Origin: an uncultured delta proteobacterium
GTDB taxonomy: Bacteria; Desulfobacterota; Binatia; DP-6
DNA: 64,000 nt
Reading direction: 5' to 3'
Assembly (NCBI GenBank): GCA_963815115.1
Contig: CAWFFN010000009.1
Span: 1,536,001 to 1,600,000 of the forward strand
The notes beneath the pieces were generated by a model. The model was given only the letters and a program-made list of their open reading frames with translations. It was not told the DNA's origin and ran no database searches. Made by a program: the position numbers and the translations under genes. Every line of letters begins with the position of its first letter. The first letter of the stretch is position 1. Below are positions 1 through 64,000 of the stretch, piece by piece.

Positions 1-1791
1 GGAGGGTTCGCGACACTTGGCCAGACCGCCTATCCGACGCCCGATGGCGTGGCGCAGCTCTCCGTCTCCTGGATCTACGATTTCAGCCTCTTCGTGCTCG
101 AGCACGAGATGGGACACAACCTGGGCGTGATGCACGCCAACAGGCTCGAATGCCCGACGGAGCGCATCGATTCGACCTGCACGCATCGCGAGTATCAGGA
201 CCCGTTCGACGTGATGGGGACGAACGCCTTCCATCTCAATGCCGCCCACAAGGAGCGGCTCGGCTGGTTGCTGCCGGCGAACGTCGCCGCGGCGACCGGC
301 GACGGGACGTTCGCGCTGCAGGCGCTCGAGTCGCCGACGGGGGGCGTCCAGGCGGTCAAGATCCAGGCACCCAGCCCGGGCTCCAGCGTCTTCTACTACT
401 ACGTCGAGCACCGTGAGCCCGAGGGCTTCGACGCCGGGCTCGCGGGGTATCCGACGGTGCTCGCCGGCGCGCAGGTGCGGCGCGCGTGCGCCGGATGTCC
501 GGATACCGAGCTGATCGCCACGCCGAAGATGGACATCAACGCCGCGATCGCGCCCGGCGACGCCTTCACGCTGGACGGTCCGCATCCGCTCTTCCTGACG
601 CCGCTCGGCGTGACGGGCGGGCATCTCGACGTGCGCCTGCGACACTTCGAGCTGCCGCCGGTCGCCGACGCCGACGGCGAGATCGGCGCGCTGCTGGCAC
701 TCCGCGTGCCGGCGCGCGATCTGCTCGGCCACGCCCTCGCCCTGTCGATGACGGGGGCGCCCGCCGGGGCGACGCTGCACCTGCTGGGCGATGCGAACCT
801 GGACGGCGTGCTGACGTCCGCCGACGCGAGCCTGGCGGCGTCGCTCGCGTCCGCGCCGGGCGGGACCGAGGAGCAGCGCGCGCTCGCCGACGTCGACGGC
901 GACGGCGCCGTGACCGGCGCCGACGCGAGCGCCATCGGCGCCGTGGTCGGAGGGACGGCGCCTCCCCTCAACACCGGCGTGCTGCTGTGGCGTCCGACCG
1001 TTTCCCAGTGCGGCGCCTACCCGGTGACCTTCACGGTCACGGAGGGCGCCCAGTCGATGAGTCGCATGGTGACGGTGGCGGCGGGAAGACCGCGCAACGC
1101 GCTGCCGCTGCCCGACGGGTGGGTATGGGGCCATGTGAAGATCACCGTCGAGACGGGATGTCCGGCCGTCGACCTCTCGATCGCGGGCGGCCCGGCGCAG
1201 CCCATGCCGAGATCGGGAGCGCTCTGGGATACGACCACGATCGCCGACGGGAGCTACCAGCTTCGCGCGACCGTCGGCGGGAATGCCAGCACGGTGTGGA
1301 CGGTCACGGTCGAGAACCAGCCCCCGATGCTTCAGCTCCAGAAGGGCTCGTTCAAGTACTCCGGCCCCACGCGACCCAGCAAGCTGACGGTCAGCGGCAC
1401 GCTCGGCTTCCCCGGCGTGGTGCCGACCTCCTTGCCACAGGGCGGTACACCCTGGATCGTCGCCGTCGGACGGTTCGGCTTCTTCGAAGTGACCGGGCTG
1501 CTGTTCCAGGTCGTCTGCAACCCGGCGGGATCGTCCTGTCGCGGGGAGATCGCGGGAGACATCGGCCCGGCCGGCTCCAGGAGCAGGACGCTGGTCCGGC
1601 TGACGGCCCGCGACGGCCTGGTGCGCTTCCGTATCACCGGACGGGACGTGGGCGTGGTGACCGCGCTCCCGGACGGCGATGCGCTGGTCGACGTCGGCTT
1701 CTGCTTCGGCTCGCTCTCCCCCTGCCTGCTGCCGAGGATCCAGTTCCGGCGCCAGAACGCGACGACGTACGCGTTGCGCAAGCTGCACTGA
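1..1791 (+). CDS. Zinc metallopeptidase (M11 gametolysin-like) with dockerin and Ig-like domains; 5' end outside window
   Basis: Frame open from base 1. Zinc motif HEMGHNLGVMH, then EYQDPFDVMG and HKERLGW. Dockerin pair GDANLDGVLTSADA / ADVDGDGAVTGADA. Ig-like segments (WRPT..GAYPVTFTV; WDTTTIADGSYQL). Confidence 0.75.
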   Translation, partial: GGFATLGQTAYPTPDGVAQLSVSWIYDFSLFVLEHEMGHNLGVMHANRLECPTERIDSTCTHREYQDPFDVMGTNAFHLNAAHKERLGWLLPANVAAATGDGTFALQALESPTGGVQAVKIQAPSPGSSVFYYYVEHREPEGFDAGLAGYPTVLAGAQVRRACAGCPDTELIATPKMDINAAIAPGDAFTLDGPHPLFLTPLGVTGGHLDVRLRHFELPPVADADGEIGALLALRVPARDLLGHALALSMTGAPAGATLHLLGDANLDGVLTSADASLAASLASAPGGTEEQRALADVDGDGAVTGADASAIGAVVGGTAPPLNTGVLLWRPTVSQCGAYPVTFTVTEGAQSMSRMVTVAAGRPRNALPLPDGWVWGHVKITVETGCPAVDLSIAGGPAQPMPRSGALWDTTTIADGSYQLRATVGGNASTVWTVTVENQPPMLQLQKGSFKYSGPTRPSKLTVSGTLGFPGVVPTSLPQGGTPWIVAVGRFGFFEVTGLLFQVVCNPAGSSCRGEIAGDIGPAGSRSRTLVRLTARDGLVRFRITGRDVGVVTALPDGDALVDVGFCFGSLSPCLLPRIQFRRQNATTYALRKLH

Positions 1792-1922
1792 GCACGGGCA
1801 GACGTTCCGCCGGCACCAGGGGGCTCTCCGGCCTTGCTCCGGCGGGTGGGTTCGGCGACGGATTCCGGAGCTTCCGCTTCCAGGCGTTGCGCCTCCCGCG
1901 CGGCGGCGCTAGCGTGCCCGCG

Positions 1923-2522
1923 ATGGGAATGCCCGCCCCCCGGACCGCCACCGCAGAGCTGGCCCCCGGCGAGCAGCGCCTGACGCTCCACGGCGTCACA
2001 TGGGAGCAGTACGAGACGCTCCGCGCAGCGCTCGACCACATCGCCGGCCTGCGCATGACCTACCTCGCGGGGGTGCTGGAGCTGATGAGCCCGTCGCTCG
2101 ACCATGAAGGCATCAAGACGTCGCTCGCGCGCCTGCTCGAGATATACGCGCTCGAGCGCGACGTTCCCCTGAACGGCTACGGGTCGACCACCTTCCGCAA
2201 GCGGGTGAAGGAGCGGGGTCTCGAGCCCGACGAGTGCTACTGCGTGGGCCCGATCAAGGAAGTCCCGGACATCGCCATCGAGGTGGTGCTGTCGAGTGGG
2301 GGCATCGACAAGCTCGAGGTCTACCGCGGGCTCGACGTGCCCGAGGTGTGGTTCTGGGAGGAGGGGAGGCTCGCCGTCTTTCAGCTCGGCATCGATGGCT
2401 ACCAGGCCGCCCGGCGTAGCCGCTTCCTTCCCGACCTCGACCTCGAGCAGCTGCTCGTCTTCGTGCGGCCAGACGATCAGACCGACGCGGTGCGGGCCTA
2501 TCGCGACGCGTTGCGCACCTGA
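1923..2522 (+). CDS. Uma2 (DUF820) family PD-(D/E)XK endonuclease-like protein
   Basis: C-terminal part of ORF 486..2522, ATG at 1923. Motifs LHGVTWEQYE, LELMSPSLDHE, EPDECY, PDIAIEV, KLEVYRGLDVPEVW. Confidence 0.9.
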   Translation: MGMPAPRTATAELAPGEQRLTLHGVTWEQYETLRAALDHIAGLRMTYLAGVLELMSPSLDHEGIKTSLARLLEIYALERDVPLNGYGSTTFRKRVKERGLEPDECYCVGPIKEVPDIAIEVVLSSGGIDKLEVYRGLDVPEVWFWEEGRLAVFQLGIDGYQAARRSRFLPDLDLEQLLVFVRPDDQTDAVRAYRDALRT

Positions 2523-2579
2523 GGCGGTGAGTCCGTTGCGCCCGTTGGACCCGCGCTCCCGGCGCGCCCCTCGGGTCGG

Positions 2580-4830
2580 CTAACCGTCCATGCCCTGCGC
2601 CACCGGCTCCACGGTGACCGGCGTCCCGAACAGCACGGCGGTTCCGCTCGCCTCGTCGTAGGCTCGATCGTCGGTGAGCACGTTCGTATTGACGCCGGCG
2701 TGTGCCCTGGCCACGGTCAGGCGAGAGCCCTCGACGTCGTGTCCCCAGCCGTGAGGCAGGCTGACGACGCCGGGCATGAGATCGTCGGTGACCTCGACCG
2801 GCGCGACGACGCTGCCCACCCGGCTGGTGATGCGCGCGCGAGCTCCCGTGCGTCAGCCCGATGCGACCGGCGTCGTGCCGCGAGATCTGCAGCGTGCAGC
2901 GATCGCGACCCTTCACCAGCGCCGGCAGGTTGTGCATGAACGAGTTGCTGCAGCGCAGGTCGCGGCGCCCGATCAGCACCATGCCGTCGGCACGCTGCGC
3001 CATCTGTCGCTTGCAGGCGAGTGACGTCGCCGGTCATCGTCGGGGGCGCGAGCTCGATCACCCCGCTCTCCGTGTTGATGATCTCCTCGCAGCCGTGGCT
3101 GCAGCGGCCCGAGATCGATGCCATGGGCAGCGGCCTGCACCGCGGCGAGCGTCAGGCCACCCGGCCGGCGGCCGAACCCGTCGCCATGGGGCCCGATGCG
3201 CAGCAGCATGTCGATGATGCGATCGGGTCCGATCGCGCCGTCCAGCTTCTCGACGACCTCATCCACGGTGAGGCCGGGCCAGGGGCAGCTCTCGTCGATC
3301 GCCCCCTCGGCGAGCCGGCGGAACACGAAGTCGTCGACCGCCTGCGCGGGCATGCCGCCCAGGCCCATCAGCCTGGCGCCGAGATTCGAGAGCACCTCCC
3401 AGCTATCGGGAGTGCCCGGCGGCGGCGGCACGGCCGGCCACGACCACTTCGCCACGTTGCGCACCGAGAGCAGGTAGAAGGGAAGCTCGTAGCCCGACTG
3501 CTCGGCGGGGCGAGGGCGTGGGCAGGATGACGTGGGCGTGGCGCGTCGTCTCGTTGATGTAGAAATCGATCGCGACCAGGAACTCCAGGCCGGCGAAGGC
3601 TCGCTCGAGCTGCTCGGAGTTGGCGGCGCTGCGCACCGGGTTCGTCATCAGGAGGATCATCGCGCGCACCTGGCCGTCGCCGGGCGTGAGCATCTCCTCG
3701 GCCATGGTGGAGGAGGGGATCAGCCCGCCGACCTCCGGCTGGCCGCTGACCCGGCTCTTCCAGCGCCCGATCTCGAAGCCCTTGCCCTTCGGCAGCGCGG
3801 CATCGAGCGGCGCCGCCGGAGTGGGGAACATGACGCCGCCGGGGCGGTCGAGGTTGCCGGTGAGGATGTTGACGAGGTCGCAGCCCCAGGTGGCCAGGGT
3901 GCCGAACTCCTGCACGCAGGTCCCGAGGCGCCCGTAGCATGCGGCGGACTGGGCGGCTGCCAGCTCGCGTGCGATGCGGCGGATCGTGCCGGCCGCGATG
4001 CCGCAGAACCCGGCGACCGCCTCCGGGGCGAACGCACGGGCTGTCGCCTGCACCTCGTCGAGGCCGCCGACGCGCCCCGCGGCCGCGCCGAGGTCCACCA
4101 GACCCTCCTCGAACAGCGTGTGCACGAGCGCGAGGAGGAACGCTGCGTCGGTGCCGGGCCGGATGAAGTGATGCTCGCTCGCGAGCCGCGCCGTCTCGGT
4201 ACGTCGCGGATCGATCACGACCACCTTGCCGCCGCGTTCGATGACCGCCTTCAGGCGGCCCGGCGCGTCGGGCATCGTCATGAGGCTGCCGTGCGAGATG
4301 GCGGGGTTCGCGCCGATGATCAGCAGATGGTGCGTGCGGTCGATGTCGGGCACGGGAACGGCGGTCGGAAATTGCCGCCCGAACATCAGGCCCGTCTGGA
4401 CGATCTTCGGCAGCGTGTCGATCGCCGCCGAGTTGAACATGCTGCGGCTGGCGAGCGCGCGCTGGAGCACGGCGCGATAGACGAGCGCGCCCACGTCGTG
4501 CACGACGGGATTCCCGCTGTACATCCCGATCGCGTCGTTGCCGGAGCGCTCGCGGATGGCGATCAGGCGGGACGCCACCTCCTCGTAGGCCTCCTCCCAG
4601 GTGATCTCCTCCCACCCGGTCGCCGTGCGGCGCACGGGCCGCCGCAGCCGTTCGGGATCGTGGTGCAGCTCCTTCAGCCCGTACGCCTTGGGACAGATGA
4701 AGCCGCGCGAGAAGGGATCCTCCTTGTCGCCGCGGACGCCGACGATCGCGTCGCCCTCGACCTCGACGGCGAGGCCGCAGGTGGCTTCACAGAATGGACA
4801 GACCCGGTGAACGGTTCGGCGATCCGACAT
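2580..4830 (-). pseudogene. Molybdopterin-dependent oxidoreductase (DMSO reductase superfamily), frameshifted
   Basis: Start MSDRRTVHRVCPFCEATCG with Fe-S Cys motif; GANPAISHGS; VIDPRRTETA; C-terminal MPGVVSLPHGWGH. Homology switches frame at least four times (~3505, ~3085, ~3005, ~2840). Could be an intact gene with sequencing indels. Confidence 0.85.
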
Positions 4831-4888
4831 CTCCGGCACTCCTCGTGGCTGCGGCATCCGCCTTGTCGCAGGCCGCATCATGGGATAC

Positions 4889-4940
4889 GAAAGTGGCCCT
4901 GGCAACGAGCCACTTTCATTAAATCCGATGGGGCCACTCT
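4889..4940. promoter_or_regulatory. Probable MocR/GabR-type operator
   Basis: Perfect 9-bp inverted repeat GAAAGTGGC-N11-GCCACTTTC (4889-4917) plus a direct copy GCCACT at 4933, between the divergent oxidoreductase and regulator. Confidence 0.65.
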
Positions 4941-4941
4941 G

Positions 4942-6414
4942 ATGTTCGTCTCGCTCGACGGCGCCGGCCCCTTGCACCGCCAGGTCTATCGCGCGCTGCG
5001 CTCGGAGATCCTTGCGCGCCGCTTCAAGCCGGGCGCCCGGCTGCCCTCGACGCGCGTCCTCTCCGCCGAGCTCGGCGTGTCGCGCAACGTGGCGATGCTG
5101 GCGTACGAGCAGCTCCTCGGCGAGGGATACGCGCAGGCCCGAACGGGCTCGGGGACCGTCGTCGCCCCGACGCTTCCCGAGGACTGGGGCGAGACGGAAG
5201 CGGCCGCCGGCTTGCGCCTCGGCGCATCGCCGGCCCGCGTGGAGCCTCGCCTGGCGCGCGCCGGCACGAGGGCGGTCGAGATCGCTCGCGCGACGCGGAG
5301 ACCCGGAGCTCCGCGCGACCGCGGCCCGGCGTACGACTTTCGTGCCGGGCGGCCGTCCTTCGGCGACTTCCCGCGCGCGGTCTGGTGCCGGCTGCTCGGG
5401 CGCCGCGCCCGGAGCGCCAGCCGGCGCGAGCTGGACTACGGGCCGCCCGAGGGACGGTTGGAGCTGCGCGAGGCGCTCGCCGAGCGGCTGCGCCGGGTGC
5501 GGGGAGTCGAGACCACCGCGGAGCGCATCGTCATCGTCAACGGCTCGCAGCAGGCGCTCGACCTGGTGACCCGCGTCCTGCTGGAGCCGGGTGACCGGGT
5601 GCTCATCGAGGAACCGCACTACCTCGGCGCGCGGCAGGCGTTCGCCGCGGGCGGGGCCGCGCTGGTGCCGGCGCTCGTCGACGGAGACGGCATGCAGATC
5701 CCGAAGCCGGTCGTGCGGGGGGCGCCGCGTCTGGCCTACGTCACTCCCTCGCACCAGTTCCCGACCGGGGTCGTGCTGCCGCTTGCCCGCCGGCTCGAGC
5801 TCCTCGACTGGGCGGCCGGCAGCGGAGCCTTCGTGGTCGAGGACGACTACGACAGCGAGTATCGCTACGCCGGCCGCCCGCTCCAGGCGCTCGCCGGCCT
5901 CGATGACGCCGGGCGCGTCATCTACGTGGGCACGTTCTCGAAGCTGATGTTCCCGGCGCTCCGGCTCGGCTACCTGGTCCTGCCGGACACGCTCGTCGAG
6001 CCGATCGTCGCCGCCAAGGCGCTCGCGGACACCGGCAGCCCGGCGCTCGAGCAGCTCACCCTCGCCGACTTCATCCGCGAGGGGCACCTCGACCGCCACC
6101 TGCATCGCTCGCGCGCCCGCAACGCGTCCCGCCGTGCCGTGTTGCTCGCCGCCGTCCGTGACCACTTCGGAGACCGCGCCGAGGTCTGCGGAGCAGCCAC
6201 CGGGCTGCATGTGCTGGTCTGGCTGCGCGGCCGCGATGGGGAGCCGATCGGATCGCTGGCGCGCAAGGCGGAAGCGGCGGGCGTCGCCGTCTACCCGGTC
6301 GCGCCGTTCTACCTGCACCCGCCGCGGCGCAGCGGCGTGCTGCTCGGATACGGGCCGCTCAGCGAGCGACAGATCCGCGAGGGGGTCGCGCGCCTGGCCG
6401 CGGCGCTGGACTGA
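4942..6414 (+). CDS. MocR/PdxR family transcriptional regulator (GntR HTH + PLP aminotransferase domain)
   Basis: RLPSTRVLSAELGVSRNV HTH; YVTPSHQFPTG; EDDYDSEYRY; GTFSKLMFPALRLG. Confidence 0.95.
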   Translation: MFVSLDGAGPLHRQVYRALRSEILARRFKPGARLPSTRVLSAELGVSRNVAMLAYEQLLGEGYAQARTGSGTVVAPTLPEDWGETEAAAGLRLGASPARVEPRLARAGTRAVEIARATRRPGAPRDRGPAYDFRAGRPSFGDFPRAVWCRLLGRRARSASRRELDYGPPEGRLELREALAERLRRVRGVETTAERIVIVNGSQQALDLVTRVLLEPGDRVLIEEPHYLGARQAFAAGGAALVPALVDGDGMQIPKPVVRGAPRLAYVTPSHQFPTGVVLPLARRLELLDWAAGSGAFVVEDDYDSEYRYAGRPLQALAGLDDAGRVIYVGTFSKLMFPALRLGYLVLPDTLVEPIVAAKALADTGSPALEQLTLADFIREGHLDRHLHRSRARNASRRAVLLAAVRDHFGDRAEVCGAATGLHVLVWLRGRDGEPIGSLARKAEAAGVAVYPVAPFYLHPPRRSGVLLGYGPLSERQIREGVARLAAALD

Positions 6415-6517
6415 GCGTTCGCGCGATCACTTCCGCTGCGATGCATTGACCGCTCCGGCGGCCGGCACTACCCTCCGGCGGGTGCAGTCCCGCCCGCCAG
6501 CCGGGGAGGCCAGACGC

Positions 6518-7114
6518 ATGGAGGACGTGCGATCCGACGTGGTGCACGTGCCAGCCAGCGTACGGTTCCCCGTGGAGCTCGTTCCTCCCGAGGGCTTCGA
6601 CCCCGCGCGCCTCGAGACCTGGCCGCGCGTGGAGGGTCGTCTCGAGTGGGTGGGCGGGAGGCTGCTCTACATGCCGCCGTGCGGGGAGACGCAGCAGGCG
6701 ACCGTGGCCGACGTAGTGGGGGTGCTCATCCCGTGGCAGCGCGCCCATCCCGAGTTCTCGGTGGGCACCAACGAAGCCGGCATGCGCCTCGGCGACGACA
6801 GCCGGGGCGCCGACGCTGGTGTCTGGCGGCAGCGACCGCAGCGCCGGGGATTCCGCCGGGAACCGCCCGTGCTGGCCGTCGAGGTGGCAGGTCAGGACGA
6901 AGACGCGGGCGCGCTACGGACCAAGGCGCGGTGGTATCTCGCGCACGGCGTCTCCGTCGTTTGGATCGTCTTGCCGGGCACGCGAGAGGTGCTGGCCGTC
7001 ACGTCGGCAGGCGAGACGCGCCACGAGGTCGGCGGCCGCCTGCCGCCGCATCCGGATCTACCCGAGCTCCAACCCGAGATCGCGGAGCTGTTCCGGCAGA
7101 TCTCGGCGCGCTAG
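6518..7114 (+). CDS. Uma2 (DUF820) family protein
   Basis: ATG 6518 after GGAGG. RLEWVGGRLLYMPP, GADAGVW, PVLAVEV, KARWYLAHGVSVVWIV, HPDLPEL. Confidence 0.85.
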   Translation: MEDVRSDVVHVPASVRFPVELVPPEGFDPARLETWPRVEGRLEWVGGRLLYMPPCGETQQATVADVVGVLIPWQRAHPEFSVGTNEAGMRLGDDSRGADAGVWRQRPQRRGFRREPPVLAVEVAGQDEDAGALRTKARWYLAHGVSVVWIVLPGTREVLAVTSAGETRHEVGGRLPPHPDLPELQPEIAELFRQISAR

Positions 7115-7144
7115 CCGCGCCGGAGTGTCACGATCGCCGCGCCC

Positions 7145-7220
7145 GGCGCCGCGACGGCGGACGAGGCCCGCGCCCTCCAGCACGCGAATGTGCTTCGAGA
7201 TGGCATCGAGCTTCTCGCGG
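7145..7220 (-). pseudogene. ArsR/SmtB-like HTH remnant
   Basis: Intergenic minus-strand peptide LDAISKHIRVLEGAGLVRRR resembles the ArsR recognition helix; no start or rest of gene. Confidence 0.5.
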
Positions 7221-7253
7221 CGGCTGCGGGCGGCACGACGTCGACGTGAGCCG

Positions 7254-8276
7254 TCAGCAGAGTCCGCGTCGCAGCATCTCCTCCGCGATCTGGACCGCGT
7301 TGGTGGCGGCGCCCTTGCGGAGATTGTCCGAGCACACGAAGAGCCACAGCCGGTCGCTGTCGAGGTCGCGGCGGATGCGCCCGACGAGCACCTCGTCCCG
7401 GCCGGCGGCGCGCGCGGGCGTCGGGAAGACGTTGCGTGCGGGATCGTCGACGACGGCGATCCCCGGGAAGGCGGCGAGCGCGCGGCGCGCGGCATCCGGG
7501 TCGAGGCGCTTCTGGGTCTCGACCAGGACCGAGAGGGAGTGCCCGACCGGCACCGGCACGCGAATGCACTGCATGGCGACGTCCAGCCCCGGCAGCCCGA
7601 GGATCTTGCGGGTCTCGAGGACGAGCTTCATCTCCTCGGTCGAGTAGCCGTCGTCCCTGAACGTCTCGCACAGGGGGAGCACGTTGTGGGCGATCGGCTC
7701 CGGGTAGAACTCGGCTCGCAGCGGCTCGCCGGCCACCAGCGCCGCGGTCTGCGCCTCGAGCTCCTCGACGCCGGGCTTGCCGGAGCCGCTGACCGACTGG
7801 AGCGTCGTCACCACCACACGCCCGAGGCCGGCCTCACGGTGCAGCGCCTCGAGAACCATGACGAAGGGGATCGTCGTGCAGTTCGGACACGAGACGATCC
7901 TCCGGTGACCATCGAGCGCGTCCGCGTTCACCTCCGGCACCACGAGCGGGACGCCGTCCGCCAGGCGCCAGGTGCTGGACTTGTCGATCGCGACGGCGCC
8001 GCGCTCGGCTGCCTCCGGGGCGAGCTCCTTCGAGAGCGTGCCCGTCGCGGCGAAGAAGACGAAGTCGGCGCCGTCGAGCGCCGCGGGACGCGCCACCTCC
8101 ACGCGATGGTCCCTCCCCCGGAAGCGAACGATCGCGCCGGCGGAACGTTCGCTCGCCAGGGGGCGCAGCTCGGCGACGGGGAAGGCACGCTCCTCCAGCA
8201 CCCGAAGGAGCACCTCGCCGACCGCACCCGTCGCGCCGGCCACGGCTACGACCCTGTCCCGTGAGGCCCTGGTCAC
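7254..8276 (-). CDS. asd: Aspartate-semialdehyde dehydrogenase
   Basis: GATGAVG, PLVVPEVN, catalytic PNCTT, QSVSGSG, RVPVPVGHS, DNLRKGAATNAVQIAE. Confidence 0.97.
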   Translation of the reverse strand: MTRASRDRVVAVAGATGAVGEVLLRVLEERAFPVAELRPLASERSAGAIVRFRGRDHRVEVARPAALDGADFVFFAATGTLSKELAPEAAERGAVAIDKSSTWRLADGVPLVVPEVNADALDGHRRIVSCPNCTTIPFVMVLEALHREAGLGRVVVTTLQSVSGSGKPGVEELEAQTAALVAGEPLRAEFYPEPIAHNVLPLCETFRDDGYSTEEMKLVLETRKILGLPGLDVAMQCIRVPVPVGHSLSVLVETQKRLDPDAARRALAAFPGIAVVDDPARNVFPTPARAAGRDEVLVGRIRRDLDSDRLWLFVCSDNLRKGAATNAVQIAEEMLRRGLC

Positions 8277-8280
8277 GGTC

Positions 8281-8946
8281 TCATCCTAGCCGCACCGAGA
8301 TCACGACTCCATCGTCGAGGGGGACCTCGGTGCTGAAGTATCCATGGGCTGGATCGCGAACGTGCGCGCGGTAGCGGTCGTGGTGCGGGTCGTCCTTGCT
8401 CATGTCGGCAGCGACGAGCGCTCCCGGGCGCAGAGACGGCTCGAGCACCTCGAGCATCGGGAGGTAGAGGTCGTTCCAGCCGTCCAGGAAGAGCAGGTCG
8501 ATCGGACCGCCCAGGTCTCGAAGGGTCTCCAGTGCGTCTCCCAGCCGGAGCTCGACCACGTCGGCCAGTCCCGCATCGGCGAGATTGGCAGCCGCGTACT
8601 CGGCCTTCTCCGGCTGGAACTCGGTCGTGATCACCACCCCGTCGCCGGCGTCGCGAATCGCGCACGCCAGGTAGATGGTCGAAACGCCGAGCGAGGTGCC
8701 GAACTCGACGATGGTGCGGGCGCGCCGAGCGAGGGCGAGCACGTAGAGCAGCTCCCCGACCTCGTGCGTGATGGCGATCGGCGCCAGGCCGTAGAGATCG
8801 GCCCGCTCCCGGCCGTAGATCTTCCGCCCCGCTTCCGCCTCCCGCGCCCGCACCCGTCGCTTCGCCGGCTCGTCCAGCGCCCGGCCGGCTTGCCGCAGAC
8901 GAGCGAGCACCCGGGTCACGGCATCGGAGCGCAGGCTGGAGGTCAT
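8281..8946 (-). CDS. Class I SAM-dependent O-methyltransferase
   Basis: IVEFGTSLGVSTIYLA, GDALETL, IDLLFLDGW. Confidence 0.9.
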   Translation of the reverse strand: MTSSLRSDAVTRVLARLRQAGRALDEPAKRRVRAREAEAGRKIYGRERADLYGLAPIAITHEVGELLYVLALARRARTIVEFGTSLGVSTIYLACAIRDAGDGVVITTEFQPEKAEYAAANLADAGLADVVELRLGDALETLRDLGGPIDLLFLDGWNDLYLPMLEVLEPSLRPGALVAADMSKDDPHHDRYRAHVRDPAHGYFSTEVPLDDGVVISVRLG

Positions 8947-8962
8947 CGAGCGGGAGCGTCGT

Positions 8963-10420
8963 TCACGCCACGTCGGGCGGCGGCGAGAATCCGCCCAGCA
9001 CCTTCGTCACGTGACGCGCGATCGCGAGCGTGGTGCGATCCTCGAGGTAGGGGCCGACGATCTGGATGCCGACCGGCAGGCCGCCGCGCGTGCGGCCGAC
9101 CGGGACCACCGTGGCCGGCAGGTAGGCGAGGGTGGCGAGCGTGATCCATCCGAACAGGTCCGTGTAGTCCCGATCGTGCCCGTTCACCCGGATCGTCCGC
9201 GCGGTGAACGGCTCGCTGTGATCGTGCGGGATCGCCGGCACGACGGCGACCGGCATCAGCAACGCGTCGAAGCCGCGGAAGAAGGCGGCCATGCGGGCCC
9301 GCAGCCGCTCGCGCTCCTCGTGGGCGAACAGCCAGTCGCGATGGCGGAGAGTGGCGAAGCGGACGCTGCGCGCCAGCGGGCTGTCGTCGTCCGGCGGAAG
9401 CGTCTGGGCGAGGGCGGCGAAGCCGTCGAAGTTCTCCTGGGGCATCATGCCGAGCAGGATCGGGTAGAGGAGCTGCTGGTACGTCCGCACGAGGTCCGGC
9501 AGCGCGATGTCGGGCCGCGCGTCGCGAACGCTCGCGCCATCCTCCCGGAGCGCTGCCGCCGCGCGCTCGAGGCACGTCCGGACGTCCGCGTCGACCGGGT
9601 AGGCAGGATCGTCGAGCCAGGTGGCGAGGCGGAACTCCCGCGCGGCCGTCCTGCGCGCCGGCGGCAGCTCGAGACGCCAGCCCGCGGTCTGGTGGCCGTC
9701 CGGTCCGGCGAGCACGTCGAGCGCGAGCTCGAGGTCCTCGGCGGTGCGAGCGATCGGGCCCATCACGCCGAGATCCGTGTCCGCGAGCGTGCCGGGAGGC
9801 GGCGGCAGGTGCCCGCGCTGCGGGACGATGCCCCAGGTCGGCTTGTGACCGCAGACACCGCACCAGTTGGACGGCACGCGGATGGAGCCGCCGATGTCGC
9901 TGCCGAGCTCCATCGCCGTCAGCCCGGTGGCGACGGCCGCGGCCGCCCCGCCGGACGACCCGCCCGTCGTTCGCGCGTGATCCCAGGGATTGTGCGTGAC
10001 GCCGAAGATCGGGTTGTAGGTCTGCCAGTCGCTCGCCAGCGACGGCACGTTGGTCTTGCCGATGATCACGGCGCCGGCGTCGCGCAGGCGGTGCACCGCC
10101 TCGGCGTCCTCGGCGGGCACGTGCTCGCTCCAGGCCGCGAACCCGCACGTCGTGCGCACGCCGGCCGTCTCGTAGGTGTCCTTGATGGTCATCGGCACGC
10201 CGTGCAGCGGCCCCAGCCGGCCGTTGCGAGCGACGGCCGCGTCGGCTGCGTCGGCGGCCCGGCGCGCGCCCTCGACGTCGAGCGTCACGACGGCGTTGAG
10301 CTTCGGGTTCAGGCGTTCGATGCGCCCGAGGTAGTGGTCCAGTACCTCGCGGCTCGAGAGCTCGCGACGTCGGATGGCGGCCGCCAGGTCGCTGGCGGAT
10401 CGGAACGCGATGTCGGACAT
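8963..10420 (-). CDS. Amidase (amidase-signature family)
   Basis: GPLHGVPMTIKD, GKTNVP, GGSSGG, GSDIGGSIRVP. Confidence 0.95.
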   Translation of the reverse strand: MSDIAFRSASDLAAAIRRRELSSREVLDHYLGRIERLNPKLNAVVTLDVEGARRAADAADAAVARNGRLGPLHGVPMTIKDTYETAGVRTTCGFAAWSEHVPAEDAEAVHRLRDAGAVIIGKTNVPSLASDWQTYNPIFGVTHNPWDHARTTGGSSGGAAAAVATGLTAMELGSDIGGSIRVPSNWCGVCGHKPTWGIVPQRGHLPPPPGTLADTDLGVMGPIARTAEDLELALDVLAGPDGHQTAGWRLELPPARRTAAREFRLATWLDDPAYPVDADVRTCLERAAAALREDGASVRDARPDIALPDLVRTYQQLLYPILLGMMPQENFDGFAALAQTLPPDDDSPLARSVRFATLRHRDWLFAHEERERLRARMAAFFRGFDALLMPVAVVPAIPHDHSEPFTARTIRVNGHDRDYTDLFGWITLATLAYLPATVVPVGRTRGGLPVGIQIVGPYLEDRTTLAIARHVTKVLGGFSPPPDVA

Positions 10421-10423
10421 GAC

Positions 10424-11290
10424 TCACCTCCCCAGAAGTGCGCTCGCCGTCCCGATGACGGTGACGGTCCCATCGGTCTTGGTGCTCCAGACGTCGAGAA
10501 GCGCGCGGCGCTGGGCTCCCTCCGGCACGATCTCGCGGACGAGCCCCCTCGCCGTGATCGTGTCGCCCGGCCACACGACGTTCACCAGGCGGACGTCGAG
10601 CTTGCCGCCGTGGTGCCAGCCGGCGCCGTAGCGCAGGGCCAGCGCATCGGCGACGAAGCACACGGACATCATTCCCTGCACGACGATGTCCGGAAAGCCG
10701 AGCGCGCGCGCCATCTCCCGATCGGTGTGGTAGTTGCGGCCGGGTCCCGAGAACGCCTGGCACATCTCGTGGGTGACCGCGCGCGTCCGGGGTGGCAGCG
10801 CCTCGCCCGGTCCATCCGGCAGCTCGAAGCGGCGCTCGGGACGGCGCTCGCGGTCCTTGTCGACCACCAGCGCCTCGCCTGGATCGTCGGCGACGAAGCT
10901 CTGGTGCGTGCGGCTGCGCTGCAGCCAGCGGCCGGCGGGCGTCGTCCACAGGACCTCGGCGACGACGTAGTCGCGGCTGCGCTTGCGATAGCGCTCGACG
11001 ACGGTGACGTGCGAGCGTACCGGATCGCCCACCCGCATCGGATGGAACAGCTCCCACTCCTGACGGGCATGGAGGTTGCCGATCAGATTCGGCAGGTACC
11101 AGGAGAGGTCCCGGTAGACCTCGGAGTGGTAGCAGAGCGCCGGTGCGGAGTCGCCGGGCAGGTCGTCCCCCGCCGTACCGGCCCGGTAGCGGTCGACGTC
11201 CGCGCTCGCGACGCACAGCTCACGGCCGCCGACGTCCTGGCCGACGTGCACCTCCCGAGGGGCGAACAGCGGGGTCGCGGTCGAGGGCAC
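10424..11290 (-). CDS. MaoC-like double hot-dog dehydratase
   Basis: GTG start ~11290 within ORF 10424..12070. LHARQEWELFHPMRVGD; NYHTDREMARALGFPDIVVQGMM; VWPGDTI. Confidence 0.8.
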   Translation of the reverse strand: MPSTATPLFAPREVHVGQDVGGRELCVASADVDRYRAGTAGDDLPGDSAPALCYHSEVYRDLSWYLPNLIGNLHARQEWELFHPMRVGDPVRSHVTVVERYRKRSRDYVVAEVLWTTPAGRWLQRSRTHQSFVADDPGEALVVDKDRERRPERRFELPDGPGEALPPRTRAVTHEMCQAFSGPGRNYHTDREMARALGFPDIVVQGMMSVCFVADALALRYGAGWHHGGKLDVRLVNVVWPGDTITARGLVREIVPEGAQRRALLDVWSTKTDGTVTVIGTASALLGR

Positions 11291-11344
11291 GGCCCAAGCT
11301 AGCGTAGCTTCGGCCGGGCTGCCAGGTGTATCTCCGGAAGCTGC

Positions 11345-11938
11345 ATGGCGATCTACCTCCTGCGACACGCCGAGACCGACGGCAATGCGACCCGCGTCGT
11401 CCAGCTCCCCGGAGCCCCGCTCAGCGTCCGCGGCCGCGATCAGGCCGCACGGCTCGCCCGGCGGCTCGCCGGGGCCGGCATCGTGCGAATCGTGTCGAGC
11501 GATCTGGCGCGAGCGCTCGAGACGGCTGACGCCCTGCGTGCAACGACCGGCGCGCCCCTCGACGTCGATCCGACGCTCGCCGAGCGCAACTACGGCGACG
11601 TCCGCGGTACGCCGTACAGCCAGCTCCCGGAGGACATCTTCGCTCCCGGCTACGAGCCGCCCGGGGGCGAGACCTGGGCGGTGTTCCACGCCCGCGTCGA
11701 CGACGCGTGGGACCGCCTGCTGCACGTCGCCGCCGACACCGACGGCCATCTCGCGGTCGTGACCCACGGCCTCGTCTGCGAGGCGATCCTCGACCGCCAC
11801 CTCGGCGGCGCGCCGGACGACGACGTCCGGCGCTGGGGCAACACGGCCGTGACCCTCGTCGAGCCGCCGAGGACGGTCCGGCTTCTCGGGTGCACCGCGC
11901 ACCTCGACGACGGCGCGGCCCACGGCGGCGCCGTCTAG
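11345..11938 (+). CDS. Histidine phosphatase family protein
   Basis: LLRHAET, SSDLARA, LAERNYG, PGGET, VVTHG. Confidence 0.9.
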   Translation: MAIYLLRHAETDGNATRVVQLPGAPLSVRGRDQAARLARRLAGAGIVRIVSSDLARALETADALRATTGAPLDVDPTLAERNYGDVRGTPYSQLPEDIFAPGYEPPGGETWAVFHARVDDAWDRLLHVAADTDGHLAVVTHGLVCEAILDRHLGGAPDDDVRRWGNTAVTLVEPPRTVRLLGCTAHLDDGAAHGGAV

Positions 11939-12081
11939 CCGATCCTGCCCGCGAGGCCAGCGTGCCTCCATCGAGGCGCGGCCTCGGCTTGACGACTCCC
12001 ATTCGCAGAGGGCAAGACGTCGACCGTCCGTTCGCGACCGCGCCGTACAGAGGAGCACGCCGCGCCCCACTGCACCCCAAG

Positions 12082-12390
12082 ATGAGGCCCGGCAGCATCA
12101 GGCTGGTCGTCCGGCGGTTCGTGCCAGCGCCGTTACGCAGTCTTCGTGGACTCCGGGCGAATCGCCGGGCGAGTCCCGCCGGGCTCTTCGGGCGTATCTA
12201 CCGCGACAAGCTCTGGGGCGAAGGGAAGCACGAATTCTTCTCTGGCGTCGGGAGCTACACGCCCGACGTCATCGAGCCGTACGTGACCGCCGTGCGTGTC
12301 TTCCTGTCACGGTTCTCGTCGCTCCCGGTCGTGGTCGACGTCGGCTGCGGCGATTTCGTCGCCGGCCGCAGGCTCGCTGACCTGACGGCC
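12082..12390 (+). pseudogene. N-terminal fragment of a class I SAM methyltransferase
   Basis: FGRIYRDKLWG..FFSGVGS..VVDVGCGDF (motif I). Similarity stops at the 3' end of the convergent P450. Confidence 0.6.
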
Positions 12391-12394
12391 CCGG

Positions 12395-13585
12395 CTAGCG
12401 CGGCCGCCAGACCACCGGCATGGTCTCGATGCCGACGATGAAGTTCGACGGCCGCCGCGGCAGGGGGTCGTCGGTGGCGAGCTCGAGATCGGGGAGATGC
12501 CGCAGCACCTCCTCGAAGAACACGCGCAGCTCCAGGCGCGCCAGGCTGGCGCCCAGGCAGTAGTGCGCGCCGAATCCGAAGGCGACGTGCTCGTTCGGGG
12601 TGCGCGCCGGGTCGAACACGTCGGGATCGCTGAACTGGCGCGGGTCGCGGTTGGCGGATGCATAGAGGAGCATCATCTTGTCGCCCTCGCGGATGCGCTC
12701 CCCGCACAGCGTGACGTCGCGCGTGGCGGTCCGGTTCATGTTCTGGATCGGCGTCACCCAGCGCAGCATCTCCTCGATGGCGAGCGGGATCCGCTCCGCC
12801 TCGCGGGCGAGCGCCTCGCGCAGGTCGGGATGACGGATGAGCTGCTCCATGCCGCCGCTGAGCACGTGGCGAGTGGTCTCGTCGCCGCCGACCAGGATCA
12901 GCAGGCTCTCCTGCAGGATGTCCTCGTCGCTCAGGCGCTGGCCGTCGATCTCCGCGTGCACCACGACGCTGACGAGATCGTCGCGCGGCCGGAGCCGGCG
13001 ATCGGCGACGACCCGCCGGTGGTAGTCGGCGTACTCGAAGAAGGCGTCGCTGGCGCGCTGCAGGAGCTCGGGCGCCGCCGAGGCGGAAAGCCCGCAGATC
13101 ATGGCGTCCGACCAGCGCAGCAGCAGGTCACGGTCCTCGGGCTCCACGCCCAGCAGATCGCCGATCACGATCATCGGCAGCGGCGCCGCCAGGTCGTGCA
13201 CGAAATCGCAGGCCCCGCGCTCGGCGACACGCGCGATCAGCTCCCTGCAGACCTCGCGGATGCGCGGCTCGTGGTGCGCCACCCGGCGCGGCGTGAAGCC
13301 GCGGTTCACGAGGTTGCGCCGTTGCTTGTGCAGTGGATCGTCGAGATTGATCATCGACGGGATCGCCGGCGAGTCGGGCCGTGAACCGTGGCGCGAGCAG
13401 AAGGTCGGCGGATCGCGTGAGAGCGCCATCACGTCCTCGTAGCGCGTCACCCCCCAGATGCCACCCGCCTCGTCCCAGTAGACGGGCGCGTGCTCGCGCA
13501 TCCACCGGAAGTGCGGGTGCGGATCGTCGGCGTAGAACCGACCGTCGAGCAGGTGGATGGCCGGGTTGTTCGCGTGAGCGGGCAC
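12395..13585 (-). CDS. Cytochrome P450 (CYP142/CYP125-like)
   Basis: I-helix LILVGGDETTR, ExxR (EEMLRW), heme motif FGFGAHYCLG. Start GTG 13585 is tentative (ORF open to 13666). Confidence 0.93.
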   Translation of the reverse strand: MPAHANNPAIHLLDGRFYADDPHPHFRWMREHAPVYWDEAGGIWGVTRYEDVMALSRDPPTFCSRHGSRPDSPAIPSMINLDDPLHKQRRNLVNRGFTPRRVAHHEPRIREVCRELIARVAERGACDFVHDLAAPLPMIVIGDLLGVEPEDRDLLLRWSDAMICGLSASAAPELLQRASDAFFEYADYHRRVVADRRLRPRDDLVSVVVHAEIDGQRLSDEDILQESLLILVGGDETTRHVLSGGMEQLIRHPDLREALAREAERIPLAIEEMLRWVTPIQNMNRTATRDVTLCGERIREGDKMMLLYASANRDPRQFSDPDVFDPARTPNEHVAFGFGAHYCLGASLARLELRVFFEEVLRHLPDLELATDDPLPRRPSNFIVGIETMPVVWRPR

Positions 13586-13710
13586 GTGCGGGCCGGTCGG
13601 GCGCCGGTGACGCAGGGGGTAGTCCACCAGCCGCGCGCGTGTCAACAATCGCAACGGCCATGGCACGCTCAGGTTTGACCTCGCCGACCGGCCTGGGCTA
13701 ACCGAGACGC

Positions 13711-14553
13711 ATGCGAGAGCTGAAGAACAAGGTCGTGGTCATCACCGGCGGCGCGAGTGGAATCGGTCGCGCGCTCGCCGATCGCTTTGCCGCCGAGGGT
13801 TCGACGATCGTGCTGGCCGACATCGAGCCGAAGGCGCTCGAGGAGGCGGCCGCCGCGGTTCGCGCCGGCGGCGCGACGGTGCTCGCGGTGCCCACCGACG
13901 TGAGCAAGCCGGAGCAGGTGCAGGCGCTGTGCGACCGGACCGTGGCCGAGTTCGGCCGCGTCGACGTGGTGTGCAACAACGCCGGCGTGGCGGTGAGCGG
14001 CCCCGCGTGGGAGCACACGCTGGCCGACTGGCAGTGGGTGCTCGACGTGAACCTGTGGGGTGTCATCCACGGCGTGCGCACCTTCGTCCCCGTGATGCTG
14101 CGGCAGGGCGGGGAGGCACACATCGTCAATACCGGCTCGGTGGCCGGGCTCACCAGCAACCCGTTCATGAGCATCTACAACGTGACCAAGCACGCGGTGG
14201 TCACGCTGTCCGAGACCTTGCACAAGGATCTCGGTCTGCTCGGGGCGCCCATCAAGGTCTCCGTGCTCTGTCCGGGCTTCGTGCAGACTCGGATCATGGA
14301 CGCGGAGCGCAATCGACCCGCGAATCTCCAGAACGCCACGCCCGCCGAGCACAACCCGCAGCTCGAGGGGATGGCGCGGGCCGCGATCGCCGCCGGGCTT
14401 CCGCCTGCCGAGGCCGCGGCGCAGGTCATCGACGCCGTCAAGCACGAGCGCTTCTACGTCCTCACCCACCCGGAGTTCGCGGCGCGCGTCCGCGAGCGCA
14501 TGGAGGACGTCCTCGAGGCCCGCAATCCGTCGCCGGCCCTGATGCTCGCCTGA
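13711..14553 (+). CDS. Short-chain dehydrogenase/reductase
   Basis: TGGASGIG, NNAG, YNVTK catalytic motif. Confidence 0.95.
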   Translation: MRELKNKVVVITGGASGIGRALADRFAAEGSTIVLADIEPKALEEAAAAVRAGGATVLAVPTDVSKPEQVQALCDRTVAEFGRVDVVCNNAGVAVSGPAWEHTLADWQWVLDVNLWGVIHGVRTFVPVMLRQGGEAHIVNTGSVAGLTSNPFMSIYNVTKHAVVTLSETLHKDLGLLGAPIKVSVLCPGFVQTRIMDAERNRPANLQNATPAEHNPQLEGMARAAIAAGLPPAEAAAQVIDAVKHERFYVLTHPEFAARVRERMEDVLEARNPSPALMLA

Positions 14554-14568
14554 GCGCAGCCCTCGAGC

Positions 14569-16185
14569 ATGCAGCCGTTCGCGCCGTGGGTGTGGCAGAT
14601 CCCGGAGCGCTTCAACATCGGGGTGGCGTGCACCGACGCGCACCTCGACACGCCGGTGGCCACGCGCGAGGCCGTGATCGTGGACCGCGACGAAAGGGCT
14701 CCGGAGGTCCACACCTTCGTGGAGCTGGCGGCGCAGACCAGTCGCTTCGCGGAGCTCCTGCGCCAGATCGCGTGCGCCGCCGGCGACCGGGTGCTCATCC
14801 GGCTTCCCAACTGCCTCGCGTACCCGACCGCCTTTCTGGGCGCCCTCAAGCGCGGGGCCGTGCCCGTCCCCACGTCGAGCCAGCTCACGGTGGACGAGGT
14901 GCGCTTCCTGGCCGTCGACTCCGGAGCCGCGGTCCTGGTCACCGACCGGTCCACGTGGAGTACGATGGGAGCGGCGCTCGAGCAGGGGACGGCGCTGCGC
15001 GAGGTGCTGCTGGTCGGCGACGGACCGCCACCCGCCGCGCGGCAACTCCACGCGCGCGCCCTCGAGCCGGTGCTGGCGGCGATCGAGCGCTGGGAGCCTC
15101 CGCATCCCACGCGCGCCGAGGATCCCGCCTATCTCGTCTACACCTCGGGAACCACCGGCTACCCGAAAGGCGTGGTGCACGCGCATCGCGCGCTGCTCGG
15201 GCGCCAGCCCTCGTCGGAGTACTGGTTCGACTTCGACCCGGCGGGCGACCGCGTGCTGCACGCCGGCCAGTACAACTGGACCTACGTCCTCGGGACCGGG
15301 CTCATGGATCCGCTGTACCGCGGTCACACGACGATCGTGCACGAGGGCGTTCCCGATGCCACGCGCTGGCCTGCACGCATCGCGCGCCACCGGGCGACCA
15401 TCTTTATCGGCGTGCCGACGATCTACCGTCAGATCCTGCAGAAGACCGCGTTCGGGCGGGCCGACGTTCCCACGCTGCGACACTGCATGAGCGCCGGCGA
15501 GCAGCTCTCCGCCGAGGTGCTCGCCGCCTGGCGCGAGCGCTTCGGCCTCGAGGTCTACGAGGCGCTGGGGATGACCGAGTGCTCGTACTATCTGTGCGAG
15601 ACCCGGTCACGGCCCATCCGTCCGGGCTCGGCGGGATTCGTGCAGCCGGGACATCGCGTGCGGCTGCTCGATCCGGACACGCTGGCCGAGGTGCCGGACG
15701 GCGAGGAGGGCATGCTCTGCATCCAGCGCGACGACCCCGGGCTCATGCTCGGTTACTGGCAGCAGCCCGAGGAGACCGCGGCGTGCTTCCGCGGCGACTG
15801 GTTCGTCACCGGCGACTACGCGCGCCGTGACGAGGACGGCTACATCTGGTTCCTCGGCCGCCGCGACGACCTGATCAACACGTTCGGCTACCGCGTGTCG
15901 CCCCACGAGGTGGAACGCGTGCTGAAGGGTCACCCCGAGGTCGCCGATGCTGCGGCCGTCGGCGAGACGGTGGGGGCGGAGAAGGTTCTCGTCGCGGCGT
16001 ACGTGGTGCCGCGATCGCCTGCACTCGCGCCCGGCGCCGTCCTGGCCTACGCCCGCGAGCATCTCGCCGCCTACAAGGCACCGCGCCTGGTCTACCTGGT
16101 GAACGACCTGCCGCGGACGCGGAACGGCAAGGTGCAGCGGCGCGCGCTGCGTCCCGCCGACGCGGTGGCGCGTGCCTCGTCGTGA
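14569..16185 (+). CDS. Acyl-CoA synthetase (AMP-forming)
   Basis: YTSGTTGYPKG, SAGE, GMTE, TGD, GRRDD, PRTRNGK. Confidence 0.93.
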   Translation: MQPFAPWVWQIPERFNIGVACTDAHLDTPVATREAVIVDRDERAPEVHTFVELAAQTSRFAELLRQIACAAGDRVLIRLPNCLAYPTAFLGALKRGAVPVPTSSQLTVDEVRFLAVDSGAAVLVTDRSTWSTMGAALEQGTALREVLLVGDGPPPAARQLHARALEPVLAAIERWEPPHPTRAEDPAYLVYTSGTTGYPKGVVHAHRALLGRQPSSEYWFDFDPAGDRVLHAGQYNWTYVLGTGLMDPLYRGHTTIVHEGVPDATRWPARIARHRATIFIGVPTIYRQILQKTAFGRADVPTLRHCMSAGEQLSAEVLAAWRERFGLEVYEALGMTECSYYLCETRSRPIRPGSAGFVQPGHRVRLLDPDTLAEVPDGEEGMLCIQRDDPGLMLGYWQQPEETAACFRGDWFVTGDYARRDEDGYIWFLGRRDDLINTFGYRVSPHEVERVLKGHPEVADAAAVGETVGAEKVLVAAYVVPRSPALAPGAVLAYAREHLAAYKAPRLVYLVNDLPRTRNGKVQRRALRPADAVARASS

Positions 16186-16189
16186 GGGC

Positions 16190-17461
16190 TCACGCGCGCG
16201 CGACGTCGAGTGACGCGGCCAGCAGGGCAGGTCGCGCGACCACCCCCACCAGCTTGCCCTCCGCATCGACGACCGGAAGCTGCTTGAGACGGCGCGCGGT
16301 CGTCAGCGTCAGGGCCTCGATGACCGGCGCCGTGTCGCGCACGGTGACGACGGGCGAGGTCATCACGTCGGCGGCGCGCTGACCGTGGCTGCGCCGGAGC
16401 TGCCGCTCCGCCTCGGCGCTCCAGCGGCTGCGCAGCCAGGTGAGGAGCCCCGGGCGCTCGGCGGGACTGACCCGGCCGAGCAGGTCGGCGCCGGTCACGA
16501 TGCCGATCGGACGGCCTTCGGCGTCGACCACGACCACCTCCTCGCTCTCGGACGACACGAGCGCGCCGACGACTTCCGCGAGCGGCGTGGTGCCGGGCAG
16601 CGCCGGCACGTCGCGCTCCATGATCTCGGCCGTCGTGCGGTGCTCCTGGGGCAGGTGAATGCCGTGCGGCGCCGTGCGACGCGCCCAGCCCGTGGCGATG
16701 CTCGACAGGATGTCGGAGCGCCCGAGGACGCCGACCAGGCGGCCGGCGTCGTCGACCACCGGCAGGCGCTTCAGGCGGCGCTCGTGCATCAGCTGCGCCG
16801 CCTCCCGGACCCGGGCGCTGACCAGGATCGTCACGGGAGGCGACGTCATCACCTGCGCGACCGTCGCGCCGCCGGTCTTCACCCGCTGGAGCAGATCCTC
16901 CACGGCTTCCGGCCCCGCGCCGCGGTGGAGCGGCAGCGCTCCCGCGACGAGGTCGCGGTCGAGCAGATCGCGGTCACCCACGACCCCGACGACGCGGCCC
17001 CCGGCATCGACCACCGGCAGCTCGTTGTAGTTGCGCGCGAGCAGCCGCTCGACGACCTCGACGGCGGGCATCTCGGGGGTCACCGATTCGGGCGTCGTGC
17101 ACATGAGATCGCCGACGGCGGCATCGGGAAGGCCTCCGGTGAACGCCGACGAATAGAAATGGACGTCGGTATCCTCGACGGTGACGACGCCGGCCACGAG
17201 CATGGCGGCCACCTCGGTGGCGAGACGCTGGATGCGCTCGGGGCGGTCGATGACCGTGATGACGATCGGCAGGTCCAGGGAGAGATCGAGCAGCCGCGCC
17301 GTCTTCAAGTGCGCCTGCGCGCCGAATCCCGCGATGCCTCGCGTGACCGTCGCGCCCGCGCAACCTTCGGACCGGAGCTTCTCGAGGATCGCCAGGTAGA
17401 GCGGTCCGTGGCGCCACTGGTCGGCCTCGCCGACGAAGACCGTCATCCGCTTGCCGTGCAT
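16190..17461 (-). CDS. DUF190 (PII-like) + tandem CBS domain protein
   Basis: ATG 17461. MHGKRMTVFVGEADQW..GCAGATVTRGIAGFG..LSLDLPIVI (DUF190), then four CBS repeats (LPVVDA.G.LVGV; VMTSP). Confidence 0.88.
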   Translation of the reverse strand: MHGKRMTVFVGEADQWRHGPLYLAILEKLRSEGCAGATVTRGIAGFGAQAHLKTARLLDLSLDLPIVITVIDRPERIQRLATEVAAMLVAGVVTVEDTDVHFYSSAFTGGLPDAAVGDLMCTTPESVTPEMPAVEVVERLLARNYNELPVVDAGGRVVGVVGDRDLLDRDLVAGALPLHRGAGPEAVEDLLQRVKTGGATVAQVMTSPPVTILVSARVREAAQLMHERRLKRLPVVDDAGRLVGVLGRSDILSSIATGWARRTAPHGIHLPQEHRTTAEIMERDVPALPGTTPLAEVVGALVSSESEEVVVVDAEGRPIGIVTGADLLGRVSPAERPGLLTWLRSRWSAEAERQLRRSHGQRAADVMTSPVVTVRDTAPVIEALTLTTARRLKQLPVVDAEGKLVGVVARPALLAASLDVARA

Positions 17462-17557
17462 CGCGACCGCCTCGACGCTCGCAGCCGTGTCCCGACCTTG
17501 GCAAGCGTCGCCCCGACGTGCAATAGGGGACGCGTTTGAGGGAAGGGGGTTGAGGGT

Positions 17558-19048
17558 ATGCGCGTCCTGTTCGTTCACCCGAGCCCGCTGATCTTCTCCG
17601 AGATCTACCTGCGGCTGGAGCCGCTCGGGCTCGAGACCGTGGCGGCGGCAGCTCAGGCCGCCGGGCACGACGTCCGGCTGCTCGATCTGCAGGTGTCGCC
17701 GCCGCACGTCTACCGCGAGCTGCTCGCTCGCTGGAAGCCGGAGGCGATCGGATTTTCCCTCAACTACCTGGCGAACGTTCCGGAGGTGATCGACCTCAGC
17801 CGGGAAGCCAAGGCCGTCCTGCCGGACGTTCGCGTGTTCGTCGGTGGTCACAGCGCCTCCTTCGTCGCCGAGGATCTCCTGGGCCATGCGGAGGGAGCCA
17901 TCGACTGCGTCGTGCGCGGCGAGGGCGAGGGCGTGACGCCAGACGTGCTGGAGGCGCTGGCGGGCGGTCCGGATCTGAAGACGCTGCCCGGGGTGGTCAC
18001 CGCGACCGGCTCGGGTCCGCCTCCGCTGCTGCTCCGCGACCTGGAGCGCTACCGGCCCGCGAGATCGCTCGCCGGAAAGCGCCACCGCTACTTCATCGGC
18101 GAGCTCGATCCGTGCGCCTCGGTCGAGTTCACCCGCGGCTGTCCCTGGGACTGCGCCTTCTGCAGCGCCTGGACGTTCTACGGCCGCAGCTACCGCAAAG
18201 CCTCGCCCGAAGCCGTCGCCGCGGACCTGGCGCGCATCCGCGAGCCGAACGTCTTCATCGTCGACGACGTCGCCTTCATCCGGCCCGAGCACGGCATGGC
18301 CATCGCCGACGCGGTCGAGCGCCGCGGCATCCGCAAGCGCTACTATCTGGAGACGCGCGCCGACGTGCTGCTGCGCAACCGGGAGGTGTTCGAACGCTGG
18401 GTGAAGCTCGGCCTGCGCTACATGTTCCTCGGCATCGAGGCCATCGACGAAGAGGGACTGCGCCTCCATCGCAAGCGCGTCGCGCTGGGCGAGAACGAGC
18501 GTGCGCTCGAGGTGGCGCGCGAGCTCGGCATCGTGGTGGCCGTCAACATCATCGCCGACCCCGACTGGGACGAGCGGCGCTTCGCGATCGTGCGCGACTG
18601 GGCGCTCGCCATCCCCGAGATCGTCAACATGACGGTCAACACGCCATACCCCGGCACGGAGACGTGGCACACCGAGTCGCGACGCTTCACCACCCGCGAC
18701 TACCGGCTCTTCGACGTCCAGCACGCCGTGCTGCCCACGCGCCTGCCGCTGCCGCAGTTCTACGGCGAGTTCGCCAAGACCATCGACGTCCTCAACCGCA
18801 AGCATCTCGGCTGGCGCGCGGTCTACGACATCTTCGGCATCGTCGTGCGCCTGCTCGCACACGGGCAGACCAACTTCGTCCGCATGCTGTGGAAGTTCGG
18901 CGACGTCTACAACGTCGACCGGCTGGTGGGCGACCACCAGCGTCCCGTGCGCTACCCGTTGCGACTGCCCCAGGTGACGGCGCCCACGCGGCCGTCGCAC
19001 GACACGCTGTACGTGCATCACCCGACGGCGATCGCCGCCGGGCAGTGA
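17558..19048 (+). CDS. hpnR: Hopanoid C-3 methylase (B12-binding radical SAM)
   Basis: N-terminus VHPSPL..IYLRLEPLGLE, NYLANVPEV, VGGHSASF, RGCPWDCAFCSAWTFYGRSYR, TPYPGTE, DYRLFDVQHAVLPT: all characteristic of HpnR as I recall the family. Confidence 0.85.
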   Translation: MRVLFVHPSPLIFSEIYLRLEPLGLETVAAAAQAAGHDVRLLDLQVSPPHVYRELLARWKPEAIGFSLNYLANVPEVIDLSREAKAVLPDVRVFVGGHSASFVAEDLLGHAEGAIDCVVRGEGEGVTPDVLEALAGGPDLKTLPGVVTATGSGPPPLLLRDLERYRPARSLAGKRHRYFIGELDPCASVEFTRGCPWDCAFCSAWTFYGRSYRKASPEAVAADLARIREPNVFIVDDVAFIRPEHGMAIADAVERRGIRKRYYLETRADVLLRNREVFERWVKLGLRYMFLGIEAIDEEGLRLHRKRVALGENERALEVARELGIVVAVNIIADPDWDERRFAIVRDWALAIPEIVNMTVNTPYPGTETWHTESRRFTTRDYRLFDVQHAVLPTRLPLPQFYGEFAKTIDVLNRKHLGWRAVYDIFGIVVRLLAHGQTNFVRMLWKFGDVYNVDRLVGDHQRPVRYPLRLPQVTAPTRPSHDTLYVHHPTAIAAGQ

Positions 19049-19076
19049 CGCGCTCGCGGTCCGTGATGCAGGTGGC

Positions 19077-20375
19077 GTGCTCGTTGCACGCCCACCGGCC
19101 ATCGCCTTAGGAGCGGCGTGCGTGCTCGACACCGACTCGCTCGTGCTCCGTCTCGCCGTGGCCCTCGGCGCGGGACTTCTGATCGGACTCGAGCGGGAGC
19201 GCCGCAAGGGCACCGGGCGGTCGCGCGCCGCCGCCGGCGTCAGGACGTTCGCCCTGACCGCGCTGGCCGGAGCGCTCGGTCTGGAGATCGGCGGCGAACT
19301 CGTGCTGATGGCGGCCGCCGTTTTCGTTGCGCTCCTCACCGCGCTCGCTTACCAGCGCACCGCGAACGCCGATCCGGGCCTCACGACGGAGATGGCCCTT
19401 CTTGCGACACTGCTCCTGGGCGCGCTCGCGATGCGCGAGCCGGCAGTGGCGTCGGGGGCCGCGATCGTCGTCGCCATCCTCCTTGCCTCGCGCGACCGCC
19501 TGCATCGCTTCGTCCGGGGCACGCTCTCCGACCAGGAGGTGCACGACACTCTCCTGTTCGCCGCCGCGGCCCTCATCGTGCTTCCGCTGACGCCGGATCG
19601 GGCGGTCGGTCCATACGGCGCGTTCAATCCGCGCACGATCTGGCGGCTCGTCGTGCTGATCCTCGGCATCCAGGGCGCCGGGCACATCACCGTCCGTGCC
19701 CTGGGTGCGCGCTGGGGCCTTCCACTCGCGGGCTTCGCGTCCGGGTTCGTCTCCAGCTCGGCGACGATCGCGGCGTTCGGCGCGCGCGCGAGACGGGAGC
19801 GCGCGCTCATGGGCGCGGCCGTGGCCGGCGCGGTCCTCTCGACCCTCGCGACCGTCGTGCAGATGGTGTTGATTCTCTCGGCGGCGGCCCCCGGCGTCCT
19901 GAAGGCGACGGCGTGGCCCCTCGCCCTGGCGGGGATCGTCGCCGCCGGCTACGGCATCGCCTTCGCGATGCGTGGAGCGAGCCGCACGGCCGATCTCCCG
20001 GGCAAGCCCGGTCGCGCGTTCGACCTGCGAACGTCGCTCGCGTTCGCGGCAACGATCGCGGTGGTGCTCGGGGTGTCGGCGGTGTTGACCGACGTCCTGG
20101 GACAGAGCGGGCTCATCCTCGCGGCGGCGCTCGCCGGGTTCGCCGACGCGCACTCGCCCGGCATCTCGGTCGCCTCGCTCGCGAACGTCGGACGCATTCA
20201 GCCGGATGACGGCGTGCTGCCCATCCTCGCGGCGCTCACCACCAACACGATCACCAAGGTCGTCGTCGCCGTGAATTCCGGCGGCGCGCGCTTCGCCTGG
20301 CAGGTCATCCCGGGGTTGATCGCCGTCATCGTCGCGGCATGGGGCGGCCTGACGATCGCACACCTTCAGCGCTGA
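19077..20375 (+). CDS. MgtC/SapB family membrane protein with DUF4010
   Basis: RLAVALGAGLLIGLERE, AGVRTFAL, GLTTE, GFVSSSAT; many TM helices. True start may be ~19122. Confidence 0.88.
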   Translation: MLVARPPAIALGAACVLDTDSLVLRLAVALGAGLLIGLERERRKGTGRSRAAAGVRTFALTALAGALGLEIGGELVLMAAAVFVALLTALAYQRTANADPGLTTEMALLATLLLGALAMREPAVASGAAIVVAILLASRDRLHRFVRGTLSDQEVHDTLLFAAAALIVLPLTPDRAVGPYGAFNPRTIWRLVVLILGIQGAGHITVRALGARWGLPLAGFASGFVSSSATIAAFGARARRERALMGAAVAGAVLSTLATVVQMVLILSAAAPGVLKATAWPLALAGIVAAGYGIAFAMRGASRTADLPGKPGRAFDLRTSLAFAATIAVVLGVSAVLTDVLGQSGLILAAALAGFADAHSPGISVASLANVGRIQPDDGVLPILAALTTNTITKVVVAVNSGGARFAWQVIPGLIAVIVAAWGGLTIAHLQR

Positions 20376-20461
20376 GGGGCGTGTCGCCTACCGCCAGTTG
20401 ATCTGAGCAGCTGTCCGGCAATACCGTGTGCCCTCGCCAATCCTGCTTCGGGAGGACCCAG

Positions 20462-21607
20462 ATGACGACTACTGCCGGCACGGGACTGCTGCTGCGTTCC
20501 ACCGTGAAGAAGGAGAGCCTGCTCGAGCTGTCGCTCGCGGACGTGCCGATCCCCGAGCCGAAGCCCGACGAGGTCGTGGTGCGCGTCGAAGCGTCACCCA
20601 TCAATCCGTCCGATCTCGGGCTCTTGTTCGGCGGCGCGGACATGAGCACCGCGCAAGCCTCGGGCACGCCGGACCGACCGGTCGTGACGGCGACGATCGG
20701 ACCCGAGATGATGCGTGCCGCCGCCGCACGCATCGACCAGCCGATGTCCGTCGGCAACGAAGGCGCGGGCGTGGTGGTGGGCGCGGGATCGTCGCCTGCC
20801 GCGCAGGCCCTGCTCGGCAAGACCGTGGCCGTGATCGGCGGCGCGATGTACGCCCAGTACCGCACGATCAAGGCGGTCAACTGCCTGGTGCTGCCCGAGG
20901 GCACGACGCCCGCAGACGGCGCATCGTGTTTCGTCAATCCGCTGACGGCCATCGGCATGGTGGAGACCATGCGCCTCGAAGGCCACAAGGCGCTCGTGCA
21001 CACGGCGGCGGCATCGAACCTCGGTCAGATGCTGGTCAAGCTCTGCAACGAGGAAGGGATCGGCCTCGTCAACGTCGTGCGCAAGCCGGAGCAGCGGACG
21101 CTTCTGAGCTCGATCGGCGCAAAGCACGTCTGCAACATGACCGTGCCGACGTTCATGGACGATCTGACCAACGCCCTCGTCGAAACCGGCGCAACCATCG
21201 CCTTCGATGCGATCGGCGGCGGCAAGCAGGCCAGTCAGATACTGACCTGCATGGAACGCGCCGCCAACAGAACGGCCAAGGAATACAGCCGTTACGGGTC
21301 GACGACCCACAAGCAGGTCTACATCTACGGCGGACTCGATCGTGGACCGACGGAACTCAGTCGTGCCTTCGGCATGGCGTGGGGTCTCGGCGGCTGGCTC
21401 CTGACGTCGTTCCTGCAGAAGGTCGGGCCCGAGGCGGCACAGAAGCTGCGCGAGCGGGTGGCGCGCGAGATCAAGACGACCTTCGCGAGCAAGTACACCA
21501 AGGAAGTTTCGCTTGCCGAAGCGCTGCAGCTCGAGGAGATCGCGGTGTACGGCAAGCAGGCGACCGGCGAGAAATACCTCATCAACCCGAACAAGGGTCT
21601 CCGCTGA
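20462..21607 (+). CDS. MDR-superfamily NAD(P)H oxidoreductase
   Basis: ATG 20462 after GGAGG. EASPINPSDLG, GNEGAG, FVNPLTA, HTAAASNLG. Confidence 0.9.
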   Translation: MTTTAGTGLLLRSTVKKESLLELSLADVPIPEPKPDEVVVRVEASPINPSDLGLLFGGADMSTAQASGTPDRPVVTATIGPEMMRAAAARIDQPMSVGNEGAGVVVGAGSSPAAQALLGKTVAVIGGAMYAQYRTIKAVNCLVLPEGTTPADGASCFVNPLTAIGMVETMRLEGHKALVHTAAASNLGQMLVKLCNEEGIGLVNVVRKPEQRTLLSSIGAKHVCNMTVPTFMDDLTNALVETGATIAFDAIGGGKQASQILTCMERAANRTAKEYSRYGSTTHKQVYIYGGLDRGPTELSRAFGMAWGLGGWLLTSFLQKVGPEAAQKLRERVAREIKTTFASKYTKEVSLAEALQLEEIAVYGKQATGEKYLINPNKGLR

Positions 21608-21769
21608 GATCGAGCGACGCGTCCAGCCGGGGCGTCGCGCCCATCAGGGGTACGCTCGCGGCGTTCGTGGACGAGATCGAGCTGAAGGCAGCTCGTCTCC
21701 TCACGGGAGCGTTTCTTCACCAGGGGTCGCTCTCGGCGCGGTGATGGCGGTGTCAGCAGGAGGCTCCCG

Positions 21770-22531
21770 CTACTGGCCGAGATGCGCCAGCGTGTAGCGG
21801 AGCGGAGTGCTGGAGACCCTGATCAGCCCCTGGAAGGGCTGGTTCATCTCCAGGATGATGAGAATCGCACCCGAGACGGACAGCGCCGAGACGCACAGGA
21901 CCGCGATCACCGTGACATTGCGGGGCGCAAAGAGGCCGAAGCTCGCGAAGAGTGCCGCGAGCCAGAAGACCAGGACCACGAGCAACGGGGTCTGGATGGC
22001 GGTGCCCGCCTGCTGCCCGAACATCAGCCAGCGGGTTTGCATCACGTTCCCGGCGATCTGCAGCGCGCGCGACTGGAGCCCGCGCTGGGCGTCGTTCTGC
22101 GGCGAGAGATCACGTATCCCGTCCTCGATTCCTTCCACCGCAGGCGTGGCCTCCGAGGTGTCGACCCTCGCCTCGGCGCCGTTCTCGGGCCAGGTTGCGG
22201 CGAGCTTGTAAGCGACCGCCCGCCGGACCTGATCGCGGATGCTCTTGGTCTCGGGTCCGTAGTGCGCCAGCGTCCTGTCGAGCAGGATGATGTTGGCGGC
22301 ACTCTGCTTGAGCTCGGCATCCTGGGTCTCGAACGCGCCCTTCGCCGAGCCGGTGAGCAACCCGAGGACCAGCGCCGCCATGGTCGCGATCAGGCCCATC
22401 CCCAGCTTCACGACGTCCTTCGACTCCTGACTGAGGTGATGCTCGGGCAAGATGGTCCGGAAGAACATCCCGAGCAGCGCTCCGCCGAAGATGCACACGA
22501 AGGCGATCCCCGCGATGGCCAGTGAGCTCAT
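21770..22531 (-). CDS. DUF4239 / bestrophin-like membrane protein
   Basis: LPEHHLSQESKDVVKLGMGLIATMAALVLGLL; ILEMNQPFQGLIRVS. Confidence 0.8.
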   Translation of the reverse strand: MSSLAIAGIAFVCIFGGALLGMFFRTILPEHHLSQESKDVVKLGMGLIATMAALVLGLLTGSAKGAFETQDAELKQSAANIILLDRTLAHYGPETKSIRDQVRRAVAYKLAATWPENGAEARVDTSEATPAVEGIEDGIRDLSPQNDAQRGLQSRALQIAGNVMQTRWLMFGQQAGTAIQTPLLVVLVFWLAALFASFGLFAPRNVTVIAVLCVSALSVSGAILIILEMNQPFQGLIRVSSTPLRYTLAHLGQ

Positions 22532-22544
22532 GCTGTCTCCCCGC

Positions 22545-22815
22545 GACTGAAACTAGGCTGGTGCGGCGAGTGGCTTCCGCCGGGAACGTAGTAGACGAAG
22601 AACGGCTGGTCGGGCGCCGCGGCGCTGAGCTGCTTCATGTACTCGATCGCCTTCGTCCGCCATGTCGGTGGTGAGCTTGTATCCGGGCTTCCCCAGCCAG
22701 GGAAAGGTCTGGGTGTGATCAAGGAACAGATACGGCTCCCACCGTCGGTCTCACCGCCCATGAAGCCGTAGAAGCACTGGAAGCCCATCCCCGACGGCCA
22801 TTGGGGCGGGGTCCC
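22545..22815 (-). pseudogene. Internal remnant of an arylsulfatase
   Basis: Across shifting frames: QWPSGMGFQCFYGFMGGETD, WLGKPGYKLTTDMAD, AIEYMKQ..APDQPFFVYYVPGGSHSPHQP. Both ends absent. Confidence 0.8.
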
Positions 22816-22845
22816 CCGCCACCTTCGTGCCCGGCCGCGGCGGGC

Positions 22846-23634
22846 TCACGTGCGGCGAAGCACGACTTCCATCTGAGAGAAGGTGAAGACGTTGGCCCGG
22901 TCCGGCGACCCGTCGCCGACCTGGCGGTAGCGGTCGAGCACCTCGTTGATGAAGGCCCCATGGCGATGCGGCGGAAGCAGCCGTGTCCATTCGACGAACG
23001 TCGCTTCGCCGAAGTGGACGAACGCCTCGCGCGACGCGAAGTCCCACTCCTCCTGTTGCACGTCCAGGCGCTCGACGCGGAGGCCGCTGCCCTCGGCGAG
23101 CGCGCGGTATTCGTCCGGCGTGAGGTGGAGGTACGGCGGACGGTGGTCGGAGAAGTACGGCGCCCACGGAGGCGCGCGCCGGGTGTCCTCGATCACGTCC
23201 TCGAGCGACCTGCGCGCGCCTCGCGACACGAGACGCAGGTGGGTGCGTCCCGACGCCACGAGCGCCGCGCGAATACCGTGTAGCGCCGCGGCCTGATCGC
23301 GCACCCAGTGCAGGCAGTTGAACGACACGATCAGGTCGAATTGGTCCGCGAAGGATAGCTGCGCCGCGTCCGCGACCTGGAACGCCAGGTTCGGATGCGC
23401 CGCCGTCGGGAACGTCCGCGCAGCAAACGCGATCATCGCGTGCGATGCGTCGACCCCCGTCACCGAGCCGCGCGGCAGTCGCCGGGCGATCTCGGACGTC
23501 ACCCTGCCGTCGCCGCAGCCGAGGTCGAGGACGCGCTCGTCACCGTCGAGCCGCAAACCACGGAGGCTCTTCTCCGCCAGCCACTGCTGAAGCGCCGAGA
23601 CCCGGGTGTAGGCTTGCGCGTCCCACTCGGTCAC
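22846..23634 (-). CDS. Class I SAM methyltransferase (trans-aconitate methyltransferase-like)
   Basis: WDAQAY, VLDLGCGDG, FDLIVSFNCLHWV. Confidence 0.88.
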   Translation of the reverse strand: MTEWDAQAYTRVSALQQWLAEKSLRGLRLDGDERVLDLGCGDGRVTSEIARRLPRGSVTGVDASHAMIAFAARTFPTAAHPNLAFQVADAAQLSFADQFDLIVSFNCLHWVRDQAAALHGIRAALVASGRTHLRLVSRGARRSLEDVIEDTRRAPPWAPYFSDHRPPYLHLTPDEYRALAEGSGLRVERLDVQQEEWDFASREAFVHFGEATFVEWTRLLPPHRHGAFINEVLDRYRQVGDGSPDRANVFTFSQMEVVLRRT

Positions 23635-23849
23635 GGACTGCAGATATCCCCGCTCGCGCGTCCAAAGTAGTGGGCATCCGTGCGTTCGCGTCGGACTCGA
23701 TCAGCGCGAAGCCGTTCAGACCCGTGCACAGGACCACCGCTGCGGGGCCGCGGCGACCTCGACCACGGCGCGGGTCGGAGGGGTATACCTTCCCACACGT
23801 GCTTCTCGCAGCCGGAGCATGACGCCAACGTGAAGTCACGACGTGGCAC

Positions 23850-24952
23850 GCGAGCCGGGCAAGCGCTTGGCGCACCGCGGGCAGCGCGTCGCGCTGGTAG
23901 CGCGCCCATGCGGTCTCGGCCGTCGTCAGGCGGACATCGGCAAGGTGAACCTGTCGCACGATCTCCTGCCGGAGGCGGTCCGTTTCGGCCTCGGCGCCGA
24001 CTGCATTTGCCCGCAGGGCCGACTCGGTGCCTTGCTGCCGGTTCCAGAGCGGGAGCGGGACGGACAGCTCGGCGCCGGCGATCCGCTCGTCTCCGACCTC
24101 CTGCCGCACGAAGCCGCGCACGGTCACGTTCGGAATCTCGCCCTCGCGATGCACGAGATCGGCGGCGGACTCGAGGCGCCGGCGCTCCGCCGCGGCGCCG
24201 AGCACGTCCGGTCGAGCCGCGAGCGCCCGCTCGACCAGGACGGCGAGTGGGCGAGCTGGCATTGCAACGTCCGCGTCGACGTCCGTGACCGCCAGCTCGG
24301 CGACCTCCTCGATGCCCAGCGCCGCCCCCAGACGTGTGGCCGCGCGCACGCGCTCGGTCTGGGCGACGGCTCTCGCCTGCTCCCGTCGCGCCGCCTCGAC
24401 GGTGGCGAGGTCGACGTCGATCCCTGCGACGTCACCGGCGGCACGCCGCCGGCGGGCGGTGTCGAGCAGCCCGTTCGCCAGCGTCGCGGCGTCGTCGGCG
24501 AGGGCGCCCCGGCGATCGGCGGCGGCGAGGCCGAAGAATGCGCGACGGACTTCGCCGTCGACCGTTCGCTGCCTGTCGACGAGCAGCGACTTGGTGCGCG
24601 ACACGTCGTGATCCGCGGCGGCGATACGGATCTTGCGCTGCGCGCCGATCTCGACCTCCTGCTCGAGGGATATGCCGCGATCGACGAACAAAGCGCTCCC
24701 AACCGAATGCGCCGCGCCCTCGGCCCAGAGCACCGGGTTGGTCGGCCACAGCTCGGCCTGGCGGTGCCGGCCTTGCGCGGCCACGACGTCGGCTGCCGCC
24801 ATGTGCAGCGTGGGATTTCGTGCGTGCGCGAGCGCGAGGGCCCGGGCGAGGTCGACCACCAGCGCCCGTGCCGGCGCGGCGATGAGCAGCGTCGAGACGG
24901 CCAGGAGACACGAGCACGCCCGCGGCCGGGTGATCCCGGCTCTACCGTGCAT
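23850..24952 (-). pseudogene. TolC/CzcC-type outer membrane efflux protein, 3' truncated
   Basis: Signal peptide, ALAHARNP, LEQEVEIG, RPDV, LSVPLPLWNRQQG. Similarity ends near ALPAVRQALARL; the frame then runs on to 23540 through unrelated sequence and overlaps the next gene. Confidence 0.7.
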
Positions 24953-24963
24953 CCGGGGCGAGG

Positions 24964-26364
24964 CTAGCTGACCCGCGATGACGTCAAGATGAAGGGCGCT
25001 TCAGACGATACCAGCGGCAGCAGTACGGTCGCGATCACACCGCCCTCGGGTTTCGCGATCAGTGTGACGCGGCCTCCGTGCCGGGACGCGATCTCCTGAA
25101 CGAGTGCCAGTCCGAGCCCGGAGCCGCCGGTGGCAGCTCCTTTGCGAAATCGTTCGAACACCTTGCTCAATTCGCCCGCTGCGATCCCCGGCCCGCAATC
25201 CTCGATCTCCAGGGCTGCCAGGCCGTCGCGGGTGCTCAGGACGATCTGGATCGGTGTGCCTTCGGGGGTGTGGCGAAACGCGTTGTCGACGAGATTCAGC
25301 ACGACCCGCTTGAGCAGGGAAGGGACGCCGCGCAGCGTAACGGGCGTCGGCGCAGCGTGTGTGAAGGCCCGGTGCTGCTCCTCTGCGATCGGTGCGAGGG
25401 ATTCGGCGACCTCGTGCACCAGCACGTCGAACCGGACCAGCTCCGTGTCGCGTGTGAGGCTCGGCGCGTCACTTTCGACCGCGCTGAGCGTGAGCAGATC
25501 CTCGCCGAGGCGTTGAAGCCGCTCGGTTTGCTCGAGAGCGTCCACCAGACCGGCACGGTGCTCCTCGAGCGTCGTCGCCCGGGCGATGGCGGCCTCGAGG
25601 TAGGCACGCAGAGCCGCCACCGGCGTTCGCAGCTCATGCGCGGCGTCGGCAGTGAAGCGCCTGAGGTGCGTCACCGCGGACTCGAGTCGTCCGAGCATGC
25701 GATTGAGCACGTCCACGACCCGATTGACCTCGCTGGTCGGCCGCGCAGCCAATCGCCGATCGAGGGAGCCGGCTTCGATGGTCTCGAGCTCGGTGGCGAG
25801 ACGGTTGAGGTCGAAGGTCGCGCGTGAGCTGACCGCCCACGCCAGGGCGGTGAGCAGCGCGATCAGGCCGAGCGCCGTGGTGCCGATCGCCGCCTTCGCC
25901 CGGCGACAGAGTGCGGCCTGGCTGCCCGCGCGAACGCCGAGAACCACCCATCCTCCGCTCGTCCCTGGCGTCCACGCCACGCGGTGCAGGCCGGGTCCCT
26001 CTCCCACCGTGAGCAGTTGGAGGCCGCTCAGCTGCTTCGGGCGCCGTCCGGCGACCAACGGGGGCACGGTCCGGAAGCTGGCGATCACGTTGTGGTCCGC
26101 CCCGACGACCCGGACGAACTTCCCGGGACCGAGATCCGGCTCCGCCCCGATCGTCCGTACCGCCTCCGCGAGCCGGCCAGCGGGCAGATCGACGAGCGCC
26201 GCGAGCGTCGTCGCCTCCTCGGCAAGGCCCGCATCCAGCGGTGCCCAGACGGCGTGCTCGACGAGCAGCGTGAGGGCCCAGGCGAAGGCGCCGACCGCCA
26301 GCGCAGCGACGCCGGAGAACACCAGGGTGAGGCGTCCCCGCAGGCTCCGCGGCAACACGCTCAC
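24964..26364 (-). CDS. HAMP sensor histidine kinase (CusS/CzcS-like)
   Basis: Two TM segments, H-box FTADAAHELRTP, N-box NLVDNA, DCGPGI, GSGLGL. Confidence 0.93.
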   Translation of the reverse strand: MSVLPRSLRGRLTLVFSGVAALAVGAFAWALTLLVEHAVWAPLDAGLAEEATTLAALVDLPAGRLAEAVRTIGAEPDLGPGKFVRVVGADHNVIASFRTVPPLVAGRRPKQLSGLQLLTVGEGPGLHRVAWTPGTSGGWVVLGVRAGSQAALCRRAKAAIGTTALGLIALLTALAWAVSSRATFDLNRLATELETIEAGSLDRRLAARPTSEVNRVVDVLNRMLGRLESAVTHLRRFTADAAHELRTPVAALRAYLEAAIARATTLEEHRAGLVDALEQTERLQRLGEDLLTLSAVESDAPSLTRDTELVRFDVLVHEVAESLAPIAEEQHRAFTHAAPTPVTLRGVPSLLKRVVLNLVDNAFRHTPEGTPIQIVLSTRDGLAALEIEDCGPGIAAGELSKVFERFRKGAATGGSGLGLALVQEIASRHGGRVTLIAKPEGGVIATVLLPLVSSEAPFILTSSRVS

Positions 26365-27038
26365 GGCTCCCGCTCGCCGAGCCGAAAGCCCGCCCCCCGC
26401 ACGGTGTGCAGCAGCGGAGGCGACCCGGGGAGATCGAGCTTTCGCCGAAGCCGGCTCACGTGAACGTCCACGAGGTTCGAGAGTCCCTCGTAGCTCGAAT
26501 CCCAGCAGCTCTCGAGCAGCATCGTCCGGGTGATGAGCTCTCCCGCGTGACGCATGAAGTACTCGAGGATCGCGAACTCCTTGGTCGTGAGCACGAGGAT
26601 CCGCCCCTGACGACGCACCTCGAAGCGCGCCGGGTCGAGCTCCAGGTCGCTGACGCGCAGGATGGTGGACGCGACCGGCACCCCGCGTCGCAGCAGCGCG
26701 CGCAGGCGAGCGAGGAGCTCCGGGAACGCAAACGGCTTCTGCAGATAGTCGTCGGCGCCGGCGTCGAGGCCCGCGACGCGGTCGGCGACGTCGCCGCGTG
26801 CCGTGAGAACGAGCACGGGTATCGCGAGCTCCCGCTCCCGGATGTGATGCAACACCGTGAGCCCGTCACCGTCCGGCAGGCCGCGGTCGAGGATCAGCAC
26901 GTCGTACTCGCCGAGCCGCAGCAGGCCGAGGCACTCGCCGGCGCTGCCCGCCGTGTCGACGGCGAACCCGGCGCCACGCAGCCCCCGCGCCACGGCGGCG
27001 ACCAGCGCCGCGTCGTCCTCGACGAGGAGCAGCTTCAT
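26361..27038 (-). CDS. OmpR-family response regulator
   Basis: LLVEDD, ILDRGLPDGDG, GADDYLQKPF, VDVHVSRLRRKL, TVRGAGF; 4-nt overlap with the kinase. Confidence 0.96.
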   Translation of the reverse strand: MKLLLVEDDAALVAAVARGLRGAGFAVDTAGSAGECLGLLRLGEYDVLILDRGLPDGDGLTVLHHIRERELAIPVLVLTARGDVADRVAGLDAGADDYLQKPFAFPELLARLRALLRRGVPVASTILRVSDLELDPARFEVRRQGRILVLTTKEFAILEYFMRHAGELITRTMLLESCWDSSYEGLSNLVDVHVSRLRRKLDLPGSPPLLHTVRGAGFRLGEREP

Positions 27039-27138
27039 CGCACGCTACGGATTGGAATCGACCCGCATCCTGCGCCCTCGGCGATTCATGACCTGCCCGT
27101 GGGCGATTCGCATCGCCGCCCAGGGTAGCGCTGGGATC

Positions 27139-27156
27139 GTGAAGCGGCGGTGAAGC
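27139..27156 (-). promoter_or_regulatory. Putative OmpR-type tandem repeat box
   Basis: GTGAAGC-ggcg-GTGAAGC (11-bp period) about 100 bp upstream of the regulator; related ATGACG-N5-ATGAAG at 24978-24994 upstream of tolC. Confidence 0.45.
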
Positions 27157-27244
27157 CCGAAATCGGCCGCGGCGATGCCGAGCCGAGCGGAAGGCAGCGT
27201 CGGACGCCAGCAACGGCCTCGACGACCGCCCTGGCGGCGTGCCG

Positions 27245-27640
27245 CTAGTTGATCACGTTGTGGCCGCGGTTCCGCATGCAGGTGCGGAACGCCGACTGGT
27301 AGTTCTGGTCGGCTTCGATGCCCTGGTAGGTGCCGCCGCCGAGGCCCCCGGCCGCCGCGCCGATCGCGGCACCTTTGCCAGCGTTGCCGGACGCGGCGCC
27401 GATGGCTGCGCCCGAGGCTGCGCCGATGAGGCCGCCCACCACGCCGCCGGTGGCGGCCTGGGCGGCGGTACCACCGGACGCCTGGCGTGCCAGCTCGCGG
27501 CAGTCCGCTTCGTCACGGCTCAGATACGCGGCATTGGGGTCGCCCATCGGGTCCACCACGGGCCGGTAGCCGCCGTACTCGGCACAACCCACGCTGGCGA
27601 GCGCCGCGCCCAACAACAACATCCTGACAGTCCTCGGCAT
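27245..27640 (-). CDS. Glycine-zipper lipoprotein
   Basis: Lipobox-like LASVGC; GGLIGAASGAAIGA..GAAIGAAAGGLGG; Cys pair (DEADC / CMRNRGH). Confidence 0.85.
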   Translation of the reverse strand: MPRTVRMLLLGAALASVGCAEYGGYRPVVDPMGDPNAAYLSRDEADCRELARQASGGTAAQAATGGVVGGLIGAASGAAIGAASGNAGKGAAIGAAAGGLGGGTYQGIEADQNYQSAFRTCMRNRGHNVIN

Positions 27641-27765
27641 CTGGTCCCTCCCTGTCACCGTCAACATCGTAAGCTTGTCAGAGTCACTATCCAGGTCAAG
27701 GCCTGACGCCCGGCCGGCGTCGCCGGGGTAGGCACACCGCCAGGCGATGAGATACAGAAGGCGCC

Positions 27766-28536
27766 ATGGGTGATCTCTTCTCCATCGCGAACAAGGTGGC
27801 GCTGGTCACGGGCGGATCGCGCGGCATCGGCCTGATGATCGCGCGCGGCTACGTGGAGGCCGGGGCGAAGGTCTACGTCTCGTCGCGCAAGCAGGACGCA
27901 TGCGAGAAGGTTGCGGCGGAGCTCTCCCGCGTCGGAACCTGCATTCCGCTCGCGGCCGACTGTGGAACCCGGGCGGGATGCGACGGGCTCGGCAAAGCGC
28001 TCGCCGAGCGCGAGCCGGCGCTCCACATCCTGGTCAACAATGCCGGCGCCAACTGGGGCGCGCCGCTGCTCGAGTATCCCGACGAGGCGTGGGACAAGGT
28101 GCTCGCCCTGAACGTCAAGGCAATCTTCCACTTGACCCGCGCCTGCCTGTCGATGCTGAAGCAGGCCGCGGCGCCGGGCGATCCGGCGCGGGTGATCAAC
28201 ATCGGCTCGATCGACGGACTCCACGTCCCGCTGCTCGAGACCTACGCCTACTCGGCGAGCAAGGCGGCCGTGCACCACCTGAGCCGCACCCTGGCCGTGC
28301 GCCTCGCTCCCGACAACATCACCGTGAACGCCGTGGCGCCGGGACCATTCGAGAGCAAGATGATGCACGAGACGCTCGAGCGCTTCCGGGACGCGATCGT
28401 CGGCACCTGCCCGCTGGGACGCATCGGCGAGCCGGACGACATGGCCGGAGTAGCCATCTACCTCGCCTCGCGCGCCGGGGCCTACGTCACCGGAGCGGTC
28501 ATCCCGGTCGACGGGGGCATCACGGTGCGGCCCTAG
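27766..28536 (+). CDS. Short-chain dehydrogenase/reductase (RhlG-like)
   Basis: TGGSRGIG, NNAGANWG, INIGSIDG, YSASK. Confidence 0.93.
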   Translation: MGDLFSIANKVALVTGGSRGIGLMIARGYVEAGAKVYVSSRKQDACEKVAAELSRVGTCIPLAADCGTRAGCDGLGKALAEREPALHILVNNAGANWGAPLLEYPDEAWDKVLALNVKAIFHLTRACLSMLKQAAAPGDPARVINIGSIDGLHVPLLETYAYSASKAAVHHLSRTLAVRLAPDNITVNAVAPGPFESKMMHETLERFRDAIVGTCPLGRIGEPDDMAGVAIYLASRAGAYVTGAVIPVDGGITVRP

Positions 28537-28755
28537 CGAAGCGCTCCGAGGAGGCTTGAAGCGGCGACGGCGACGGGCTGTCGAAGCTGATGCCCGCCGC
28601 CGCCGCCATCGGATGCCCGCCCGTGATTCGCGGCACGCTCGCGGACGAACATCCGACATCAGCGACGACGTGATGACCCCGCGGGGTGTGTCACCGCGAA
28701 CGCGGCGTGCGACCCGACTTGCGATGTGCCGGGGCCAGCCGTACGAACGAGGCGT

Positions 28756-30069
28756 ATGCGAGTCCGCCTCGACTACGGCCGCAGCGGCCTCGAGGTGGAT
28801 CTCCCCGAGGAGATCCATCCCCTCCTGATCCGGCGCCCCGGCGTGGCGCCGCTCGACGATCCCGCCGGGGCCGTGCGCGAGGCCTGTGCACGGCCGATCG
28901 GCACGCCGTCGCTCACCGAGCTGGCGCGCGGGCGGCGGAGCGCGGTGGTTGTGATCTCGGACCGGACGCGTCCGATTCCCTACGCGGTCGTCCTGCCGCC
29001 GCTTCTGGACGCCCTGGAGTCGGGCGGGATCGCCCGCGACCGCATCGAGATCCTGGTCGCCACCGGCCTCCATCGCCCGTGCACCGCCGAGGAGCTCGTC
29101 GAGATGGCGGGCGCGGAGGTCGTGGCGCGCTACCGCTGGCGCAACCACGCCGCGCGATCGGTGGAAGAGCACGCGCATCTCGGCCGCACGAGTCAGGGCA
29201 CCGAGATGCTCATCGACCGCGGCTACCTCGACGCCGAGCTGAAGGTCATCACCGGGCTCATCGAGCCGCACCTGATGGCCGGGTACTCGGGCGGAGCGAA
29301 GGCCGTGGCGACGGGTATCGCGGCCACCGACACCATCCGCCGCACGCACGGCCCCGACATGCTCGAGGCCGAGGTGGGTCCGGGCATCGTCGAGGACAAT
29401 CCCTTCCGTGCCGACCTGCTCGAGGTCGCGCGCCGGGCCGGCGTCGACTTCCTGCTGAACGTCACCACCGATCGCCAGCGGCGCCTCACCGGAGTCTTTG
29501 CGGGCGAGCTGGAGCAGGCGCACGCCGCGGGGATGGCCGCCGTCGAGCGCCACGTGCGCGTCGATCTACCCGCGCCGGTCGACGTCGTGGTGACCTCCGC
29601 GGGCGGCCATCCGCTCGACCTCACCTTCTACCAGGCGATCAAGGGGCCCGTGGCCGCGCTCAACCTGATCCGGCGCGGCGGGACGGTGATCCTCGCCGCT
29701 TCGATGGGGGAGGGCCTCGGGAGCGCCGACTTCCAGCGCCTGCTCGACCGCCTGCGCACCGGAGAGAGCGCCATGCCGCTCCTCACCTCGCCGGGCTTCT
29801 TCTGCATCGATCAGTGGATGGTGCAGCACCTCGACCAGGTGCTGCGGCAGGTCGCGCTGCAGGTGGTCTCCGACGGGCTTCCGCCCGAGGCGCTGCGTGG
29901 GTTGCCGCTCGGACGTGCGGACAGCGTCGAGGAGGCGGTAGCGGACGCGCTGCGACGACACGGCCCGCACGCGCGCGTCGCCGTCATCCCGGAGGGCCCG
30001 TACGTCCTGCCGACCGTCCGGGGACGCATGCTGCCCCTCGGCCGCGGCGCGCACGACGCGGCGGCCTGA
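28756..30069 (+). CDS. larA: Nickel-pincer-dependent lactate racemase family protein
   Basis: ISDRTRP, ATGLHR, NH, IEPHLMAGYSGGAK, GGHPLDLTFYQAIKG. Substrate may be another 2-hydroxy acid. Confidence 0.88.
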   Translation: MRVRLDYGRSGLEVDLPEEIHPLLIRRPGVAPLDDPAGAVREACARPIGTPSLTELARGRRSAVVVISDRTRPIPYAVVLPPLLDALESGGIARDRIEILVATGLHRPCTAEELVEMAGAEVVARYRWRNHAARSVEEHAHLGRTSQGTEMLIDRGYLDAELKVITGLIEPHLMAGYSGGAKAVATGIAATDTIRRTHGPDMLEAEVGPGIVEDNPFRADLLEVARRAGVDFLLNVTTDRQRRLTGVFAGELEQAHAAGMAAVERHVRVDLPAPVDVVVTSAGGHPLDLTFYQAIKGPVAALNLIRRGGTVILAASMGEGLGSADFQRLLDRLRTGESAMPLLTSPGFFCIDQWMVQHLDQVLRQVALQVVSDGLPPEALRGLPLGRADSVEEAVADALRRHGPHARVAVIPEGPYVLPTVRGRMLPLGRGAHDAAA

Positions 30070-30116
30070 CGATCGCAGACGCCGCATCGTGCGGGTCGTG
30101 GAAGATCAGTCGTAGG

Positions 30117-33536
<3,420 letters not shown>

Positions 33537-33775
33537 CACGGGTACCTCCCTGCTGGTCGAAGGCTGGGCGTCCCGAACGCTACCCACCGGGGGGATGGCG
33601 TCAACGGAAACGGCGCAACTGGCAGTCCGAGCGTCCGAACGGTCGCAGGGCCGTCGCGTCCACGAGGCCTCGAGGGCCGGTCTTGGCGGCCTCGACACGC
33701 CTTTTTGCTTGACGACCGCCGGCGTATCCCGTACGCCCCGGAAGGTCACATCTCGCGTCGAGGGGGAGGGTCGAG

Positions 33776-36052
33776 ATGCGCCCCAGCGTATCCTGTATCG
33801 CGGCCTGTCTGGCCGTCGCCGTGCTCGCCCCACGCTCGGGGCTCGCCGGGCAGACCAAGGACCAGCAGTCCTGCGTCAACGACATGAACAAGTTCGGCGA
33901 GCGCGTCGCCAAGAGCCAGGACGGCGCCGGCCTTGACTGCATCAAGAACGCCGGCCGCGGGATCCTCTTCCGGCTCGGGATCCCGCCGCAGGCGCAGACC
34001 GCGCAGGCGTGCCTGACCAACGACGTCGGCGGCAAGGTCGCGAAGGCCACCACGAAGCTCCAGGAGCGCGACGCGAGCAAGTGCCTCGAGACGCCGGAGC
34101 AGCTCCCGCCGTTCGGGTACGCGGGCGCCGCCGCGACCGATGCCGCGGCACGTGCGGCCGCGCTCGGCATCATCGCGGGCCTCTTCGGAGCGGACCTCGA
34201 CGCTGCGATCGTCTCCGACGACGCCGACCAGGACGGGGCGCGCTGTCAGAGCGAGGTGGCGCGCTACACCACCGACCTCTTCGAGAGCATCTGGAAAGAG
34301 GCGCTCAAGGCCAAGAAGAACGGCCTCAGCGGCTCGGGGCGGTTGACCGGCAGCGATCCGCACGCCCCCGTCGGCTCGGCGGCCGAGCTCGCCGGCGAGC
34401 TGGTCGCGGCGATCCAGGGCGACGAGCGCGGCAAGATCGCCAAGGCGGCGCTCAAGCTGCACGACAAGACCGTGCAGCGCTGCACCGGGACGGTCACGCC
34501 GGTCGCGCAGATGTTCCTCGGCTCCTGCGGCACCGCGGCCACCCTCGACGACCTGGCTGCCTGCGCCGAAGGCGTCGCGCGCGGCGCGTTCTACCAGTCG
34601 CTGGCCGGCTTCGACGCGCTGACGTTCGACTGCGATCTCACCGACAACGGTGCCACCGACCTGTCCTGCGAATCGGCGGAGCTGCGCGAGCACGTGCTCG
34701 ATCGCCTCGGCTACGGGCCCGATGCCTGGTCGCGCGCCCGCATCCAGACGCTCGGCGTGCACGACTACATCGAGGAGCAGCTCTCGCCGCAGGCGATCGA
34801 CGACGCCGCGCTCGATGCGCTGCTCGCCGCCTTCCCGAGCTTGACGCAGACGTTCCTGCAGCTGCGGGCGAACTACGACAACAATCCCACCCCGCCCGTG
34901 CTGCCGCTCGCCAACATCGCCAAGGAGCTGAAGCAGGCGAAGGTGCTGCGCGCCGTGGCCACCCACCGCCAGCTCGCCGAGGTGCTGGTGGACTTCTGGC
35001 AGAACCATTTCAACGTGGCGGCGGGCAGCAGCCAGCGGACCAAGTACGACATCAGCCCGTACGACCGGCTGACCATCCGGCCCAACGTGCTCGGCACGTT
35101 CGAGGACCTGCTCCTGGCCGACGCGAAGTCGCCGGCGATGGGCGACTTTCTCGACAACCGGCTGAACAAGGTGAACGGCATCAACGAGAACTACGCTCGC
35201 GAGGTCCTCGAGCTGCACACCGTGAGCGTGAACGGGCCCTACACGGAAGCGGACATCCCGGAGCTGGCGCGCTGCTTCACCGGCTGGAAGGAGAACTACA
35301 ACAACGCGGACGCCTTCCAGTTCGCCGCCAACCTGCACGACCAGGGCTCGAAGACGGTGATGGGGGTCCAGATCCCACCCAACGGCGGGATGCAGGACGG
35401 CCTCACCATGATCGACTTCCTCGCCCATCACGCGAGCACCGCGCAGTTCATCAGCCGCAAGCTGACCATCCGCTTCGTCTCCGAGACGCCGCCGCAGCGG
35501 CTGGTCGACGAGGCGGCGGGGGTGTTCCTCGGCTCGGGCGGAGATCTCCGTGCCGTGCTCGAGACCATCTTTCTGTCGCCCGAGTTCCTGTCGTCGCCGC
35601 AGTACCGGCACGCCAAGTCGAAGCGGCCGCTCGTCTTCTACGCCAGCCTGGCGCGGGCGCTCGGCGCCGCTCCGGCGCAGCTCAACAGCAATCAGCTGCG
35701 CAACCGGGTGGCGGACATGGGCGAGGACCTCTACGACGCCGGCCCGCCGACCGGCTATCCCGACGTCTCGAGCTTCTGGTTCTCGCCCGGCACGGCCGTG
35801 AAACGTTTCAACGACGCGGAGGCCGCGAGCCGGGGCTCCTACGGGCTCGTGTACACGTATCCGATCAGCGGGGGCACCTCGGTCCAGGTGACGGATGCCC
35901 TGGCCGGCATGCTGTTCGTCGCGCCGGTCTCCTCGGCGACCCGCGATGCGACCATCGGCTTCCTCGACGTGCTGCCGGAGCCGGTGGCGACGAAGCGCGT
36001 CCAGCAGGCGGCCGCGGTGCTCCTCTCGAGCCCCGAGTTCCTGTCCCACTGA
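33776..36052 (+). CDS. DUF1800 protein with Cys-rich N-terminal extension
   Basis: Signal peptide; ~300-aa Cys-rich region; then RLGYGP, FWQNHFNV, INENYAREVLELHT, LARCFTGW, SPEF. Confidence 0.9.
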   Translation: MRPSVSCIAACLAVAVLAPRSGLAGQTKDQQSCVNDMNKFGERVAKSQDGAGLDCIKNAGRGILFRLGIPPQAQTAQACLTNDVGGKVAKATTKLQERDASKCLETPEQLPPFGYAGAAATDAAARAAALGIIAGLFGADLDAAIVSDDADQDGARCQSEVARYTTDLFESIWKEALKAKKNGLSGSGRLTGSDPHAPVGSAAELAGELVAAIQGDERGKIAKAALKLHDKTVQRCTGTVTPVAQMFLGSCGTAATLDDLAACAEGVARGAFYQSLAGFDALTFDCDLTDNGATDLSCESAELREHVLDRLGYGPDAWSRARIQTLGVHDYIEEQLSPQAIDDAALDALLAAFPSLTQTFLQLRANYDNNPTPPVLPLANIAKELKQAKVLRAVATHRQLAEVLVDFWQNHFNVAAGSSQRTKYDISPYDRLTIRPNVLGTFEDLLLADAKSPAMGDFLDNRLNKVNGINENYAREVLELHTVSVNGPYTEADIPELARCFTGWKENYNNADAFQFAANLHDQGSKTVMGVQIPPNGGMQDGLTMIDFLAHHASTAQFISRKLTIRFVSETPPQRLVDEAAGVFLGSGGDLRAVLETIFLSPEFLSSPQYRHAKSKRPLVFYASLARALGAAPAQLNSNQLRNRVADMGEDLYDAGPPTGYPDVSSFWFSPGTAVKRFNDAEAASRGSYGLVYTYPISGGTSVQVTDALAGMLFVAPVSSATRDATIGFLDVLPEPVATKRVQQAAAVLLSSPEFLSH

Positions 36053-36069
36053 GCAGAGGGAGAAGGGCG

Positions 36070-37272
36070 ATGATGCTCACGCGCAGACAGCTGCTCCACT
36101 CGACCGCCGTCGGCATGACGGCGTTCCTCCTCCCGCCCTGGCTGCGATCGGCGCGGGCCGCGGGCACCGATCCGGTCCTGGTGTCGATCTTCCAGCGCGG
36201 CGCCGCCGACGGGCTCAATACCGTGGTGCCGGCCGGCGATCCCTTCTACTACTCGAGCCGGGCGACCATCCAGGTGGCGCCGGGGAGCGAGCTGCCGCTC
36301 GACTCCTTCTTCGGCCTGAACCCCGCCTTCGGCGATCTCCTGGACCTCTACCAGGGGGGCGATCTCTGCTTCCTCCACGCGGCCGGCAGCACCGATGCGT
36401 CGCGTTCGCACTTCGATGCGCAGGACTTCATGGACCGTGCGGCGCCGGGCAACAAGTCGGTCGTCGACGGCTGGCTGAATCGCTACCTCGGAGTCGCCGG
36501 CCTGAGCGACCCGATCGCCGGGATCAGCATCTCGAACGCCACGGCGAAGTCGCTGGCCGGGGCGGCGCCCTCGCTCGCCTTCGAGTCGATCGCGGGCTTC
36601 ACGCTGACCGGCAACTGGGCGACCGAGCGACGGGCCGCGCTCGACGTCCGCTACGGCCTGCTCGCCGGCACCTTGATGGGTGACAAGGTGATCGACGCGT
36701 TCGAGGCCATCGATCTGGTGGACTCGGTCGACACCACGACCAGCGTGGTCTACCCGGCGGGCGACCTGGGATCGGCGCTGAAGGACGCGGCCGCGCTGGT
36801 GAAGGGCAACATCGGCGTGCGCGTCATCGCCATCAGCATCGGCGGCTGGGATCACCACACGAACCTCGTCGTCCAGCTGGGTGATCTCGGGATGGAGCTG
36901 GCGGGCTGCCTGAAGGCGTTCCACGACGACCTGGGCTCCGACCTCGGCCGCACGCTCACGCTCGTCATGACCGAGTTCGGACGGCGCGTCGATCAGAACG
37001 GTGGGGGTGGTACCGACCACGGCCATGGCGGGGTCATGATGGCCATGGGCGGCGGCATCGCCGGTGGCCGCGTGATCGTTCGCGACGGGACGTGGCCGGG
37101 GCTCGCGCCCGCGAACCGCTTCATCGGCCAGGACCTCCAGGTGACCACGGACTTCCGCGACGTGTTCGCCGAGGCGCTCGACCGCCACATGGGCACGGCG
37201 GTGTCGCAGCTCGGTCCGGTCTTCCCTTCCTACTCGCCGAGCGCTGCGAAGTTCCCGGGACTCTACGCCTGA
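36070..37272 (+). CDS. DUF1501 protein (Tat signal)
   Basis: TRRQLL Tat motif; QRGAADGLN, SRSHFDAQD, GGWDHH, TEFGRR, GTDHGHG. Confidence 0.92.
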   Translation: MMLTRRQLLHSTAVGMTAFLLPPWLRSARAAGTDPVLVSIFQRGAADGLNTVVPAGDPFYYSSRATIQVAPGSELPLDSFFGLNPAFGDLLDLYQGGDLCFLHAAGSTDASRSHFDAQDFMDRAAPGNKSVVDGWLNRYLGVAGLSDPIAGISISNATAKSLAGAAPSLAFESIAGFTLTGNWATERRAALDVRYGLLAGTLMGDKVIDAFEAIDLVDSVDTTTSVVYPAGDLGSALKDAAALVKGNIGVRVIAISIGGWDHHTNLVVQLGDLGMELAGCLKAFHDDLGSDLGRTLTLVMTEFGRRVDQNGGGGTDHGHGGVMMAMGGGIAGGRVIVRDGTWPGLAPANRFIGQDLQVTTDFRDVFAEALDRHMGTAVSQLGPVFPSYSPSAAKFPGLYA

Positions 37273-37349
37273 CGCTGCGCCGGGCTGAGGCGCCGCGATT
37301 CGCCGCCGGCGGCGGCTTTGTGTGGCCCCTTGAGCCCCCTCGATGTGTC

Positions 37350-37659
37350 GCCCGGACCCTGGAGCTTTCGGACATTTCATTCGCTGAGCGACTTCCAGCG
37401 AAACACCAAGGAACATCTACGTGAGATGGAACGGACGGGAAACCCGCGGGTGCTGACCGTCAACGGCAAAGCGCGGGTAGTCGTGCAGGATGCTCGGTCG
37501 TATCAGCGGTTGCTCCGGAAGGTCGAGGAGGCGGACGCCATTCTCACCCTGCGCGGCCGTCTTGCATCGCTTCGGCGGGAGAAAAAGGGTCGTGATCTCT
37601 TCGAGGTGCTTGAGGAGCTGGGGGAGGGGGAACGCGTGCGGCGGCCTCGGAGGAGATGA
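37350..37659 (+). CDS. Phd/YefM family antitoxin (5' end unclear, probably frameshifted)
   Basis: HSLSDFQRNTKEHL..PRVLTVNGKARVVVQDARSYQRLL. Upstream LELSDI is one base out of frame at GACATTTCAT (~37371-37380). Confidence 0.75.
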
Positions 37660-37715
37660 GATATCGTGTTCGCCTGCATCCCGGCGGGTCGAAGGTCGGA
37701 GACCCCGAACGGTGA
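37656..37715 (+). pseudogene. Possible RelE/ParE toxin remnant
   Basis: GGAGG RBS and ATGA overlap with the antitoxin stop; reads MRYRVRLHP.. and stops after 19 codons. Confidence 0.45.
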
Positions 37716-37744
37716 CGACCATCCGTGCGGTGTATTTCGCAGCG

Positions 37745-38551
37745 CTAATCGAGGCCGTTCCACACCGGCGAGGCGCCCGCCGCCGGCATCGATCCTCTCT
37801 CGAACAGCGCGTCGGGCAGGTCGACCCCGTAGCGCAGATTGCTGACGACGATCTCGCTCGCGCCGCCGCTCTGCTTGTCCTGCATCTTGACCCGCGTCGC
37901 GACCGGCTGGCCGTCGATGGTGGTGACGTCCTGGAAGGTCTCCACCTTCCAGAGCTGACCCGCCGGGTCGTAGTAGTCGCGCTCGAGCGGCAGGCTGGTG
38001 GCGGGATCGATCCAGGCCACGATCTTCGAGTAGTACCAGGGACTCTCCGGCGTCTGCTCGATCTTGAAGGCGTCCTTGCCGGCGTGCTTCTCGCTGCCGA
38101 TCAGGCGGTACTTGTCGCGCAGGCTGACGAACCCCAGGTCGGCGTAGAAGAAATCGGACCCCAGCACGGGCTCGTAGGCTCCCGCGGGAGTGAGCGTCCG
38201 CACGCGCCGGATGGTGGGGATGTAGAGCGCCCGCTCCGGCGGGGTCTTCTTGTCGCCGTCGATCAGCAGGCTGGCGACGCCGCGCTCCTCCTTGGGGGTC
38301 AGCAGCACGGTCAGCATGCGACCCTTGCCGTCGATGTTCTTGCGGGCCTGGGCGAGCGTCCACTGCGTCGTGCCGCCGTCCTCGCCGCTGATCGAGAGCT
38401 TCATCTGCCGCAGGCTCGACTTCGGGGGCTCGAGTGCCTCCTTCATCTTGGCGACCAGGGCGGCGCCGTCGGGAGGCGCGGCGGCGGCGGTCCGGGCGGC
38501 CAGCGTCACGAGAGCCAGAGCGAGCATGCGAGTTCGCATGCAGGCTGCCAT
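37745..38551 (-). CDS. Outer membrane lipoprotein-sorting (LolA-like) protein
   Basis: Signal peptide; LYIPTIRRVR, GSDFFYADL, YSKIVAWID, DYYDPAGQLWK. Confidence 0.85.
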   Translation of the reverse strand: MAACMRTRMLALALVTLAARTAAAAPPDGAALVAKMKEALEPPKSSLRQMKLSISGEDGGTTQWTLAQARKNIDGKGRMLTVLLTPKEERGVASLLIDGDKKTPPERALYIPTIRRVRTLTPAGAYEPVLGSDFFYADLGFVSLRDKYRLIGSEKHAGKDAFKIEQTPESPWYYSKIVAWIDPATSLPLERDYYDPAGQLWKVETFQDVTTIDGQPVATRVKMQDKQSGGASEIVVSNLRYGVDLPDALFERGSMPAAGASPVWNGLD

Positions 38552-38602
38552 AGCTGGTCGGCCGCGAGGTTGACAAGCCGGACGGCAGGAGCCGTCGGGC
38601 GT

Positions 38603-39616
38603 TTACGTGCGCAGCGCGGGCACGATCTCGCGCGCCAGGCTGCTCACGGTGCCGACGCCGAGCTCTGGCGCCATGCCGGTCGAGCCGGCGATCACGTGGA
38701 CGAAGTCGAGGCCGAGGCCGGCGAGCGCGCGGAAGCGGGGCAGCGCCGCAGATGCCGGTCCGGCGATCGCGAACCAGTCGACGAAGTCGTCGCCGATGCC
38801 GGCAGTGTGGGCGACGCCGGTGCGCGTGTGGTCGCGCATGTCGTAGTGCGTGCGAAGGTACTCCGCGGCGCGGCGCAGCGGTGCGGGGAGCCGGTCGAGC
38901 GGGCTCCCCGGCAGCGCGGAGAAGCGCGCGAAGGTCGCCGCCGAGCCGCGCACGGCGTCGCGTGCGATCGCGACGTCGTCGTGCAGCACGCAGGTGACGT
39001 AGGCGCCGTAGCGCAGCGACGCGGGATCGCGGCCCGCCGCCTCGGCAGCCCGGCGGGCGAACGCCAGCTTCTCGCGAACGTGCTCGGGATCGGCGCCCAC
39101 GGCGAGGCAGACGCGGTCGGCGTGGCGCGCTGCGACCTCGATCACCCGCGGGCCCGTCGCGGCGACCTCGACCGGCACCTTCTCGACGCGCGCGTGCGGG
39201 AGCCACTCGAGGCGGCTCTCGAAGCCGTCGCGATCGACGGCGTCACCCCGGAGGTAGGACTGCACCGCCGCGACGTACCGGGCGAAGCGCGCCACCGGAT
39301 CCTGCGTCTTGCCGATGCGCTGCACCGAGGAATCGCCCCGGCCGATGCCGAGCACCGCCCGGCCGGCGCTCTCGACCTGGAGGGACAGCGCCGCCGACGC
39401 CGTCACGGCCGGGTCGCGCGTGACCGAGTTGGTCACGCCGGGACCGAGCCGGATGCGCGACGTCGCCTTCGCGGCGAGCATGAGCTGTCCCCACACCTCG
39501 GGCGCCAGGTTCTGGCTGTCGGGAATGACGAGGGTCGCGAAGCCGAGGTCCTCGACCATACGGGCGACGGCTTCCATCCGCCGCGGCCCGGGGATCATCA
39601 GGAGGCCGAAGTCCAT
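38603..39616 (-). CDS. LLM-class flavin-dependent oxidoreductase
   Basis: ATG 39616. DSQNL, IRLGPGVTNSVTRDPAVTA, LGIGRGDS, VAATGPR. Confidence 0.92.
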   Translation of the reverse strand: MDFGLLMIPGPRRMEAVARMVEDLGFATLVIPDSQNLAPEVWGQLMLAAKATSRIRLGPGVTNSVTRDPAVTASAALSLQVESAGRAVLGIGRGDSSVQRIGKTQDPVARFARYVAAVQSYLRGDAVDRDGFESRLEWLPHARVEKVPVEVAATGPRVIEVAARHADRVCLAVGADPEHVREKLAFARRAAEAAGRDPASLRYGAYVTCVLHDDVAIARDAVRGSAATFARFSALPGSPLDRLPAPLRRAAEYLRTHYDMRDHTRTGVAHTAGIGDDFVDWFAIAGPASAALPRFRALAGLGLDFVHVIAGSTGMAPELGVGTVSSLAREIVPALRT

Positions 39617-39632
39617 ACGCGTAGTGTAGCGC

Positions 39633-39701
39633 GCCCAGGTCGATCCCGTACAGCCGCGCGACGGTCGCCAGACGAGCTCGCGTGCGCTGCCCGTCGCTGA
39701 G
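39633..39701 (-). pseudogene. C-terminal remnant of an amidohydrolase_2-like gene
   Basis: LSDGQRTRARLATVARLYGIDLG aligns ungapped (11/23 identical) with the C-terminus of the 43365 amidohydrolase, LTDDQRRAILCDNVTELYRIDLG. Confidence 0.5.
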
Positions 39702-39714
39702 CTGTGTCGCATAC

Positions 39715-40024
39715 GGCCGCCTTGCGCCGCTCGCTCACTTGGGACCGCGGCCTCGAGCTGGCGCAGCACGCCGCGTTCACCGTGGCCACCGAGGTGCAGG
39801 TCTACTTCTGCGATCCGCAGAGTCCCTGGCAGAGCGGCACGAACGAGAACACGAACCGCTTGCTCCGCCAGTACTTGCCCAAAGGCACCGACGTGGCCGC
39901 GCACTCCCAAGCCGCGCTCAACCGCATCGCGCACCGCCTCAATACGCGCCCCCGGAAAAACCTTGGCCTATCGGACCCCAGCGGATAGCTTCGCGGCAGC
40001 GTTGCGATGACCGGTTGAACCCGC
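39715..40024 (+). mobile_element. IS30 family remnant (3' part of transposase and right end)
   Basis: SLTWDRGLELAQH..YFCDPQSPWQSGTNENTNRLLRQYLPKG..LNTRPRK; terminal GTTGCGATGACCGGTTGAACCCGC at 40001-40024. Confidence 0.9.
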
Positions 40025-40029
40025 ACGAC

Positions 40030-40480
40030 TTATCTGGCCCGCTCGATGGTGGGCGCGATCGGCGGCGGCATCCTCTTCGGCGCGCTGTCGGGCCCCATCG
40101 GGCGGCGGCGCGCGATGGTGATCGCGCTCCTCGGGGCGCTCGCGGTCGTCCCGCTCTGGGCCTTCGCGCCGCATCCAGCCGCGCTCGTCGCCGGGGCCTT
40201 CCTCCTCCAGCTCATGGTGCAGGGTGCCTGGGGCGTCATCCCGGCCCACATCACGGAGCTGTCCCCGGACCAGGTGCGCGGCTTCCTGCCTGGCTTCGCC
40301 TACCAGTGCGGCGTCCTGGCCGCGAGCTCGGTGGCGTACGTCGAAGCGCTCCTCGCCGAGCGCACCAGCTACGCCAGCGCGATGGCCTCGGTCGCGGTCG
40401 TGGTGCTCTCGGTCGCCGCCGTGGTGGTGGCGCTGGGGCCCGAGCGCTCCGGCGTTGTGTTCGGGAGCGCACCTCATCAG
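40030..40480 (+). pseudogene. C-terminal third of an MFS transporter (sialate/lactate:H+ symporter-like)
   Basis: GAIGGGILFGALS..IGRRRAM, QLMVQGAWGVIPAHITELSPDQVRGFLPGFAYQCG; 5' part missing at the IS30 end. Confidence 0.8.
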
Positions 40481-40490
40481 AGGACGGCGA

Positions 40491-41624
40491 CTAGTACACC
40501 GCCGTCCAGATTGAATCAACGTGACATCCCTTCGTCCAACATGGCATGGGACGAGGGGTGGAGGTGGTGGTCACGGCCAAGCAGCGGCGCGCGCTGACCC
40601 AGGTGGTGGCCCGAGCGGTGGCGCCGGCGCAGGAAGTGCGCCGGGCGCAGGTGATTCTGTGGAGTGCCGACGGCGTCGCAGGAGCGGAGATCGCTCGGCG
40701 GCTGCACGTGTCCGCGGAAGCGGTGTCACGGATTCGGCGACGGTTTCTCGATGGCGGCGTCGCGGGGCTCGCGACGCGGCCGAAGGCGGGTCGCAAGGAT
40801 CACGCCGTTCCCGCGCAGACGGTCGAGCGGCTGGTCGAGCTGGCAATGTCGCCCCGCCGGCCGGCCGGAGCCGGTGGACGACCCGCCTCCTCGCGACGGA
40901 GGTGGGGCTCACCAGCGGGTGCGTCTCCGACGTCCTGCGCCGCAATGACCTCAAGCCGCATCTGGTGCGCACGTACAAGGTGAGCCGTGATCCGAACTTC
41001 GTGGCGAAGGTCCGGGACATCGTGGGACTCTACCTCAATCCGCCCGAACACGCCGTCGTACTCAGCGTGGACGAGAAGACGTCGATCCAAGCGTTGGAGC
41101 GGACGCAACGGCCGCTGCCGTTACGCTCCGGGCGCGCCACGCGGCACACGCACGACTACAAGCGCCACGGGGTCGTCGATCTGTACGCGGCGCTGGAAGT
41201 GGCCACGGGTGAGGTCACGCATCGGCTGAGCGCCAGCCATACCGCGGCGGACTTCCTCGCCTTCATGCGGAAGGTCGTGCGCGCATATCCCGGCCGCGAG
41301 TTGCACGTCATTCTCGACAACTCGTCGACGCACGGCACGCCCGACGTCCGTGCCTGGCTCGCGGCGCATCCCTTGGTGCAGTTTCACTACACCCCGACGA
41401 GCGCCTCCTGGCTCAACCAGGTGGAGGGCTTCTTCGGCATTCTCGGGAAGCAGTCGCTCAGTGTGACGGACTTCCCGTCGAAGCAGGCCCTCTGCGAGCA
41501 TATCGGGGCTTACATGCGCGCCTGGAAGAAGAGCCCCACACCCTTCGCCTGGACCAAGCCGGCGCACGCAATCATTCGGTCACACCGTCGGATGCTTGAG
41601 CGTATCTCGACGGCGGTGCACTAG
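40491..41624 (+). mobile_element. IS630 family element, transposase split by one frameshift
   Basis: CTAG at both ends; terminal IRs TAGTACACCGCCGTCCAGAT versus TAGTGCACCGCCGTCGAGAT (18/20). HTH part from 40546; DDE part SVDEKT, ILDNSSTH, SWLNQVE to 41624; frame switch ~40852-40860. Confidence 0.95.
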
Positions 41625-41770
41625 GCACCTCCGGCCGCAACGATCGGATGCCGGGGCAACCCGGTGTTGCGGGGTCCTCGCCGTCTGCGAACCGCGCAAC
41701 TGGCCGGCATCACAGGACTTCGTCCCTCGGCACGCCGGCTGCTTCGTGACCGGCCCGGGAGGTACGACCA

Positions 41771-43080
41771 ATGACTCGCACTGCTCGATCGACCAACAGC
41801 ACCGTGGAGCGGCCCTTCGGCCGCAGACGTCTGCTCGGCGTGGCGGCGCTCTCGATGGCGCTCGTGCCGTCGCACGCCGCCCTGGGCGCCGGGAGAACGG
41901 CCACGATTGCCGGGGGCGCAGCGAATCAGGCCCAGTCCACAGCCACCCCACCCAGCATCGTCGCGACCACCGACGTCGTATTCGACGGCACCATCGTCAC
42001 CGCGAGCAACATCGACTCCTTCGCCAAGGACCCGGTGCTCGCCTTCGGTCAGGGCGTCGACGCCGACGGCCGCCCCATCCCGGGGGAGATGTGGGTCCTC
42101 GTCGCGAAGAAGGACAAGGCGATCTTCTACGAGCTCACCGAGGAGCATGCGTCGGGCAAGGGCTCGTATGCCGGCTACACCATCAAGGTGAAGACGGTGA
42201 CGACGCATCAGATCCTCAACTATGGGGTCGGAGAGGACGTGCCCGTGATCGGCAACGATGAGGATGCATTCATCCTGTCGACCACCGAGCTCCTCGTGAG
42301 CTCGAAGTTCCTCCCCGAGCCCCCCATGCAGTGCATGACCCCGAGCGGGCAGCCATGCCCGCCGAGCGTGTCGCTGGTGACCGCAGGCACGGTCGTGCAG
42401 GCGGCGAAGGTGCCCGCGTCGGAGTCGGCCGCGCGGGAGGCGGTGCTCCAGGTGTTCGACGCCGGCGGCACGCTGGTCCTCGAATCCCGCGCGCTGGCCA
42501 TCGCGGCGTCGTCCTCCTCGGGCGACTGCGCGGATTGGGCCGACAACCTCGTGAACAACGTGGAATCGTTCCAGGACGGGATGCTCGGCATCGGGCAAGG
42601 CACCAACAAAGCGCTCACCGCTCTCGGGGGGGCGCCACGGGCGCCATCTGGGGGGCGGCGGGAGGCGGAGGTCTCGGCTCGGCCGCTGGCGCGGCCGGCG
42701 GGGGCCTGGGAGGTGTCACCGCGGGCATCGCGTACAGCGACGAGGTCGTGGACCCGCTGACGAACGGCATTCACAACGCGGCGCAGGCCGTCACCAGCCC
42801 GGTGCTCCGGGTACTGGCGGACGGCGCCTGCGAGCTCGGAACGCTGGGCTCCGACATCCTTGCCGCCATCGAGGAGATCGACCTCGCGTCCGGCGAGATG
42901 GAAGACTGCGGCGGTGAGATGGTGTGCGACGCCTACGGCACGGAGCAGATCGGTTCGGTCGCGACGTCCGGAACCGACACCCTCCCCGACGGGACCACGG
43001 TGGAGTCCGTCACCGTCCAGCCGGTCGACGGGCAGGTGTGCATCGAGTCCCATGTCGAGTTCGCGTGCGCGACCATCTAG
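41771..43080 (+). CDS. Unknown exported protein with Tat-like signal and glycine zipper; frameshift in a G7 run
   Basis: GGGAGG RBS; GRRRLL followed by a hydrophobic stretch; protein-like composition in ORF 41771 up to ALGG, continuing in ORF 42331..43080 (ATGAIWGAAGGGG..). Joined length ~436 aa. Confidence 0.65.
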
Positions 43081-43083
43081 CGC

Positions 43084-43213
43084 TTAGCCGTGACGCTTGA
43101 AGTACTGCACTGCGGGCTCGTGCTTCTCGGCCGCCTGCCGGCTGTCGAACGTCCCGAGGTTCTTGCGCTTGGCGGTCTGCCGATTCTTCTTCTGGGAGTA
43201 CAAGCAGATAGCC
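43084..43213 (-). pseudogene. 5'-truncated small basic protein
   Basis: Reads LYSQKKNRQTAKRKNLGTFDSRQAAEKHEPAVQYFKRHG*. Resembles a ~50-aa conserved hypothetical family I recall; no start codon. Confidence 0.55.
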
Positions 43214-43342
43214 CTGCGGCGGGCGCGGACGGCGACCCGCACCGGGCAGCACCGCGGGCAGATCGTGAACGCGGTGTCGATCCGGGCGCGCCCGGCCGGG
43301 GTCGCCGATCGCGCGATGCCCGGCCACTGGGAAGGCGACTAG
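43210..43342 (+). mobile_element. IS30 family internal remnant
   Basis: RGQIVNAVSIRARPAGVADRAMPGHWEGD*, the segment carrying the first catalytic Asp of IS30 transposases. Confidence 0.85.
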
Positions 43343-43364
43343 GTATGGCGGGAGCAGTACGCGG

Positions 43365-44471
43365 TTACTGCAGCAAGCCGAGGTCGATGCGGTAGAGCTC
43401 GGTGACGTTGTCGCACAGGATGGCGCGGCGCTGATCGTCCGTCAGCTGCGCGGCGTGCTCCGCGAGCATCGCCTGGGACCACGGCCAGGTCGAGTCGCTG
43501 TGCGGGAAGTCGTTGGCCCACATGAGGCGCCGCCAGTTGAGCATGTCGACGCTGCGGAAGGCGACCCAGTCGTCCTGGAAGGTGGTGTAGATGCACTCGG
43601 CGAACCATTCCGACGGCAGGCGCGTGAGCGCCTGGCCCGGCGGGAGCCAGTTCCGGTGCCGCTTCCACGCGTGGTCCATGCGATACATGTAGTGCGGCAC
43701 CCACCCGGCGTCGGCTTCCACGCACACCACGCGCAGCTTCGGATGGCGCTCGAACACGCCGCCCAGGACGAGCATGCCCATGATGTCCTGGCAGCCGCGG
43801 ATGACGGACAGGAACGCGTTCATGCGGGGTCCGCGGGTCGGGCTCGTGTCCCGCGTCGTCAGGATGTGGAAGGAGAGCGGCAAGCCCAGCGCGATCGCGG
43901 CCTCCCAGAACTCGTCGTAGGCCGGCGAGTCGTAGTCCTCGACGACCGGATTCCCCGGCATCATCGCGCCGCGCAGGCCGAGCGCCTTGATGGTCTCGAG
44001 ATCGCGGATGCCGTCCGCCGGCGAGCGCATCGGCGTCTGGCCGACGCCCAGCAGACGATGCGGGGACGGTGCGCAGTAGGCCGCGAGCCAGCGGTTGTAG
44101 GCGTCCATGCACGCCTGCTTGTAGTCGGCGTCACGATGGTTGCAGACCGCCATGCCGACGGTGGGATAGATGATCTCGGCGGCGACGCCGTCGCGATCCT
44201 GATCGGCGATGCGGGCCCCCGGATCCCACCCGCCGCGGTGGAGATCCTCGAAGCGCGTGCCCATCAGGCGAATCTCCTCGGCCGGCTTGCCGGCGGCGGC
44301 GACGATGCCGAGCGGGATCGGGACCTTCAGTCCCTCGATGACGTAGATGTCGCCCGTGCCCTCGATGTGCTGCACCCGTGGCGCGCGCTCGCGGAAGGCC
44401 GGGTCGATGTCCTGCCAGGCCTCGGGGGGCTCGGTGACGTGCGAATCGGCTGAGATGACGGGGTAGCTCAT
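43365..44471 (-). CDS. Amidohydrolase_2 family protein
   Basis: ISADSHVTEP, DQDRDGV, PLSFHI, EADAGW, WANDFPHSD. Confidence 0.92.
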   Translation of the reverse strand: MSYPVISADSHVTEPPEAWQDIDPAFRERAPRVQHIEGTGDIYVIEGLKVPIPLGIVAAAGKPAEEIRLMGTRFEDLHRGGWDPGARIADQDRDGVAAEIIYPTVGMAVCNHRDADYKQACMDAYNRWLAAYCAPSPHRLLGVGQTPMRSPADGIRDLETIKALGLRGAMMPGNPVVEDYDSPAYDEFWEAAIALGLPLSFHILTTRDTSPTRGPRMNAFLSVIRGCQDIMGMLVLGGVFERHPKLRVVCVEADAGWVPHYMYRMDHAWKRHRNWLPPGQALTRLPSEWFAECIYTTFQDDWVAFRSVDMLNWRRLMWANDFPHSDSTWPWSQAMLAEHAAQLTDDQRRAILCDNVTELYRIDLGLLQ

Positions 44472-46153
44472 CGAGTCGCGCCTCCTCGCAGCAAGCGTCC
44501 GGGGAGTGGACCGTCCGGCTCGACGGCGTCACGCCCCTCGAGGCGGATGGGAACACCATTCACCACGACGGCACGGATGCCGAGCGCATCCGAGACCAGG
44601 CGGTCGGCGCCGGCTGGAAAGTCCCACACGCGACGCAGGGGGCTGCAGCTCACCGTTGCCGGGTCGAAGACGACGACATCCGCCGCGAGCCCCACGGCCA
44701 GTCGCCCGCGATCGCGCAGGCCGAAGACGGCCGCGGGCTGGCCCGTCAGCCGCCATACGCCATCCTCGAGGGCAAGGGTGCCGCGCTCGCGCACCCACGT
44801 GCCGAGCAGCTCGGTGGGGGCACACGCATCGCATAGCTGGCTCGCGTGCGCGCCGGCGTCGGAGAGGCCGAGCATGGTGGCCGGATGGGAGAGCAGCTCG
44901 GCGACGATCGCCGGGTCGGTGTTCAGGATGGCCAGGCGGAAGCGGGTCTCGAGTTCGCTCGCCAGCGCCAGGTCGAGCATCAGGTCGACCGGGTGCGTGC
45001 CGCGCTCGTCGGCGACGTCGCCGAGGCGGCGCTCGGCGAGCGCCGGGTCGGGCGGGTGCTCGGTGATCTGCATGTCGGCGAACCGTCCGCCGAGCGGTCC
45101 TGCCTCGGTGCGCTCGCGCAGCGCGCGCCGGAACGCCGGGTCGGCGTAGATGCGCCGCTTGCCCGCGGCGTCGGCCTGCGACACGGGCCGGAACAGCGAC
45201 ATGCTCTCGAGCGGGAAGGGCGCCTTCATCTGGAACTCGACCATGAGCGGCCGGCAGGAGACCTGCGGGATGACCGCGATGCCCTCGGCCTGCAGCGCCG
45301 ACGACTGCTCGAGGACGCCGCGGTGGCCGTCCGGGCCGAGCATGCCGCCGAGGAGCGCCGTCCACGTGACGGGCCGCGCCGTACGCCGGGCGATGTCGGC
45401 CAGCTCGCTCATGAAGAATCCGGGGCCGATCGTCGCCTGCATCACGCCGTGTCCGGTCTCGCCGAGGCAGCCGGCCAGCGTCTCGATCTCCGCCAGCGAC
45501 GCGGCCCGGCTGGGCACCGGACGGCCGGCATCGCCGACGTGCGTGGGCGACTTGGAGGTGGCGAAGCCGAGAGCGCCGGCGCGCAACGCGTCGAGGACCA
45601 GCGCGCGCATGGCCGCGACCTCCGCGTCGGTCGCCTCGCGCTCGGTCGCCTCCTCGCCCATGACGTGCAGCCGCACCGGCGTGTGGCCGACGAGCGCGCC
45701 GACGTTGATGGCCGTGCCGCGGCGCTCGAGCGCGTCGAGAAACTCGGGGAAGCTCTCGAACGGCCATTCCCGGCCGACGCCGGCGAGCAGCGCCTCGAGC
45801 GACATGCCCTCGACACGCTCGAGCGTGCGCAGGATCAGCTCGCGATGCGCCGGCCGCGTGGGCGCGACACCGAACCCGCAGTTGCCCATGACCACCGAGG
45901 TGACGCCGTGCCACGGCGAGATCGACAGCATGCGATCCCAGAACACCTGCGCGTCGTAGTGCGTGTGGATGTCGATGAAGCCCGGCGCGACGATGGCGCC
46001 CTCGGCATCGAGGGTGCGCGCGGCGGTGCCCGCCACGTCGCCGAGGGCGGCGATGCGACCGTCACGCACGGCGACGGCCCCGGGCGTGCGGGGTGCGCCG
46101 GTCCCGTCGACCAGCGTGCCGCCGCGGATCAGGAGGTCGTAGTGGTCGCTCAT
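44468..46153 (-). CDS. N-acyl-D-amino-acid deacylase family amidohydrolase
   Basis: ATG 46153. PGFIDIHTHYDAQ, GNCGF, SDAGAH, ADVVVFDP. Confidence 0.92.
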   Translation of the reverse strand: MSDHYDLLIRGGTLVDGTGAPRTPGAVAVRDGRIAALGDVAGTAARTLDAEGAIVAPGFIDIHTHYDAQVFWDRMLSISPWHGVTSVVMGNCGFGVAPTRPAHRELILRTLERVEGMSLEALLAGVGREWPFESFPEFLDALERRGTAINVGALVGHTPVRLHVMGEEATEREATDAEVAAMRALVLDALRAGALGFATSKSPTHVGDAGRPVPSRAASLAEIETLAGCLGETGHGVMQATIGPGFFMSELADIARRTARPVTWTALLGGMLGPDGHRGVLEQSSALQAEGIAVIPQVSCRPLMVEFQMKAPFPLESMSLFRPVSQADAAGKRRIYADPAFRRALRERTEAGPLGGRFADMQITEHPPDPALAERRLGDVADERGTHPVDLMLDLALASELETRFRLAILNTDPAIVAELLSHPATMLGLSDAGAHASQLCDACAPTELLGTWVRERGTLALEDGVWRLTGQPAAVFGLRDRGRLAVGLAADVVVFDPATVSCSPLRRVWDFPAGADRLVSDALGIRAVVVNGVPIRLEGRDAVEPDGPLPGRLLRGGATR

Positions 46154-46312
46154 GGCCGCTCGGCACAGTAGGGCGACCACGTCGGCACGGTCAACCGTGA
46201 GCCCAGCGCTCGGGCCACACGCGGGCCGCACCGGTCCGGAAACGGCCCGCAACGGCTCGCGGCCCTCGGCCGAGCCTTGACGCCGGGGACCGTGCTCGGG
46301 TCCAATTCACCG

Positions 46313-47587
46313 ATGCGCGCCATTCTCGCCGCCGCCCTCGTCCTGTCGACCCTGGCGGCGATCGACCCGCCGATCACCTCCGCCAAGCCGCGAGGCCTGG
46401 CGGCGGTCGGCGACCATGCGCGACGCTGCGGCCGCCGCGAGCGGCGCCTGGGCGCGCTCGAGCGCCGCAGCCTGGCGCGCGCGAGCTGCGGCGTCGCCGA
46501 GGGCTGCACGCCGCGCGACCGGCGGCGATGGACCAAGGCGGCGAACGCGTTCGCCGACGACTGCGTCGCGATGAACCAGGTCCAGGTGCTGGGGACCCAC
46601 AACAGCTATCACGTCGAGCCCCGGCCGGAGCTCATGGCGGCGCTGCTCGCGTTCTCGCCCGTGTTCTCCGAGATCCAGTACACGCACCCGCCGCTGGTGG
46701 ATCAGTTCACCAACGAGGGCATCCGGCAGATCGAGATCGACGTCTACGCCGATCCGCAGGGCGGCCTGTACGCCCACCGGGAGGGGCTGGTGGTGGTCGG
46801 GGAGAATCCCGACTCGGACGATCCCGAGCTGCGGCAGCCCGGGTTCAAGGTGCTGCACATCCAGGACATCGACTTCGAGACCAGGTGCGTGACGTTCGTC
46901 GACTGCCTGCACGACGTGAAGGGATGGTCCGACGCCCACCCCGGTCATCTGCCGATCATGATCCTCGTGGAGGCCGAGGACGAGGTGCTGCCGCCGGTCA
47001 TCGACTTCGTCATCCCGATCCCTTTCGGTCCCGCCGAGTTCGATGCGCTCGACGCCGAGATCCGCTCGGTCTTCCCGCCCGAGCGGCTCATCACGCCTGA
47101 CGACGTGCGGCACGGCCTGCCCACGCTGGACGAGGCCGTGCGGACGCGCGGCTGGCCGACGTTGAAGGACTCTCGCGGCAAGGTACTCTTCTTCCTCGAC
47201 AACGGCGGCAAGCGTGACGTCTACCGGACGGGCCATCCGGTGCTCGAGGGGCGGGTCCTGTTCACCAACTCGGAGGCCGGCGCGATCGACGCGGCGTTCG
47301 TGGAGCAGAACGATCCGCTCGACGTGGACATCCCTGGACTCGTCCGGACCGGCTACATCGTGCGGACGCGGGCCGATGCGGACACCGAGCAGGCGCGCAG
47401 CGGTGACACGACCGACCGGGAGGCGGCCATCGCGAGCGGGGCGCAGTACGTCAGCACCGACTATCCCGTACCCGACCCCCGCTTCGGGACGGGCTACTTC
47501 GTCGAGCTTCCCGAAGGCCCGCCGGGCCGTTGCAATCCGGTGAACGCGCCCGTCGGCTGTCGCTCCGCGGTTCTCGAGCGTCCGTGA
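46313..47587 (+). CDS. Secreted phosphoinositide phospholipase C-like protein
   Basis: Signal-like N-terminus; QVLGTHNSYH, GIRQIEIDV, HPGHLPI, VRTRAD, GAQYVSTDYP. Confidence 0.85.
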   Translation: MRAILAAALVLSTLAAIDPPITSAKPRGLAAVGDHARRCGRRERRLGALERRSLARASCGVAEGCTPRDRRRWTKAANAFADDCVAMNQVQVLGTHNSYHVEPRPELMAALLAFSPVFSEIQYTHPPLVDQFTNEGIRQIEIDVYADPQGGLYAHREGLVVVGENPDSDDPELRQPGFKVLHIQDIDFETRCVTFVDCLHDVKGWSDAHPGHLPIMILVEAEDEVLPPVIDFVIPIPFGPAEFDALDAEIRSVFPPERLITPDDVRHGLPTLDEAVRTRGWPTLKDSRGKVLFFLDNGGKRDVYRTGHPVLEGRVLFTNSEAGAIDAAFVEQNDPLDVDIPGLVRTGYIVRTRADADTEQARSGDTTDREAAIASGAQYVSTDYPVPDPRFGTGYFVELPEGPPGRCNPVNAPVGCRSAVLERP

Positions 47588-47611
47588 CGGCGTCCGGCGA
47601 TCGTGCCGGAG

Positions 47612-48985
47612 TCAGATCCCGTACATCGCCGGGTCGATCGCGTACGCCAGCCCGCGCAGCGCGTCGCCGCGACGGCGCCGCTCCGCGTTCGCCCGGGCGT
47701 GGTGCGCGAACGTCCGCAGCGAGGCCACGACGTCGGCGCCGGTGGTGTCGACGCCGAGGTGCTCGCGCAGCAGCGCCACACGCAGCGCACGGGCCGTCGC
47801 CGCATCCCAGAACGAGGCGTTCAGCTCCGTGTCGGCGTGGAACGAGCGCGTCATGAGGTTGGTCGATCCGATGGTCCCCCACGCGTCGTCGACCAGCATC
47901 ATCTTGGCGTGCACGTAGACGTCGTGCAGGCGCCCGGCATCGCCGGACGCGGCGAGGCCGGCGAGCGTGAAGCCGGGCTGCGCGCCGAGCGCCGCGAGGC
48001 CGGCGAAGAACGGCACGGCCCGCGGCTCCGCGCGTGCGGCGCGCACCTCCGCCATCGGCATGCCCGGGAGCACGAAGACCACCTCGACGCCGCGCGCGAC
48101 GGCGGCAGCGAGGCGCTCCAGCACCTCGACCGAGGCCAGGAACTGGTTCTCGATGTAGATTCCGTGCCGGGCGGCGTCGATCGCCGCCATGTACTGCTCG
48201 GCGACGCTGGTCTCGCCGCCATCGACGGCAAACGGTTCCGTCTCCGGGGCGGCCACGGCCGCCTCGTAGCGGCCGGCGCGCACCGTCCGCGTGATCTGCA
48301 CCGGCACCGGGCCGGCGACGCCGGCGAGCCGCGACGGAAACGGCAGGTCGTCGGCGCGTGCAGCATCCGGCCAGCAGCCGTCCGCGCACGCACGCTCGCT
48401 CGCCTCGTTCCAGCGTTGCACGAAGTTGTGCGCCACGTCGCTGGACGCGGGTCCCGCGACCTCGAGATAGAGGTCGTGCACGCCGGGATCGCCTGCGCGA
48501 GGCGGGTGGCCCGGCGGCACGAGCGAGCCGTGGTCGAGATTGATCCCTCCGACGAAGGCCAGCTCGCCCGCCGCGCCGGCGTCGATCACCCAGCTCTTCT
48601 GGTGGTGGCAATAGCGCGGCAGGTGGTCCCAGCGCGCCAGGAAGCGCGCGTGCCGGTCGTCGAGCCAGCCCCGCTCCTCGGCGGTCCCGGCAAAGTGCGC
48701 GGACCCGGGCATGAGGCGAGGGAGGTCGGGCTCGCGCCAGAAGAGGACGCGCACGTCGAGCCCGCGGGCCGCGGCCCGATCGAGGACGTCGAAGAAGCTG
48801 CCGCGGCCGTCGGGCATCTGGACCTCGCGATCGACGAACGCGACCGTGACCCGGACGCTATCGCGCGCCGTCTCGACCGCCTGGCAGATGCGGCGGAAGG
48901 CCGGCTCGCCGTCGATCAGGGGGCGGACGCGGTTGCCCTCCCGGAGCGGGTAGGCGCCCGAGCGGGCCGGCGGAACCGACGTCAT
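47612..48985 (-). CDS. Phospholipase D / cardiolipin synthase family protein
   Basis: Two HKD motifs: HQKSWVID..GGIN and HAKMMLVD..GSTN. Confidence 0.92.
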   Translation of the reverse strand: MTSVPPARSGAYPLREGNRVRPLIDGEPAFRRICQAVETARDSVRVTVAFVDREVQMPDGRGSFFDVLDRAAARGLDVRVLFWREPDLPRLMPGSAHFAGTAEERGWLDDRHARFLARWDHLPRYCHHQKSWVIDAGAAGELAFVGGINLDHGSLVPPGHPPRAGDPGVHDLYLEVAGPASSDVAHNFVQRWNEASERACADGCWPDAARADDLPFPSRLAGVAGPVPVQITRTVRAGRYEAAVAAPETEPFAVDGGETSVAEQYMAAIDAARHGIYIENQFLASVEVLERLAAAVARGVEVVFVLPGMPMAEVRAARAEPRAVPFFAGLAALGAQPGFTLAGLAASGDAGRLHDVYVHAKMMLVDDAWGTIGSTNLMTRSFHADTELNASFWDAATARALRVALLREHLGVDTTGADVVASLRTFAHHARANAERRRRGDALRGLAYAIDPAMYGI

Positions 48986-48989
48986 CCCG

Positions 48990-49871
48990 TCACCGTGCCT
49001 TGTGCGATATGGCGATGGAACACGGAACCGTCACCTTGTAGCGGCGCGCGAAGCTGTCCTGGTTGACCGCGAGCCCCACGTGCCCTCGCGAGTCGATGAA
49101 GACGAGCGGTGTGCCGCGCGGCACGTCGCCGAAGGTGCGCGCCAGCGGCGCGTCGAGCGTGCGTCCCGCGAGGCGGATACCCACGCGATCACCAGGCGAG
49201 TAGCCCAGCTGCGCGAAGGTCGCGGCATCGACATCGGTGATCAGGTTTCCGAAGGGGCCGTCGATCGCCACCACCCGCCCGTGCAGGCCCTGGCCGTCGA
49301 CGGTCGCGGGCCGGAGCGCAAGGCGCACCGGCTCGGCGATCACGGGGCCGACCTCGGTCCAGTCGTCGCCGCGCGCGAGGTGCGCGGCAGCCGGGGCGAA
49401 GACGTCACGGCCATGGAACGTCGAGGACACCGCGGGTGCGCGCAGCCACGCGGGGTTGCTGATCTCGCGCGCGCCGTCCAGGCCGTCGCGCGCAGCGACC
49501 AGCGTGATGAGGCCGTTGTCGGGCAGCACGAACCATTGCCCGCGCGACGAGCGCGCGACCATCGCCTTGCGCGCGCTGCCGACGCCGGGATCGACGACGG
49601 CCAGGAACACCGTGCCGGGCGGATAGTAGGGTGCCGTGTCGGCGAGCAGGCGGGCGCCGTCCGCGATGGCGTAGGGCCGGACCTGGTGGGTGAGATCGAT
49701 GGTCCTGAGCCGGGGCTCGATCCCGAGCATCACACCCTTCACGACCGCCACCGCGTCGTCCCGGGTGCCGAAGTCGCTCAGGAAGACCACCAGCGGAGCT
49801 GGCGGTGGCGGCCCGGGCTCGGCGCGGGCGGAGCCGGCGAGCAGGGCCGCGAGGGCTAGGAACAGCAGCAC
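48990..49871 (-). CDS. SAM hydroxide adenosyltransferase (DUF62; chlorinase/fluorinase superfamily) with signal peptide
   Basis: SDFG, VVDPGVGSAR, PDNGL, STFHGRDVFAP, FGNLIT; N-terminal LLFLALAALLAGSARA. Confidence 0.88.
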   Translation of the reverse strand: MLLFLALAALLAGSARAEPGPPPPAPLVVFLSDFGTRDDAVAVVKGVMLGIEPRLRTIDLTHQVRPYAIADGARLLADTAPYYPPGTVFLAVVDPGVGSARKAMVARSSRGQWFVLPDNGLITLVAARDGLDGAREISNPAWLRAPAVSSTFHGRDVFAPAAAHLARGDDWTEVGPVIAEPVRLALRPATVDGQGLHGRVVAIDGPFGNLITDVDAATFAQLGYSPGDRVGIRLAGRTLDAPLARTFGDVPRGTPLVFIDSRGHVGLAVNQDSFARRYKVTVPCSIAISHKAR

Positions 49872-49958
49872 CTCGCCCCTATATCATCTCCCATCACGAG
49901 TCGGCTGCGGTTGTACCGCCCGCGAGCGGCGTGCTAACCCGACCGAGAGGAGATTCCC

Positions 49959-51155
49959 ATGCGCAAGATGCGTGAAGCGGTCATCGTCGCCACCGCCCGG
50001 ACGGGCCTCGCCAAGTCGTTCAGGGGTGCGTTCAACCAGACACGTCCGGACGACCAGGCCGCGCACGTCATCAAGGCGGTGCTCGCGAAGGTGCCCAAGC
50101 TCGATCCCGAGGAGATCGACGACGTGGTCGCGGGCACCGGCTTCCCGGAGGGCCCGCAGGGATTCAACGTCGGGCGCAACGTCGCCATCATGGGCGGCCT
50201 GCCGCATTCCGTCGCCGGCTCGACGGTGAGCCGGTTCTGTTCCTCCGGGCTCAACGCCGTCGCGGTCGCCGCCCACATGGTGGAGAACGAGGGCTCCGAC
50301 GCGGTGATCGCGGTCGGCCTCGAATCCATCACCATGCTGCAGAACGACTTCAACAAGACGAACCTGTTCAACCCCTGGCTCATGGAGCACTACAAGCAGG
50401 TCTACATGCCGATGGGGCTGACCGCCGAGGTGGTGGCCGATCGCTACAAGGTCTCTCGCGAGGCGCAGGACGAGTACGCGCTCGCTTCCCAGCAGCGTAC
50501 CGCAGCTTTCCAGGAATCGGGGAAGCACCGGGACGAGATCGTGCCGATGACCGTCACCATGGCCGTGACCGACAAGGCCACCGGTCAGACCACCCAGAAG
50601 CAGGTCACGATCGATCGTGACGAGTGCAACCGCCCCGAGACCACGCTCGACGGCCTCAGGAAGCTCCCGCCGGCGTTCAAGGAGGGCGGCACCGTGACGG
50701 CGGGCAACTCGTCGCAGTTCTCCGACGGGGCCTCGGCCGTGCTCATGGTGTCGGCCGACAAGGCCGCGTCGCTGGGCGTGCGGCCGCTCGGCACCTTCCG
50801 CGGCTGCGTCTTTGCCGGGTGCGAGGCCGACGAGATGGGCATCGGGCCGGTCTTCGCGGTGCCAAAGCTGCTCAAGCGCGCGGGGCTCACCGTCGACGAC
50901 ATCGACGTCGTCGAGCTGAACGAGGCCTTCGCGTCCCAGGTGGTCTACTGCCGCGACCGGCTCGGCATCTCGATGGAGCAGCTCAACCCGAACGGGGGCT
51001 CGATCTCCATCGGCCATCCCTACGGGATGACCGGCGCCCGCATGACGGGGACGCTGCTGCTCGAGCTGCAGCGCCGGCGCAAGCGCTGGGGCATCGTCAC
51101 CATGTGCATCGGCGGCGGCATGGGCGCCGCGGGCCTCTTCGAAGCAGCGCTCTGA
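49959..51155 (+). CDS. Acetyl-CoA C-acyltransferase (thiolase)
   Basis: RFCSSG, NEAFA, GHPYG, MCIGGGMG. Confidence 0.96.
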   Translation: MRKMREAVIVATARTGLAKSFRGAFNQTRPDDQAAHVIKAVLAKVPKLDPEEIDDVVAGTGFPEGPQGFNVGRNVAIMGGLPHSVAGSTVSRFCSSGLNAVAVAAHMVENEGSDAVIAVGLESITMLQNDFNKTNLFNPWLMEHYKQVYMPMGLTAEVVADRYKVSREAQDEYALASQQRTAAFQESGKHRDEIVPMTVTMAVTDKATGQTTQKQVTIDRDECNRPETTLDGLRKLPPAFKEGGTVTAGNSSQFSDGASAVLMVSADKAASLGVRPLGTFRGCVFAGCEADEMGIGPVFAVPKLLKRAGLTVDDIDVVELNEAFASQVVYCRDRLGISMEQLNPNGGSISIGHPYGMTGARMTGTLLLELQRRRKRWGIVTMCIGGGMGAAGLFEAAL

Positions 51156-51173
51156 TCGGAGCGGCCGGGAGCG

Positions 51174-51584
51174 ATGGGGCGGGGGTACTGGCTCGTCAAG
51201 CAGGAGCCGACGAAGTACTCCTTCGACCAGCTGGTGGCGGACGGCGGCACGACGTGGGACGGCGTGCGCAACTTCCAGGCCCGCAACAACCTCCAGGCCA
51301 TGCGACGCGGCGACCGGGTTCTGTTCTACCACTCGGTGGTGGGCACGGCCGTGGTCGGCGTTTGCGAGGTGAAGCGGGAGGCGTATCCCGATCCGACGGC
51401 ACGGGAGGGAAGCTGGGTGGCGGTCGATCTCGCTCCGGTGAAGAAGCTCAAGCGTCCAGTGACCCTCGAGGAGATCAAAGCCGACAAGGCGCTGCGAACG
51501 ACTCCCCTGGTGCGGCAGTCGCGGCTGAGCGTCATGCCGATCGAGAAGACGGCCTTCGAGGCCATCGTGAAGCGGGGAGGTTGA
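51174..51584 (+). CDS. EVE domain protein
   Basis: YWLVKQEP, WDGVRNFQARN, FYHS, RLSVMP. Confidence 0.93.
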   Translation: MGRGYWLVKQEPTKYSFDQLVADGGTTWDGVRNFQARNNLQAMRRGDRVLFYHSVVGTAVVGVCEVKREAYPDPTAREGSWVAVDLAPVKKLKRPVTLEEIKADKALRTTPLVRQSRLSVMPIEKTAFEAIVKRGG

Positions 51585-52234
51585 TGCGAAGCGCGGTGCT
51601 GGTGGCGCTGATGGTCCTCGGGGCGGGCGCCGTCGCGCGGGCCGGGGAGCTGGATCAGCTGCGGAGCGAGAACGCCCAGCTCCGCGCGCGCGTGCAGGAG
51701 CTCGAACGGGAGAACGCCCGCCTCCGTGGCGACGCGAGCCACGGGTTGTCCGCCGCACTGGAGCAGCGCGCGACGGCGGCCGTCGCGGTCGCGCCGGGGG
51801 CGGCGCCCGGCACCACGAGCATCACCACCGAGGCGAGCCGGCTCGAGGGGATCGGGGGCGGGAAGTCGCGCCACTGGATCAGCTGGCGTGGGGAGCGCGC
51901 TGCTGGCGGCGGGCGTCCGGACGCGGCTGCGCTCGTCATCGACACGTCGGCCTCGGGCAGCATCTATCGTGGCGTCTCGACGCTCCGGCTGGTCGTCGAC
52001 GGCACGCCGGTCGACTGCACGGTCGCCGACTACAAGACGGAGACGCTGCCCACCGGCCGCAATGGTACCGACCGCATCCAGTCGGAGCGCGTGACCGCGA
52101 ACGTCCCGGCGGCCGTCCTCGACCGGCTCGCAGGCGCGAGCGACGTCAGCGGCACGCTCGGCCCCACCACGTTCCACCTCACCCCGGAGCAGATCGCCGC
52201 GGCACGAGCGTTCGTGCAGCGGCTCGGGGTCTGA
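51584..52234 (+). CDS. Hypothetical exported protein with short coiled coil
   Basis: TGATG coupling to the EVE gene; signal peptide ending ARA; LRSENAQLRARVQELERENARL. Confidence 0.7.
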   Translation: MRSAVLVALMVLGAGAVARAGELDQLRSENAQLRARVQELERENARLRGDASHGLSAALEQRATAAVAVAPGAAPGTTSITTEASRLEGIGGGKSRHWISWRGERAAGGGRPDAAALVIDTSASGSIYRGVSTLRLVVDGTPVDCTVADYKTETLPTGRNGTDRIQSERVTANVPAAVLDRLAGASDVSGTLGPTTFHLTPEQIAAARAFVQRLGV

Positions 52235-52244
52235 TCGCGCCGCA

Positions 52245-53042
52245 TCAGCGCGCCTCGAACTTCGGCTGCCGCTTCTCCTTGAAGGCGGCAACCGCCTCGG
52301 CGTGGTCGCGGGTGCGGTAGAGGTACTCCAGCGCGTAGCCCTCGTGGCGGACCTGCGCGTCGAAGGTTGCGGTCAGGCCCTGGTAGAGGGCGCGCCGCGT
52401 GAGCGTGACCGAGAGCGGTGCGCACTGCGCGATCTCACGGGCGAGGGCGGCCGCCGCATCGCACAGCTCGTTGCCCGGGACGACGTGGTTCACCAGGCCG
52501 ATGCGCTCGAGCTCGCCGGCGGCGTACTGCTTGCCGGTGAACATGAGCTCGCACGCCCGGCCGATGCCGACGAGGCGCGGCAGGAGGAAGGTGGAGCCCA
52601 GCTCGGCCATCACGCCCATGCGCGGGAAGAGAAATCCCAGCTTGGCGTCGGCCGAGGCCAGGCGGATGTCGCACAGCAGCGTCATCGTGCAGCCGACGCC
52701 GAGGGCGTAGCCGTTGATGGCGGCGATGGTGGGCTTCGAGAGGTGCTCCATCAGGGCGGGGAACTCCTCGACCCGGCCCGGCCCGTCACCGCCCTCGGCG
52801 CCCGTACCCCCGCCGCCGCGGATCTGTGCGGCGAAGAAGTCCATGTCGGCACCGGCGCAGAAGGCGCGGCCCGCGCCGGTCAGGATGACGGCACGCACGG
52901 CGCGGTCGCGGTCGGCGTCGCGGAAGGCCTGGGTCATCTCCCGGCCCATGGTAGGGGTCCAGGCGTTCAGGCGCTCGGGCCGATGGAGCGTGATGGTGGC
53001 GACGCCGTCGGCCCGCTCGTAGCGGATCGTCTCGAAGTCCAT
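52245..53042 (-). CDS. Enoyl-CoA hydratase/isomerase
   Basis: LHRPERLNA, AFCAGAD, KPTIAAINGYALGVG, AFKEKRQP. Confidence 0.95.
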   Translation of the reverse strand: MDFETIRYERADGVATITLHRPERLNAWTPTMGREMTQAFRDADRDRAVRAVILTGAGRAFCAGADMDFFAAQIRGGGGTGAEGGDGPGRVEEFPALMEHLSKPTIAAINGYALGVGCTMTLLCDIRLASADAKLGFLFPRMGVMAELGSTFLLPRLVGIGRACELMFTGKQYAAGELERIGLVNHVVPGNELCDAAAALAREIAQCAPLSVTLTRRALYQGLTATFDAQVRHEGYALEYLYRTRDHAEAVAAFKEKRQPKFEAR

Positions 53043-53112
53043 GACCGACGTGTAGTGCGGCCGTAGCGGCGCCGTCAAAGTCCGGTAGCGCGGCGCGTTC
53101 GGCTCCCCTCGC

Positions 53113-53174
53113 TTGACAAGGCACGGATCGGCCTTTAGACCGCTGACCGATCGGTTTAGCCCGATCGGTCAGCG
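53113..53174 (+). promoter_or_regulatory. Sigma70-like promoter plus palindromic operator of the mva/hpn operon
   Basis: TTGACA (53113)-N17-TAGACC (53136); perfect 14-bp inverted repeat CGCTGACCGATCGG-tttagc-CCGATCGGTCAGCG (53141-53174). Confidence 0.7.
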
Positions 53175-53287
53175 CTGGTGGGGCGGAGGGGTACGGGCTG
53201 AAATTCGTGGAGGACCAGATGGCTGGGGTTGAACTGGCAAGGCGTCGTGGTGGTCCTGACCGTGAGGTCAGCAGGCCGGAGCCCGTG

Positions 53288-54499
53288 ATGCAGAGAGACG
53301 ATCCGGGCAGCGCTGCAGGCTCCCGGATCTCCGGTTTCGGTCAGCTGGCTCGCGCGGATCGGCTGGCGCGGCTCACGGAGCAGGCGGCACTGGGGGCCGG
53401 CGAGGCGCGGGACCTGGCCGCCGGCGAGCCCCTCTCCTTCGAGGCCGCCGATCACGTCATCGAGAACGCGATCGGGGTGCTCGGCCTGCCGCTCGGGGTT
53501 GCGCTCAACTTCCGCATCAACGGCCGCGATCGCCTGGTGCCGATGGCGATCGAGGAGCCGTCCGTGGTGGCGGCGGCCAGCAGCGCGGCGCGCCTGGTGC
53601 GATCGGCCGGAGGATTCCTCGCCGACGCCGACCAGGCGATCATGATCGGCCAGATCCACGTCCTGCGCGTGCCCGACGTCGCCGGCGCCAGGGCACGCCT
53701 CGAGGCGGCCGCGCCGCGGCTCCTGGCTGCGGCGGACGCCGTTCATCCCGGGATGGCGCGTCGGGGGGCCGGCGCGCGCGCGATCGAGGTACGCGAGCTG
53801 GCCACCACGCCATGCGGCCCGGTCCTGGTCCTGCATCTCGCGGTCGACGTGGGCGACGCCATGGGCGCCAACGTCGTGAACACGATGGTCGAGGCGCTGG
53901 CTCCCGAGGTCGCATCGCTGACCGGCGGCGAGGTCCGGCTCTGCATCCTCTCGAATCTCGCCGATCGGCGGCTCGCGCGCGCGACGGCGCGGATCCCGTG
54001 GAGCCTGCTCGACAGGGCGACCTACGGTGGACGGCAGGTGGCGGAGCGGATCGTCGAGGCGTGGGCGCTCGCGGCGGCGGATCCGTATCGCGCGGCGACG
54101 CACAACAAGGGGGTCATGAACGGGATCGACGCCGTCGCGCTGGCCACCGGCAACGACTGGCGCGGCATCGAAGCCGGTGCGCATGCCTGGGCCGCGTGCC
54201 GTGGCGGCTACGGGCCGCTCACGATCTGGTCGCTCGACGGCGAGACCCTCTGCGGCGCCATCGAGCTGCCGCTCGCGGTCGCCATCGTGGGCGGGCACCT
54301 CGACCTGAACCCGCGCGCCCGGCTGTCGCTCAAGCTCATGGGCGCCGAGTCGGCGCGTGACCTCGCGGCCGTGATGGCCGCGGTGGGCCTCGCCCAGAAC
54401 TTCGCCGCGCTGCGAGCCCTCGTCACCGACGGCATCCAGCGCGGCCACATGGCGCTGCACGCGCGCGGGCTTGCCCTGCGCCAGCGAAAGGGCGCTTGA
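53288..54499 (+). CDS. mvaA: HMG-CoA reductase, class II
   Basis: IENAIG, EEPSVVAAAS, DAMGAN, THNKG, GNDWR, GIQRGHM. Start 53288 is tentative (ORF open from 53207). Confidence 0.95.
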   Translation: MQRDDPGSAAGSRISGFGQLARADRLARLTEQAALGAGEARDLAAGEPLSFEAADHVIENAIGVLGLPLGVALNFRINGRDRLVPMAIEEPSVVAAASSAARLVRSAGGFLADADQAIMIGQIHVLRVPDVAGARARLEAAAPRLLAAADAVHPGMARRGAGARAIEVRELATTPCGPVLVLHLAVDVGDAMGANVVNTMVEALAPEVASLTGGEVRLCILSNLADRRLARATARIPWSLLDRATYGGRQVAERIVEAWALAAADPYRAATHNKGVMNGIDAVALATGNDWRGIEAGAHAWAACRGGYGPLTIWSLDGETLCGAIELPLAVAIVGGHLDLNPRARLSLKLMGAESARDLAAVMAAVGLAQNFAALRALVTDGIQRGHMALHARGLALRQRKGA

Positions 54500-56427
54500 T
54501 GCTGCAGGCCACTCCGGCAGCCGCTCCGTCCCTCGCGCGACGGCTCGACGACGCCATCGCCCGGGCCCAGACGCGACTGCTCGGGATGCAGCATCCGGAC
54601 GGCTACTGGCATGCGCCCCTCGAGGCGAACGTGGGGATGGACGCGCAGTACGTGATCTTCAACCGCTTCGTCGGCCGGCGGCGCCAGGAAACCGAGCAGC
54701 GGCTGGTGGCGCGCATGCAGGCGCTCCAGTCGGCGGACGGGAGCTGGCCGCTGTTCGCGGGCGGTCCCGGCCATCTCAGCACCACGATCGAGGCCTACTT
54801 CGCGATGAAGCTCGCCGGGCTGACGGCCGAGCATCCCGTGCTGCGCCGGGCGCGCGAGTTCATCCGCGCTCACGGCGGTCTCGAGCGCGCCGGCGTCTTC
54901 ACGCGATGCTTCCTGGCGTACTTCGGCCAGTTCCCCTGGTGGGGCCTGCCCGCGATGCCGGTCGAGCTGGTGCTTCTCCCGCCCTGGTTCCCGCTCAACA
55001 TCTACGCCATGTCGAGCTGGGCCCGGGAGACCGTGGTGCCGCTCACCGTGCTGATGGCGAAGCGGCCCCGGGTTGCCATCCCTCCCGAGTGTGGCGTCGA
55101 GGAGCTGTGGCTCGCGCCGCCGACGAGGCAGAGCGTGGGCTTTCCGCCCAGCCGCGAATGGCTCTCGATCCGCAACGGCTTCCTGGCGCTCGACTGGGTC
55201 CTGCAGCGGATCGGCCGCAGCCCGTGGAAGCCTTGGCGAGCGCGCGCGCTCGAGAGGGCGCAGGCGTGGATCCTCGAACGCCAGGACCGCAACGGCGGCT
55301 GGGGCGGCATCCAGCCTCCCATGCTCAACTGCGTGATGGCGCTGCACGCGCTCGGGTTCGCCGCCGATCATCCGGCGGTGGTGAACGGCATCCAGGCGAT
55401 CGAGGACTTCCTCGTCGAGCACGACGGCCAGCTCTTCTTCCAGCCGTGCGTGTCGCCGACCTGGGACACGGCGCTCGCCCTGAAGGCGCTCCTCGATTCG
55501 GGATTGCCCGCGCAGCACGAGGCCGCGGTGGGCGCGGCGGAGTGGCTCATCGAGAACCAGGTGTTCCGCCCGGGCGACTGGAGCGTGCTCAACCCGGACC
55601 TCGAGCCGGGCGGCTGGGCGTTCGAGTTCGCCAACGACTGGTATCCCGACACCGACGACACGGCGGTGATCTTGATGGTGCTGCGGCGGATCGCCGTCCA
55701 GGACGCGGCGGCGCGGCAGCGCGCGATCGCGTTCGGCACCAACTGGGTTCTCGGCATGCAGAGCAGGAACGGCGGCTGGGGCGCCTTCGACACCAACAAC
55801 ACCGCGGCGTTCCTGAACGAGATCCCGTTCGCCGACATGCGGGCGATGATCGACCCGCCGACCGAGGACCTGACCGGCCGCCTGCTCGAGCTCATGGGCG
55901 AGAGCGGCTTCGATCTCACCTACACCCGCGCCCGGCGCGCGCGTGCCTTCCTCGTCGCGACGCAGCGCGCGGACGGCGCCTGGTGGGGACGGTGGGGCGG
56001 CAACTTCGTGTACGGCACGTGGTCGGCGCTCGCGGGCCTGCGCGCCATCGGCGAGGACATCGATGCGCCGTACGTGCGTCGCGCGGCCTCCTGGCTGGAG
56101 TCGCACCAGAACTCCGACGGCGGCTGGGGCGAGACGCTCGCGTCCTACGACGACGAGTCGCTCGCCGGCCGCGGCGAGTCGACGCCCTCGCAGACGGCGT
56201 GGGCGCTTCTCGGGCTCCTCGCCGCGACGCGGGACGTCGGGGAGGCGGTCGGGCGCGGCGTCGAGCACCTGCTCGCCACGCAGCGCGCGGATGGCGGCTG
56301 GGACGAGGATCCGTTCACCGGCACCGGATTCCCGGGGCACTTCTATCTGCGGTACTGGATGTACCGGGACTACTTCCCGCTGATGGCCCTGGGCCAGTGC
56401 CGCGCGCGACTGGAGGAGGGACGATGA
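54499..56427 (+). CDS. shc: Squalene-hopene cyclase
   Basis: QW repeats (QHPDGYW, QSADGSW, QNSDGGWGE), SPTWDT, catalytic YPDTDDTA. Confidence 0.97.
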   Translation: MLQATPAAAPSLARRLDDAIARAQTRLLGMQHPDGYWHAPLEANVGMDAQYVIFNRFVGRRRQETEQRLVARMQALQSADGSWPLFAGGPGHLSTTIEAYFAMKLAGLTAEHPVLRRAREFIRAHGGLERAGVFTRCFLAYFGQFPWWGLPAMPVELVLLPPWFPLNIYAMSSWARETVVPLTVLMAKRPRVAIPPECGVEELWLAPPTRQSVGFPPSREWLSIRNGFLALDWVLQRIGRSPWKPWRARALERAQAWILERQDRNGGWGGIQPPMLNCVMALHALGFAADHPAVVNGIQAIEDFLVEHDGQLFFQPCVSPTWDTALALKALLDSGLPAQHEAAVGAAEWLIENQVFRPGDWSVLNPDLEPGGWAFEFANDWYPDTDDTAVILMVLRRIAVQDAAARQRAIAFGTNWVLGMQSRNGGWGAFDTNNTAAFLNEIPFADMRAMIDPPTEDLTGRLLELMGESGFDLTYTRARRARAFLVATQRADGAWWGRWGGNFVYGTWSALAGLRAIGEDIDAPYVRRAASWLESHQNSDGGWGETLASYDDESLAGRGESTPSQTAWALLGLLAATRDVGEAVGRGVEHLLATQRADGGWDEDPFTGTGFPGHFYLRYWMYRDYFPLMALGQCRARLEEGR

Positions 56428-57650
56428 GCGGCATCGACGTGGGGATCGACCAGATCGGCGTGTACCTGCCCCGGTACGTGCTTCCCCTCGACCGGCTCGC
56501 CGAGGCGCGCAAGGTACCGGTCGAGAAGATCCTCCTCGGCCTCGGCGCCCAGGCGATGGCGGTTGCGCCGCCGTGGGAGGATGCGGTCACCCTCGCGGCC
56601 AACGCCGCTGCGCGGGTGCTGCGCCAGGGCGAGATTCGCACCGACGAGATCGGTCTGCTCGTGGTGGCGACCGAGACCGCCGTCGACCATGCCAAGCCCG
56701 CCAGCATCTTCCTGCACGAGCTGCTCGGGCTGCCGGCGAGCTGCCGGACGTTCGAGATCAAGCATGCCTGCTACGGTGGCACGGCCGGCGTCATGCTCGC
56801 CGCCGACTGGGTGCGTGGGGGCGCCGCGCGCGGACGCAAGGCGCTGGTCGTCGCCACCGACATCGCCCGCTACGACATCGGATCGAGCGCGGAGTTCACG
56901 CAGGGAGCGGGCGCGGCGGCCGTGGTGGTCAGCGCGGCGCCGCGGCTGCTGCGCCTCGGGCCCGTCACCGGTGTCTTCGCGCGCAACGTGTACGACTTCT
57001 GGCGGCCCCTCGAGCGCCGCGAGGCGCTGGTGGACGGGAAGTTCTCTCTCCAGTGCTACCTCGACGCGCTCACCGGCGCCGTGGCCGACTACCGCTCGTC
57101 GCTCAACGGGCAGGGCAGCCGCTCGCTCCTCGAGCGCTTCGCGGCCTTTCTCTATCACACGCCGTTCCCCAAGATGGCTCACAAGGCGCACCGCCGGCTG
57201 GTCGAGCTGGAGGCGCAGGGGCTCGGCGAGACGGCGATGAACGAGCGCTTCGAGCGCAGCTGGACGACGCAGGGCGAGCCCGCGCTCGGCCTGGCCCGCG
57301 AGAGCGGCAACACCTACACCGCCTCGCTCTACCTGGCGCTCGCGTGGCTCCTCGAGCGCGAGGGGGCCACCCTCGAGGACCGGGAGCTGGCGCTGTTCTC
57401 CTACGGCTCGGGGTGCTGCGCCGAGTTCTTCACCGCCCGTCCCGTGCCCGGCAGCGCGGCGCGCGCGGCCCGCATCGGCGCGCAGGCGATGCTGCAGGCA
57501 CGCCGGGAGCTCACCGTGGCAGAGTACGAGGAGTTCGCGCGTGCCGCGGCCGGCGCGGCGCTGCCGCCCGAGGGCGGCGCCGGGTTCTGCCACCTCGCCG
57601 GCATCGAGGAGCACCGGCGGCGCTACCAGCGTGCGGGGCAGGCGCTGTGA
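56424..57650 (+). CDS. mvaS: HMG-CoA synthase
   Basis: ATGA overlap with shc; VATETAVD, EIKHACYGGTA, TQGAGA, YDFWRP, HTPFPK, GNTYTASLY, SYGSG. Confidence 0.95.
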   Translation: MSGIDVGIDQIGVYLPRYVLPLDRLAEARKVPVEKILLGLGAQAMAVAPPWEDAVTLAANAAARVLRQGEIRTDEIGLLVVATETAVDHAKPASIFLHELLGLPASCRTFEIKHACYGGTAGVMLAADWVRGGAARGRKALVVATDIARYDIGSSAEFTQGAGAAAVVVSAAPRLLRLGPVTGVFARNVYDFWRPLERREALVDGKFSLQCYLDALTGAVADYRSSLNGQGSRSLLERFAAFLYHTPFPKMAHKAHRRLVELEAQGLGETAMNERFERSWTTQGEPALGLARESGNTYTASLYLALAWLLEREGATLEDRELALFSYGSGCCAEFFTARPVPGSAARAARIGAQAMLQARRELTVAEYEEFARAAAGAALPPEGGAGFCHLAGIEEHRRRYQRAGQAL

Positions 57651-58507
57651 CCGAACCCACCATCGGCGAGGCCTACGCCTACTGCCGTGCGGTCACGCGC
57701 CGCAGCGGCAGCAGCTTCGCCCAGGCCTTCCGGCTGCTCGGACCGGAGCGGCGCGGGGCGCTCGATGCCGTGTACGCGTTCTGCCGCTTCGTCGACGACG
57801 TCGCCGACGACGCGACCCGGCGCGATCCCGCGCGCCTGCTGGGGCGCTGGCGGGGCGAGCTCGAGCGCGTCTACACCGGCGCGCCGGAGCATCCCATCGG
57901 CGTGGCGCTGGCCGACGCCGTGCGCCGCTTCGACCTCCCGCGGCGGCACTTCGCCGACCTGATCCGCGGCGTCGAGATGGATCTGGAGCGCCGCCGCTAC
58001 CAGACCTTCGACCAGCTCCACGAGTACTGCTACCTGGTCGCGTCGACGGTCGGACTGCTCTGCATCGAGATCTTCGGCCACCGTCACGCCGCGGCGTTCG
58101 ACTACGCGAAGGACCTGGGCGTCGCCTTCCAGCTCACCAACATCCTGCGCGACGTGCACGAGGACGCCGAGCGCGGCCGGCTCTACCTGCCGCTCGAGGA
58201 CCTCGCCCGCTTCGACTGCGCGGAGGACGAGCTGCTCGCGGGCCGCTACTCGCCGCGCGTCGCCGCGCTCATGGCGTTCGAGTGCGGCCGGGCGCGCGCC
58301 TACTATCTGCGCGCGCGCGGCTCGCTGGTGCCCGAGGATCGCCGTGCGCTGGCACCGGCGGAGGCGATGCGGCTCATCTACGAGCGCCTCCTGTCGCGCA
58401 TCGAGTCGCGGCGCTTCGACGTCTTCCACGAGCGCATCGCGCTGCCGGGGTACGAGAAGGTCGGCCTCGCGCTCGCCGCGTGGGGGCGGGCACAGCTTCC
58501 GGCCTGA
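57647..58507 (+). CDS. hpnD: Presqualene diphosphate synthase (squalene/phytoene synthase family)
   Basis: GTGA overlap; YAFCRFVDDVAD, YCYLVASTVG, FQLTNILRDV.ED..RGRLYLP; followed by hpnE. Confidence 0.85.
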   Translation: MTEPTIGEAYAYCRAVTRRSGSSFAQAFRLLGPERRGALDAVYAFCRFVDDVADDATRRDPARLLGRWRGELERVYTGAPEHPIGVALADAVRRFDLPRRHFADLIRGVEMDLERRRYQTFDQLHEYCYLVASTVGLLCIEIFGHRHAAAFDYAKDLGVAFQLTNILRDVHEDAERGRLYLPLEDLARFDCAEDELLAGRYSPRVAALMAFECGRARAYYLRARGSLVPEDRRALAPAEAMRLIYERLLSRIESRRFDVFHERIALPGYEKVGLALAAWGRAQLPA

Positions 58508-58508
58508 C

Positions 58509-59891
58509 ATGGCCGACGTCGTCGTGATCGGTGGCGGGTTCGCCGGGCTGTCCGCGGCGGTGGCGCTGGCGGACCGGGGGGTGCGCGTCACGGTCCTCGA
58601 GGCGCGGCCGCGCCTCGGCGGGCGGGCCTCCTCGTTCCGCGACGCGACCAGCGGGTCGGTGGTCGACAACGGCCAGCACGCGATGATGGGCTGCTACACC
58701 CGCACGCTCGCGTTCCTCGACCGCATCGGAGCGGCGGACAAGGTCCAGCGCCAGGCGAACCTGCACGTCGAGCTCGTCCATCCCCGTCTGGGCGCGGGCG
58801 CGATCGCCTGCCCGGCGTGGCCCAGCCCGCTGCATCTCGTGGGCGGTCTCCTGCGCTACCGCCTGCTGTCGCGTCGCGAGCGCTTCGGGGCGTTGCACGC
58901 AGGGCTCGAGTTGATGGCGATGCGACGGCGGAACGATCCGCGGCTCGCCAGCGCGACCGTCGGCGAGGTCCTCGCCGATCTCGGCCAGTCGGCCCACGCG
59001 TGTACCAGCTTCTGGAACCCGGTGGCGCTGGCGACGCTCAACGAGACGCCCGAGCGGGCGGCCGCCGGGCCGTTCGTCGAGGTCCTCGCGCGGGCCTTCT
59101 TCCGGTCGCGGGCCGACTCGCAGTTCGTGCTGCCGCGGGTGGGCCTGGGCGACCTGTACACGGACGACGCCCGGCGCTTCGTCGAGCGGCGTGGCGGGCG
59201 GGTGTGGATTCACGCGCCGGCGGCGTCGGTCGAGGTCGGCGACGGAGCGGTGCGCGCCGTCGCGCTGCGCGACGGCCGCCGGCTCGCCGCGGACGGGTGC
59301 ATTGCCGCCGTGCCGCCGCCGGCGCTCGAGCCCCTGCTGCCGCCCGCACTCCGGGCCCGGGCGCCGTTCACCACGCTCGGGCGGCTCGAGGCGTCGCCGA
59401 TCGTGAGCACGCACCTGTGGTTCGACCGGCCCGTGCTGCGCGGGGACTTCGTCGGGCTCCTCGGCACGACCACCCACTGGGCCTTCAACCGGAGCCGGCT
59501 GCTCGGCGAGTCGGGTGACGGCCAGTGTGTCAGCGCGGTCATCAGCGCAGGGCGTTCGGTGGTCGGCTGGGACAGCGAGCGCATCACCGGCGCCGTGCTG
59601 GCCGACCTGCACGCGCTGCTGCCGACGGCGCGGGCCGCGGTGCTGCGCCATGCGGTGGTGGTGAAGGAGAAGCAGGCGACCGTGGCGCCCACCCCGGAGG
59701 CCGAGCGCCTCCGGCCACCCGCCGTGACCGACCTCGCCGGCCTGGTGCTCGCCGGCGACTGGACGGCCACCGGGCTGCCCCCGACGATCGAGAGCGCCGT
59801 GGAGAGCGGGGACCGGGCGGCCGCACTGCTGGCCGAACGTCTCGGCGCGACCCCAGACTCCGTCTCGGGTCGGAACGGAAAGGGAGAATGA
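58509..59891 (+). CDS. hpnE: Hydroxysqualene dehydroxylase (FAD-dependent)
   Basis: IGGGFAGLSAA, LGGRASSF, DNGQH, EKQAT, LAGDWTATGLPPTIESAVESG. Confidence 0.92.
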   Translation: MADVVVIGGGFAGLSAAVALADRGVRVTVLEARPRLGGRASSFRDATSGSVVDNGQHAMMGCYTRTLAFLDRIGAADKVQRQANLHVELVHPRLGAGAIACPAWPSPLHLVGGLLRYRLLSRRERFGALHAGLELMAMRRRNDPRLASATVGEVLADLGQSAHACTSFWNPVALATLNETPERAAAGPFVEVLARAFFRSRADSQFVLPRVGLGDLYTDDARRFVERRGGRVWIHAPAASVEVGDGAVRAVALRDGRRLAADGCIAAVPPPALEPLLPPALRARAPFTTLGRLEASPIVSTHLWFDRPVLRGDFVGLLGTTTHWAFNRSRLLGESGDGQCVSAVISAGRSVVGWDSERITGAVLADLHALLPTARAAVLRHAVVVKEKQATVAPTPEAERLRPPAVTDLAGLVLAGDWTATGLPPTIESAVESGDRAAALLAERLGATPDSVSGRNGKGE

Positions 59892-59977
59892 CACTCGATG
59901 AAGAGTGCGGGCGTCGTGCCGCGGCCGGCGAAGCCGGCGCGGCAGCCGTCCCGGACGCCACACGCTCGCTCTTCTAG
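59888..59977 (+). CDS. Possible 29-aa small ORF
   Basis: AGGGAG RBS and ATGA overlap with the hpnE stop; MTLDEECGRRAAAGEAGAAAVPDATRSLF*; ends just before the hpnH RBS. Confidence 0.3.
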   Translation: MTLDEECGRRAAAGEAGAAAVPDATRSLF

Positions 59978-59992
59978 CGGAGGTCGAAGCGC

Positions 59993-60991
59993 ATGAGGTT
60001 TCCCGTCCACATCGCCACCGACATGATCGCGTGGCAGCTGCGGAACTGGTGGCGCGGCAACGCGCGCTATCCGTCCGTGCTGATGCTCGAGCCGCTCCAC
60101 ACCTGCAACCTCGCCTGCCTCGGCTGCTCGCCGGAGCGCTACAGCGGCGACCTGAAGGATCGCCTCTCGCTCGCCCAGTGCCTGGAGGCGGTGGACGAGG
60201 CGGGCACCCCGGTGGTGTCGATCTGCGGCGGCGAGCCGACCATCTATCCCGAGCTGCCCGAGCTGATCGACGCCATCGTGGCCCGCAAGCGCCACATCTA
60301 CCTGTGCACCAACGGGCTCCTGCTCGAGCGCTTCTACAAGCGTGGCCATCCCCACAAGCGGCTCTCCATCAACGTGCACCTCGACGGCATGCGCGCGACG
60401 CACGACCTGATCACCGACCGGGCCGGCACCTTCGACCGCGCGATCGAGATGATCAAGGAGGGCAAGCGGCGCGGCTACGCCGTGTGCACCAACACGACGA
60501 TCTTCCGTGAGACCTCGATGGACGAGATCGAGGAGATGTGCGAGCTGCTCACCGGGCTCGGCGTCGACGGCATGCTGATCTCGCCCGGCTACCACTACGC
60601 GGCCATCGCGGAGGATCGCTTCCTCCATCGCGACGAGACCCATCGCCAGTTCCAGCGCGTGCTCGCGCTGTCCAAGCGCTATCCCATCTCCTCGACGCCG
60701 CTCTTCCTCCAGTTCGCGGCCGGGCAGCGCGACTACCCGTGCACGCCGTGGGGGACCCCGACCCGCACCCCGAAGGGCTGGAAGGGGCCCTGCTACCTCA
60801 TCGAGGGCAAGTACTACGGGAGCTGGAAGGACTTCTGGGGCGGCGTCGACTGGGACTACTGGGAGTCGCGCCAGGACCCGCGCTGCCAGAACTGCTTCAT
60901 GCACTCCGGCTTCGAGCCGTCGGTCGTCCGCAAGCTCGGCGAGAGCCCGCGCGACGTGTGGACGATGGCGCGCTGGAACCTGGGCGCGTGA
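59993..60991 (+). CDS. hpnH: Adenosyl-hopene transferase (radical SAM)
   Basis: VLMLEPLHTCNLACLGC, VVSICGGEP, LCTNG, CTPWG, DPRCQNCFMHSGFE; hopanoid operon context. Confidence 0.9.
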   Translation: MRFPVHIATDMIAWQLRNWWRGNARYPSVLMLEPLHTCNLACLGCSPERYSGDLKDRLSLAQCLEAVDEAGTPVVSICGGEPTIYPELPELIDAIVARKRHIYLCTNGLLLERFYKRGHPHKRLSINVHLDGMRATHDLITDRAGTFDRAIEMIKEGKRRGYAVCTNTTIFRETSMDEIEEMCELLTGLGVDGMLISPGYHYAAIAEDRFLHRDETHRQFQRVLALSKRYPISSTPLFLQFAAGQRDYPCTPWGTPTRTPKGWKGPCYLIEGKYYGSWKDFWGGVDWDYWESRQDPRCQNCFMHSGFEPSVVRKLGESPRDVWTMARWNLGA

Positions 60992-61066
60992 TCAGGGGCG
61001 GCGCGCGTCCGCGCCGAGCCGGCGTGCGGCCCGACTGCCGGTTGCCGGAGGCGTCGCCTTCGCCCC

Positions 61067-61705
61067 TCAGCTCTTGAATTCCTGACCCGCTGCGGTCTTC
61101 TCCTTCAGCAGCTGCAGGAGCTTCTCCGGTCCCCCGCTGGCGACGATGTCCTGGAACTGGGAGCGGAAGTTGGCCACCATGCTGACCTGCTCGATGATGA
61201 AGTCGATCACCTTCCACTGCCCGTTGGTCTGACGGAGCCGGTAGTCGACTTCGATGTCGTTCGACCCGCCGCCGCGGAGTATCCTGCTCTGCACGGTCCA
61301 GTCGCCGTTCGGCTCCCGACGGTCGCCGACGATCGCGACCTTCTCGTTGCGGTAGTCGTCCAGCCGCCGGCCGTAGGTGGCCGCGAGGTGGTCCTGGAAC
61401 CTCTGCAAGAACTCCTGCTGCTGGGCGGGCGAGAATCGGCTCCAGTTGCGTGCCAGCACGAGACGGCTGAGGGTCTCGAAGTCGACGCTGCGGAGCACGA
61501 TGGCCCGCACCTTGTCCCGCCGCGCCTCCTTGCTGAGGTCCTTCTCGGCGAGCACGGCGAGCACCTGATCGGACGTGCCCTGCACCACCTCGCGCGGGGG
61601 CGGCTCGGCCGCGCCGGGGTGGGCCAGCCCCGCGAGGAGGAGCGCGCAGGCGAGCGCCAACCCCCGGCGGAGCTCACGGTACCGTGTAGAGTTCTTCATT
61701 CTCAT
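61067..61705 (-). CDS. mlaC: MlaC/Ttg2D (HpnM-like) periplasmic lipid-binding protein
   Basis: Signal peptide; VDFETLSRLVLARNW, VDYRL..WKVIDFIIEQVSMVANFRSQF. Confidence 0.88.
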   Translation of the reverse strand: MRMKNSTRYRELRRGLALACALLLAGLAHPGAAEPPPREVVQGTSDQVLAVLAEKDLSKEARRDKVRAIVLRSVDFETLSRLVLARNWSRFSPAQQQEFLQRFQDHLAATYGRRLDDYRNEKVAIVGDRREPNGDWTVQSRILRGGGSNDIEVDYRLRQTNGQWKVIDFIIEQVSMVANFRSQFQDIVASGGPEKLLQLLKEKTAAGQEFKS

Positions 61706-62489
61706 AGCTCGGGGTCTCCTCGGGAGTGAGCCGCTCCGTCCGGTCGTGCACCAGGGCGTCGCGTCGCTGCAGGTATGCGTTGCGCACGAACGTGTAGTAG
61801 TCGAGCGAGGCGGCCTTGGCCTCTTCCACGGCTTTCAGGAACTGCGCCCGGGCGTTGATCACGTCGACGACGCGGGCGCCGACCAGGATCCAGCCGTCGA
61901 TGAAGAACGGCGTGATCGCGGCCGCCGAGTCGACGGCGAGCGCAGGCGCGTCGCGCGCGCTCGAGGGCCCCAGCACCGGGAGCACGAGATACGGCCCCGG
62001 GGGCACGCCCCAGACGCCGAGCGTCTGGCCGAAGTCCTCCTCCTCGGGCTTGAGCCCGATCTCGCTTGCCGGGTCGAGGAAGCCGCCGGCGCCGAGCACC
62101 GTGTTGACGGTGAAGCGACCGACGGCCTTGGCGGCCGGGATGCCCTTTCCCTGCAGCAGGTTGTTCACCAGGTCGACGGGGAAGCGCAGGTTGCCGAAGA
62201 AGTTCGACAGGCTGTCCTGCACCGGCTGCGGCGCCACCGTGTGCCATCCGGTGGCGACGGGTGCGAGCACGTGGGTGTCGAGCCCGTCGTTGAACCAGAA
62301 AATCTTGCGATTGAACCCCATCCACGGGTCGTACTCCTGCGATCCCTGATTCACCGTCGACGGCTCCGCACCGCGCGCGGGAAGTGGAGACGTGGGCCGC
62401 GCAGGGGCCGCGGGCTCCTCGGCGCCGGCGAAGCGCGCGCTCAGAGCGGCCGCGATCAGCAGGGTTGCAAGCAACCGATGTCGACGCAT
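61674..62489 (-). CDS. mlaA: MlaA/VacJ family protein
   Basis: ATG 62489 after GGAGG; DPWMGFNR, EDFGQTLGVWG..GPYLVLPVLGPSSARD, YTFVRNAYLQRR. Confidence 0.92.
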   Translation of the reverse strand: MRRHRLLATLLIAAALSARFAGAEEPAAPARPTSPLPARGAEPSTVNQGSQEYDPWMGFNRKIFWFNDGLDTHVLAPVATGWHTVAPQPVQDSLSNFFGNLRFPVDLVNNLLQGKGIPAAKAVGRFTVNTVLGAGGFLDPASEIGLKPEEEDFGQTLGVWGVPPGPYLVLPVLGPSSARDAPALAVDSAAAITPFFIDGWILVGARVVDVINARAQFLKAVEEAKAASLDYYTFVRNAYLQRRDALVHDRTERLTPEETPSYENEELYTVP

Positions 62490-62503
62490 CGAACCTCCCA
62501 TCC

Positions 62504-62981
62504 TCATTGTTCGGACTTGTCCCCGTTGCCCCCGACGTCCGTGCTGTGCACGAGCTTGCCCAGCAGACGCTCGAGCAGGACGGCCGACTCGGTGAACGCG
62601 ATCGGGTCCCCGGACTTGAGCATGATCCTGCTCGCCGCCGAGCTGGAGCGAGATGTAGCGATCGCCGAGGAGCCCGGCCGTGACGATCGAGGCGGAGGTA
62701 TCCTTCGGCAGCCGCAGGCGAGGGTCGAGATCGAGCGTCACGTGGGCACGGTAGTCGTCACCGAGGCCGATCGAGCGCACCTGACCCACCTTCACCCCGG
62801 AGATCACCACCGGAGCTCGGGTCTTGAGCCCGCCGAGCTCGTCGAAGTCGGCGGTGAGCACGAAGCCGCCCGGCCCCTGCCGGGAAAGGCCGCCGACGGC
62901 CAGCGACAGGTAGGCGAGGGCAGCGAGCCCGAGGAGGACGAAGAGACCCACGAGCAGGTCACGGCCCGGCGATCGGCTCAC
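62504..62981 (-). CDS. mlaD: MlaD (MCE domain), with one apparent frameshift near 62625
   Basis: LLVGLFVLLG, GGLKTRAPVVISGVKVGQV, GLLGDRYISL; the tail LKSGDPIAFTESAVLLERLLGKL is in the adjacent frame and stops at 62504. Confidence 0.88.
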
Positions 62982-62985
62982 GCGT

Positions 62986-63762
62986 TCACACCCCCCACAG
63001 CGCGGTGATGAGATAGTCGGAGATCAGGACGCTCACCGACGCGACGACGACGGTGGCCGTCGTGGCGGCGCTCACCCCCGCGGACGTGGGCGCGCTGGTG
63101 TAGCCGCGAAAGGTGGAGATCCAGCCGACGAGCACCCCGAACACGCCCGCTTTCAGCAGGCTCCCGCCGAGGTCGTCGCGCAGGTCGAGGGAGGACTCGA
63201 GGCTCGTGAGGTAGGTGCCGCTGTCGACGCCGAGAAGCTTCACTCCCACCAACCAGCCGCCGAAGATGCCGCACACGATGAAGAGCGCCGTCAGCAGCGG
63301 CATCACCAGGATCATGCCGACCGCACGCGGCGCGACGACGTAGTCGACGGGATCGACGGACATCATGCGCAGGCCGTCGAGCTGCTGGGTGGCGACCATG
63401 GTGCCGATCTCCGCCGTCGTTGCCGAGCCGGCGCGGCCGGTCACCAGGAGCGCGGTCAGCACCGGGCCGAGCTCGCGCACCAGACTCAGGCCGACGACCG
63501 CGCCGAGCGACTGCGTGGCCCCGAAGCGTTCGAGCGTGTTGTAGCCCTGGAGGCCGAGCACCATGCCCACCGCCACTCCGCTGACGCAGATGATGAGGAG
63601 CGAGAGGACGCCCAGCTTGTAGACCTCGTCGACGACGTTGCGCAGCCGCCAGGGCGGAGTGACGGCATCCCGGATCACCTCGAGCAGAAACAGCGCCATG
63701 GAGCCGACGTCGGCAACGACCCGCGTCGTCGTGCTGCCGAGCTGGCGGACGGCCGCCACCAT
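62986..63762 (-). CDS. mlaE: MlaE ABC permease
   Basis: RELGPVLTALLVTGRAGSATTAEIGTM, PVDYVVAPR, GVSAATT. Confidence 0.95.
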   Translation of the reverse strand: MVAAVRQLGSTTTRVVADVGSMALFLLEVIRDAVTPPWRLRNVVDEVYKLGVLSLLIICVSGVAVGMVLGLQGYNTLERFGATQSLGAVVGLSLVRELGPVLTALLVTGRAGSATTAEIGTMVATQQLDGLRMMSVDPVDYVVAPRAVGMILVMPLLTALFIVCGIFGGWLVGVKLLGVDSGTYLTSLESSLDLRDDLGGSLLKAGVFGVLVGWISTFRGYTSAPTSAGVSAATTATVVVASVSVLISDYLITALWGV

Positions 63763-64000
63763 CAGATCGCCTCCGGCAGCGCGTCGAGATCGGTGCTCAG
63801 GAACGCGCGCACGCGCGGATCGGTGCTGGCGCGCAGCTCGTCGGGGGCTCCCTGGAAGAAGCCGCCGGGGAGCAGCAGGAGCACGCGCTCGGCCATGCGC
63901 ATGGTGGAGTCGATGTCGTGCGACACCACCACGGTGGTGATGCCGCGCGCGCGGTTGATCTGCGTCAGCAGTAGCTCGATGCGCTTGGACGAGATGGGGT
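63762..64000 (-). CDS. mlaF: MlaF ABC ATPase, C-terminal part only
   Basis: PISSKRIELL..TTVVVSHD (H-loop)..STDPRVRAFL; stop overlaps the mlaE start. Confidence 0.85.
   Translation of the reverse strand, partial: PISSKRIELLLTQINRARGITTVVVSHDIDSTMRMAERVLLLLPGGFFQGAPDELRASTDPRVRAFLSTDLDALPEAI

Follow-up and report, generated by a model that had tools for sequence, protein, structure and literature searches.

To our knowledge, the squalene of the hopanoid producers studied so far is taken to be fed by the MEP pathway. This route was first recognised through labelling of hopanoids, and classical hopanoid (hpn) clusters often carry ispH or dxs. The discovery of the pathway is credited to Rohmer 1999 (PMC8237579). 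In Zymomonas and Rhodopseudomonas, the classical clusters are described as hpnC-hpnD-hpnE followed by shc/hpnF (PMC5462960, citing Perzl 1998 and Pan 2015). Partial precedents for polycyclic triterpenoids fed by the mevalonate (MVA) pathway, which the original prediction for this locus had overlooked, are found in two descriptions: the acidobacterial subdivision 22 MAG 'Mor1' is reported to have no MEP genes, most MVA genes, shc and hpnH (PMC5462960), and MVA-fed sterol synthesis is reported for myxobacteria and Dadabacteria (PMC8237579).

We analyzed a 64-kb stretch of DNA (hereafter, the window) from an uncultured soil-type bacterium. Its relatives are Binatia-labelled MAGs and not a classical proteobacterium, which had also escaped the original prediction. 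On the forward strand, positions 53207-60991 encode a class II HMG-CoA reductase, squalene-hopene cyclase, HMG-CoA synthase, HpnD, HpnE and HpnH, with families called by comparing bit scores for Pfam and NCBIfam models with their curated cut-offs (Table 1). The mvaA-shc-mvaS-hpnD-hpnE-hpnH layout, with mvaA and mvaS on either side of shc as had been proposed from the sequence, is a real observation, and both model collections confirmed the gene identities, the synthase with an NCBIfam score slightly under its cut-off. Neither literature searches nor the body of the Binatota genome article yielded a description of this order, and the original prediction likewise knew of none. The interleaving of mva and hopanoid genes is apparently undescribed so far, while every enzyme is of known kind.

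Table 1. Features of the window, with the evidence for each assignment (bit score vs cut-off where two values are given)
Feature	Position	Strand	Evidence or remark
hpnR, hopanoid C-3 methylase	17540..19048	+	TIGR04367 834.8 vs cut-off 650
thl, thiolase	49959..51155	+	Thiolase_N and _C; TIGR01930 414.8 vs 240.55
EVE-domain gene	51174-51584	+	EVE 152.4 bits
small protein, hydrophobic N-terminus	51584-52234	+	48% identical to L003:5761-6399
enoyl-CoA hydratase family gene	52245..53078	-	ECH_1 191.1 bits; divergent from mvaA
mvaA, class II HMG-CoA reductase	53207..54499	+	Pfam HMG-CoA_red, TIGR00532
shc, squalene-hopene cyclase	54499..56427	+	TIGR01507 742.8 vs 431.1
mvaS, HMG-CoA synthase	56424..57650	+	HMG_CoA_synt_N and _C; ATGA overlap with shc
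hpnD, presqualene diphosphate synthase	57647..58507	+	TIGR03465 310.9 vs 278.6
hpnE, hydroxysqualene dehydroxylase (FAD amine-oxidase fold)	58509..59891	+	TIGR03467 422 vs 283.05
hpnH, radical-SAM adenosyl-hopene transferase	59993..60991	+	TIGR03470 367.6 vs 225.05

Like classical hpn clusters, the locus groups genes of the HpnD, HpnE, SHC and HpnH families in one direction. Unlike them, it has shc upstream of hpnD and hpnE, bracketed by mvaA and mvaS, and is without hpnC, and the 60 window ORFs that we scanned against Pfam contained no MEP-pathway domain (e.g., ispH or dxs). Like the source of the window, 'Mor1' is predicted to derive its hopanoids from mevalonate, but the text describing it gives an SQS-like gene in place of hpnCDE and does not mention mva genes interleaved with shc (PMC5462960). 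The sterol synthesis of myxobacteria and Dadabacteria shares with the window the coupling of the mevalonate pathway to a polycyclic triterpenoid (PMC8237579).

The genes of the operon are tightly packed. The mvaA stop codon (TGA, 54497-54499) and the shc ATG at 54499 overlap by 1 nt in the motif TGATG, an overlap that becomes 4 nt if shc starts at TTG 54496. The shc/mvaS junction is ATGA (56424-56427), the mvaS/hpnD junction is GTGA (57647-57650), and a 1-nt gap separates the end of the hpnD TGA (58507) from the hpnE ATG (58509). The sequence thus bore out the overlapping or abutting codons previously noted at 54499, 56424, 57647 and 58509, all within one co-directional unit. The start at 53113, however, did not hold for mvaA because the reading frame is interrupted by a stop codon at 53144-53146; GTG 53207 and ATG 53219 are the earliest codons from which the gene could begin. 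Because five genes overlap or abut, mvaA to hpnE most likely form one transcript with translational coupling. Downstream, 101 nt separate the end of hpnE (59891) from the hpnH ATG (59993), compared with 15 and 16 nt in the related loci L001 and L003 described below; hpnH is probably in the same transcript too, and a promoter could lie inside the 101-nt spacer. Consensus scans of positions 49800-61300 for sigma-70-like promoters and intrinsic terminators returned 0 and 0 (0.3 and 2.3 in shuffles), which is uninformative in a genome of 71% G+C. RNA folds of the hpnE-hpnH spacer (z -1.15) and of the region after hpnH (z -1.17) were no better than those of shuffles, and scanning the full 64 kb for Rfam families and tRNAs gave no hit, neither a riboswitch nor an RNA leader.

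The reductase scored 340.5 bits against HMG-CoA_red (PF00368; cut-off 27) and 375.1 against TIGR00532 (cut-off 259.95) but just 42.5 against the class I model TIGR00533 (cut-off 441.8). Its best solved relatives were 9v7y, 6dio and 1qax, and in an alignment to chain 9v7y_A the EEPSVVAA, HNKG, GNDWR and GHM.LH stretches each matched a stretch of the same kind; to these stretches we assign the presumed catalytic Glu, Lys, Asp and His. The synthase gene has GGAGGAGG just 5' of its start. Its product scored 86.7 and 88.8 bits against Pfam HMG_CoA_synt_N and HMG_CoA_synt_C (cut-off 25 for both), 350.1 against TIGR01835, slightly below the cut-off of 360.35, and 317 bits to the solved HMGS 5hwo_A. 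Residues E84, C116 (in KHACYGG) and H245, which we take to be the catalytic Glu/Cys/His triad, were invariant in an alignment of 37 sequences (A1). The cyclase scored 264.7 against the oxidosqualene cyclase model, whose cut-off is 851, and 593.9 bits to chain 1gsz_A, with its DTDD aligned to the DVDD of that chain (the DxDD protonation motif). Pfam additionally found Amino_oxidase in HpnE (167.3 bits) and Radical_SAM and DUF3463 domains in HpnH.

To collect relatives of the synthase, we scanned a single genome from each species; 581 stretches encoded such relatives, and we retained the 80 best loci. In a quick-search, unrooted tree, the window synthase grouped with nine of these loci in a ten-row clade, mostly labelled Candidatus Binatia, with an SH-aLRT of 98. 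A neighbourhood search for shc next to mva genes, the check proposed along with the original prediction, revealed that shc lies directly upstream of mvaS in seven of the nine clade loci (L001, L002, L003, L004, L005, L007 and L009; shc of L004 is cut by a contig end). L006 has just 112 nt upstream of mvaS, and L061 is without shc. Directly after mvaS, hpnC and/or hpnD were found in eight of the nine. Outside the clade, squalene genes occurred within the fetched flank in only 2 of 70 loci (L063 and L079). The 4-nt ATGA overlap of shc and mvaS is kept in six of the seven sequences that have both genes whole (the window and six loci), a recurrence showing that this arrangement is more than chance. 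Protein-database gene calls also run across the same junctions: P0088 contains cyclase C and synthase domains, and P0254 contains synthase C and SQS_PSY. The exact window order recurs in L001, whose synthase is 81% identical, and in L003. We considered an assembly artefact and rejected it, since L001 and L003 are independent assemblies with identical gene order.

Using the MVD, PMK-like, IDI2 and MVK proteins of L005 and L079 as the lower-pathway queries, tblastn (E<=1e-3) found no match in the window to mvk, pmk, mvd, idi2 or FPP synthase, in agreement with the earlier statement that lower-mevalonate genes are absent from it. Searching the 64-kb window with L005 HpnC matched only hpnD, at 36% identity. 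The pathway encoded by the window therefore has two gaps, one for the lower MVA and FPP synthase genes and one for hpnC. Within the +/-10 kb of sequence flanking L001 and L003, these six genes were likewise absent. Elsewhere in the clade these steps are present. L005 carries the string mvd-pmk-like-idi2-mvaA-mvk-shc-mvaS-hpnC-hpnD-hpnE, which covers the whole mevalonate pathway and hopene synthesis (NCBIfam bits/cut-off: mvd 256.7/171, idi2 362/281, mvk 194/163, hpnC 316.6/250), and L009, cut at its 5' end, carries idi2-mvaA-mvk-shc-mvaS-hpnC-hpnD-hpnE. Both resemble the window in the shc-mvaS ATGA junction and the downstream hpnD-hpnE, with cyclases 64-67% and synthases 53% identical to those of the window. 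They differ in keeping mvd, pmk-like, idi2, mvk and hpnC (mvd and pmk being beyond the contig end in L009) and in having no hpnH within the fetched flank. L061, a locus of a Binatia MAG, has a plain MVA operon (mvd-pmk-idi2-mvaA-mvk-mvaS) with the same order relative to mvaA/mvaS, and its reductase and synthase are each 55% identical to those of the window. Unlike L061, the window is without mvd, pmk, idi2 and mvk; shc occupies the place of mvk between mvaA and mvaS, and hpnD, hpnE and hpnH follow. Within the clade, L061 is nested as the sister of L007 (SH-aLRT 98). Given this nesting and the unrooted tree, we do not maintain that a plain MVA operon came first and then gained shc; shc may have entered the MVA operon or been lost from it.

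We favor the reading, with a probability of about 70%, that the window holds a trimmed form of a Binatia-like operon that merges the hopanoid pathway with the general mevalonate operon of the cell. Building on the family assignments, junctions and conservation observed above, we infer co-transcription, the flux through the route and where its missing steps are encoded. MvaS would condense acetyl-CoA with acetoacetyl-CoA, for which the thiolase encoded upstream is a candidate source, to HMG-CoA, and the class II reductase would convert HMG-CoA to mevalonate. Enzymes presumably encoded elsewhere in the genome (mvk, pmk, mvd, idi2 and FPP synthase) would carry mevalonate through IPP/DMAPP to FPP. 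HpnD would then join two FPP into presqualene diphosphate, and HpnE would yield squalene after the HpnC step, which is without a gene in the window. SHC would cyclize squalene to hopene or diplopterol, HpnH would add the adenosyl group of extended hopanoids, and HpnR would methylate C-3. Co-transcription would tie hopanoid output to how carbon enters the MVA pathway. Against this reading we count the pathway gaps of the window, the null result of the promoter and terminator scan, the nesting of L061 and the TIGR01835 score below cut-off; an MEP pathway or a second MVA locus may also lie elsewhere in the genome.

The lineage is uncultured and distributed worldwide, and it appears to have its hopanoid synthesis wired straight into the mevalonate operon. 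Such wiring would bear on isotope and biomarker interpretation, as the MVA and MEP routes are unlike in carbon flow and in fractionation; on the balance that a cell keeps between membrane triterpenoids and other isoprenoids; and on the evolution in bacteria of a sterol-like logic that leads from acetyl-CoA through mevalonate and squalene to a polycycle. The ten-gene string of L005 would take HMG-CoA formation through to hopene, minus only thiolase and FPP synthase, and represents a natural compact cassette. The surprise is limited in that no new enzyme family is involved.

The original prediction described a co-regulated module leading from acetyl-CoA to hopanoids. Its core, that mevalonate genes and hopanoid genes are linked, is biologically real: relatives share the arrangement, and in L005 the full lower pathway accompanies it in one gene string. 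A self-contained module did not stand, as the window is without mvk, pmk, mvd, idi2, FPP synthase and hpnC, and one dedicated to hopanoids is less likely. In its dedicated form, mvaA and mvaS would be a private, co-regulated hopanoid supply, with other isoprenoids made through MEP or a second MVA locus. This is improbable. In its favor, upper-pathway and hopanoid genes alternate in the window, L001 and L003, apart from the lower-pathway genes, and coupling is tight at four junctions. The operon of L005 and L009 includes the lower pathway as well, in the order of L061, and looks like a housekeeping operon plus shc. Furthermore, a single synthase locus was found per related assembly among the best 80 of 581 loci, the one exception lying outside the clade; this is a weak point, since the genomes are MAGs. 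Because of this single locus per assembly and a layout that matches a standard mevalonate operon plus shc (L061 compared with L005), the mva genes probably supply the isoprenoids of the cell in general and are not reserved for hopanoids. A role outside isoprenoid synthesis, in mevalonate catabolism or branched-chain acyl-CoA metabolism with an incidental adjacency to hpn genes, is very unlikely. The best NCBIfam model for the reductase is named 'hydroxymethylglutaryl-CoA reductase, degradative', but it spans class II reductases as a whole; in relatives, mvk, mvd, pmk-like and idi2 form part of the same gene string, and no HMG-CoA lyase domain was found among the window ORFs scanned against Pfam. 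The divergent enoyl-CoA hydratase gene upstream could also be read in favor of such a role, but it has no counterpart at the position upstream of mvaA in L001 or L003 and is probably outside the unit.

The merged operon leaves the missing hpnC to be explained. Its absence might be a real pathway change, in which squalene is made by HpnD and HpnE, either by themselves or together with an unrelated enzyme, or the cyclase is given another C30 product. In support of this, none of the three sequences of the window type (the window, L001 and L003) has hpnC in the operon, and hpnC directly follows mvaS in all six other clade loci with squalene genes. In addition, none of the best 120 relatives of L002 HpnC in the protein database traced to the contig of L001, a weak negative covering one contig and the best 120 matches, and hpnC may sit elsewhere. 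The window HpnD is itself of the usual kind and size (286 aa), 58% identical to L005 HpnD versus 36% to L005 HpnC. Comparing HpnD proteins with and without a neighbouring hpnC revealed three alignment columns fixed differently, none of which had shifted uniformly to the HpnC residue, and this comparison gave no sign that window-type HpnD has gained an HpnC-like function. We regard a pathway change as unlikely. Equally unlikely is the wider, combined claim that the whole Binatia-like lineage forms its hopanoids from mevalonate by way of a single operon with translational coupling and, in addition, that the window subclade has dropped hpnC and makes squalene or another C30 substrate for the cyclase by a two-enzyme variant of the bacterial squalene route, HpnD and HpnE without HpnC. 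A parallel search with L005 MVD was uninformative: the L005-like lineage saturated its best 120 relatives, each of which had at least 71% identity, and none traced to the contig of L001.

Mevalonate and cyclase genes also adjoin in L079, a locus of a Myxococcales MAG, in which idi2-mvk-mvd-pmk-like-mvaA-mvaS lies beside a cyclase, an FAD monooxygenase, FPP synthase and hpnC-D-E. Unlike in the window, the L079 cyclase is on the opposite strand, adjoins the monooxygenase and is 26% identical to the window SHC, and the synthase falls outside the Binatia clade; the cyclase locus looks sterol-like rather than hopanoid.

Two further genes of the window were missed in the original prediction. The thiolase gene, 2 kb upstream of the operon and a candidate acetoacetyl-CoA supplier, heads a same-strand string in which the EVE-domain gene and the small-protein gene sit between it and the operon, and this block is also found upstream of mvaA in L003. 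Finally, hpnR, 35 kb upstream, belongs to the same pathway and lies outside the operon.

Six genes on the + strand (53207-60991) were assigned to families with Pfam and NCBIfam models by comparing bit scores with curated cut-offs. By these sequence models the predicted family memberships are unambiguous, and they give the order mvaA-shc-mvaS-hpnD-hpnE-hpnH, i.e., the two upper-pathway genes of mevalonate synthesis on either side of the cyclase gene. Both Pfam domains of the HMG-CoA synthase exceed their cut-offs and the protein is alignable to the solved structure 5hwo. The reductase aligns over its full length to the solved class II enzymes 9v7y, 6dio and 1qax, and the cyclase is alignable to 1gsz, with DTDD opposite the DVDD of 1gsz. 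Reading the sequence, which is 67-74% G+C throughout the window, reproduced the junctions of the original prediction, with GGAGGAGG just before that of shc and mvaS. The presence of mva genes within a predicted hopanoid operon is real. The operon had been thought to begin at 53113, a start made impossible by the in-frame stop at 53144; the reductase starts at GTG 53207 or ATG 53219.

Operon genes, junctions and neighbouring features in the window
Feature	Coordinates	Strand	Details
hpnR, hopanoid C-3 methylase (B12-binding radical-SAM)	17540-19048	+	TIGR04367, 834.8 bits (cut-off 650)
Thiolase	49959-51155	+	Upstream, on the operon's strand
EVE-domain gene	Between thiolase and small protein	+	Upstream of operon
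Small protein, hydrophobic N-terminus	Ends 52234	+	Upstream of operon
Enoyl-CoA hydratase gene	52245-53078	-	Between small protein and operon
Class II HMG-CoA reductase (mvaA)		+	TIGR00532, 375.1 bits (cut-off 259.95)
Reductase/shc junction	54497-54501		TGATG
Squalene-hopene cyclase (shc)		+	TIGR01507, 742.8 bits (cut-off 431.1)
shc/mvaS junction	56424-56427		ATGA
HMG-CoA synthase (mvaS)		+	TIGR01835, 350.1 bits (slightly below cut-off, 360.35)
mvaS/hpnD junction	57647-57650		GTGA
HpnD		+	TIGR03465, 310.9 bits (cut-off 278.6)
hpnD stop to hpnE ATG	58509 (ATG)		1-base gap
HpnE		+	TIGR03467, 422 bits (cut-off 283.05)
hpnE-hpnH spacer	59892-59992		101 nt
HpnH		+	TIGR03470, 367.6 bits (cut-off 225.05)
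MlaC	61067-61705		Convergent with operon
MlaD+MlaA fusion ORF	61674-62981	-	435 aa; MlaD residues 8-120, MlaA lipoprotein domain 208-424
MlaE	62986-63999+		Convergent with operon

The 120 best synthase relatives in the protein database range from 99% to 54% identity and, where named, come from a Deltaproteobacteria, Thermodesulfobacteriota or Candidatus Binatia bacterium. Scanning one genome per species with an alignment of 37 synthases as query gave 581 stretches encoding relatives, of which the best 80 loci were kept. In a quick maximum-likelihood tree of these and the window's synthase (81 sequences), the window falls in a clade with nine loci (L001-L007, L009 and L061; SH-aLRT 98), most of them labelled Candidatus Binatia, and pairs with L001 (SH-aLRT 99), whose synthase is 81% identical.

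We queried the 80 loci with the proteins of the window and with the lower-pathway and HpnC proteins of L005 (a full mevalonate-plus-hopene operon) and L079 (a Myxococcales MAG). This neighbourhood search for shc next to mva genes, which the original prediction had proposed, found shc directly upstream of mvaS in seven of the nine clade loci, counting L004, where just the C-terminal half of shc remains before the contig end; L061 has no shc, and L006 is not scorable, with only 112 nt upstream of mvaS. Of the 7 sequences holding both genes whole, 6 retain the 4-nt overlap of shc and mvaS, and mvaS is followed by hpnC and/or hpnD in 8/9 clade loci. The exact order of the window, hpnH included, recurs in L001 and L003. 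In the protein database, two single gene calls cross the same junctions: P0088 joins cyclase C-terminal and synthase domains, and P0254 joins the synthase C-terminus to SQS_PSY. Among the 70 loci outside the clade, squalene genes occur in the fetched flank only in L063 and L079, and cyclase homologues, distant at 24-26% identity, only in L034 and L079.

A full mevalonate-plus-hopene version of this layout is that of L005, which runs mvd, pmk-like, idi2, mvaA, mvk, shc, mvaS, hpnC, hpnD, hpnE, all ten genes on the same strand and most overlapping or nearly so. L009, cut at its 5' end, keeps this order from idi2 onward, and in L061 the order is again mvd, pmk-like, idi2, mvaA, mvk, mvaS, with neither shc nor hpn genes. 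By gene order, the window corresponds to L005 with hpnH added and with hpnC and the four genes of the lower pathway taken away. Because L061 is nested inside the clade as sister to L007 (SH-aLRT 98), two histories are compatible with the tree: shc joined a plain mevalonate operon, or it was dropped from a combined one. Among the MVD matches listed, many bear the label Binatia or Binatus, so the mevalonate pathway is common in the group.

Two loci outside the Binatia clade carry related linkages. In L079 (4479-21219), idi2-mvk-mvd-pmk-like-mvaA-mvaS adjoins a cyclase with 26% identity to SHC of the window, an FAD monooxygenase, FPP synthase and hpnC-D-E, a mevalonate-plus-triterpenoid supercluster of sterol-like appearance. 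L063, from a MAG titled Deltaproteobacteria bacterium, has mvaS and then, on the opposite strand, hpnE-hpnD-hpnC-mvd-mvk (7383-15155), a further mevalonate-squalene linkage.

When the whole window was searched in six frames with MVD, PMK-like, IDI2, MVK, FPP synthase and HpnC proteins from related loci, no lower-pathway gene, FPP synthase or hpnC was found, in agreement with the prediction that lower-mevalonate genes are missing here; the sole match was HpnC against the hpnD gene (36%). The operon lacks hpnC in the window (57647-59891) and in both other sequences of its type, L001 and L003, and hpnC immediately follows mvaS in each of the remaining six clade loci that carry squalene genes. Among the best 120 protein-database matches to MVD or HpnC queries, none sat on a contig of the length of L001's (563 kb), which is at most a weak negative. 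HpnD of the three looks ordinary and unchanged, and only 3 columns are fixed differently between HpnD with and without a neighbouring hpnC.

We propose that mvaA to hpnE, and probably hpnH, would form one translationally coupled transcript through which the first committed mevalonate steps are tied to the making of squalene, its cyclisation and the extension of the side chain; the conversion of mevalonate to FPP and the reaction of HpnC would presumably be supplied from elsewhere in the genome. The idea of a mevalonate-to-hopanoid gene unit is correct; describing it as a self-contained or dedicated system was an overstatement. The mva genes probably supply isoprenoids for the cell in general and are not reserved for hopanoids, because the layout matches a housekeeping mevalonate operon and, more weakly, because the 80 loci kept (the best of 581) include no second synthase locus from any clade assembly, these assemblies being MAGs.

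Every enzyme of the operon belongs to a known kind; its gene organisation is a lineage-wide variant that is apparently undescribed. The literature searched contained no description of a hopanoid operon that includes mevalonate genes, of mevalonate genes in Binatia, or of an operon with this order, as originally supposed, and the Binatota genome paper (PMC8262859) has no hopan-, squalene, mevalon-, isopren-, MEP or isopentenyl in its main text. There are partial precedents: a subdivision 22 acidobacterial MAG is reported to have no MEP genes and to have most mevalonate genes, shc and hpnH (PMC5462960); among steroid-producing bacteria, only myxobacteria and Dadabacteria are credited with the mevalonate pathway (PMC8237579); HpnC, HpnD and HpnE are not always found together (PMC7306690); and the legend of a figure in PMC12583986 mentions 'mevalonate pathway' genes in alphaproteobacterial hopanoid clusters, a phrase of ambiguous meaning in that legend.

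Rfam and tRNA scans of the whole window gave no match. The hpnE-hpnH spacer, far longer than in L001 (15 nt) and L003 (16 nt), is G+C-rich and contains inverted repeats, and its fold is not better than that of shuffled sequence. Scans of 49800-61300 for promoters and terminators gave no site of either kind, a result that is uninformative about transcription at this G+C content. At 3406-6426, long open frames with molybdopterin oxidoreductase domains (-) and GntR plus aminotransferase domains (+) overlap, and gene limits in this high-G+C DNA should be treated with care. Given hpnR, which lies 35 kb from the operon, 3-methylhopanoids are a predicted product of the organism. Upstream of mvaA, four genes at 48990-52234 (SAM hydrolase family on the minus strand, thiolase, EVE and small protein) recur as a block in L003 (3182-6399), where the thiolase, EVE and small-protein genes all lie on the operon's strand; in the window the opposite-strand enoyl-CoA hydratase gene stands between block and mvaA. 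Downstream is a convergent Mla lipid-transport set, in which a single ORF joins inner-membrane (MlaD) and outer-membrane (MlaA) parts, an unusual fusion. In L001, too, homologues of MlaC, MlaA/D and MlaE sit a few kb past hpnH, a possible sign that lipid transport and hopanoids are connected.
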